A stretch of DNA of 24,000 bases from Owariibacterium komagatae (GTDB lineage: Bacteria; Bacillota; Clostridia; Oscillospirales; Ruminococcaceae), in NCBI RefSeq assembly GCF_045865535.1, contig NZ_AP031406.1, forward strand, positions 234,134-258,133, in the 5' to 3' direction. Shown here one piece after another: positions 1 through 24,000 of the stretch; within the stretch, counting starts at the first letter, position 1, and each line of letters opens with the position of its first letter. The position numbers and the translations under genes were made by a program. The notes under the pieces were generated by a model that had not been told where the DNA came from, made no database searches, and saw nothing but the letters and a program-made list of their open reading frames with translations.

Positions 1-1
1 A

Positions 2-2263
2 AAATTCCTCCAGCATTACCGGCTGAACCATCTGGACCCGCAGCAGCGAACAGCAGCGAGTACCACTGATGGTCCGGTTCTTCTGCTCGCCGTTCCGGGA
101 AGCGGCAAAACCACGACCCTGATTGCTCGGCTTGGCTATCTGGTACTTGGATGCGGAGTAAGACCCGAGGACATTCTGACCATGACTTATACGGTTGCCG
201 CTACACAGGAAATGCGTCAGCGGTTTATTGACCGATTTGGAAAAGATGTCGGCAACCGGATGGAATTTCGGACTATCAACAGCGTGTGCTACAAAATCAT
301 TGCTTTGTACGGCCAGATGGGCAACTGGATTCCTCGTATGGCAACAGAGGGGGAGTCTGATGCAGTTGTGCGTGATATCTACAAGACCCTCGCGCAATCG
401 TATCCAACGGATGCGGATATCAAGACGATGCGCATGGTGATTTCAAACATTAAGAACCGGATGATGGATAAAGTACAGACCGAGGCGGCCGGTTTTGACC
501 TTCCGTTTTCTGCATGGACACTTTACAACGATTATCAGGCTGCAATGAACGAAAGACAGCTGATGGATTTTGACGACCAGCTTGTAATGGCGTATCAAAT
601 CCTTATCAGTGAGCCGCAAATTCTCAATGCGTATCAAGAGAAGTATAAGCATATCTGCGTGGATGAGGCGCAGGATACGAGCAAAATCCAGCACGAAATC
701 ATCGCCCTCTTGGCACAGAAAAATCGAAACCTTTTCATGGTCGGCGATGAAGACCAGTCGATTTACGGATTCCGTGCTGCTTGCCCGCAGGAATTGATGG
801 AGTTTGAGAAAAAATGGCCGGGAGCGAAAATCCTGCTCATCGAAACGAACTATCGTTCCACAGATGAAATCGTAGATGCGTCTGCAAAATTCATTCGGCA
901 AAACAAAGCGCGTCGAGACAAGAAAATGCACGGTGTAAACGGGCATGGAGAAGCTATCCGGGCAATTCCGGTCGCCAATCGACTGGAACAGTACCGATTG
1001 CTCGCTGGCATGGGGCAGACCGCAATGGAGACCAATTCGCCGCTCACAGTTCTGTACCGGAATAACGATTCGGCTTTGCCGGTCATCGACGCCCTCGAAA
1101 AGCGAGGGATTCCTTATCAGGCAAAAGGAAATGATGGTCTGTTTTTCAAAGGCCGTGTTTATCTTGGCGTTATGGATTTCGTCCGACTGGCCTTAAATCC
1201 TCGCGATAAGGATGCGTTCATGTCCTTGTATTATAAGCTGGGATTGTTCGTCCGGCGCCAGCAGGCGCAAGCGGCCGTCTCGCGATACAGTAAGAAGCCA
1301 CTGCTGGATGTTCTTGGGGAAGTAACCGGCAATGACAAGTGCCATGACCTGAGCCGAATCTTTGCTTCGCTGCTGACCATGAAAGCGGTGGACGCCTTAA
1401 AGACCATCCGGTATCAGTTGAAATTCGCGGACTACCTGAAATCCTGTAAAGTCGGAACGGCCCGTTTGGATACGTTGGAGTTTCTGGCACAGGAAGATGC
1501 TTCGTTGACAGATTTTGTTACTCACATGGAGCGGCTGCAGAAAATCATTCGAGACGGCCGTAAGGAGCCTGCGTCGTTCGTTCTGTCCACGATTCATTCT
1601 GCAAAAGGCCTTGAATATGACCATGTTATCCTTGCAGATGTCTACGATGGGGAGTTCCCGGTAGACCCGTATCAAACCGAAACGCCTCTCGTTGGCGAAA
1701 CAGACCTGGAGGAAGAGAGGCGTCTGTTTTATGTTGGTATGACTCGTGCCCGAAAAACGCTTGGTATTATTCGAGTTGCCGGACAGACTTCGGATTTTGC
1801 GGATTTTGTGTTCGGAACTGGAAATCAGGGCAAGAAGAACTCCCAGCCGAAAGCAAGTGCTTCGTCCTCGAAGACGGTCGCCAGGGAGAAAACGCAGAAA
1901 TGGCAAAAAGAGAAGAGCCGCCGTCCCCGGGACAATGATTGGTCCAAATGGGATGATGCTCTCTGGGATGAAGGGCACAATAACGCCCCACAGTGGCCGG
2001 TACGCCCTTCCGCTGCACAATCGTCTGCAAAAAGAATCAGTAGTTTCTCCGGCTCAAGTGTACATCAAGTTACTTCCAACTTTGACGAAACGGTCGAGTT
2101 CCGTGTCGGAGACAAAGTGAAGCACGCCGTTTTCGGTGAAGGCACGGTTGTGGAGCTGATGAAGAACGGAATCCTTCGGATTCGGTTTGCCAAGGAAGAG
2201 AAGAAAATTGCGCCGGGGTACGCTGTGAACGCGGGGCTTATGAAAAAAATTAGCGGGTCATAA
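2..2263 (+). CDS. UvrD/PcrA/Rep-family SF1 DNA helicase, 5' end outside the window, with a C-terminal Tudor-like domain
   Basis: The frame is open from nt 2 and encodes Walker A AVPGSGKTTTLIARL upstream of the tracked Met. SF1 motifs are visible: TYTVAATQEMRQRF (Ia), VDEAQDTS (II), VGDEDQSIYGFRAA (III), TNYRST (IV), TIHSAKGLEYDHV (V), EEERRLFYVGMTRARKTL (VI). The C-terminal VGDKVKHAVFGEGTVVEL...IRF resembles the PcrA/UvrD C-terminal Tudor fold. Confidence 0.9.
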   Translation, partial: KFLQHYRLNHLDPQQRTAASTTDGPVLLLAVPGSGKTTTLIARLGYLVLGCGVRPEDILTMTYTVAATQEMRQRFIDRFGKDVGNRMEFRTINSVCYKIIALYGQMGNWIPRMATEGESDAVVRDIYKTLAQSYPTDADIKTMRMVISNIKNRMMDKVQTEAAGFDLPFSAWTLYNDYQAAMNERQLMDFDDQLVMAYQILISEPQILNAYQEKYKHICVDEAQDTSKIQHEIIALLAQKNRNLFMVGDEDQSIYGFRAACPQELMEFEKKWPGAKILLIETNYRSTDEIVDASAKFIRQNKARRDKKMHGVNGHGEAIRAIPVANRLEQYRLLAGMGQTAMETNSPLTVLYRNNDSALPVIDALEKRGIPYQAKGNDGLFFKGRVYLGVMDFVRLALNPRDKDAFMSLYYKLGLFVRRQQAQAAVSRYSKKPLLDVLGEVTGNDKCHDLSRIFASLLTMKAVDALKTIRYQLKFADYLKSCKVGTARLDTLEFLAQEDASLTDFVTHMERLQKIIRDGRKEPASFVLSTIHSAKGLEYDHVILADVYDGEFPVDPYQTETPLVGETDLEEERRLFYVGMTRARKTLGIIRVAGQTSDFADFVFGTGNQGKKNSQPKASASSSKTVAREKTQKWQKEKSRRPRDNDWSKWDDALWDEGHNNAPQWPVRPSAAQSSAKRISSFSGSSVHQVTSNFDETVEFRVGDKVKHAVFGEGTVVELMKNGILRIRFAKEEKKIAPGYAVNAGLMKKISGS

Positions 2264-2289
2264 GCCCGCGAACTTTGGAGGATTTTGCC

Positions 2290-3384
2290 GTGAAAAATTT
2301 CGAGTATAAAACCATTCTCTGTACGCCGGAAATGGCGACGGAAATGTTGACGCACAATATTCGTAACAGGTCCATCAATAAGTCGGACGTGAAACGAATC
2401 GCCGAACGAATCCAGAGCGGCCAGTGGGAATTCGATGGCTCTCCCATCAAATTCAACTCTGACGGGATTCTGGTAGACGGCCAGCATCGTCTGGCTGCTA
2501 TTGTGAAGGCCGGCATCCCGGTTGAACTCGCTGTGGTCTATGGCGTGGATAGCCAGTGGACGGACACCGGCCGCAAGCGTTCTTCCCGAGATTCCATCTT
2601 TATTAACTACCCGGACCTGGATTGGGTAGACACCAATGCAACGTCCTCGCTGGAATTCCTGAATCAGTTTTGCCCGGAACTCCAGTGCGCAGAGCATCCC
2701 GAGAAAGCAGCGTTTTTCCGGCAACATGCAGAAAAACTTCGAGACATCCTGCCGAAGCTGTGCAAGACGCGGGGCGTGACCGGTTCCATGCGCTGCGCCG
2801 GATTCCGGGCAGCGTTTATGGTGGCCGCTATGGACGACGTGCCCATGAGCGTACTGGACAGAGCCCTGCATATCCTGTTCAGCGGGGCTGGGGACGGTGG
2901 CGTAGACCACACCATTGACTATCTGCGTGAGAATCTGCGCAAGATGGATGGTTCTTATAAAAAGAAGAGCTTTCCTGTGAACCGGGAGATTTTTCTGAAA
3001 AGCTGCTATGCTCTCAAGAAGTTTTCGGAAGGGGTGGAGCTCAGCTCGGCCCGGACGCCCAATGAGTGCCCATTCTATATCTACAATGCCTACGGCGAGC
3101 CTGTCTATACACCTTCCAAGAAGCGCCAGAGAAAACCGACCGCTTCTGTACGCACGACGCTGAACGGTCAGCTGGAGCTTCCTGAACTGAAGCGGGAAAA
3201 GAAACCGCACGACAACCTTGTTGTGGGAAGTATCATCCAGCACCGCTCTTTTGGGCGCGGCGTTGTGACGAGCACGAGCCTGACGAGCCGGGGCGGAGAA
3301 GTGGTGAATGTTCGATTCCCCGATAAAGACTGCACCATTGGCGTAAAATACTGCCTGGAGCACGGTATCATCCAAATTTTGTAA
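2290..3384 (+). CDS. ParB N-terminal-domain-like (DGQHR motif) protein with a UvrD/PcrA-type C-terminal Tudor-like domain
   Basis: ILVDGQHRLAAIVKAGIPVELAVVYGVD is typical of ParB/Srx-fold proteins. I prefer GTG 2290 because GGAGG at 2277-2281 lies 8 nt upstream; the track start at 2275 is a TTG overlapping that SD. The C-terminus VVGSIIQHRSFGRGVV...VRFPDKDCTIGVKYCLEHG parallels the helicase C-terminus. Confidence 0.7.
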   Translation: MKNFEYKTILCTPEMATEMLTHNIRNRSINKSDVKRIAERIQSGQWEFDGSPIKFNSDGILVDGQHRLAAIVKAGIPVELAVVYGVDSQWTDTGRKRSSRDSIFINYPDLDWVDTNATSSLEFLNQFCPELQCAEHPEKAAFFRQHAEKLRDILPKLCKTRGVTGSMRCAGFRAAFMVAAMDDVPMSVLDRALHILFSGAGDGGVDHTIDYLRENLRKMDGSYKKKSFPVNREIFLKSCYALKKFSEGVELSSARTPNECPFYIYNAYGEPVYTPSKKRQRKPTASVRTTLNGQLELPELKREKKPHDNLVVGSIIQHRSFGRGVVTSTSLTSRGGEVVNVRFPDKDCTIGVKYCLEHGIIQIL

Positions 3385-3420
3385 TCTGAGAACAAGTCGA
3401 ATCAAAGTGAGTGAGAAGTT

Positions 3421-4806
3421 TTGATTGAAGAATCTGTTGTCCAGGGCGTTGAAATCGCCATCCCGTCTCCCGCTCAGTGGGTGCTGGACAAATTGAACGG
3501 CGCCGGACATTCAGCCTATGTGGTCGGTGGATGCGTCCGCGATTCTCTTCTCGGCCTTGAGCCGCATGATTGGGACATCTGCACTTCCGCCCGGCCTGAG
3601 CAGGTCATTGATGTGTTCGGTGCAGAACGGGTTATCCCGACCGGCCTGAAGCACGGGACTGTAACCGTGCGGGAGAATGGAGAATCATTCGAGGTCACGA
3701 CGTTCCGTGTGGATGGCCCTTATTCCGACGGACGGCGGCCTGATTCGGTTCGATTCAGCGACGATTTGATAGAAGACCTGATGCGGCGCGATTTCACGGT
3801 GAATGCAATGGCTTACCATCCGGCTGAAGGACTCATTGACCCGTTTGGTGGTCGGGAAGATATCAAGGGTCGGCTGCTACGATGTGTAGGCGACGCATAT
3901 GCTCGCTTCTCCGAGGATGCTCTGCGAATTCTCCGGGCTGTTCGATTCAGTGCAGTGTACGGATTTCGCATTGGGTCATATACTCGGTACGCCATGGCGA
4001 CTGAGGCAAGAATGTTAGGCGGAATCGCAAAAGAGCGCGTGGGAGCAGAGGTCAGAAAGCTGCTGGCAGGCCGGTATGCAGCTGTGGTTGTACGGGAAAA
4101 CATAGCCGTATTGAACGTCATCATCCCATATTTGCAGGACATCCTGAACTGCTCCCAGAACAACAGCTATCACTACGCCAATGTATTCGAACACACGATG
4201 GATGCTATGGCGGCATCGTGGAGGGAAGAGGTGTTCCCCGCCGAGTGGGCGGACGAATATGCTCGGGCGGCTTTGTTTTTCCATGATTTTGGGAAAGCGG
4301 CCGTGAAGACATGCGATGAGCAGGGATATGAACACTTTTATGGACACCCAAAAGTCAGCGCTGAACGAGTTGACGAAATCTTGCGTGGCCTGCGAATGCC
4401 GAACGAGTACCGGCGCGCGGTCGTTCAGCTCGTAGAGAATCACGATGCGACCCTGTACCCGTCTTTGCCATCCGCCCGCCGATGGCTCCTGCGTTTAGGC
4501 GAAGAACAGCTGCGGCGGTTGATGAAGATGCAGGAATGTGACGCGGCCGCTCATGTGGCATCTGTTCACAAAAAGCGATTTGCGGACCTGAAAACTTTTT
4601 CGGATTGCGTGGATATGGTTCTCACTGAAGCATCTGCATTCTCGCTGAAGCAACTGGCGATTTCAGGGAAAGACCTCTTGACAATCGGATATACGCAGGG
4701 ACCGGAAATCGGAAAAACTCTGCGCAGTTTGCTGGAAGATGTCGTTGAGGGGAAATTAAAGAACGAGAAAGAGGCGCTGCTGAGTGCGGCCGCCGGAATG
4801 AGGTAA
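3421..4806 (+). CDS. cca: CCA-adding tRNA nucleotidyltransferase (class II, with HD domain)
   Basis: GGCVRDSLLG..HDWDI, GLKHGTVTV, EVTTFR.DG.Y.DGRRPD and RRDFTVNAM are the pol-beta nucleotidyltransferase head and neck motifs of CCA enzymes. FFHDFGKA is the HD motif. The C-terminal tail is as in Firmicutes Cca. The start is TTG. Confidence 0.85.
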   Translation: MIEESVVQGVEIAIPSPAQWVLDKLNGAGHSAYVVGGCVRDSLLGLEPHDWDICTSARPEQVIDVFGAERVIPTGLKHGTVTVRENGESFEVTTFRVDGPYSDGRRPDSVRFSDDLIEDLMRRDFTVNAMAYHPAEGLIDPFGGREDIKGRLLRCVGDAYARFSEDALRILRAVRFSAVYGFRIGSYTRYAMATEARMLGGIAKERVGAEVRKLLAGRYAAVVVRENIAVLNVIIPYLQDILNCSQNNSYHYANVFEHTMDAMAASWREEVFPAEWADEYARAALFFHDFGKAAVKTCDEQGYEHFYGHPKVSAERVDEILRGLRMPNEYRRAVVQLVENHDATLYPSLPSARRWLLRLGEEQLRRLMKMQECDAAAHVASVHKKRFADLKTFSDCVDMVLTEASAFSLKQLAISGKDLLTIGYTQGPEIGKTLRSLLEDVVEGKLKNEKEALLSAAAGMR

Positions 4807-4811
4807 TTTCA

Positions 4812-5045
4812 ATGGCAGAAGAAAGAAAAAAGCGCTATCGCCGTTGGTATGCAACCGACGGCAAAACTGTGTATGTATGTTTGTCTCCCCGCGTTCGGGA
4901 CGAATTCCTCGCTCGCAATGCTGGGATGCGTCCTTTGTATAAAAGAGAGGTCGGCCGGATGGTTCGTTCAGACCAGCAAGCAAAAATCGTTGGCATTCGC
5001 GCCAATTTCAGTCATTGGGACCCGATTGACGGTGTGGATTACTAA
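4812..5045 (+). CDS. hypothetical small basic protein (77 aa) immediately upstream of cas5c
   Basis: ATG lies 8 nt after GAGG (4800-4803), and the ORF fills the gap between cca and cas5c. I recognise no motif. It occupies the slot where cas3 sits in canonical I-C loci. Confidence 0.45.
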   Translation: MAEERKKRYRRWYATDGKTVYVCLSPRVRDEFLARNAGMRPLYKREVGRMVRSDQQAKIVGIRANFSHWDPIDGVDY

Positions 5046-5067
5046 CTTTCCAAAAAGGAGCGAAACA

Positions 5068-5811
5068 ATGGTAATCAGATTCGAAACGGAAAGAATCCTG
5101 GATATTGCCAGGATGATTGACCGAAGCGCAGGAGCGCCCAAAATGTATTCCGACCTTGTTGGCGTGGAGTTTTCCGCAGATTACGCGCTGTTTTCCCGAC
5201 CGGAGTTTCAGGTGGACAAAGGTTCGTATCCTGCGCCTACTTTCGCTGCACTGCGAAATGCCATTCAGAGCATTTACTGGCATCCGGGGTTCAATATCAT
5301 CCCTCTTGCCTGTCTGTGTCGAAATCCTGTTGTGGAAGAGAATATCGCCACCAACGGACTTAACATTCGCAAAAAAGCCGAAGTGGGCACATATGTATAT
5401 GCCGGTCTGAACCGTATGCAGCGGACTCAGCGTTTTTTGCGAAACGTCAAGTACGATGTTGTGGTCGCACTGGTGAGTCGGCCTGATGCGATGCCGGGTG
5501 ATAAATGTCTGAAAAGCTACTATGAACAGCTGACCCGGCATATCCATGATGGGACCAGCTACCGGGCCCCGTATCTGGGAGTGGGTGAGTGTCTGGCTTC
5601 GTTTCGTCCTGTCGATTTCAGCAAATTGGATATTAGCGACGGGAACGGCATGACTCGGGATATCGGTTGGATGGCCTTCGACTACGATTATACGCAGATG
5701 AATCGTGGTGAAGCCAAAGGCCCTATCGCCATGTTCCAAAAGACTCGAATTGAACAGGGTCTGATTGATTATACGAAAGGAGAAATCCGACGTGATTCGA
5801 GCGCTCCTTGA
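5068..5811 (+). CDS. cas5c: Cas5c (Cas5d), type I-C
   Basis: VGVEFSADYALFSRPEF....SYPAPTFAALRNAIQSIYWHPGF matches the Cas5d N-terminal signature (F.DYALF..P....SY.vPT..A..G....IYWKP). ATG 5068 has AAAGGAG 7 nt upstream. An alternative start at ATG 5143 (AGGAG at 5130-5134) would give a canonical-length N-terminus. Confidence 0.85.
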   Translation: MVIRFETERILDIARMIDRSAGAPKMYSDLVGVEFSADYALFSRPEFQVDKGSYPAPTFAALRNAIQSIYWHPGFNIIPLACLCRNPVVEENIATNGLNIRKKAEVGTYVYAGLNRMQRTQRFLRNVKYDVVVALVSRPDAMPGDKCLKSYYEQLTRHIHDGTSYRAPYLGVGECLASFRPVDFSKLDISDGNGMTRDIGWMAFDYDYTQMNRGEAKGPIAMFQKTRIEQGLIDYTKGEIRRDSSAP

Positions 5812-7594
5812 TTTTTATGAGTATCTGCTTGATACCGGACTGGTCGAGGAACAGTTCGGTTGGGCAGAAATGGCTGTGCCTATGACCCTCGATGTGGATT
5901 CGGAAGGCAAGGTTCTTTCTCTCAAGTCCAATGTGTATACCGAGAAGAACGAGAAGGGGAAAGAGCAGCAAATCGTTCCTCGGATGCTTCTGCCTTATCA
6001 CCCTGTACGGTCGAACAACATCCTGCCCTGTATTTTTGCGGATAAGGCGGAATACCTGCTGGGCATCGGCCCACGCGGAAACAAGGCATTCGCTGCCATG
6101 AAGAGTCTCCAAGAAAAACTTTTGGAAGACGTGGATTCTCCCGTCGCCAAAGGAATCCTTCGATTTTTTGGAACGTGGGACCTTTCTTCGGCGTCTGATA
6201 AATTTTCCGAATCCCAAAAGGAGTTGCTTGCAGAATATGCAACCGGCAACATCCTTATTACAGTGAACGGCGTGCCCCCTACCGAAGACCGGGCCTGTGT
6301 ATCTGCTTACAATGCCTATATTAAGGAAGTGGGCATCAGCGGCAGCACACTTCACGGCATTGATTGTATCACAGGAGAGTACGGGACGATTTGTCGTGTT
6401 CATCCGAAAATCAAAGGTATTCGGGCGGCATCCACCGGGGCTCCTCTGTGTACCATCAATAACAATTCCTGTGTACACGCCACTGGCAGGGAACAGGGGT
6501 ACGGCACACCGATGACCGAGCTGAATGTGTACCGGTATTCGACTGCGCTGGAGTATCTGACCCACAGCCCGCTTCACAATTTTTATGATAAGTATTCCGG
6601 CATGAACATCCTGTGCTGGTCTACGGAATGCGACGAGGCGCAACAGGCCGCGCTGCTGTTCGCCATGACCGGCGCACTGGGCAAGGACGAATCCGGAAAT
6701 CGGACGACCGAATATCTGAAACGGATTTACATGGGGCTCGATATTCCGCCGGAAGGCTTCAACCCCAATGCCTATATGCATATCGTTGGGCTTGATTCCC
6801 GGGATGGGTACATTATTCGAACTGTGTTCTGCTATGAAGGTTCGTTTCAGGAGCTGACAGAGAATATTCGCCGTCACTACTGGAACACACGCATCTGCGG
6901 CAGAGGCGGTGTCCCGTTCTATCGTATCTACGAAATGATTTGTAAAAAGAAAGCTGACGGCGGTGTGATTGCCGATAAGAGCAGGATTACCGCCGACATC
7001 ATCAACAGCATCATGACGAACGGGAAGTACCCCGAGCAAATCCTGGACCTGCTCCTCCGGCAGATTCAAAATGAGGCGCAGGGAACAGAGGACTATTTGC
7101 TGAACGCTTCGCAGGCTGGGTTCTTGCGGGCGTATCTGATACAGAATAAAAAGGAGAGTGTTACAGAAATGTTGGACACAGAAAACCGTGACCCTGGGTA
7201 TCTCTGCGGACGAATTTTCGCCGCCGCCGTGAATATCGAACGGGCATCGAAAGCCGGAGAACAGACCCGGCGGACTATGGCGCAGAAGCTGGGTGAGGCG
7301 ATGCGGCATCCTGCGGATTTCTTTCCGCTGATGTTTGCTGACCTGAATGGTGCGTACCTGCGGAAGCTGTACACCAGAGAAAAAACCGCCGGGCTTGCAT
7401 CCATTCTCGAAAAAGAGCTTGGCGAACTGGTGGACCTGCTCCCCAATGGAGGGTATCCCCGGAAGCTGTCCCGCGCTCAGCAGGCACAGTTCTGCACCGG
7501 GTACTACCAGCAGAGGAATAAGTACATCCAGGATGCGGCCGCAAAGAAGGCCGAAAAGGAAAAGAAGAACGAAAACAATGAGGAGGCTGCATAA
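5792..7594 (+). CDS. cas8c: Cas8c (Csd1), type I-C large subunit
   Basis: It lies between cas5c and cas7c and is ~600 aa. The N-terminus VIRALLDFYEYL resembles the Csd1 N-terminus, and the C-terminal YLCGRIFAAAVNIE block is Csd1-like. GTG 5792 has AAGGAG at 5777-5782. The gene overlaps the cas5c end by 20 nt. Confidence 0.85.
   Translation: MIRALLDFYEYLLDTGLVEEQFGWAEMAVPMTLDVDSEGKVLSLKSNVYTEKNEKGKEQQIVPRMLLPYHPVRSNNILPCIFADKAEYLLGIGPRGNKAFAAMKSLQEKLLEDVDSPVAKGILRFFGTWDLSSASDKFSESQKELLAEYATGNILITVNGVPPTEDRACVSAYNAYIKEVGISGSTLHGIDCITGEYGTICRVHPKIKGIRAASTGAPLCTINNNSCVHATGREQGYGTPMTELNVYRYSTALEYLTHSPLHNFYDKYSGMNILCWSTECDEAQQAALLFAMTGALGKDESGNRTTEYLKRIYMGLDIPPEGFNPNAYMHIVGLDSRDGYIIRTVFCYEGSFQELTENIRRHYWNTRICGRGGVPFYRIYEMICKKKADGGVIADKSRITADIINSIMTNGKYPEQILDLLLRQIQNEAQGTEDYLLNASQAGFLRAYLIQNKKESVTEMLDTENRDPGYLCGRIFAAAVNIERASKAGEQTRRTMAQKLGEAMRHPADFFPLMFADLNGAYLRKLYTREKTAGLASILEKELGELVDLLPNGGYPRKLSRAQQAQFCTGYYQQRNKYIQDAAAKKAEKEKKNENNEEAA
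7169..7594 (+). CDS. cas11c: possible internally translated Cas11c (small subunit) within the cas8c 3' end
   Basis: In-frame ATG 7169 follows AAGGAG (7151-7156) by 12 nt. The product is 141 aa and begins MLDTENRDPGYLCGRIF. Type I-C systems are known to make Cas11 from an internal start in cas8c. The position fits, but translation is not shown by sequence alone. Confidence 0.4.
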   Translation: MLDTENRDPGYLCGRIFAAAVNIERASKAGEQTRRTMAQKLGEAMRHPADFFPLMFADLNGAYLRKLYTREKTAGLASILEKELGELVDLLPNGGYPRKLSRAQQAQFCTGYYQQRNKYIQDAAAKKAEKEKKNENNEEAA

Positions 7595-7596
7595 CT

Positions 7597-8514
7597 ATGT
7601 CTGAGAAAACCGTTCTGAACCCCATTACCAATAAATGCGATATTCTGTTCCTGTTCGATGTGGTGGACGGCAACCCCAATGGCGACCCGGATGCGGGCAA
7701 CCGTCCCCGCCAGCATCGTGTGGATGGTGATATGCGTGGCTTTGTCACCGGCGAGTGCATCAAGCGGAAAATCCGCGACTACGTGCTCCGCAAAGTCGAG
7801 GCGGGCGAGCTGCCGGCCGATAAGTACGATATCTACATTCGGCCTGGTAAGCCCCTGGATTTCAAGTGCCAGGAGATGGCGAAGTCCATCGGCATTGAGA
7901 AGCTGGACAAGAAGGGGCAGAAAGAGATTTCCGGCAAAGAGAAGGACAAAGAGCTGCATGATGCCATGTGCGCCCGGTATTTCGATGTCCGCACTTTTGG
8001 CGCCGTCAACACCCTGTTCTCTGATACCGCATACTCTGCTGCGATTCGCGGACCCGTTCAGGTCACGTTCTGCGATAGCGTACACGATATCGAACCTGAG
8101 CGTCTGACCCTGACCCGCTGTGTTGCCACCAAGGACAACGAGGATGAGAAGAATCGCACGATGGGCGACCGTTGGATTGTGCCGTATGGTCTGTACAAGG
8201 GTGTTATTCGGGTTTCCGCTGAGGTCGCAAAGAAGACTGGGGTCTCTGCGGATGACATGAGTTTGCTGATTGAAGCCCTGGAGTGGATGTTTGAGGAAGA
8301 CCAGAGTGCTGCCCGTGGTCTGATGACCATGCGAAAGCTGGTCGTGTTCGAGCATTCCACTGCTCGCGGAAAAGCGCACTTGTCCTCGCTGATGGACACT
8401 GTGGATGTAAAGCTCTGCAATGGGATGGATGCACCGAGCCGGTATGAGGATTACGAGGTCGGGGTGCGCGGTGAATTGCTGCCCCCGAACGTAAAAATGC
8501 ATGTTGTCGTTTGA
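7597..8514 (+). CDS. cas7c: Cas7c (Csd2), type I-C backbone subunit
   Basis: DILFLFDVVDGNPNGDPDAGNRPR is the hallmark Csd2/Cas7 N-terminal motif. It is 305 aa, and GAGGAGG (7580-7586) lies upstream of the ATG. Confidence 0.9.
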   Translation: MSEKTVLNPITNKCDILFLFDVVDGNPNGDPDAGNRPRQHRVDGDMRGFVTGECIKRKIRDYVLRKVEAGELPADKYDIYIRPGKPLDFKCQEMAKSIGIEKLDKKGQKEISGKEKDKELHDAMCARYFDVRTFGAVNTLFSDTAYSAAIRGPVQVTFCDSVHDIEPERLTLTRCVATKDNEDEKNRTMGDRWIVPYGLYKGVIRVSAEVAKKTGVSADDMSLLIEALEWMFEEDQSAARGLMTMRKLVVFEHSTARGKAHLSSLMDTVDVKLCNGMDAPSRYEDYEVGVRGELLPPNVKMHVVV

Positions 8515-8517
8515 GTT

Positions 8518-8686
8518 ATCGCACCTTATGCGGGTGCGCGAATTGAAATCCGGACGTGAAAGCGCATATCATTGTTTGAGATGTCGCGCCCTGTATGGGC
8601 GCGGGAATCGAAATGTCCCGATGGGTCTGTCGATTAGGCGCATCTTGGTATAAAATCGGACCCCACGCAGGTGCGTGAATCAAAAT
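8518..8686 (+). CRISPR. degenerate 3-repeat mini-array abutting the cas7c stop codon
   Basis: Repeats are at 8518-8549, 8583-8614 and 8655-8686 (ATCGCACCTTATGCGGGTGCGCGAATTGAAAT, GTCGCGCCCTGTATGGGCGCGGGAATCGAAAT, ATCGGACCCCACGCAGGTGCGTGAATCAAAAT). Spacers are 33 and 40 nt. The array starts 4 nt after the cas7c TGA (8512-8514), with no leader. Confidence 0.7.
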
Positions 8687-8849
8687 ATAATCATCACCAC
8701 CTTAGTTCTGAGTGCGAAGGGACAGCGAACCGAAAAGCGCTGGTCTCTTCGCACTTATCTTGACTTGTGTCAATGCAATCCAAAAGTAAAATCGTGTTGT
8801 CAAAACATACATGTTGTGCTTTGAGTTGTCGGGTTGCGCGATATATGGA
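8687..8849 (+). promoter_or_regulatory. putative leader of the main CRISPR array, containing a repeat remnant
   Basis: This 163-nt non-repeat segment lies between the mini-array and the first main repeat. It is relatively AT-rich near 8760-8825. Its 3' end (8827-8849, GTCGGGTTGCGCGATATATGGA) looks like a repeat with an internal deletion. Repeat decay at the far end of the array (10266-10608) supports this end being leader-proximal. I could not place a well-spaced sigma-70 promoter. Confidence 0.45.
8711..8755 (+). terminator. hairpin, possible terminator or processing structure between mini-array and leader
   Basis: AGTGCGAAG (8711-8719) and CTTCGCACT (8747-8755) are perfect 9-nt inverted repeats. 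There is further imperfect pairing inside (GACAGCG/CGCTGGTC), followed by TATCTT. The U-tract is weak. Confidence 0.3.
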
Positions 8850-10608
8850 GTCGCACCCTGCACGGGTGCGCGAATCAAAACGCCTATATGGCACCAGAAA
8901 CACATCGTAGACATCGGGTCGCACCCTGCACGGGTGCGCGAATCAAAACGCGCCAAGCTGACCTGTAACACGCAAGTAGTCGCGCCCACACGGGTGCGTG
9001 AATCGAAATATACCATTCGCCGCTGGTGTCTTTGTCGCACCTCACGCGGGTGCGCGAATCAAAACAATACTTTCTTCTTTCTGGCTGCTACTGGAATACG
9101 TCGCACTCTGCACGGGTGCGCGAATCGAAATATAGACCCCGCAATTACCCCGGCTTTCCCGGAGAAGGCCGCACCCTTCGCGGGTGCGCGAATAGAAACC
9201 AGCAGAGCTCGTGTTAGGCGCGGATGATTTGGGTCGCACCCTACGCGGGTGCGCGAATCGAAATGCAACCAAGGACGGGGCAGAGGTCAAGGGTTACAGG
9301 TCGCACCTTACGCGGGTGCGTGAATCAAAACTTAGCGATAGGAGGCTTGACAACAGCGTCGCACCCCACTTGGGTGCGCGAATCGAAATCCGAACCCGTC
9401 CCGTAGAAGAAAGCGGCCCGGAATGTCGCACCCTGCGCGGGTGCGCGAATCAAAACCGAAAAAGAGCCATCTGCGTATGATACGTCCCGGGTCGCACCCT
9501 GTACGGGTGCGCGAATCGAAATTTGGCAAATGCGATTATCTTGGCAATCCAAATGTCGCACCTCACGCGGGTGCGCGAATCGAAATCCAACCGCGCACAT
9601 CGAAAAAGCATACGGAAGTGTCGCACCCTGCACGGGTGCGCGAATCGAAATGTGGCAAATGCGATTATCTTGGCAATCCAAATGTCGTACCTCACGCGGA
9701 TGCGCGAATCGAAATGACTCAAAATCACAAGCCAGCCGACAGCCCATCCGTCGCACCTCACGCGGGTGCGCGAATCGAAATTGGACAACGGCGCTGCCGC
9801 AGATATCCCCGCCATGTCGCACCCTGCGCGGGTGCGCGAATCGAAATGACACTCCCACATTTCAAACTGTTGAGTATGAGGGTCGCACCTCACGCGGGTG
9901 CGTGAATCAAAATTATTGCCGGAGAATGAATTTTCCGCAATACCGCCGCGTCGCACCCTTCGCGAGTGCGCGAATCGAAATAGTAACACTCGCCCCGAAA
10001 AGTAGTTATACTTGACGTCGCACCTCACACGGGTACGTGAATCAAAACACGCCAAGCTGACCTGTAACACGCAAGTAGTCGCGCCCACACGGGTGCGCGA
10101 ATCGAAATGCCCTGCGCCAGAAAACGCAAAGGGCTTACTACCGTCGCACCCTGCGCGGGTGCGCGAATCGAAATCTGGCAAATGCGATTATCTTGGCAAT
10201 CCAAATGTCGCACCTCACGCGGGTGCGAGAATCGAAATCACCATAAAAATGCCTCTGTGGCAAAAATCGCACCCAAACATGGGTGTGGGAATTGAAATCC
10301 CGGAAAGTAGGTTATAATAGCTCCTCTGGTCTTAGCGCACCTCACACGAGTGCGCGGTGCGCGAATCGAAATACAACCATACCGCAGCATATGTTGGTGC
10401 CGTACTGCATCGCACCCCACACGGGTGCGCAAATCGAAATAAATGGAAATACACTGGAACGATGTGAGAAAATCTGTCCTTTGCGACATGATTTGTCCAC
10501 CATAGCAGTCGCGCCCACATGGGTGCGCGAATTAAAATGATGTTGCGGCAGTTTTCATCATGGAGACATTCCAGGTCGCCCCCTGTACGGGTGCGTGAAA
10601 CTAAAAAT
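8850..10608 (+). CRISPR. type I-C CRISPR array, 27 repeats and 26 spacers
   Basis: The consensus repeat GTCGCACCCTGCACGGGTGCGCGAATCGAAAT (32 nt) has the orientation and hairpin of canonical I-C repeats (GTCGC...ATTGAAAT/C). Repeat starts: 8850, 8918, 8979, 9034, 9100, 9168, 9233, 9300, 9358, 9425, 9491, 9555, 9620, 9684, 9750, 9816, 9882, 9950, 10017, 10078, 10143, 10207, 10266, 10335, 10408, 10508, 10575. Spacers are 24-36 nt plus one of 68 nt. The last five repeats are degenerate (33, 38, 32, 31 and 34 nt). Confidence 0.95.
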
Positions 10609-10645
10609 AAAGTAAGAAATCAAGCCGCTGCGCCCTCTTTTCTTT

Positions 10646-10665
10646 CCCCGAAAAGTGCATACAAT
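10646..10665 (+). promoter_or_regulatory. promoter-like motif CCCCGAAAA-N5-TACAAT upstream of the 520-aa secreted protein gene
   Basis: CCCCGAAAAGTGCATACAAT lies 107 nt upstream of ATG 10772. The same architecture occurs at 18002-18022 and 23614-23636 and inside two spacers. Function is untested. Confidence 0.4.
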
Positions 10666-10771
10666 ATTGTTCGAAAGCTGATGCGCGACAAAACGGCAGG
10701 TTTATGCCGCGTATTGCATTTCGAACAATAAAAACCGGTAGCATGCCGGGCACAGAAGGGAAGAAAACAAA

Positions 10772-12334
10772 ATGAAGAATTTCAAACGCGCCGTGTCGTG
10801 CGCAATGGCTGTGGCTATGGCTCTGAGCTGCGCCGCCGTCCCCGCCTTCGCGGCCGAGGACATGACTGAGCCCAATCCGGTTATCGAGGCTCACCCTGAT
10901 GATGGTATGAGCCCCACCAAGGTCGTTACCCCCATCGGCCAGAAGACCTTCTACAAAATCAGCGGCGACCGCGTGATTTACACCGACCGTGATGATGGCA
11001 CCGGCTGGGAGGCCGTTCCGTCTCAGTACATCAAGGACAGTGAGTACAACGTGGGCAACGTTGATTACGGCATTTATGCGACTTCCGATGGCGAAGTGCA
11101 TTTCGTTGCCCTGAGCGACTGCCACGACGAAGGCGATGGTACTTACACTTGGTATCACGGCACTTCCGACAGCGCCACCGTATCCGAGGACGTGGATAAG
11201 GCCACCAACACCGACCCCACTATGGGGACTCAGTTCTACCTGAACATCGAGAACGGTATCGACCCCGACGGCACCACCGAAGAGGATAAGGTGGAGGCCG
11301 GCACCGCCGATGAGCGCGTGGACTACGAAATCACGGTGGGCACCAAAACCACCTATCAGCTGAACGCCACTGTCCCCATGTACGTGTGTATGTATGGCTT
11401 TCGAGGAACCGGCAACGTCGTGACCCCTGATTCCGACGCTTACCGGCTGAAGAACATGTCCACCATCAACCGGGCCTCCAGCGCTTCCATTCTGGACATC
11501 GTGAAAGTCACCCATATGGCGAAGATTTACGATGAGAACCACAGCGACGAGACCCTGTACTCCATCGCTTACGATGAGGAGACCGGTTCCTACACCTACT
11601 GGTACAGCAACCCCGCATTCACCGCTACCGGCGAGCCCAATGTGAATTGGCAGGAGCCGGAGAACTATCTGGTCATCGAAGATAAGAACATCAACGCTTC
11701 CGGCGAGTGCTACGTTATCTTCATCGACGGCGAATGGACCTTCAAGGCTGCCGGCGTTCTGGACGACGATGCGTTCCGCGAAACTGTGGACGCCATCGAC
11801 CCGAGCCATCCTCTGAGTGAGGACTTCATCCACAACGGCTTCAACTTCGGCAAAGAGTTCAGCGTTGGTGCTGTTTCCAACGAAAGCGAGCAGTCTGTGG
11901 ACGAGGGCCTGGCCCTGAAAGTTACCGAGCTCCAGGCTGAGCCCGCTACCTGGCGCCTGAAGCCCGTAAGCACCAGTGTTTCCGCTTTGAAGCGCGGTGA
12001 GCTGGCAATGAGCATCGCCCCCAAGACCGCTATCTCCAATGCTTCCGCTATCGACCTGTCTCAGTGCAGCGGCAAAATGGACATCACCGAGAACGGCTGG
12101 TTCCTGGATGCCCCCAAGACTGTTGAGAAAGACGGTTCTGTGAAACCCGAGAACGCCACCACCCTTCCCGTAATCACCAAGGCTCAGATGGCCGGCGGTA
12201 ACGTTAACGATGCTGGCTGCACCAGTGTTGTTAAGGTGAACTACACTCTGACCCCGGTGTTCCAGACTGGCGACGGCGAGACTTCTACCGATATTGGCAA
12301 CGTTGTGGAAAGCAACCGCGAAGTAGCCAAGTAA
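10772..12334 (+). CDS. secreted hypothetical protein (520 aa) with N-terminal signal peptide
   Basis: MKNFKRAVSCAMAVAMALSCAAVPAFA/AED is a signal peptide with an AFA-A cleavage site. The composition is Thr/Asp/Glu/Asn-rich, like extracellular proteins. The overlapping 410-aa minus-strand ORF is V/G/H-rich shadow. Confidence 0.8.
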   Translation: MKNFKRAVSCAMAVAMALSCAAVPAFAAEDMTEPNPVIEAHPDDGMSPTKVVTPIGQKTFYKISGDRVIYTDRDDGTGWEAVPSQYIKDSEYNVGNVDYGIYATSDGEVHFVALSDCHDEGDGTYTWYHGTSDSATVSEDVDKATNTDPTMGTQFYLNIENGIDPDGTTEEDKVEAGTADERVDYEITVGTKTTYQLNATVPMYVCMYGFRGTGNVVTPDSDAYRLKNMSTINRASSASILDIVKVTHMAKIYDENHSDETLYSIAYDEETGSYTYWYSNPAFTATGEPNVNWQEPENYLVIEDKNINASGECYVIFIDGEWTFKAAGVLDDDAFRETVDAIDPSHPLSEDFIHNGFNFGKEFSVGAVSNESEQSVDEGLALKVTELQAEPATWRLKPVSTSVSALKRGELAMSIAPKTAISNASAIDLSQCSGKMDITENGWFLDAPKTVEKDGSVKPENATTLPVITKAQMAGGNVNDAGCTSVVKVNYTLTPVFQTGDGETSTDIGNVVESNREVAK

Positions 12335-12356
12335 TCGGCGGTCCGCTCGTCAGGAC

Positions 12357-12388
12357 GTCGCGCCCAATATAGGGCACCAAATCAAAAC
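12357..12388 (+). repeat. orphan degenerate CRISPR repeat 1.75 kb downstream of the array end
   Basis: GTCGCGCCCAATATAGGGCACCAAATCAAAAC has the same length and orientation as the array repeat. It shares GTCGCGCCC, a GCCC/GGGC stem and the AAATCAAAAC 3' end. It lies between the stop codon (12334) and the terminator (12408-12444). Confidence 0.7.
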
Positions 12389-12407
12389 CCAATAAACGAA
12401 ACAGCAG

Positions 12408-12444
12408 GCGCCGCCGGAATCCTGCCGCCGGTGGCGCTTTCTGT
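12408..12444 (+). terminator. rho-independent terminator
   Basis: GCGCCGCCGG (12408-12417) pairs with CCGGTGGCGC (12428-12437) as a 10-bp stem with one G-U pair. It is followed by TTTCTGTT. Confidence 0.6.
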
Positions 12445-12561
12445 TACAGATAAGGGTTTCACGCTCGGAAATTTTTCTGAGCGTGTACATAGCGCGTATG
12501 CGTTGTGAGGCAGTTCTTATTTTTAAGGGCGGCCAATTTAGAAAAGGAGAGATGTGCGATT

Positions 12562-13140
12562 ATGGACGAACAGAATCAGAACACCCTGGTTGTGGAAACC
12601 GAGAACGGGACCGCACCGAAACCCAAGAAGAAGCGCAAGAAAATTCTGATTATCATTTCAGTCATCGTTTTGGCGCTGATGGTGGGAATCGGCGGTGTTT
12701 ATGTGTATCAGTACACGCACCCGAGCGATGCGGTCCAGTTTGAGGAGCAAATCAAAGCAAAACTGGGACAGCTGGAGGACAAGAGCAACGAGGAAAAGCT
12801 GGCGGCCTTAAACGAAATCGTTCAGGAGGGCGAGCTGAAAATCTCTATCAATGCGAGTCCTGTGTTTGCGACCGGAGATTCCGAGGGCGACCTCAGAATC
12901 GAAAACCATCCCAACAACCTGTACGAGCAGCGTGTTGTAATTACATTGGATGATACCGGCGAGGAGATTTACCATTCTGGCCCCATGCCAATCAATTCCA
13001 ACATCTACTCGGACAAACTCGAAGTTGACCTCGATGCGGGCGAGTATAAAGCGACCGCACTGTTTACGGCATATGACCCTGAAACTGGCATCGAGGTCGG
13101 ACAGGCATCCGCTAACATCACGATTACTGTCCTTGGCTAA
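12562..13140 (+). CDS. hypothetical single-pass membrane protein (192 aa)
   Basis: ATG 12562 lies downstream of AAGGAG (12544-12549). KPKKKRKK is followed by the TM helix ILIIISVIVLALMVGIGGVYVY, then a beta-rich extracellular-type domain. Confidence 0.7.
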   Translation: MDEQNQNTLVVETENGTAPKPKKKRKKILIIISVIVLALMVGIGGVYVYQYTHPSDAVQFEEQIKAKLGQLEDKSNEEKLAALNEIVQEGELKISINASPVFATGDSEGDLRIENHPNNLYEQRVVITLDDTGEEIYHSGPMPINSNIYSDKLEVDLDAGEYKATALFTAYDPETGIEVGQASANITITVLG

Positions 13141-13169
13141 TTTTTCGATGTAGACAGGGGGTGAAAACT

Positions 13170-13523
13170 ATGGCATTGCGAAAAAAACGGCTTGCCGGCA
13201 TCGTCCTTGCGGTCGCACTGACCGTCTCTTGCGCAGTGGTCCCTGCATTTGCAGAAGAACTGCCGATTGACAAAGCGACACCTGACGAGGCTACTGTGTC
13301 GGAAGAGGTGGACCAGGCCACCAACACGGACCCGGAAATCGGGACCCAGTTCTTTATGTACATCCCACCGGATATCGTAGAACAGGATATTCCCAAGATG
13401 GGCGACGAGGGAGTTCCCACTTCCACTCTGGTTCTCGCTGCGCTTGCAACTGGGGCTGGATTCCTCACCGTCTCCAAATACGCTTTTGCGGACCGGCGTG
13501 GACATGCAAAAGCTGTTTCGTAA
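13170..13523 (+). CDS. small secreted protein with a C-terminal cell-wall-sorting-like signal
   Basis: Signal peptide is MALRKKRLAGIVLAVALTVSCAVVPAFA/EE. The C-terminus is IPKMGDEG-VPTSTLVLAALATGAGFLTV-SKYAFADRRGHAK (motif, hydrophobic stretch, basic tail). It shares ATVSEEVDQATNTDPEIGTQF with the 520-aa protein. ATG 13170 is 8 nt after GGGGG; the track start at 13161 is a GTG. Confidence 0.65.
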   Translation: MALRKKRLAGIVLAVALTVSCAVVPAFAEELPIDKATPDEATVSEEVDQATNTDPEIGTQFFMYIPPDIVEQDIPKMGDEGVPTSTLVLAALATGAGFLTVSKYAFADRRGHAKAVS

Positions 13524-14340
13524 CGTATGCAGAGTCCTCAGCGTTTTTCTGCTCATTGTGTTCCTCGGTTTCAGTGCGGCAGCCGGGACAAGGCTCTATG
13601 ATACATGGAAAACGCGCCACACAGTAAACCAGCTGTCGGAACTTCGGTTGATGGCCCAGGAAGAAAAGGACTGGTCAAAGGGCATGCTCGCCATCAATCC
13701 GGACTACGTCGGCTGGCTTACTGTATATGGAACAACAGCGGATGGGCCTGTGGTACAGGGCGAAGATAATAACGAATATCTTCGAACCAATATCTACGGA
13801 GAACACGCTACGGCTGGGACATTGTTTATGGATTCCATCGTGAATATGGACTCTGGCGGCAATTTGATTATCTATGGACATCATATGCGGGACGACACTA
13901 TGTTTGGTGAATTCGATAAGTACCGCAATAAGGAGTTCATGGAGGAAAACAATATTGTTCGGTGGGAGGACAAGACCGGAACACACATTTTCCGCCTGTT
14001 TGGCGCGATGATTATTTCCGGCTCATCCACGGACACGGATTATGTCAATCTCCAGCAATGGGCAAATAAGCCTGGGGCGCAAGAGACCCGTTCGATGCTG
14101 CAAATTTTAAAAGAGAAGTGCTTTCTTTATCAAGATGATTTGTTTCGGGACCCGAACGGACGGTATCTTTTCCTCGTTACCTGTGACGAACGTTTTTGGA
14201 ACGGACGAATCGTTCTAATCGGCGAAGAACTGGACGGTGACAGCACCACCCTCGTCCCCAAAGATACCGCCAGAGATACCGAAACACATGAGACAACCCA
14301 GTCTTCTCAACCCTCTGAGTCCGCCGAGAAAGCAAAATAA
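13504..14340 (+). CDS. srtB: class B sortase
   Basis: An N-terminal TM anchor is followed by INPDYVGWL...GTTADGPVVQG.DN.EYL, IIYGHHMRDDTMFG (catalytic His), LFLVTCDE (TLxTC-like catalytic Cys) and NGRIVL (Arg). ATG 13504 overlaps the previous gene by 20 nt. Confidence 0.85.
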   Translation: MQKLFRNVCRVLSVFLLIVFLGFSAAAGTRLYDTWKTRHTVNQLSELRLMAQEEKDWSKGMLAINPDYVGWLTVYGTTADGPVVQGEDNNEYLRTNIYGEHATAGTLFMDSIVNMDSGGNLIIYGHHMRDDTMFGEFDKYRNKEFMEENNIVRWEDKTGTHIFRLFGAMIISGSSTDTDYVNLQQWANKPGAQETRSMLQILKEKCFLYQDDLFRDPNGRYLFLVTCDERFWNGRIVLIGEELDGDSTTLVPKDTARDTETHETTQSSQPSESAEKAK

Positions 14341-14356
14341 TTGAAAACATAAAACG

Positions 14357-14399
14357 ACGGCCTCAGCTTTCGCTGGGGCCGTTGCTGGGGCCGTTTCTT
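14357..14399 (+). terminator. rho-independent terminator after srtB
   Basis: ACGGCCTCAGC (14357-14367) pairs with GCTGGGGCCGT (14372-14382) as an 11-bp stem with one G-U pair and a TTTC loop. A tandem second copy of GCTGGGGCCGT is followed by TTCTT. Confidence 0.55.
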
Positions 14400-14430
14400 A
14401 AAACGAAAGGTTAGGTTTTATTGTCAATAA

Positions 14431-14450
14431 CCCACGACTGAAGTCGCGGG
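14431..14450 (+). repeat. left subterminal hairpin CCCACGACTGAAGTCGCGGG
   Basis: It is identical to 16006-16025. The stem is CCCACGAC/GTCGCGGG (one A-C mismatch) with a TGAA loop. Confidence 0.75.
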
Positions 14451-14727
14451 CTTGTCGAATGCGGTGAGCCCAAGGCTTCTGGCGTGCCCGAAAGGGTGTG
14501 TTGACTACCCTGTGCGCGTTAAGTCGCGCCCCGTTGTAAGCGAATGTATAGGCACCGGTGGACGTTAATCCTAATCTGCTGCTCTGCGGCAGCACATCAT
14601 GGAGGCCGAGGTAAGCCGACAGGTGTGTTGTGAAAACCGTTTGCAACTTTGGGGAAGGATTCCAACTCTCCGCAAGGAGAGGGTGGCTTCTTTTTAGCCG
14701 CCAAATTTTGAGAAGGAGTATGGCATC
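14431..14727 (+). ncRNA. putative IscB omega-RNA scaffold; the guide would lie just 5' of it
   Basis: This ~300-nt GC-rich non-coding stretch lies directly upstream of and co-oriented with iscB, and runs into its RBS (GAAGGAG 14712-14718). IscB omega RNAs are known to be encoded in this position. The exact ends cannot be determined by eye. Confidence 0.5.
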
Positions 14728-15993
14728 ATGCAATATGTGTATGTCCTTAATATGCACGGCGAGCCTTTGATGCCGTGTTCCCCACGGAAGGCTCGCTTGC
14801 TTTTGAAAGAAGGAAAGGCTCGCGTTGTAAAACGCACGCCGTTCGCAATCAAACTTCTGCACGGAAGTGCGGGATACAAGCAACCCGTTGTCCTGGGCGT
14901 GGATGCAGGCTCCAAGCATGTGGGACTTTCTGCCTGTACTGAAAGCAGGGAACTCTACAAAGAAGAGCTGACACCCCGCAACGATGTGGTGGAGTTGCTC
15001 TCGGCGAGGCGGCAATACCGCCGTAGCCGTCGGAACCGCAAAACCAGATACAGGGCACCGCGTTTCAACAACCGGGTACACAGCAAGCACAAAGGCTGGC
15101 TGGCGCCGTCGGTGGAAGTCAAAATCCAGGAACACACCACCGTCATCAAGCGCGTTTGCAGGATTCTTCCCATCGTGCTGGTGCGTGTGGAAACCGCCGA
15201 ATTTGACACCCAGCGGCTAAAAGCCATGCTGGAAGGCAAGCCTCTGCCAGTGGGCAAAGACTACCAGCTCGGCGAGATGTACGACGAATACAATGTGCGC
15301 CAGTATGTCCTGAAACGGGACAGATACACTTGTCAGCACTGCGGCGCACATCCGACGTCTGAAAAAACGATTCGTTTGCATGTTCATCATCTGGAGAGCC
15401 GGAAAACCGGCGGGAACGCTCCCAACAATCTGATTGTCCTGTGCGAGCATTGCCACAAGGCACTGCACAAAGGGAAAATCAAACTGCGAAAGGGTAAAAA
15501 GCGCGGCAAGCCGTTGCGTGACGCTGCCTTCATGGGCATCATGCGCAACACGCTGCTGGCCCGCCTGTGGGATGAGCTGAACGTCCCCGTCGAACAGACC
15601 TACGGGTACATCACCAAGCTGTTGCGGGAGAAGAACAAAATTCCGAAAAGTCATGTGAACGATGCTCGCTGTATTGCCGGATTCCCAACCGCAGAGTCAT
15701 GCGATACGATGTTCCGCACGCGGGCACTCCGCCACCACAACCGGCAAATCCACAAGGCAAAAATCCTTAAAGGCGGCATCCGCAAAAAGAACCAGGCCCC
15801 GTACCTGGTGAAGGGATTCCGCCTCTGGGACAAGGTCCGGTATAACAGCGAAGAGTGCTTCATTACCGGCAGGCGTTCAAGCGGGTACTTTGCCCTTAAA
15901 AAGCACGACGGAACCGCTGTCTCAAACAGCGCGAGCTACAAAAAACTGACGCTGCTGGAGGCAGCGACAAATTATATCACAGAGAGGAGTTGA
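14728..15993 (+). CDS. iscB: IscB RNA-guided nuclease (PLMP, split RuvC, bridge helix, HNH), 421 aa
   Basis: Motifs seen: PLMP domain NMHGEPLMPCSPRKARLLLKEGKA; RuvC-I VLGVDAGSKHVG; Arg-rich bridge helix RRQYRRSRRNRKTRYRAPRF; RuvC-II VRVETAEFD; HNH CQHCG...HVHHLESRKTGGNAPNNLIVLCEHCHKALH; RuvC-III SHVNDARCIA. Confidence 0.85.
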   Translation: MQYVYVLNMHGEPLMPCSPRKARLLLKEGKARVVKRTPFAIKLLHGSAGYKQPVVLGVDAGSKHVGLSACTESRELYKEELTPRNDVVELLSARRQYRRSRRNRKTRYRAPRFNNRVHSKHKGWLAPSVEVKIQEHTTVIKRVCRILPIVLVRVETAEFDTQRLKAMLEGKPLPVGKDYQLGEMYDEYNVRQYVLKRDRYTCQHCGAHPTSEKTIRLHVHHLESRKTGGNAPNNLIVLCEHCHKALHKGKIKLRKGKKRGKPLRDAAFMGIMRNTLLARLWDELNVPVEQTYGYITKLLREKNKIPKSHVNDARCIAGFPTAESCDTMFRTRALRHHNRQIHKAKILKGGIRKKNQAPYLVKGFRLWDKVRYNSEECFITGRRSSGYFALKKHDGTAVSNSASYKKLTLLEAATNYITERS

Positions 15994-16005
15994 AGGCGCA
16001 TTCCT

Positions 16006-16025
16006 CCCACGACTGAAGTCGCGGG
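16006..16025 (+). repeat. right subterminal hairpin CCCACGACTGAAGTCGCGGG
   Basis: Identical copy of 14431-14450, lying 13 nt after the iscB stop codon. Confidence 0.75.
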
Positions 16026-16042
16026 TCTCCTGCGCCAAATTT

Positions 16043-16720
16043 ATGAAAAAGAACATCGTAGTCGCTGCTGTGGCTCTGTGTGCCATTGTGGTTGTTTGTG
16101 GCGTCGCGTATATGGGCGGCAGTTTCTTCTCCAACCCGAACGGTGTCAAATCTGAGTCCTCTTCTGTGGACCCGATGGATGGAGCAAACCCTGGTGCCTC
16201 TATGAAGAATGTGTCTCTGGACGAAAGCGAGATGCAGAAAGCGTTGGAAAATCTGGCGACTGAGCTGGATAAGTCCAATGGAGCTGATGGCGTAGAGCTT
16301 CGTGTAAATGAAAACGGGTGCTCTATGGTAACGGTTTCCGCAGAAGATGGCACCGAAAACGAACTGAATGCCGCTGATTCGGTCAAGGCTCTGTTCGAAC
16401 TGTATTTGAACGGCGGGTTCTTGGACGAAAAGGGGAACGTAACGGGGGCCATCGTAGTCCCCGAAGACGAAACCGCTGAACCGACTCCCACTCCCAACCC
16501 CAATAGTGCATCCGCCGAGGACATCATTGCTCGAAACGAGTTGGATGGCGAAGACACCATGATTGCCGGTTTCCCTGGCGAGGGAATGCTGGACGCAGGA
16601 GCACATGAGCCGTCCAGTGAGGGTGCATCGTCTGATGCGACGGAGACAACCAACAGCGCTGCTCAGAGCGAGAACGCTGCGGACAACGCGGAGACTTCGG
16701 CGCCTGAGAACGGAGGTTAA
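16043..16720 (+). CDS. hypothetical membrane-anchored or secreted acidic protein (225 aa)
   Basis: The hydrophobic N-terminus MKKNIVVAAVALCAIVVVCGVAYMGG is followed by an acidic, low-complexity E/D/S/N/A-rich sequence. I see no SD upstream, because the IscB element end lies 17 nt before the ATG. The two long minus-strand ORFs here are shadows. Confidence 0.6.
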   Translation: MKKNIVVAAVALCAIVVVCGVAYMGGSFFSNPNGVKSESSSVDPMDGANPGASMKNVSLDESEMQKALENLATELDKSNGADGVELRVNENGCSMVTVSAEDGTENELNAADSVKALFELYLNGGFLDEKGNVTGAIVVPEDETAEPTPTPNPNSASAEDIIARNELDGEDTMIAGFPGEGMLDAGAHEPSSEGASSDATETTNSAAQSENAADNAETSAPENGG

Positions 16721-16723
16721 TTG

Positions 16724-16858
16724 ATGGAGGATATTCTGATTTTCTTTCTCGGTGCCGGGTTCGGTGTCGCAATGGGCATCTTTATGCTTGCTTTGGTTTC
16801 CGTGAACAACGCCCGCCAGCCGACTCCTCACAAGAAGGCGGAGGATACTGGTGACTAA
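16724..16858 (+). CDS. possible 44-aa single-TM micro-protein
   Basis: ATG 16724 is 7 nt after GGAGG (16712-16716). The product is MEDILIFFLGAGFGVAMGIFMLALVSVNNARQPTPHKKAEDTGD: one TM helix and a charged tail. It is below the ORF-track size cutoff and overlaps the next gene's start by 8 nt. Confidence 0.35.
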   Translation: MEDILIFFLGAGFGVAMGIFMLALVSVNNARQPTPHKKAEDTGD

Positions 16859-17546
16859 GCTGAGATTCTCTCAGGCAGAACTAAAATTCGCTGCCGTCGT
16901 GGGCATGACTTTGAATCATGCCGCAGGAATTCTTCTGACGGACGGAATTATTCGGGAAATCATGCTGCTGGCAGGGGGTATCTCGATGCCCCTTTTTGCC
17001 CGCTTCCTTGCAGACGGATTCGAGTATACAAAGGACAGAGGAAAATACGTATTCCGACTTGGGGTCTCGGCGGTCATTTCCCATTTTGCCTTTTCGTTCG
17101 CTTTTGGAACGCCATATCTGGTGTCGAGTGCAGTTTTTACGCTTCTTCTTGCGTTCTTTGCCCTTTGTACGATTCATATGGACAACGTGCCCAGTTCGAT
17201 AAGAGGGCTTATGCTTTTTTGTATTCTCATCTGTTCTTTGATAGGCGATTGGGGATGGTGCGCAATCCTATGGACGATTCTTTTCGACCTTCTCAAGAAT
17301 TGCCCTAAGCGTCGATTTTTGATGATAACGGCATTCGTTCTGATAGGCGTAGCGTACGCCATTTTTATGTTCGGATTAACGGGAACGATAGCTATTCGAA
17401 ATTTTGGATTCCTTTTGGCGATTCCGCTGCTGCTGGCATACAGCGGGAAACAGGGAAGGCAGCCGAAGGCCCTCCGGTCCTGCTTATATCTTTATTATCC
17501 GGCACACTTATTTGTGCTGGGAATCATCAAGGATGTGATTGTGTGA
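16851..17546 (+). CDS. TraX-family integral membrane protein
   Basis: LKFAAVVGMTLNHAAGILL ... GGISMPLFARFLADGFEYTKDRGKYVFRLGVSAVISHFAF resembles the TraX family pattern (LK.iA...M..DH ... P.Fafl..eGf.hT....kY..RL). It has multiple TM helices. The start is GTG, with GGAGGA 6-7 nt upstream. Confidence 0.6.
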   Translation: MTKLRFSQAELKFAAVVGMTLNHAAGILLTDGIIREIMLLAGGISMPLFARFLADGFEYTKDRGKYVFRLGVSAVISHFAFSFAFGTPYLVSSAVFTLLLAFFALCTIHMDNVPSSIRGLMLFCILICSLIGDWGWCAILWTILFDLLKNCPKRRFLMITAFVLIGVAYAIFMFGLTGTIAIRNFGFLLAIPLLLAYSGKQGRQPKALRSCLYLYYPAHLFVLGIIKDVIV

Positions 17547-17995
17547 AAAAGTTTGTGTCGTGGTTTAACGGTTTGCCCCGAAAAACTCAGGCCATATCTG
17601 GATTCATCGTCATCCTGGCCCTCTGCGGACTATCTATTGGGACGGCGATTTTGCAAATCCAGCGGACGAAAAACGACGAATATCCTCCTGCGCCCGCTAT
17701 CTCGCAAAGTGCCGATTCGGAACAGTTCGTTCCGACGCCAGAGAGTGCCGCGAATGCTGATGAGAGCCAACACTTTGAGTCGGCTCTGTCCGAAACTGCT
17801 GTGCCGGATGGAATCGAAGACCGAATGGCCGAATGGTTGGCCGAAGCGGATGAGCCAAACGACCTGATGGAAAACGAGGATTTTGTGGACTTTATGCTAA
17901 ATGACGTCGGTATGTCTGAAGAGGAGCTGCGGGAGAATATAGCCGAAGCGCAGTCCGAGGTCGAAGCTGCCCGGGCAGAAGCTGCGAAGAGCTAA
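17543..17995 (+). CDS. hypothetical membrane-anchored acidic protein (150 aa)
   Basis: The GTG start overlaps the preceding stop (GTGTGA). TM helix AISGFIVILALCGLSIGTAIL is followed by an acidic E/D/A-rich tail. Confidence 0.6.
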   Translation: MKKFVSWFNGLPRKTQAISGFIVILALCGLSIGTAILQIQRTKNDEYPPAPAISQSADSEQFVPTPESAANADESQHFESALSETAVPDGIEDRMAEWLAEADEPNDLMENEDFVDFMLNDVGMSEEELRENIAEAQSEVEAARAEAAKS

Positions 17996-18001
17996 CGCTC
18001 G

Positions 18002-18022
18002 CCCCGAAAAACAGGGTATAAT
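18002..18022 (+). promoter_or_regulatory. promoter-like motif CCCCGAAAA-N6-TATAAT
   Basis: CCCCGAAAAACAGGGTATAAT has a perfect -10 hexamer. It lies 7 nt after the upstream stop codon and 98 nt before the kinase ATG. Confidence 0.4.
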
Positions 18023-18040
18023 GTCATCATCAAAGAATCA

Positions 18041-18089
18041 AATGCGGATGCTGTGTCACGAAAGTGGTGCGCATCCGCATTTTTCTTTG
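18041..18089 (+). terminator. long-stem rho-independent terminator or attenuator
   Basis: AATGCGGATGC (18041-18051) and GCATCCGCATT (18071-18081) form a perfect 11-bp stem. It extends through wobble pairs to a CAC-GAAA-GTG tip and is followed by TTTTCTTT. Confidence 0.55.
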
Positions 18090-18119
18090 AAAGTACATAA
18101 TTTTAGGAGGATTTGTAAA

Positions 18120-18563
18120 ATGCCTACGCTGTATGTTATGGTGGGGATTCCCGCTTCGGGAAAATCGACCTGGGCGAGTCATCAGAAAAACGCTGTTGTT
18201 GTAAGTTCCGATGCAATTCGGGAAGAGTTCTTTGGTTCTGCAAAGGTGCAGAAATCCCCGAAAATGGTTTTTGCTGAGTTTCATCAGAGAATCCGTTTGG
18301 CTTTGGCCGCCGGCCGAGATGTTATCGCGGATGCTACCCATGTATCTTTGAATAGCCGGCTGGAGACTCTTCGCAACGCACCGACCGGGACGACAAAAGT
18401 CGCCGTCCTTGCTGATGTACCGCTGGAAAAAGCTCTGCAAAACAATCTGAAACGGGAACGCCATGTTCCTGAGCACGTCATTCGACGGATGGCAAATCGC
18501 TTGCATTTTGAGCCGCTGTCTTCGGATGAAGGATTCGACGAAATCATTTGCTTAAAATTCTGA
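18120..18563 (+). CDS. P-loop kinase (AAA_33 / polynucleotide-kinase-like ATP-binding protein), 147 aa
   Basis: Walker A VMVGIPASGKSTWA sits at the N-terminus, followed by VVSSD. Size and layout match small nucleotide or polynucleotide kinases. ATG 18120 is 9 nt after AGGAGG (18105-18110). Confidence 0.7.
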   Translation: MPTLYVMVGIPASGKSTWASHQKNAVVVSSDAIREEFFGSAKVQKSPKMVFAEFHQRIRLALAAGRDVIADATHVSLNSRLETLRNAPTGTTKVAVLADVPLEKALQNNLKRERHVPEHVIRRMANRLHFEPLSSDEGFDEIICLKF

Positions 18564-18837
18564 GATTGGGCCCATTAACTTTACGTGTGGTTAATCCCTC
18601 GGACGGTTAAGGGGCGCAGGCAAGGATACCCGCCATCTGTGCGTTGGTCGCATGGATGGCAGGTACTCCAAAAGCGGACGTTCATGCTGCGGTCTCCGCA
18701 GCGAGCACTGCGGTGGTTATCCCAGCTCCGCACGAGTCTTCGGACTCATACTGCTTAGTGAACGTCCAGCCAGGGGAAACATCACCCGTGACGGGAGCAA
18801 TCCCGGACGCGGAGTCTTAACGAAAGGAGTGGCTCAC
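18564..18837 (+). ncRNA. putative omega-RNA of the second IscB
   Basis: This 274-nt GC-rich non-coding region lies directly upstream of and co-oriented with the second iscB, with many local stems (e.g. ATTAAC...GTTAAT at ~18575-18596, GCGGTCTCCGC near 18689). It has no sequence similarity to the first omega region. The ORF-track extension from 18652 has no RBS. Confidence 0.45.
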
Positions 18838-20307
18838 ATGGCCGCAGTATATGTGTTATCGAAAGCTGGTAAACCTTTGATGCCCACGACCCGCTGCGGC
18901 CATGTGCGCCATCTTCTCAAACAGAAGAAAGCGAAGGTCGTGGCAACAAAGCCGTTTACCATCCAACTGCTGTATGAATGCCCCGAAGAAAAGCAGCCTC
19001 TGGTCCTGGGTATCGACCCCGGGCGCACGAACATCGGCGTCGCTGTTGTCAAAGAGGACGGCGAACCTGTGTTTAGCGCCGAGGTCAGAACTCGGAATAA
19101 GGAAATCCCGAAGCTGATGACAAGCCGCAGGGCGTTCCGGCAGGCACACCGCCGCCTGGGCCGCCGCAAGGTTCGTCAGCGCAGGGCAAAGAAAGCTGGG
19201 ACGGTTATTCCCGGCGGCTCCATCAAGCGAGTTCTGCCCGGATGTGAGGAACCCATCGAGTGCAAGCTCATCCGTAATAAAGAAGTGCGGTTCAACAACC
19301 GCAAACGTCCCGCTGGATGGCTGACTCCGACGGCGAATCAGCTGCTGCTGACCCATCTGAACGTTGTGAAGAAAATCCAGAAGTTCATTCCCCTCAGCGA
19401 CGTTGTTCTGGAGTTGAACAAATTTGCCTTCATGGCAATAGACAATCCGAACATCAGGCGCTGGGAATACCAAAAGGGGTCGCTTCATGGCTTTAGCTCG
19501 GTGGAGGATGTGGTATTCCGCTTACAAGAGGGTCATTGCATCTTCTGCAAAAAGCCCATCGCGCATTATCACCATGTCGTGCCCGTCAGCAAAGGTGGTT
19601 CCAACACGCTGGAAAACCGTGTAGGCGTGTGTAAAAAACATCATGGGCTCGTGCATACGGACGCCGCATGGCGCGAAAAACTCACCAGAAAGAAAGCCGG
19701 CGCCAACAAAAAGTATCATGCGCTGAGTGTGTTGAACCAAATCATCCCTCGTCTGGAGCGCGAGTTGGCAACGGCCTTCCCCGGGCACTGTTTCGTGACC
19801 GAAGGCCAAAGCACGAAAGCGTTCCGCGATGCCAATGGCGTGGAGAAAACGCACCACAGCGATGCGTACTGCATTGCATGCTCGATTTTGCCGACGGCGA
19901 AGGTCTCTGTCCCTGAACAGATGTTTGAGATTCGACAGTTCCGACGCCACGACCGGCAGGCTGTCCATCAGGCTATGCTCGACAGGAAATATTACCTCGA
20001 CGGCAAACTGGTGGCGAAAAACCGGCACAAGGCTACCGAGCAATTTTCCGATAGCCTGGAAGAATTTGTCGCCAAAGGCGGCGACGTTTCCCAGCTCGTC
20101 GTGAAGGAGCATAAGCCCGTCTACAAGCGGCAGGACCGCTGGATGCCGGGCAGCATTATTTTGTTCGACGGTACAGTCGGTGTACTGGACCATTCAGCGG
20201 GCTTTCATAACGGCAAAGTTGATTATTACTTTGATACAAAAGGAAACCGCTCCCATTCAAATAAGTGTATCTTGCTGGCTCGCTCCACAGGTCTTGTGGT
20301 GGTGTGA
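18838..20307 (+). CDS. iscB: IscB RNA-guided nuclease, second divergent copy (489 aa)
   Basis: ATG 18838 is 8 nt after AAAGGAG. Motifs seen: [32 protein letters not shown]; Ruv[18 protein letters not shown]; bridge helix [23 protein letters not shown]; Ruv[11 protein letters not shown]; [43 protein letters not shown]; Ruv[13 protein letters not shown]. Confidence 0.85.
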
Positions 20308-20359
20308 ATCGCAAAAAACACACAGAAAGTTTGGAAGCCCTGAATTAGGAGGAAAAGTT

Positions 20360-20776
20360 ATGACTATTAAAGGCTGGGCTATTTTCGGTATCGTCACCGC
20401 ATGCGTAATTGTATTTACTGCTGTGGCGTTTCTCTTTGTGAACGAAAATATGGCTCGCAGTAAAAAGCGGATTTTTACAAGTCTGGGAGTAGTTTTGGTC
20501 GCCGGGTCGCTCATTATAGGTGCGTTTGCTGGCTTGCATTGGTATTATACTGAAACGGCTGAGGGTCGCAGAGCAGTTATCGACCAGCAGAGTAATATCA
20601 ACAATGGGCTTGAACGAACCATCAATATTCTCAATGCGGATGGGGAAGTCATCCGCACCTATACAGGCGTTATTGATATTGAGGGAAACGACGGCGGGTA
20701 TGTAGTCTTTGATTACAACGGAAGGCGTTACACCTACTATAACTGCTACCTGGAGTCGATTGCAGATATCGAATGA
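20360..20776 (+). CDS. hypothetical two-TM membrane protein (138 aa)
   Basis: ATG 20360 is 7 nt after AGGAGG (20347-20352). TM helices are WAIFGIVTACVIVFTAVAFLF and LGVVLVAGSLIIGAFAGL, followed by a soluble C-terminal domain. Confidence 0.65.
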   Translation: MTIKGWAIFGIVTACVIVFTAVAFLFVNENMARSKKRIFTSLGVVLVAGSLIIGAFAGLHWYYTETAEGRRAVIDQQSNINNGLERTINILNADGEVIRTYTGVIDIEGNDGGYVVFDYNGRRYTYYNCYLESIADIE

Positions 20777-20852
20777 GCAAAAACTTTGGTGCATTCCTCC
20801 TCAGCCTTCAGGCGGGGGGAGAGAGCGCCAGAAAAATGAAAGGACATACGCT

Positions 20853-21242
20853 ATGGAAAAAGTAAAGCCTTGTACGGCTCAGTACGACCGCACGGTTTAC
20901 AGTTCGTTTCGCACCAGGGATATTTTGACCCGGGGTTTTGATGAAATCCAAATCCTGCTTCGATATCTGTATATGAACGAAGACCATGCCATCATTTTCG
21001 ATAACGGCCTCTGTAAACTTGAAATCAAAATGACGCCCAGTATGGATTTAACGGCGCGTAATCTGAATTTTCCCGATTTCCCCGCGACTCATCGGCCGAT
21101 TGAACTGCCGGAACTTTTGGGAATCATCGAGCAGCTGGAAGAAACTCCGGCGGTCGAATACCCCGACAGTTTCGCGAATCGTTGGGAAGAAGTGAAAACC
21201 ATCTGTGCAAGCACGATGGTCCAGAACTATATCAAAAAATAA
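20853..21242 (+). CDS. hypothetical protein (129 aa)
   Basis: The ATG is preceded by a weak SD (AAAGGA, 20838-20843), and the ORF fills the gap up to ligA. I recognise no motif. Confidence 0.5.
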   Translation: MEKVKPCTAQYDRTVYSSFRTRDILTRGFDEIQILLRYLYMNEDHAIIFDNGLCKLEIKMTPSMDLTARNLNFPDFPATHRPIELPELLGIIEQLEETPAVEYPDSFANRWEEVKTICASTMVQNYIKK

Positions 21243-21256
21243 CGGAGGAAACAGCT

Positions 21257-23551
21257 ATGAATATCCATGAACTGCGTAAGAAAATCAAAGAATATGCCGA
21301 TGCGTACTACAACGAAGACGCTCCGCTCGTTACCGATGAGGAGTATGATGCTCTGATGCACGAACTGCGCCGTCTGGAAGCTGAAAATCCGGAAGCGGTC
21401 GCTCCTGACAGCCCCACACAGGTTGTGGGCGGTAAACGGGTACTTGGTATCCCGGTCGAACACAAGGTCCCCATGCTGTCTCTGCTGGATGTTTTCTCGG
21501 ATAAGGAGGTAAAAGACTTCCTAAATGACGTCTGGGCAAGTTTCCCGGATGCTGCGTTCTCTGTGGAGCGGAAAATCGACGGTTTGAGCTTGTCCCTCGT
21601 ATATGAGGATGGCGTACTCATTCAGGCGAGTACGCGCGGCGATGGGCATATGGGCGAAGATGTGACCGAAAATGTCCTTGCTTTAAACAGTGTGCCGAAA
21701 CGAATCGAAACGGATGTTCACCATCTGGAACTGCGTGGCGAGTGCTTCATGTCCGAGGCCGATTTTGAGCGCACTAATGAGGAGCAGCTGGCTGCCGGAA
21801 AGAAGTTGTTCGCCAATCCCCGCAACTGCGCGGCCGGCACTCTGCGCCAATCTGACCCTATGCTTGCTGCCAAACGCAATTTGCAGGTTATCATTTTCAA
21901 TGTACAGGATTCAGATGCTGATGCCGGTCATACCATGGACATGAATGGTTCTCACTGGTTTCAGATGGACTATTTGAAACAGCGTGGCTTCGTAACAGCA
22001 AATGCTTTCTGGGCTCACGAGGAACGTGAGGTGTTGGCCGGAATCGAGTACATTGGAAACGGTCGAGCCGATTTGGGCTATCCCATTGACGGTGCTGTTG
22101 TGAAGGTGGATAGCTTGCGTCAGCGTCGCGAGCTGGGAGAACGCACTAAGAGTCCCAAATGGGCTATTGCGTTCAAATATCCTGCCGAAGAAAAATCGAC
22201 AGTCCTGCGGAATATCGCTTTGCAGACTGGCCGAACTGGCCGTATCACGCCGGTGGCCGAGTTTGACCCGGTGCGCCTTGCAGGCACAACGGTCGTTCGA
22301 GCAACACTTCACAATCAGGCATTTATCGACTCTTTGGACGTACGTATCGGCGACACGATTGTCGTTCACAAGAGCGGCGATATCATCCCGAAAATCACTA
22401 TGGTTGAAAAGGAGAAACGTCCGGCTAAAACGGTCCCGTTCCGTATTAAATTCTGTCCTGTCTGCGGTGCCCCGGTGGAACGCCGGATGCAGAAAGACGG
22501 GGAAAGCGTAGACCTGTATTGCTCCAATGCAGAGTGTCCCGCCAAGGTTGTGAACCGTATCATCCATTTTGCATCCCGCGAATGCATGGACATCAAAGGC
22601 CTTGGGCCGTCTATCATTGAGGCTCTGTGCGCTGAAACTGAAGAAGGGGAATACAGGGAAGTCCTGATGGACGATTTCCACCCCGGCTGGTTCCAGGGCG
22701 AATATACCGCCAAGCAGCGAGCGAATGCCGCACGGATTTTCGAGCGATATCTGGATACGACCGTTTATCTGTTGTGCAGTGATTTTGATGGCAAGGTTGA
22801 TTATCTCAGTGGCGTCAAGGTCTCTGAAACTGATATTCGGGATATGCAGAAAACGGGCCTGCTCTGTGTGAAGGAAGGGAACGGCAATGTTCGTGAAATC
22901 CCCATTGAAAGCGTTGTCCGAATCGACACGACCCGGACGGCGGTGCGTACACCGGCCGACCTGTATTATCTGTCCCGGTGGGAATTGGTATGTGCCTGCG
23001 GTGACAGCGAGAAAATCGCGAATACTCTGATGGCTGCTTTGGAAAAATCCAAAGGCAAGCCGGCTGAGCGCCTCCTAAAAGGACTTGGCTGGGAAAATGT
23101 TGGCGGCCATGTGGCTCGTATCCTTCTGGAAGCCTATGGAAGTCTTGAGGAGCTGTTCCGTGCCCGCCGGGCCTATGAAGAAATTTCCCAATTAGATGGC
23201 ATTGGCCCTGGCATTGCACAGGATATCGCGAATATGCTGAATGATGAGGGAATGCGCCAGGAGATTCGGCGGCTGGGCAGTGCTGGTTTGCGCATGGACC
23301 ACGAAACGATTCAGGTGCAAGATGCGAAACTGACCGGAAAAACTTTTGTTATCACTGGCACACTTCCGGGGATGTCCCGGGATGAGGCAAAGTCTTTCAT
23401 CGAGAAAAATGGTGGTAAGGTCTCCAGCAGCGTAAGCAAAAAGACGAACTATCTGTTGGCCGGTGAAGCCGCTGGCAGCAAGTTGGAGAAAGCCATTTCG
23501 CTGGGAATCACGGTGATTTCCGAGGAAGACCTTCGCAGAATGATTGGCTGA
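21257..23551 (+). CDS. ligA: NAD-dependent DNA ligase LigA with a ~100-aa insertion in the HhH region
   Basis: Motifs seen: Ia domain YYNEDAPLVTDEEYDALMHEL; adenylation motif ERKIDGLS; STRGDG; Zn finger CPVCGAPV...CSNAECPAK; HFASRECMDIKGLG; BRCT GKTFVITGTLPGMSRDEAKSFIEKNGGKVSSSVSKKTNYLLAGEAAGSKLEKA. ATG 21257 is 8 nt after GGAGG. Confidence 0.9.
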   Translation: MNIHELRKKIKEYADAYYNEDAPLVTDEEYDALMHELRRLEAENPEAVAPDSPTQVVGGKRVLGIPVEHKVPMLSLLDVFSDKEVKDFLNDVWASFPDAAFSVERKIDGLSLSLVYEDGVLIQASTRGDGHMGEDVTENVLALNSVPKRIETDVHHLELRGECFMSEADFERTNEEQLAAGKKLFANPRNCAAGTLRQSDPMLAAKRNLQVIIFNVQDSDADAGHTMDMNGSHWFQMDYLKQRGFVTANAFWAHEEREVLAGIEYIGNGRADLGYPIDGAVVKVDSLRQRRELGERTKSPKWAIAFKYPAEEKSTVLRNIALQTGRTGRITPVAEFDPVRLAGTTVVRATLHNQAFIDSLDVRIGDTIVVHKSGDIIPKITMVEKEKRPAKTVPFRIKFCPVCGAPVERRMQKDGESVDLYCSNAECPAKVVNRIIHFASRECMDIKGLGPSIIEALCAETEEGEYREVLMDDFHPGWFQGEYTAKQRANAARIFERYLDTTVYLLCSDFDGKVDYLSGVKVSETDIRDMQKTGLLCVKEGNGNVREIPIESVVRIDTTRTAVRTPADLYYLSRWELVCACGDSEKIANTLMAALEKSKGKPAERLLKGLGWENVGGHVARILLEAYGSLEELFRARRAYEEISQLDGIGPGIAQDIANMLNDEGMRQEIRRLGSAGLRMDHETIQVQDAKLTGKTFVITGTLPGMSRDEAKSFIEKNGGKVSSSVSKKTNYLLAGEAAGSKLEKAISLGITVISEEDLRRMIG

Positions 23552-23613
23552 TGCCAAAGATGGGGAGGATAAGTGGGCTTTTCCAACTTCAGCGTGGTTT
23601 GGGACTTTAATGA

Positions 23614-23636
23614 ACCCGAAAAATGTGTAGTATCAA
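23614..23636 (+). promoter_or_regulatory. promoter-like motif CCCGAAAA-N8-TATCAA(T) upstream of tnpB
   Basis: CCCGAAAAATGTGTAGTATCAAT lies 34 nt upstream of ATG 23670. It is the weakest of the three intergenic instances. Confidence 0.3.
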
Positions 23637-23669
23637 TTACAGGAAACTAATTTTCAGGAGGTGAGCAAA

Positions 23670-24000
23670 ATGACCGCATACAAAGCGTTTAAGTTTCGTC
23701 TGTATCCAACCAAAGAACAGGCAAAACAAATCAACAGAACGCTTGGCTGCTGCCGGTATGTGTACAACCACATGCTGGAGCGCAGAATCAAGGCATACAA
23801 ACGCCGGCAGGAGAGTTTCAGCTATATCAAAATGCAGAATCTGCTCCCTCGAATGAAGGAGTACCTGCAATGGCTTGCCGAAGTGGATAGCCAGGCACTC
23901 AAGTACGCCTGCCGCTGTTTGGACGATGCCTACAAAGGTTTTTTCAAAAACGGTCGTGGTTTCCCGCAATTCAAAAGCAAGCATAATCATAACCAGAGCT
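23670..24000 (+). CDS. tnpB: TnpB (IS200/IS605 OrfB-type RNA-guided endonuclease), N-terminal part, runs off the window
   Basis: ATG 23670 is 8 nt after AGGAGG (23656-23661). MTAYKAFKFRLYPTKEQAKQINRTLGCCRYVYNHML...LKYACRCLDDAYKGFFKNGRGFPQFKSK is the characteristic TnpB/OrfB N-terminus (KaykfRlyPt.eQ......G..R.vyN; A...ff....g.PkFKsK). There is no stop before the window end. Confidence 0.8.
   Translation, partial: MTAYKAFKFRLYPTKEQAKQINRTLGCCRYVYNHMLERRIKAYKRRQESFSYIKMQNLLPRMKEYLQWLAEVDSQALKYACRCLDDAYKGFFKNGRGFPQFKSKHNHNQS

Follow-up and report, generated by a model that had tools for sequence, protein, structure and literature searches.

The window, i.e., the whole 24,000-nucleotide stretch of Owariibacterium komagatae DNA analysed here, carries consecutive cas5c, cas8c and cas7 open reading frames (ORFs) without a cas6, as in type I-C, followed by a leader and a long CRISPR array (Table 1). 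The start of cas5c was taken from the 247-aa homologues called in the related loci L001–L008, and cas8c homologues at 65–99% identity encode proteins of 598–605 aa; the records contain no exact copy of the window's Cas7 protein. The Cas5c-Cas8c-Cas7 order matches that of canonical type I-C systems (D. vulgaris / B. halodurans), as do a 32-nt repeat ending AATCGAAAT or AATTGAAAT and spacers of 33–36 nt, whereas Cas8c is only 22–26% identical to canonical plasmid-borne Cas8c and cas3, cas4, cas1 and cas2 were not seen. No cas3/HD-helicase gene turned up in the window ORFs, nor within 10 kb in L001, L003, L005, L006, L008, L011 and L013; the same holds for the adaptation genes cas4, cas1 and cas2 in the window ORFs and within 10 kb in the relatives. 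The first-pass annotation had called this Cascade nuclease-free, and as far as these regions are visible they bear it out. Judging from its genes, the array's Cascade is a divergent type I-C complex (Cas5-Cas8c-Cas7) of which the DNA-binding part alone is encoded. A search for relatives of Cas8c in IMG/VR and in species-representative genomes, by a method that detects close relatives only, returned none.

In its gene content, the carrier resembles a large conjugative element. Homologues of the 520-aa protein encoded after the array head clusters with VirB4-like, TrbL-like, Toprim and M23 genes, these clusters being of the T4SS type in L145 and L148, and the element encodes TraX, a sortase, a ParB-like protein and HEPN pEK499_p136. 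No relaxase, replicon or complete element was seen in the ~35 kb visible of an element of at least 60 kb, and no close relatives were found in species-representative genomes, IMG/VR or PLSDB. A phage identity was considered and rejected: no phage record exceeds 48% identity to LigA, the PHROGs matches are non-structural, and the gene context is T4SS-like. An Rfam scan of the window gave no match.

Table 1. Features of the Cascade locus and of the family promoters in the window.
Feature	Position	Strand	Remarks
cas5c, 247 aa	5068..5811	+	Pfam Cas_Cas5d on ORF 4849-5811
cas8c/csd1, 600 aa, divergent clade	5792..7594	+	Pfam Cas_Csd1, E = 1.2e-80
cas7, 305 aa	7597..8514	+	Pfam Cas_Cas7, E = 6.9e-74
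Decaying mini-array, three degenerate repeats, from cas7 stop codon to leader	8518..8686	+	
CRISPR leader	8687..8849	+	kept in L001/L011, diverged form in L003
Type I-C-like CRISPR array, repeat GTCGCACCCTGCGCGGGTGCGCGAATCGAAAT	8850..10606	+	
Spacer S1, AGTAACACTCGCCCCGAAAAGTAGTTATACTTGAC, 35 nt, between repeats	9982..10016	+	
Degenerate 33-nt repeat 5' of S2	10266..10298	+	conserved in L011, L143, L144
Spacer S2, CCCGGAAAGTAGGTTATAATAGCTCCTCTGGTCTT, 35 nt, between repeats	10299..10333	+	
Repeat with internal 7-nt duplication (GTGCGCG), 3' of S2	10334..10372	+	
Putative promoter I1, CTTTTC-ttc-CCCGAAAA-gtgca-TACAAT	10637..10665	+	PWM 31.5 bits
520-aa secreted protein, first gene of surface-protein and sortase cluster	10772..12334	+	signal peptide in translation
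Putative promoter I2, GCTAACGCTCGC-CCCGAAAA-acaggg-TATAAT, upstream of kinase gene	17991..18022	+	
I2 leader, strong hairpin with flanking A and U tracts, terminator/attenuator-like	18029..18090	+	also flagged by terminator scan

The leader ends in ...GATATATGGA and directly abuts the first repeat. The array has the 32-nt hairpin repeat of type I-C, ending ...ATTGAAAT/C, with spacers of ~34 nt; we take the repeat to be of the I-C type by comparison with published I-C repeats, and its orientation was set by these together with the position of the leader. Many repeats are degenerate and some spacers are duplicated (one is present three times, another twice). In the upstream mini-array of the sibling strain L011, both intervening spacers are shortened, to 20 and 18 nt, and in L003 the mini-array is absent. 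Despite having no adaptation genes of its own, the array turns over: between the window and L011, which share 96–98% DNA identity, the leader-proximal spacers differ, which points to recent or ongoing acquisition in trans. The window array also shows block rearrangements relative to L011, and several ordinary spacers are common to both. The triplicated window spacer and an L011 spacer form a variant pair, both encoding the ANAI motif of a ParM/Alp-like partition gene (L009), which suggests that variant genes of rival plasmids may have been targeted repeatedly.

Two spacers of the array, S1 and S2, share with I1, I2 and related loci a predicted promoter module, TTGnnn-N3-CCCGAAAA-N5/6-TAnAAT, which also lies 5' of genes in related loci whose Cas8c is 65–80% identical. 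Within the window, CCCGAAAA occurs eight times on the + strand and never on the − strand, against 1.67 expected, and CCCGAAAA-N4-9-TANNNT occurs six times against 0.06 expected for this pattern, which was picked after seeing the data. When a PWM built solely from instances in other lineages (L003, L008, L017) was applied to the window, I1 (31.5 bits), S1 (22.6 bits) and I2 (19.0 bits) were the top three sites, both strands considered; per shuffle, the best score averaged 12.2, with a 95th percentile of 16.8 and a maximum of 22.8. S2 (12.7 bits) and a site before tnpB (13.1 bits) scored no better than a typical best shuffle.

The idea of the first-pass annotation that the composite motif marks a promoter class is supported, as it lies 5' of genes, always in sense orientation, in at least five lineages. 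Of the three intergenic sites named for it, I1 and I2 were upheld and the one before tnpB (23614–23636) was not, being inside a TnpB IS insertion; a weaker version proposed at 14404–14421 lies inside an IscB insertion and is not a family member. Both insertions are strain-specific and absent from the siblings L011 and L143, so neither site is a resident promoter. Spacer 9587–9619, said to bear a partial resemblance, has no CCCC and finds no better match in the window than ordinary spacers do; its likeness is at chance level. The general motif had 97 single matches in IMG/VR, none clustered, consistent with chance.

In most instances a TTG −35-like element lies 9 nt 5' of CCCGAAAA, giving a −35/−10 spacing of 16–17 nt. 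The L017 instance reads TTGACA-16-GAAAAT, and in L013 the TTGAAA of a CRISPR repeat takes the place of a family promoter's −35, correctly in register. The resulting consensus, tTG...C-CCCGAAAA-N5-tAnaaT, has sigma-70-type spacing and is located 80–140 nt 5' of start codons. The box had been described earlier as too close to the −10 to be a −35, which is correct. A reading of the box as an unusual −35 was rejected because of the TTG −35-like element upstream. As predicted from sequence, the box is a conserved spacer-region element of sigma-70-type promoters, and its place within an ordinary −35/−10 spacer makes an operator more plausible than the site for a special sigma factor or RNAP proposed earlier. 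Conjugative plasmids have global operator regulons, e.g., KorA/KorB of IncP, in which, as here, many promoters of a single element contain one short conserved sequence; unlike those, the present box is non-palindromic, lies in the −35/−10 spacer region, and has a regulator that is only implied.

I1 lies 31 nt past the last degenerate repeat and 107 nt 5' of the gene for the 520-aa protein. It is conserved in L011, L134, L143 and L144, and L003, L005, L008 and L013 have equivalent post-array promoters; the TTC before the box is not conserved there, the triplet being TAC in L003/L005 and CTC in L008/L013. No other site in the window is as closely related to either S1 or S2 as I2, whose sequence is unchanged in ten sibling contigs, with a diverged variant in L142. 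The hairpin in the I2 leader folds at −35.9 kcal/mol (z = −6.3). The kinase gene starts at 18120, 3' of this leader, and homologues give its true length as 147 aa.

S1 contains a TAA that aligns with the stop codon of the upstream gene, the CCCCGAAAA box and a TATACT −10. It recurs in L011 at 13322–13356 with one substitution, flanked there by near-consensus repeats. S2, which ends one base earlier than the 10334 first assigned to it, has its first base exactly at the box's CCCG, after which come N6 and TATAAT, and is 100% identical in L011, L143 and L144; the block around it (10239–10372) is conserved in four strains, and the adjoining spacers vary. Over its first 24 bases, S1 matches I2 at 19/24 and the promoter at L143:10865 at 21/24, and it matches the diverged I2 of L142 at 24/35 with the TATACT −10 in identical register. 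S1 and I2 also agree over TAAC[A/G]CTCGCCCCGAAAA (17/18 in the window, 18/18 with the L011 allele of S1), which had been overlooked earlier. The first-pass claim that both spacers carry the motif is upheld for S1 by the PWM and for S2 not by the PWM but by local identity, 16/20 to I2 over the first 20 bases and 15/18 to L143:10865; 0/200 shuffles reach the match of either spacer to I2. Over the full length, identity to promoters falls to 22–24/35 for S1 and 18/35 for S2, and by these alignments the two spacers are diverged homologues of the promoters seen, not copies of them. The ~13 mismatches between S1 and I2 cannot be drift after capture from I2, because I2 shows no variation among ten sibling contigs and the S1 alleles of different strains are one base apart.

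The type I-C PAM is given as TTC in 10.1101/2022.06.15.496202. S2 begins directly after the TTC found ahead of the box in I1, L003:2039 and L008:6320, a register expected for capture beside such a PAM, provided that it also applies to this Cas8c, as we infer. At the homologous sites of S1, the triplet in the PAM position is AGA, GTG or AAG. A third box-bearing spacer was found in L003, whose Cas8c is 80% identical: it is leader-proximal, lies between perfect repeats and matches the locus's own post-array promoter at 26/34. Box-bearing spacers thus number ~3/75 non-redundant spacers against ~0.3 expected from promoter density (our own estimate, Poisson p ~0.004). All three are in sense orientation and span the −35 to −10 region. 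The arrays of L005, L008 and L013 have no box-bearing spacer, and the promoter is present in these loci.

For none of the spacers, S1 and S2 included, did ~330 kb of related loci, IMG/VR, INPHARED, PLSDB or species-representative genomes yield an exact or near-exact protospacer. When 87 non-redundant spacers were blasted against the ~330 kb of related loci with arrays masked, meaningful matches were obtained for box-bearing spacers only; a 16-nt match of one L008 spacer in L145 did not extend and was discarded. The exact cores of S1 and S2 had no match in IMG/VR, and a combined degenerate S1/S2 pattern gave 19 matches in species-representative genomes, about the chance number, none extending past the pattern. 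The whole array had no match among INPHARED phages and matched PLSDB plasmids solely through repeats of other I-C arrays. Exact protospacers in unrelated, motif-free targets, which the first-pass annotation had named as an observation that would speak against its idea, were not found in the databases searched.

Among the promoters seen, none matches S1 or S2 past the shared core and most are without a TTC PAM; we therefore tentatively favour a role of the two spacers as guides against homologous promoters of related, competing elements. Of the three readings given by the first-pass annotation, this one, in which the spacers target a promoter class of related elements, fits best with spacers that are diverged homologues of the promoters seen and with leader-proximal spacers that differ between strains of ~97% DNA identity. 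The nuclease-free Cascade, the start of S2 next to a TTC, the independent L003 spacer, the excess of box-bearing spacers and the variant pair of partition-gene spacers also count in its favour. On this view, S1 and S2 are genuine CRISPR spacers, and the promoters they were taken from belong to the family of the element's own CCCCGAAAA promoters, most likely as homologues on related competing elements. The array would be transcribed from its conserved leader and the transcript presumably cut into crRNAs by Cas5c, and Cascade with an S1 or S2 crRNA would open an R-loop that spans −35 to −10 where a sibling element arrives with a fully matching promoter. Such an R-loop may block transcription initiation, in the manner of CRISPR interference without cleavage. 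Promoter-derived spacers should be kept because a complex without a helicase can only block initiation and could use them best, and the element's own promoters would be spared because only the ~20-nt family core is shared and the TTC PAM is mostly missing. Several points weigh against this silencing of rivals, the first being that the searches above gave no exact or near-exact protospacer. With ~35 kb of the element visible, a perfect promoter match may sit elsewhere on it, making the spacers self-derived. Both spacers sit where the array is older and degenerate, and their retention in siblings may reflect shared ancestry only. Finally, the divergence of Cas8c from canonical proteins and the triplets at the S1 sites make the TTC PAM assumed here less certain.

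Passive retention is a somewhat unlikely alternative: host adaptation machinery would have captured the spacers from self or relatives, and descent would have kept them with no selected function. Captured spacers would be harmless in a nuclease-free system, where the box, often after TTC, would simply offer a PAM, and a position in the older part of a shuffled, duplicated array, together with several ordinary spacers equally common to the window and L011, is consistent with such a history; the enrichment estimate, moreover, is based on three spacers only. That all three are sense and cover −35 to −10, and that they are about tenfold more frequent than the estimate predicts, argues for more than descent, and the L003 spacer, leader-proximal between perfect repeats yet eight mismatches from its own promoter, argues against self-capture followed by drift. 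It is unlikely, in turn, that Cascade with S2, perhaps also S1, tunes the element's own CCCCGAAAA promoters through seed-only pairing, with I1, ahead of the surface-protein and sortase operon, as the target, much as in CreR, CreA and tracr-L circuits. S2 is flanked by degenerate repeats, as in a regulatory mini-array, within a conserved block; the box falls exactly in its PAM-proximal seed, a TTC lies directly 5' of the I1 box, and the match there is 9/10, or 10/11 in L011. Known regulatory crRNA-like RNAs pair over ~10–11 nt beside a canonical PAM at promoters (PMC10120712), and the L003 spacer also resembles the promoter after its own array. The self-regulation proposed by the first-pass annotation nevertheless retains S2–I1 as its one partly favourable pairing. 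Here a mismatch falls at seed position 5 and pairing ends after position 10–11, while the S1–I2 and L003 pairings have AGA and TTT PAMs and mismatches at positions 1–3. In a system that has no Cas3, complementarity need not be kept low, and one would hence expect good matching from a dedicated self-guide; the spacer-promoter matches are imperfect. Guide and target are kept together within the window's own lineage but not across lineages, given the TAC and CTC triplets and the arrays without a box spacer. We consider it distinctly unlikely that Cascade is the element's own programmable transcription factor, the seed of an S2-type crRNA reading every TTC-CCCGAAAAGT promoter. If it were, a promoter regulon including the surface-protein and sortase transfer operon would be under CRISPR control, and solitary repeats abutting family promoters in other lineages would belong to the same circuit.

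Two further readings concern the array itself. S1 and especially S2 might fire as internal promoters that boost distal crRNAs or the downstream operon, as had also been suggested earlier, which we regard as very unlikely. The PWM score of S1 and a generic scan that flags GTAACA-18-TATACT are compatible with it, as is the repeat upstream of S2, whose TTGAAA lies 15 nt before TATAAT; the L013 repeat that supplies an in-register −35 indicates that repeat-plus-box junctions can serve as promoters. Against this, the 15-nt spacing is short, S2 scores at shuffle level, the downstream operon is already served by I1, and the L005, L008 and L013 arrays do without such spacers; promoter activity would in any case come along with a spacer derived from a promoter. 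Least probable of all, and by our estimate hardly credible, S2 (and S1) would be former trailer promoters made internal when recombination joined array segments. A strongly degenerate repeat precedes S2, as is usual for terminal repeats, the terminal repeat of L013 is followed by a box within 8 nt, and the window array has undergone block rearrangements relative to L011; but S1 and S2 are both exactly 35 nt long and each followed by a repeat, S2 is unrelated to I1 past the −10, and the repeats that flank S1 in L011 are near-consensus.

The silencing of rivals favoured here has counterparts in known systems. A type IV-A3 complex lacking its DinG helicase brings about silencing only when targeting a promoter, and type IV-A3 gains spacers via host Cas1-Cas2 (10.1101/2023.06.23.546257); plasmid-borne type IV-A3 and V-M/Cas12m systems mediate inter-plasmid competition by transcriptional repression (review PMC11656645). 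As in these, the carrier looks large and of conjugative type, no nuclease or adaptation module was seen, and close strains differ in the content of their arrays, which implies acquisition in trans; crRNA-guided silencing is what we propose here, and promoter targets work without the helicase in IV-A3. Unlike IV-A3, the effector is Cas5c-Cas8c-Cas7, of type I-C ancestry and without DinG, and unlike both systems, no spacer has a demonstrable plasmid protospacer, the homology being partial and restricted to sibling promoters and a ParM-like gene. CreA/CreTA, CreR mini-arrays and tracr-L (PMC10120712; 10.1101/2023.03.10.532045) likewise have degenerate repeats flanking a spacer that partly matches a promoter of the same locus, and S2 could pair with I1 beside a TTC PAM over ~10 nt. 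In contrast to them, S2 sits inside a long array rather than a stand-alone mini-array, its pairing with I1 has a seed mismatch and is not conserved across lineages, the target is neither a cas nor a toxin promoter, and with no nuclease there is no self-cleavage to avoid. As in type I-C CAST (10.1101/2021.08.16.456562), a sister clade (L009, L010; Cas8c 75% identical over the shared part) adjoins TnsB, TniB and TniQ, whereas the window has no tnsB, tniB or tniQ and combines a full-length Cas8c with a long array that turns over.

RNA-guided silencing between plasmids is already established for type IV-A3 and Cas12m. If our favoured reading is true, a type I-C Cascade reduced to its binding part, carried by large elements of the human gut that form an abundant, uncultured family, would join them, and keeping promoter-derived guides would gain a concrete selective logic. 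The promoter family is itself testable, and its conserved box in the −35/−10 spacer implies a regulator. Together with its transposon-associated form, this clade of Cascades may offer a natural series of repurposing from defence through silencing to transposition.

The box CCCGAAAA, the conserved element of the putative promoter family, occurs eight times on the + strand of the window and never on the − strand (1.67 expected), and the composite promoter pattern was observed six times against 0.06 expected, with the pattern itself derived from the same data. We therefore made an independent test with a position weight matrix (PWM) whose training set was seven instances, none of them from the window lineage (related loci L003, L008 and L017; box to −10 gap of 5 or 6 nt), scanning both window strands and comparing the scores with shuffled windows, whose best scores averaged 12.2 (95th percentile 16.8, maximum 22.8). 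The top five sites were I1, the promoter upstream of the 520-aa protein gene (at 10647, 31.5 bits), the CRISPR spacer S1 (9982–10016, 22.6 bits), I2, the promoter upstream of the kinase gene (at 18003, 19.0 bits), the site before tnpB (13.1 bits) and the spacer S2 (10299–10333, 12.7 bits). Judged against the shuffle distribution, I1, S1 and I2, which exceed the 95th percentile, are clearly members of the family; the scores of S2 and the tnpB site are indistinguishable from chance.

S1 and S2, each 35 nt long with repeats on both sides, had both been read as carrying the motif. S1 does so by the PWM, and 19 of its first 24 bases are identical to I2, a level reached by 0/200 shuffles. The membership of S2 rests on local identity: 16 of its first 20 bases match I2 in the same register (0/200 shuffles), and S2 also matches a promoter at the end of L143, from a sibling strain, at 15/18 positions. 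A further relation, overlooked at first pass, is the S1 run TAACgCTCGCCCCGAAAA, which matches I2 at 17/18 positions and at 18/18 in the S1 allele of sibling strain L011. Among the intergenic sites proposed earlier, I1 and I2 were retained. The tnpB site at 23615 was rejected as a family promoter, as it lies within an IS element, is without the fourth C and has an 8-nt spacing; the weak site at 14404 falls within the strain-specific IscB insertion, and the partial resemblance of spacer 9587–9619 is no more than chance. Three window insertions are missing from L011 and L143 in the alignment (see table), which indicates recent IS activity in the window strain.

Features of the window, in order of position
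Feature	Position	Strand	Remarks
PcrA/UvrD-like helicase	182–2263	+	
ParB-like protein	2275–3384	+	PHROGs
CCA-adding enzyme	3421–4806	+	
cas5c	5068–5811	+	
cas8c	5792–7594	+	
cas7	7597–8514	+	
Three degenerate repeats	8518–8686		between cas7 stop codon and leader
Conserved leader	8687–8849		163 nt
CRISPR array proper	8850–10606		32-nt repeat GTCGCACCCTGCGCGGGTGCGCGAATCGAAAT
Secreted protein	10772–12334	+	520 aa
Small membrane or surface proteins	between 520-aa protein and sortase	+	
Sortase	13444–14340	+	
IscB element insertion	14384–16040		alignment with L011, L143
IscB	14728–15993	+	
TraX	after IscB, before kinase	+	
AAA_33 kinase	true start 18120	+	147 aa
IscB-like element insertion	18571–20339		RRXRR plus HNH, 551-aa ORF; alignment with L011, L143
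Second IscB-like protein	18652–20307	+	
LigA	21182–23551	+	
TnpB IS insertion	23576–24000 (onward)		alignment with L011, L143
TnpB, start only	23671 onward	+	

Related contigs were reached via homologues of Cas8c (65–99% identity), the kinase and the 520-aa protein. The box lies in intergenic DNA of the lineages L003/L005, L008/L013, L017, L142 and L143, always in sense orientation and with a start codon 80–140 nt downstream. The anchored alignment gives the consensus tTG-N5-C-CCCGAAAA-N5-tAnaaT, in which a −35-like TTGnnn and a −10 stand 16 nt apart (17 in I2), as in the L017 promoter (TTGACA-16-GAAAAT). Because these elements surround it, the box is best described as the spacer-region part of an ordinary sigma-70-type promoter, roughly −26 to −18, and not as an aberrant −35. 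The conservation of this non-palindromic sequence at the same place in numerous promoters of a single element points to a possible operator, bound by some regulator.

Every box-bearing lineage has one family promoter directly after the array, the distance from last repeat to box start being 41 nt in the window, 31 nt in L005, 38 nt in L008 and 9 nt in L013. In a subclass (I2, L142, L003:2039, L008:6320, L013:13743) the promoter runs on into conserved ATCAAAGAAT and then a stable hairpin that bears a U tract, predicted to be a promoter-proximal terminator or attenuator. The I2 hairpin (18029–18090, flanked by A and U tracts) has −35.9 kcal/mol and z = −6.3, with counterparts at L003:2060–2110, L008:6340–6400 and L142:365–430; these leaders, which had no match in Rfam, suggest regulated antitermination or attenuation. 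A solitary CRISPR repeat was also observed ~1 kb downstream of the array in L008 (6268–6300) and L013 (13709–13741), just upstream of a family promoter, its stem preserved by compensatory change (CGCACC/GGTGCG to CGCATC/GATGCG); in L013 an ~18-nt deletion puts the TTGAAA of this repeat in place of the promoter −35 with the register unchanged.

No cas3, cas4, cas1 or cas2 was found in the window, nor in seven related loci up to 10 kb from the Cascade genes. The module is type I-C CRISPR-Cas by gene content and repeat and departs from that type in having neither Cas3 nor adaptation genes. Its Cas8c shares 22–26% identity with canonical plasmid-borne type I-C Cas8c, that of D. vulgaris included, and is a deep branch whose PAM may be other than TTC. 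In a sister clade (L009:697–8700 and L010), genes for TnsB-like, TniB and TniQ proteins lie immediately upstream of those for Cas5, Cas8c and Cas7; this Cas8c is short (359 aa), with 75% identity to the window Cas8c over the shared part, and an array with 10 or more repeats (GTCGCAACCCGCATGGACTGTGTGAATTGAAAC) comes next. The sister clade is a type I-C CRISPR-associated transposon and carries an array; Rybarski et al. (10.1101/2021.08.16.456562) described this class without arrays. The window has no transposition genes. An incomplete I-C system with a Cas8-Cas5 fusion has been reported as a possible DNA binder (PMC10910872), and the literature that we searched held no account of a type I-C Cascade that lacks Cas3 and has a long array with spacer turnover, carried by an element of conjugative type. 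The closest systems in working appear to be the plasmid types IV-A3 and V-M, to neither of which the module belongs.

Homologues of the 520-aa protein form >140 clusters, on contigs of up to ~220 kb, and in L145 and L148 stand at the head of clusters with Toprim/DUF3991, TrbL-like, VirB4-like and M23 peptidase genes. Further genes of the loci are those for TraX, sortase, ParB-like protein, DNA methylase and HEPN pEK499_p136. Close Cas8c relatives were absent from the GTDB one-genome-per-species set and IMG/VR, the 520-aa protein was absent from PLSDB, and L011 is labeled as human gut metagenome. From this gene content we infer that the carrier is an extrachromosomal element of conjugative type, large and uncultured; the DNA examined showed neither a relaxase nor a replicon. 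Contigs with 520-aa homologues of 50–57% identity cluster at 210–222 kb (210519, 213929, 219998, 220135 and 222217), a tentative sign that complete elements share a size of ~220 kb. Two small ORFs were noted as well: a conserved basic one of 77 aa that separates cas5 from the gene for the CCA-adding enzyme (4812–5045), called in L001 too, and one of 120 aa (117 aa in homologues) just upstream of sortase (13161–13523), with a signal peptide and, after IPKMGDEG, a C-terminal hydrophobic stretch and charged tail. The latter may be a pilin or a sortase substrate of non-canonical kind.

The window array contains many degenerate repeats, one spacer in three copies and another in two. The structure at 8518–8686, with two spacers among its three degenerate repeats, is missing from L003, and in L011 its spacers are cut to 20 and 18 nt; it is probably a decaying remnant or, less likely, a regulatory mini-array. 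Between the window and L011 the flanking DNA is 96–98% identical, the leader-proximal spacers are wholly different, and the common spacers, S1 and S2 among them, differ in order. On this evidence, the arrays must gain spacers via adaptation proteins in trans, and recombine. The S2 block (10239–10372) is kept unchanged in L143 and sibling L144 beside different neighbours. S1 and S2 belong to the older units that strains have in common; this is true of several ordinary spacers too, and therefore the conservation of S1 and S2 alone is no proof of selection.

Exact protospacers, which the first-pass annotation had thought to seek in phage and plasmid genomes, were found for no spacer searched (IMG/VR, phages, PLSDB, species-representative genomes and ~330 kb of related loci). 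When 87 non-redundant spacers from all arrays were compared with the ~330 kb of related DNA, significant matches were confined to box-bearing spacers. Three such spacers, all sense, stand against ~0.3 expected among ~75 spacers from box-bearing lineages (our own estimate from about one family promoter per 6–7 kb; Poisson p ~0.004, weak from small numbers). Chance matches to the S1/S2 pattern in a deltaproteobacterium, a Lentisphaeria member and a Granulosicoccaceae member (L118, L122 and L133) share the flank GTGGCCTG(C/T)TGATGCCA-CCCGGAAAGTAGTTATACT, a conserved sequence of another kind, not related to the element of the window.

In pairwise comparison, S1 matches I2 (17991–18022) at 22–23/35 positions (AGA at the PAM position), the diverged I2 of L142 at 24/35 (GTG) and L143:10865 at 21/24 of the first bases (AAG). 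S1 and the L142 I2 have a TATACT −10 in common in identical register, and TAACACTC of the window allele also occurs in L142. Since ten sibling contigs have an invariant I2 and two strains show a single-base difference in S1, the S1–I2 differences cannot have arisen after capture from I2, and S1 comes from another family member. At its 5′ end S1 reads AGTAAC, in alignment with the stop codon that closes the gene upstream of I2; the source was therefore a true homologue of this gene-end-plus-promoter junction. S2 matches I2 at 18/35 positions (CGC at the PAM position). The first base of S2 directly follows the position of TTC in I1, L003:2039 and L008:6320, the register that capture beside a type I-C PAM would give. 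The third case, spacer 2 of the L003 array, has perfect repeats on both sides and matches the post-array promoter of its own element at 26/34 positions (TTT at the PAM position; mismatches at positions 2, 3 and 9).

An origin of S1 and S2 from the same element is possible, given that the DNA seen covers only the lesser part of it. Their use for self-regulation, as with CreR, CreA or tracr-L (PMC10120712), is unlikely in our view: one pairing, S2 on I1 (10637–10665), is partly favourable (14–15/35, TTC directly 5′ of the box, PAM-proximal 9/10, or 10/11 in L011), but it carries a seed mismatch at position 5, the other pairings have poor PAMs and seeds, and the arrangement is not conserved across lineages. 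Moreover, a nuclease-free system gives a dedicated self-guide no reason for mismatch. That the two spacers are a passive by-product of acquisition is somewhat unlikely. They may be active as internal promoters, a plausible side effect compatible with the other readings, which as an account of the spacers we consider quite improbable; descent from a fossil trailer is highly unlikely, as the units are exactly 35 nt.

A comparable hint comes from other spacers. The three-copy window spacer (9523–9554, 9652–9683 and 10175–10206) and a spacer at L011:13389–13426 overlap on TGGCAAATGCGATT, and both encode ANAI, a motif of the ParM/Alp-like partition gene in L009 (13698–13710, matching 13 nt). The pattern resembles that of plasmid-maintenance genes targeted repeatedly in variant forms, and the spacers may serve as guides to the differing partition genes that rival plasmids carry.

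For S1 and S2 we tentatively favour a role as guides by which Cascade silences matching promoters of sibling elements, a reading that we hold with less than even confidence. The logic of silencing without cutting is supported by known systems: Cascade without Cas3 silences genes (PMC4288158), and a type IV-A3 complex without its helicase represses only if aimed at a promoter (10.1101/2023.06.23.546257). Type IV-A3 arrays on conjugative plasmids obtain spacers via host Cas1-Cas2 and serve in competition between plasmids (10.1101/2023.06.23.546257; PMC11656645). In the proposed scheme, the leader would drive transcription of the array, Cas5c would process the transcript, and Cascade loaded with S1 or S2 would bind fully matching promoters of sibling elements entering the same cell and block initiation, while the element's own promoters, having only the family core in common and mostly without TTC, would escape.

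Follow-up and report, generated by a model that had tools for sequence, protein, structure and literature searches.

A Standalone Type I-C CRISPR Repeat between a Surface-Protein Gene and Its Predicted Terminator in Owariibacterium komagatae

The cas genes, the array, and the surface-protein operon

The 24,000-nucleotide stretch of the Owariibacterium komagatae genome that we analyzed (hereafter, the window) carries three type I-C cas genes on its plus strand. These are cas5c (5065-5811; Pfam Cas_Cas5d, NCBIfam type I-C Cas5c TIGR01876, and PDB type I-C Cas5 chains at 5e-19), cas8c (csd1; 5765-7594; Pfam Cas_Csd1 over its full length, 1e-80), and cas7 (csd2; 7597-8514; Pfam Cas_Cas7, 7e-74). 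The cas5c open reading frame could start as early as 4849, with homology beginning near residue 100 of this long frame. A survey of open reading frames and Pfam domains across the whole 24-kb window found no cas3, cas4, cas1, or cas2; of the full complement of cas3, cas5c-cas8c-cas7, and cas4-cas1-cas2, only cas5c, cas8c, and cas7 are found here and at loci L066, L068, L069, and L070.

Directly 3' of the cas7 stop codon lies a three-repeat mini-array (8518-8686, plus strand), the first "spacer" of which is a diverged copy of the cas7 3' end; the cas7 3' tail has two such duplicates inside the start of the array. A leader-like 163-nt segment between repeats (8687-8849, plus strand), homologous to the leader that runs from cas7 to the array in L066, separates the mini-array from the main type I-C array (8850-10608, plus strand). 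The ~27 repeats of the main array have polymorphic loops and tails and decay toward the trailer end; its spacers are duplicated up to three times (families D8 and D9), and one repeat has grown to 39 nt with an internal duplication. There are 106 repeat variants among 253 repeats. The array closes on a degenerate terminal repeat (10575-10608, plus strand; GTCGCCCCCTGTACGGGTGCGTGAAACTAAAAAT) that is strain specific, other strains having a different one. Within the window no spacer matches itself elsewhere over more than 11 nt, apart from one promoter-like spacer, and a search of IMG/VR with two array spacers found no protospacer.

Downstream of the array is an operon that encodes, in order, a secreted protein, a membrane protein, a small sortase substrate, and a class B sortase. 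Its first gene (gene 1; 10772-12334, plus strand) translates, in line with the original prediction, into a secreted protein of 520 amino acids, all-beta and bearing a canonical Sec signal peptide (MKNFKR...VPAFA/AED). We found 141 homologues of gene 1; its product has no match in Pfam, NCBIfam, or a plasmid database, its AlphaFold2 model (pLDDT 72) matches no PDB fold, and an exact-protein look-up returned no record for it or for the Cas7 of the window. Gene 2 (12562-13140, plus strand) encodes a single-pass membrane protein of 192 amino acids and is the invariable partner of gene 1. It is followed by the gene for a small secreted protein of 120 amino acids (13161-13523, plus strand), which carries a C-terminal sorting signal (IPKMG, a hydrophobic stretch, and RRG) and has in common with the gene 1 product its signal peptide and, in translation, an ATVSE.VD.ATNTDP..GTQF motif (direct repeat D11), and then by the sortase gene itself (13504-14340, plus strand; Pfam Sortase, NCBIfam sortase_srtB at 4e-44). 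No conjugation, relaxase, or integrase genes occur in the window; the operon is chromosomal here and fixed in 13 strains.

Upstream of gene 1 lies a CCCCGAAAAGT...TACAAT motif (10646-10665, plus strand); its CCCCGAAAA core is found again ahead of gene 1 homologues from other lineages. The original prediction took this motif for promoter-like; it is weak by the sigma-70 consensus and was not called by our scan. The leader hairpin that had been proposed alongside it is real and strong: a long 5' UTR hairpin (ATTGTTCGAAA...TTTCGAACAAT; 10662-10728, plus strand) dominates the fold of 10640-10771 (-49.6 kcal/mol, z = -6.7).

The repeat downstream of gene 1

A 32-nt repeat-like element (GTCGCGCCCAATATAGGGCACCAAATCAAAAC; 12357-12388) lies 22 nt beyond the stop codon of gene 1 (12332-12334), on the plus strand as in the array. 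These positions, like that of the terminal array repeat, were correctly given by the original prediction, as were the gap and the common orientation of the two repeats; the stretch that they bracket, put at ~1.75 kb, measures 1748 nt (10609-12356). Judged by its sequence, the element at 12357-12388 is a genuine homologue of the adjacent type I-C array repeat, which we call the orphan repeat. It reads GTC-GCGCCC-AATATA-GGGC(G/A)C-CAAATCAAAAC, that is, a 5' arm (GCGCCC), a loop (AATATA), a 3' arm (GGGCAC in the window strain, ancestrally GGGCGC), and the 11-nt handle CAAATCAAAAC, and so has the type I-C architecture of a 32-nt stem-loop with an 11-nt 3' handle ending in AATCAAAAC. We scored its first 9 and last 17 bases against the repeat variants seen at least three times in 15 arrays. 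The orphan repeat scored 22 of 26 and the next best site within the window 19, and none of 200 shuffles reached 22. Over its full length it is identical to real array variants at 25 to 27 of 32 positions; its first 9 and last 9 bases are exact matches to real variants, spaced at exactly 32 nt. Because its loop is entirely different, a strict position matrix barely sees it, giving 2.8 bits where an unrelated cas7 site gets 3.2, and a search with a local nhmmer profile misses it. Rfam has no match at the orphan repeat or at the 5' UTR hairpin, and the exact orphan sequence is absent from IMG/VR.

What sets the orphan repeat apart from the array repeats is mostly its loop: the 5' arm is kept at 9 of 9 positions, the ancestral 3' arm at 6 of 6, and the handle at 10 of 11, a better preservation of stem and handle than in several terminal repeats within the arrays. 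A diverged loop between kept arms and a kept handle is the pattern expected under selection for binding by Cas5c or Cascade, and it counts against reading the repeat as a by-product. In the predicted RNA fold, the orphan hairpin is followed by ~22 unpaired nt, a GC-rich hairpin of 12 to 17 bp, and UUUCUGUU. The stem and near-consensus handle of the original prediction are both there, the stem being reduced to 4 contiguous bp in the window strain from the 6 bp of most strains. Directly after the handle comes an unpaired, spacer-like stretch (CCAATAAACGAAACAGC; 12389-12405, plus strand), and after it an intrinsic-terminator-like hairpin (GGCGCCGCCGG...CCGGTGGCGC) with a TTTCTGTT tail (12406-12448, plus strand), recognized by a scan and by folding. 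This hairpin is strong, and the repeat lies ahead of it, in what should be the 3' UTR of gene 1, as originally described.

The spacer-like stretch, taken as a candidate guide (CCAATAAACGAAACAG), has no match flanked by a TTC PAM on either strand of the 24-kb window, where its best seeds are at chance level. A 16-mer of the same stretch has 24 matches in IMG/VR, also at chance level; none extends further and none has a TTC PAM. The flanks of the orphan repeat, compared with the array spacers, with a circularized repeat-spacer unit, and with the trailer junction, show no homology above shuffled controls, so they do not document the recombination event proposed for the origin of the repeat. No acr genes were recognized near the repeat.

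Relatives of the locus and the origin of the repeat

The original prediction looked to relatives for conservation of the orphan repeat, and the outcome is divided: every one of the 13 strains of the species has the repeat, and it is missing from the sister lineages L066 and L068 and from all of the more distant gene 1 loci. Its retention within the species carries little weight because the 13 strains are ~97% identical. Only two polymorphisms occur in the repeat among these strains, CG to TG and CG to CA. Both fall in the 3' arm of the stem, so that this 6-base arm holds 2 of the ~9 variable sites in 254 nt, and both weaken an ancestral, perfect 6-bp stem; the window strain carries one of them. 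With the ancestral form, this makes three natural alleles (GGGCGCC, GGGTGCC, and GGGCACC). These polymorphisms are no sign of constraint.

In the two sister lineages, whose Cas8c is 77 to 80% identical and which have the same cas5-cas8c-cas7 array, the order is array, gene 1, gene 2, small protein, and sortase, and gene 1 is followed by plain hairpins only. At more than 20 loci in other Oscillospiraceae, gene 1 is always followed directly by the same membrane-protein gene (190 amino acids), and these loci have no CRISPR repeat; the intergenic regions are 11 to 110 nt long and hold ordinary terminator hairpins. Nothing like the orphan repeat rises above noise at these more than 20 loci, the gene 1 homologues of which are 47 to 70% identical, and in other Oscillospiraceae the homologues and their operon often sit within conjugative elements without CRISPR. 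Gene 1 is never alone, gene 2 being next to it in every locus examined. The two genes have the same divergence pattern, which places no recombination breakpoint between them; on this ground we rejected the idea that the orphan repeat marks the breakpoint of a gene 1 allele swap. We also rejected a candidate vestigial repeat at the same position (ACGTCG...AAATGAAAAAC) in L065, the nearest relative by gene 1 (69% identity), as its score is at noise level. Taken together, the sister lineages and the repeat-free loci make the adjacency of array and gene 1 ancestral and the orphan repeat derived. By these sequence comparisons, the orphan repeat is a later addition, seen in this species only.

We tentatively favor an explanation in which the orphan repeat is a standalone, by-product copy of the adjacent type I-C repeat that arrived late, and in this lineage only, in the 3' UTR of gene 1. 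The surface-protein and sortase B operon would have lain directly downstream of the cas5c-cas8c-cas7 array before the species arose, and a repeat copy would later have entered the region between gene 1 and gene 2 in this lineage alone, most likely by ectopic recombination or duplication driven by repeats, the process that has left the rest of the array visibly scrambled. Since gene 1 was present first and the repeat came later, the locus holds a known kind of standalone repeat rather than a gene captured by an array; sporadic standalone repeats around CRISPR loci are well documented (bioRxiv 10.1101/2023.03.03.530964). Its placement between stop codon and terminator means that it should be transcribed with gene 1. 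Having kept a hairpin of the Cas5c type, along with 10 of 11 bases of the handle, it is probably bound by Cas5c and cut at the 3' base of the stem, with a predicted handle start at ~12378. Such a cut would leave the gene 1 mRNA ending in the repeat hairpin and would free a crRNA-like fragment of ~45 to 60 nt that runs from the 11-nt handle across the spacer-like stretch to the end of the terminator hairpin. In our judgment, the repeat is a by-product that the cell tolerates and that decoys Cascade subunits mildly at most, rather than a regulatory device kept by selection, although a selected role is possible.

That the repeat works as a functional solitary unit, processed by Cas5c from the gene 1 transcript, is the rival that we take most seriously, doubtful as it is. 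The second idea of the original prediction, that the repeat is retained for Cas5c or Cascade to act on the mRNA, may hold: stem and handle are compatible with recognition. The freed RNA could be a crRNA-like regulatory guide, its handle, spacer-like stretch, and 3' hairpin steering a Cas3-less Cascade to a partially matching promoter; the repeat could be a decoy in the manner of a Racr, sequestering more Cas5c and Cas7 as gene 1 expression rises; or it could be a processing or stabilizing site that uncouples gene 1 mRNA from gene 2. The preserved arms and handle around a fully diverged loop speak for such a unit, as do its retention in all 13 strains, a geometry like that of the Neisseria type I-C Nezha crlRNA and of RacrIC1, and a position that guarantees cotranscription if the terminator works; a non-nuclease role is also plausible given that Cascade lacks Cas3 and adaptation genes at the loci of at least five lineages. 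Against it stand the missing PAM-flanked target in the window, the chance-level seeds, the absence of the repeat from sister lineages with the same cas-array-operon arrangement, two polymorphisms that both weaken the stem (to 4 contiguous pairs in the window strain), and the near identity of the strains that retain it. The locus is also chromosomal, off any active mobile element, and without recognized acr genes.

In the first of its two ideas, the original prediction noted that gene 1 formally occupies the position of a spacer and suggested that a cassette may have entered, by insertion or recombination, the trailer of an array that was once continuous. Gene 1 does lie between repeats of like orientation, the trailer is degenerate and varies between strains, and non-CRISPR DNA sits between repeats elsewhere in the locus. 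We nevertheless find this origin highly improbable for a single-gene cassette: gene 2 always follows gene 1, even in conjugative elements without CRISPR, in the sister lineages array, gene 1, and gene 2 are in place and no repeat follows gene 1, and the common divergence pattern leaves no breakpoint between the genes. As a spacer, the 1748-nt insert would lie between repeats that are only ~75% alike, in a window without cas1 or cas2, and would predate its own downstream repeat. A chance likeness, in which a small GC hairpin and an A-rich tract happen to precede a terminator, would account for the silence of nhmmer and the low matrix score, and in other species the homologous intergenic regions do have A-rich tracts ahead of the terminator. 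The shuffles effectively refute it, none reaching the score of a repeat that stands 3 matches clear of the next best site; the exact ends and 32-nt spacing, the correctly placed stem, and the common orientation less than 1.8 kb from an array also speak against chance, and relatives without an adjacent array score at noise level.

On the reading that we favor, as a by-product, the orphan repeat by itself is a further standalone repeat, and it stands out only because a structural gene carries it in the 3' UTR. Should Cas5c prove to cut it, the repeat would offer a naturally occurring example in which a CRISPR nuclease forms the end of a housekeeping or surface-protein mRNA, as well as an easy model for working out the requirements of type I-C repeat recognition. 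The neighborhood matters more than the repeat. A minimal cas5c-cas8c-cas7 module with hypervariable repeats and without nearby nuclease or adaptation genes is conserved in several gut Oscillospiraceae lineages, and in at least four lineages the module and its array are physically linked to the surface-protein and sortase B operon. This linkage of a Cas3-less, adaptation-less I-C module to the operon is more unusual than the orphan repeat, and the pattern suggests a derived, nonimmune use of Cascade. A more specific proposal, which we consider improbable, is that the orphan repeat belongs to a functional partnership in which Cascade acts on the operon or its incoming relatives without cutting DNA, at CCCCGAAAA-motif promoters through partly matching spacers and, here, also through the repeat in the gene 1 mRNA. 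Spacers that match such promoters lie at 9982-10016 in the window and at 12979-13012 in L066. If the proposal is true, a cell-surface structure would be under a natural form of chromosomal control that resembles CRISPR interference.

Comparison with known systems

Degenerate terminal repeats of arrays resemble the orphan repeat in their mutational decay from the consensus and in lying on the trailer side, but the orphan repeat is 1.75 kb beyond the array with a complete, conserved gene between. RacrIC1, a type I-C RNA anti-CRISPR (Camara-Wilpert et al. 2023, PMC10651486), is likewise a solitary repeat shortly downstream of a coding gene, 11 nt from it compared with the 22 nt seen here, and is cotranscribed with that gene, as the orphan repeat is predicted to be. 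RacrIC1, however, is encoded by a prophage beside acrIC5, whereas the orphan repeat is beside the array itself and follows a chromosomal surface-protein gene with no acr gene recognized.

The single-repeat crlRNAs of type I-C have been experimentally validated and repress Nezha and other "CRISIS" systems (bioRxiv 10.1101/2024.12.27.630466). The predicted fold of the orphan repeat has the published layout, likewise in a type I-C setting: a repeat-like hairpin leads into a conserved 11-nt handle, and the ~30 to 40 nt beyond the handle begin as a spacer-like stretch and end in a hairpin loop, the 3' hairpin being ~35 to 40 nt downstream. The crlRNA of the Neisseria type I-C Nezha system is 48 to 50 nt long, with its 3' end in the hairpin loop (bioRxiv 10.1101/2024.12.27.630466). 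Nezha-type crlRNAs differ in lying between cas3 and cas5c and in matching a promoter nearby over 16 bp, next to a TTC PAM. A crlRNA reading of the orphan repeat predicts a promoter flanked by 5'-TTC that it partly matches, over ~11 to 16 bp from the PAM-proximal end; no such site occurs on either strand of the 24-kb window, and the repeat is missing from the sister loci.

The solitary repeat units of Shmakov et al. 2023 (bioRxiv 10.1101/2023.03.03.530964) differ from the orphan repeat in being intergenic within the cas operon, not in the 3' UTR of a non-cas structural gene; here, moreover, no target was found, and an ordinary terminator hairpin follows in place of a degenerate second repeat. 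In other respects they are the same: single copies outside but near an array and in its orientation, partly degraded, and sporadic within one lineage, with an origin that has been put down to repeats being prone to recombine (Shmakov et al. 2023, bioRxiv 10.1101/2023.03.03.530964).

A minimal type I-C module linked to a sortase operon

A type I-C module devoid of Cas3 and adaptation genes, its repeats unusually variable, recurs in linkage with a surface-protein/sortase B operon, and we regard this context as the most interesting thing found, above the orphan repeat itself. An ORF and family survey of the window placed pcrA (182-2263), an ORF of unknown kind (2275-3384) and the gene for the CCA-adding enzyme (3421-4806) ahead of cas5c (about 5065-5811), cas8c (5765-7594), cas7 (7597-8514) and the CRISPR region (8518-10608). 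Next comes gene 1, the 520-aa secreted-protein ORF (10772-12334), and after it gene 2 (12562-13140), whose product is a membrane protein of 192 aa; the following two genes specify a protein of 120 aa that carries a C-terminal sorting signal (13161-13523) and a sortase of class B (13504-14340). The sequence beyond the sortase, likewise read on the forward strand, holds an IscB element and its HEARO RNA, then several small genes, traX among them, then another IscB-like gene and finally ligA. The first IscB-type element (14431-16040) has a HEARO/omega RNA (14423-14666; 77.9 bits, slightly below the gathering score) ahead of its RRXRR+HNH protein gene (14728-15993), and the second (18571-20339) encodes a 551-aa RRXRR/HNH protein (18652-20307). 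Both stretches are missing from three otherwise collinear strains of the species (L001, L014 and L029) and are thus recent insertions.

In the window (4849-10608) and in the sister lineages L066, L068, L069 and L070/L071, the module consists of cas5c-cas8c-cas7 and an array only; we found no cas3, cas4, cas1 or cas2 in the 24-kb window, nor in the 9 to 22 kb surveyed in these four sisters. We defined these lineages by relatives of the window Cas8c, to which theirs are 80% (L066), 78% (L068), 65% (L069) and 72% (L070/L071) identical. The Cas7 proteins of the window and L066 share 95% identity, as against just 50 to 56% for the proteins of the downstream operon. Genes 1 and 2 lie 3' of the array in L066 and L068, together with the small-protein and sortase genes; in L069 a gene 1 homologue comes three genes past the array. 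Counting the window lineage, four of the five lineages with this module have such a homologue downstream of their array. An HNHc_6 gene separates array from gene 1 in L066, and the first two operon genes of L068 are parted by an inserted TnpB (IS605 OrfB) element (8192-9313).

The array repeats are of type I-C (consensus GTCGCACCCTGCACGGGTGCGCGAATCGAAAT), and their variability is extraordinary for a CRISPR array: 253 repeats comprise 106 distinct sequences with ~29 loop variants (window 8518-10608 and the arrays of L001, L014, L026, L027 and L029-L038), and lengths within the species run from 31 to 39 nt, a 39-nt repeat containing an internal duplication. Strains have spacers in common, in differing order, and their terminal repeats are not the same. 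Two duplications of the last ~30 nt of cas7 together with the first repeat (8470-8881) have left a three-repeat mini-array between cas7 and a 163-nt leader flanked on both sides by repeats; the cas7 tail recurs in diverged form as "spacer 1" and at the end of this leader-like segment. Repeat-spacer-repeat units are also duplicated inside the array (9491-9716 and 10143-10239; 8918-9009 and 10017-10108), with one spacer present three times and another twice (families D8 and D9). The locus thus bears numerous scars of repeat-driven rearrangement.

The gene 1 operon and promoter-like spacers

The gene 1 product is a signal-peptide protein, predicted to be all-beta, with no Pfam family, NCBIfam family or PDB fold match. 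Its 141 homologues come from metagenomes and Oscillospiraceae genomes, including Allofournierella, Gemmiger and Faecalibacterium. Several of the loci reside within conjugative elements (VirB4-like, TrbL-like, M23 peptidase and Toprim/DUF3991 genes), and others, like the window, go on to genes for a small protein with a sorting signal and for a sortase. A gene 2 homologue directly follows gene 1 in all loci read, across gaps that in other loci span 11 to 110 nt and usually hold a plain terminator hairpin, and no CRISPR repeat lies near gene 1 in these other loci; gene 1 thus heads a conserved operon and is no solo cassette. Gene 1 and the 120-aa protein have in common a signal peptide and the motif ATVSE.VD.ATNTDP..GTQF (11174-11248 and 13290-13364). 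The 120-aa protein ends in IPKMG, a hydrophobic stretch and RRG, next to the sortase gene; the gene 1 product is without a sorting signal and ends in a conserved SNR. A very stable hairpin (10662-10728; z = -6.7) with no Rfam match occupies the 5' UTR of gene 1 in all strains.

The arrays of two lineages contain a spacer resembling promoters of adjacent genes with the motif CCCCGAAAA. That of the window, AGTAAC[A/G]CTCGCCCCGAAAAGTAGTTATACTTGAC (9982-10016), is shared by most strains. It has an 18-nt match (17993-18010) upstream of an AAA_33 kinase-like gene and agrees at 21 of 22 nt with a site just past ligA in L001. A different spacer in L066 (12979-13012) matches 20 nt, with one mismatch, of that lineage's own gene 1 promoter region (14571-14590). 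The matched sites have the PAMs AGA and TTT, not TTC, and are mismatched at seed positions 1 to 3. The motif, a candidate operator or promoter element, recurs before gene 1 homologues and other genes adjoining these arrays, with a -10-like hexamer a few bases downstream of it (window 10646 and 18002; L066 ~14575; L068 ~6290; L024 ~3855; L069 ~5300).

The orphan repeat and its alleles

The orphan, a single repeat on the forward strand (12357-12388; GTCGCGCCCAATATAGGGCACCAAATCAAAAC), begins 22 nt past the gene 1 stop codon; in the RNA fold, ~17 unpaired nt lie between it and a strong GC hairpin that has a U-rich tail. The original prediction had seen it there, and our re-check bears this out, every coordinate for the repeats and the ORF being correct. 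A strict position matrix gives it 2.8 bits only, and a local nhmmer repeat profile did not report it, because its loop resembles no array loop. We then rescored it by its first 9 and last 17 bases, taking as reference the repeat variants that occur three times or more in 15 arrays from the species: its score is 22 of 26, a value reached in none of 200 shuffles, and the next best window site on either strand scores 19. It is identical to its closest array variants at 25 to 27 of 32 positions.

In all 12 further strains (L001, L014 and L029-L038; ~97% identity to the window) the order is that of the window, from the array through gene 1, the orphan and the terminator to gene 2, and the repeat is absent after gene 1 in L066 and L068, which have ordinary hairpins only. 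Since these sisters have the adjacency without the orphan, array and operon were neighbors before the species arose and the orphan is a later addition; this largely refutes the proposal that the gene was inserted into a continuous array. We also dropped the orphan as a recombination breakpoint, because gene 1 and gene 2 diverge in parallel (51 to 56% identical to L066/L068, 59 to 69% to loci without CRISPR). The orphan's flanks match no spacer of the 15 arrays, no circularised repeat-spacer unit and not the trailer junction. The repeat-driven rearrangements of the array, described above, bear on how such a copy may have arisen. Ectopic repeat copies arise sporadically near CRISPR loci (bioRxiv 10.1101/2023.03.03.530964), and the orphan belongs to this known class of standalone repeats.

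Three alleles, differing only in the 3' stem arm, occur among the window and the 12 strains. GGGCGCC (eight strains) forms a perfect 6-bp stem, GCGCCC/GGGCGC; GGGTGCC (four strains) has one G.U pair; and GGGCACC (the window alone) has a C.A mismatch that leaves 4 contiguous pairs. The variants are both possible transitions of one CG within GCGC (12375-12376 and equivalents in L001 and L029), a pattern that fits a methyl-cytosine hot spot (5-methylcytosine deamination). Because both weaken the stem, this shallow sample gives no hint that purifying selection acts on the hairpin.

Tolerated copy or functional repeat

Our best estimate, tentatively held, is that the orphan is a co-transcribed copy, probably cleavable, that would be tolerated instead of selected. 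Its main rival, a functional solitary repeat unit, we consider rather unlikely. Cas5c may act on the gene 1 3' UTR, as the original prediction suggested. Retention of the 5' end (9/9), the ancestral 6-bp stem and the handle, the 11-nt 3' end of the repeat (10/11), despite a wholly changed loop speaks for function, but the polymorphisms damage that stem, sister loci lack the repeat, and the spacer-like stretch between handle and terminator has no PAM-flanked match in the window and nothing above chance in IMG/VR. The layout, with a hairpin loop ~30 to 40 nt past the handle, is nevertheless suggestive of function: it is exactly that of validated type I-C single-repeat crlRNAs (repeat hairpin, handle, 3' hairpin), in which Cas5c cuts at the base of the repeat hairpin (bioRxiv 10.1101/2024.12.27.630466). 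RacrIC1, a type I-C repeat co-transcribed with the coding gene it follows (PMC10651486), likewise lies 3' of its gene, at 11 nt as against 22 nt for the orphan.
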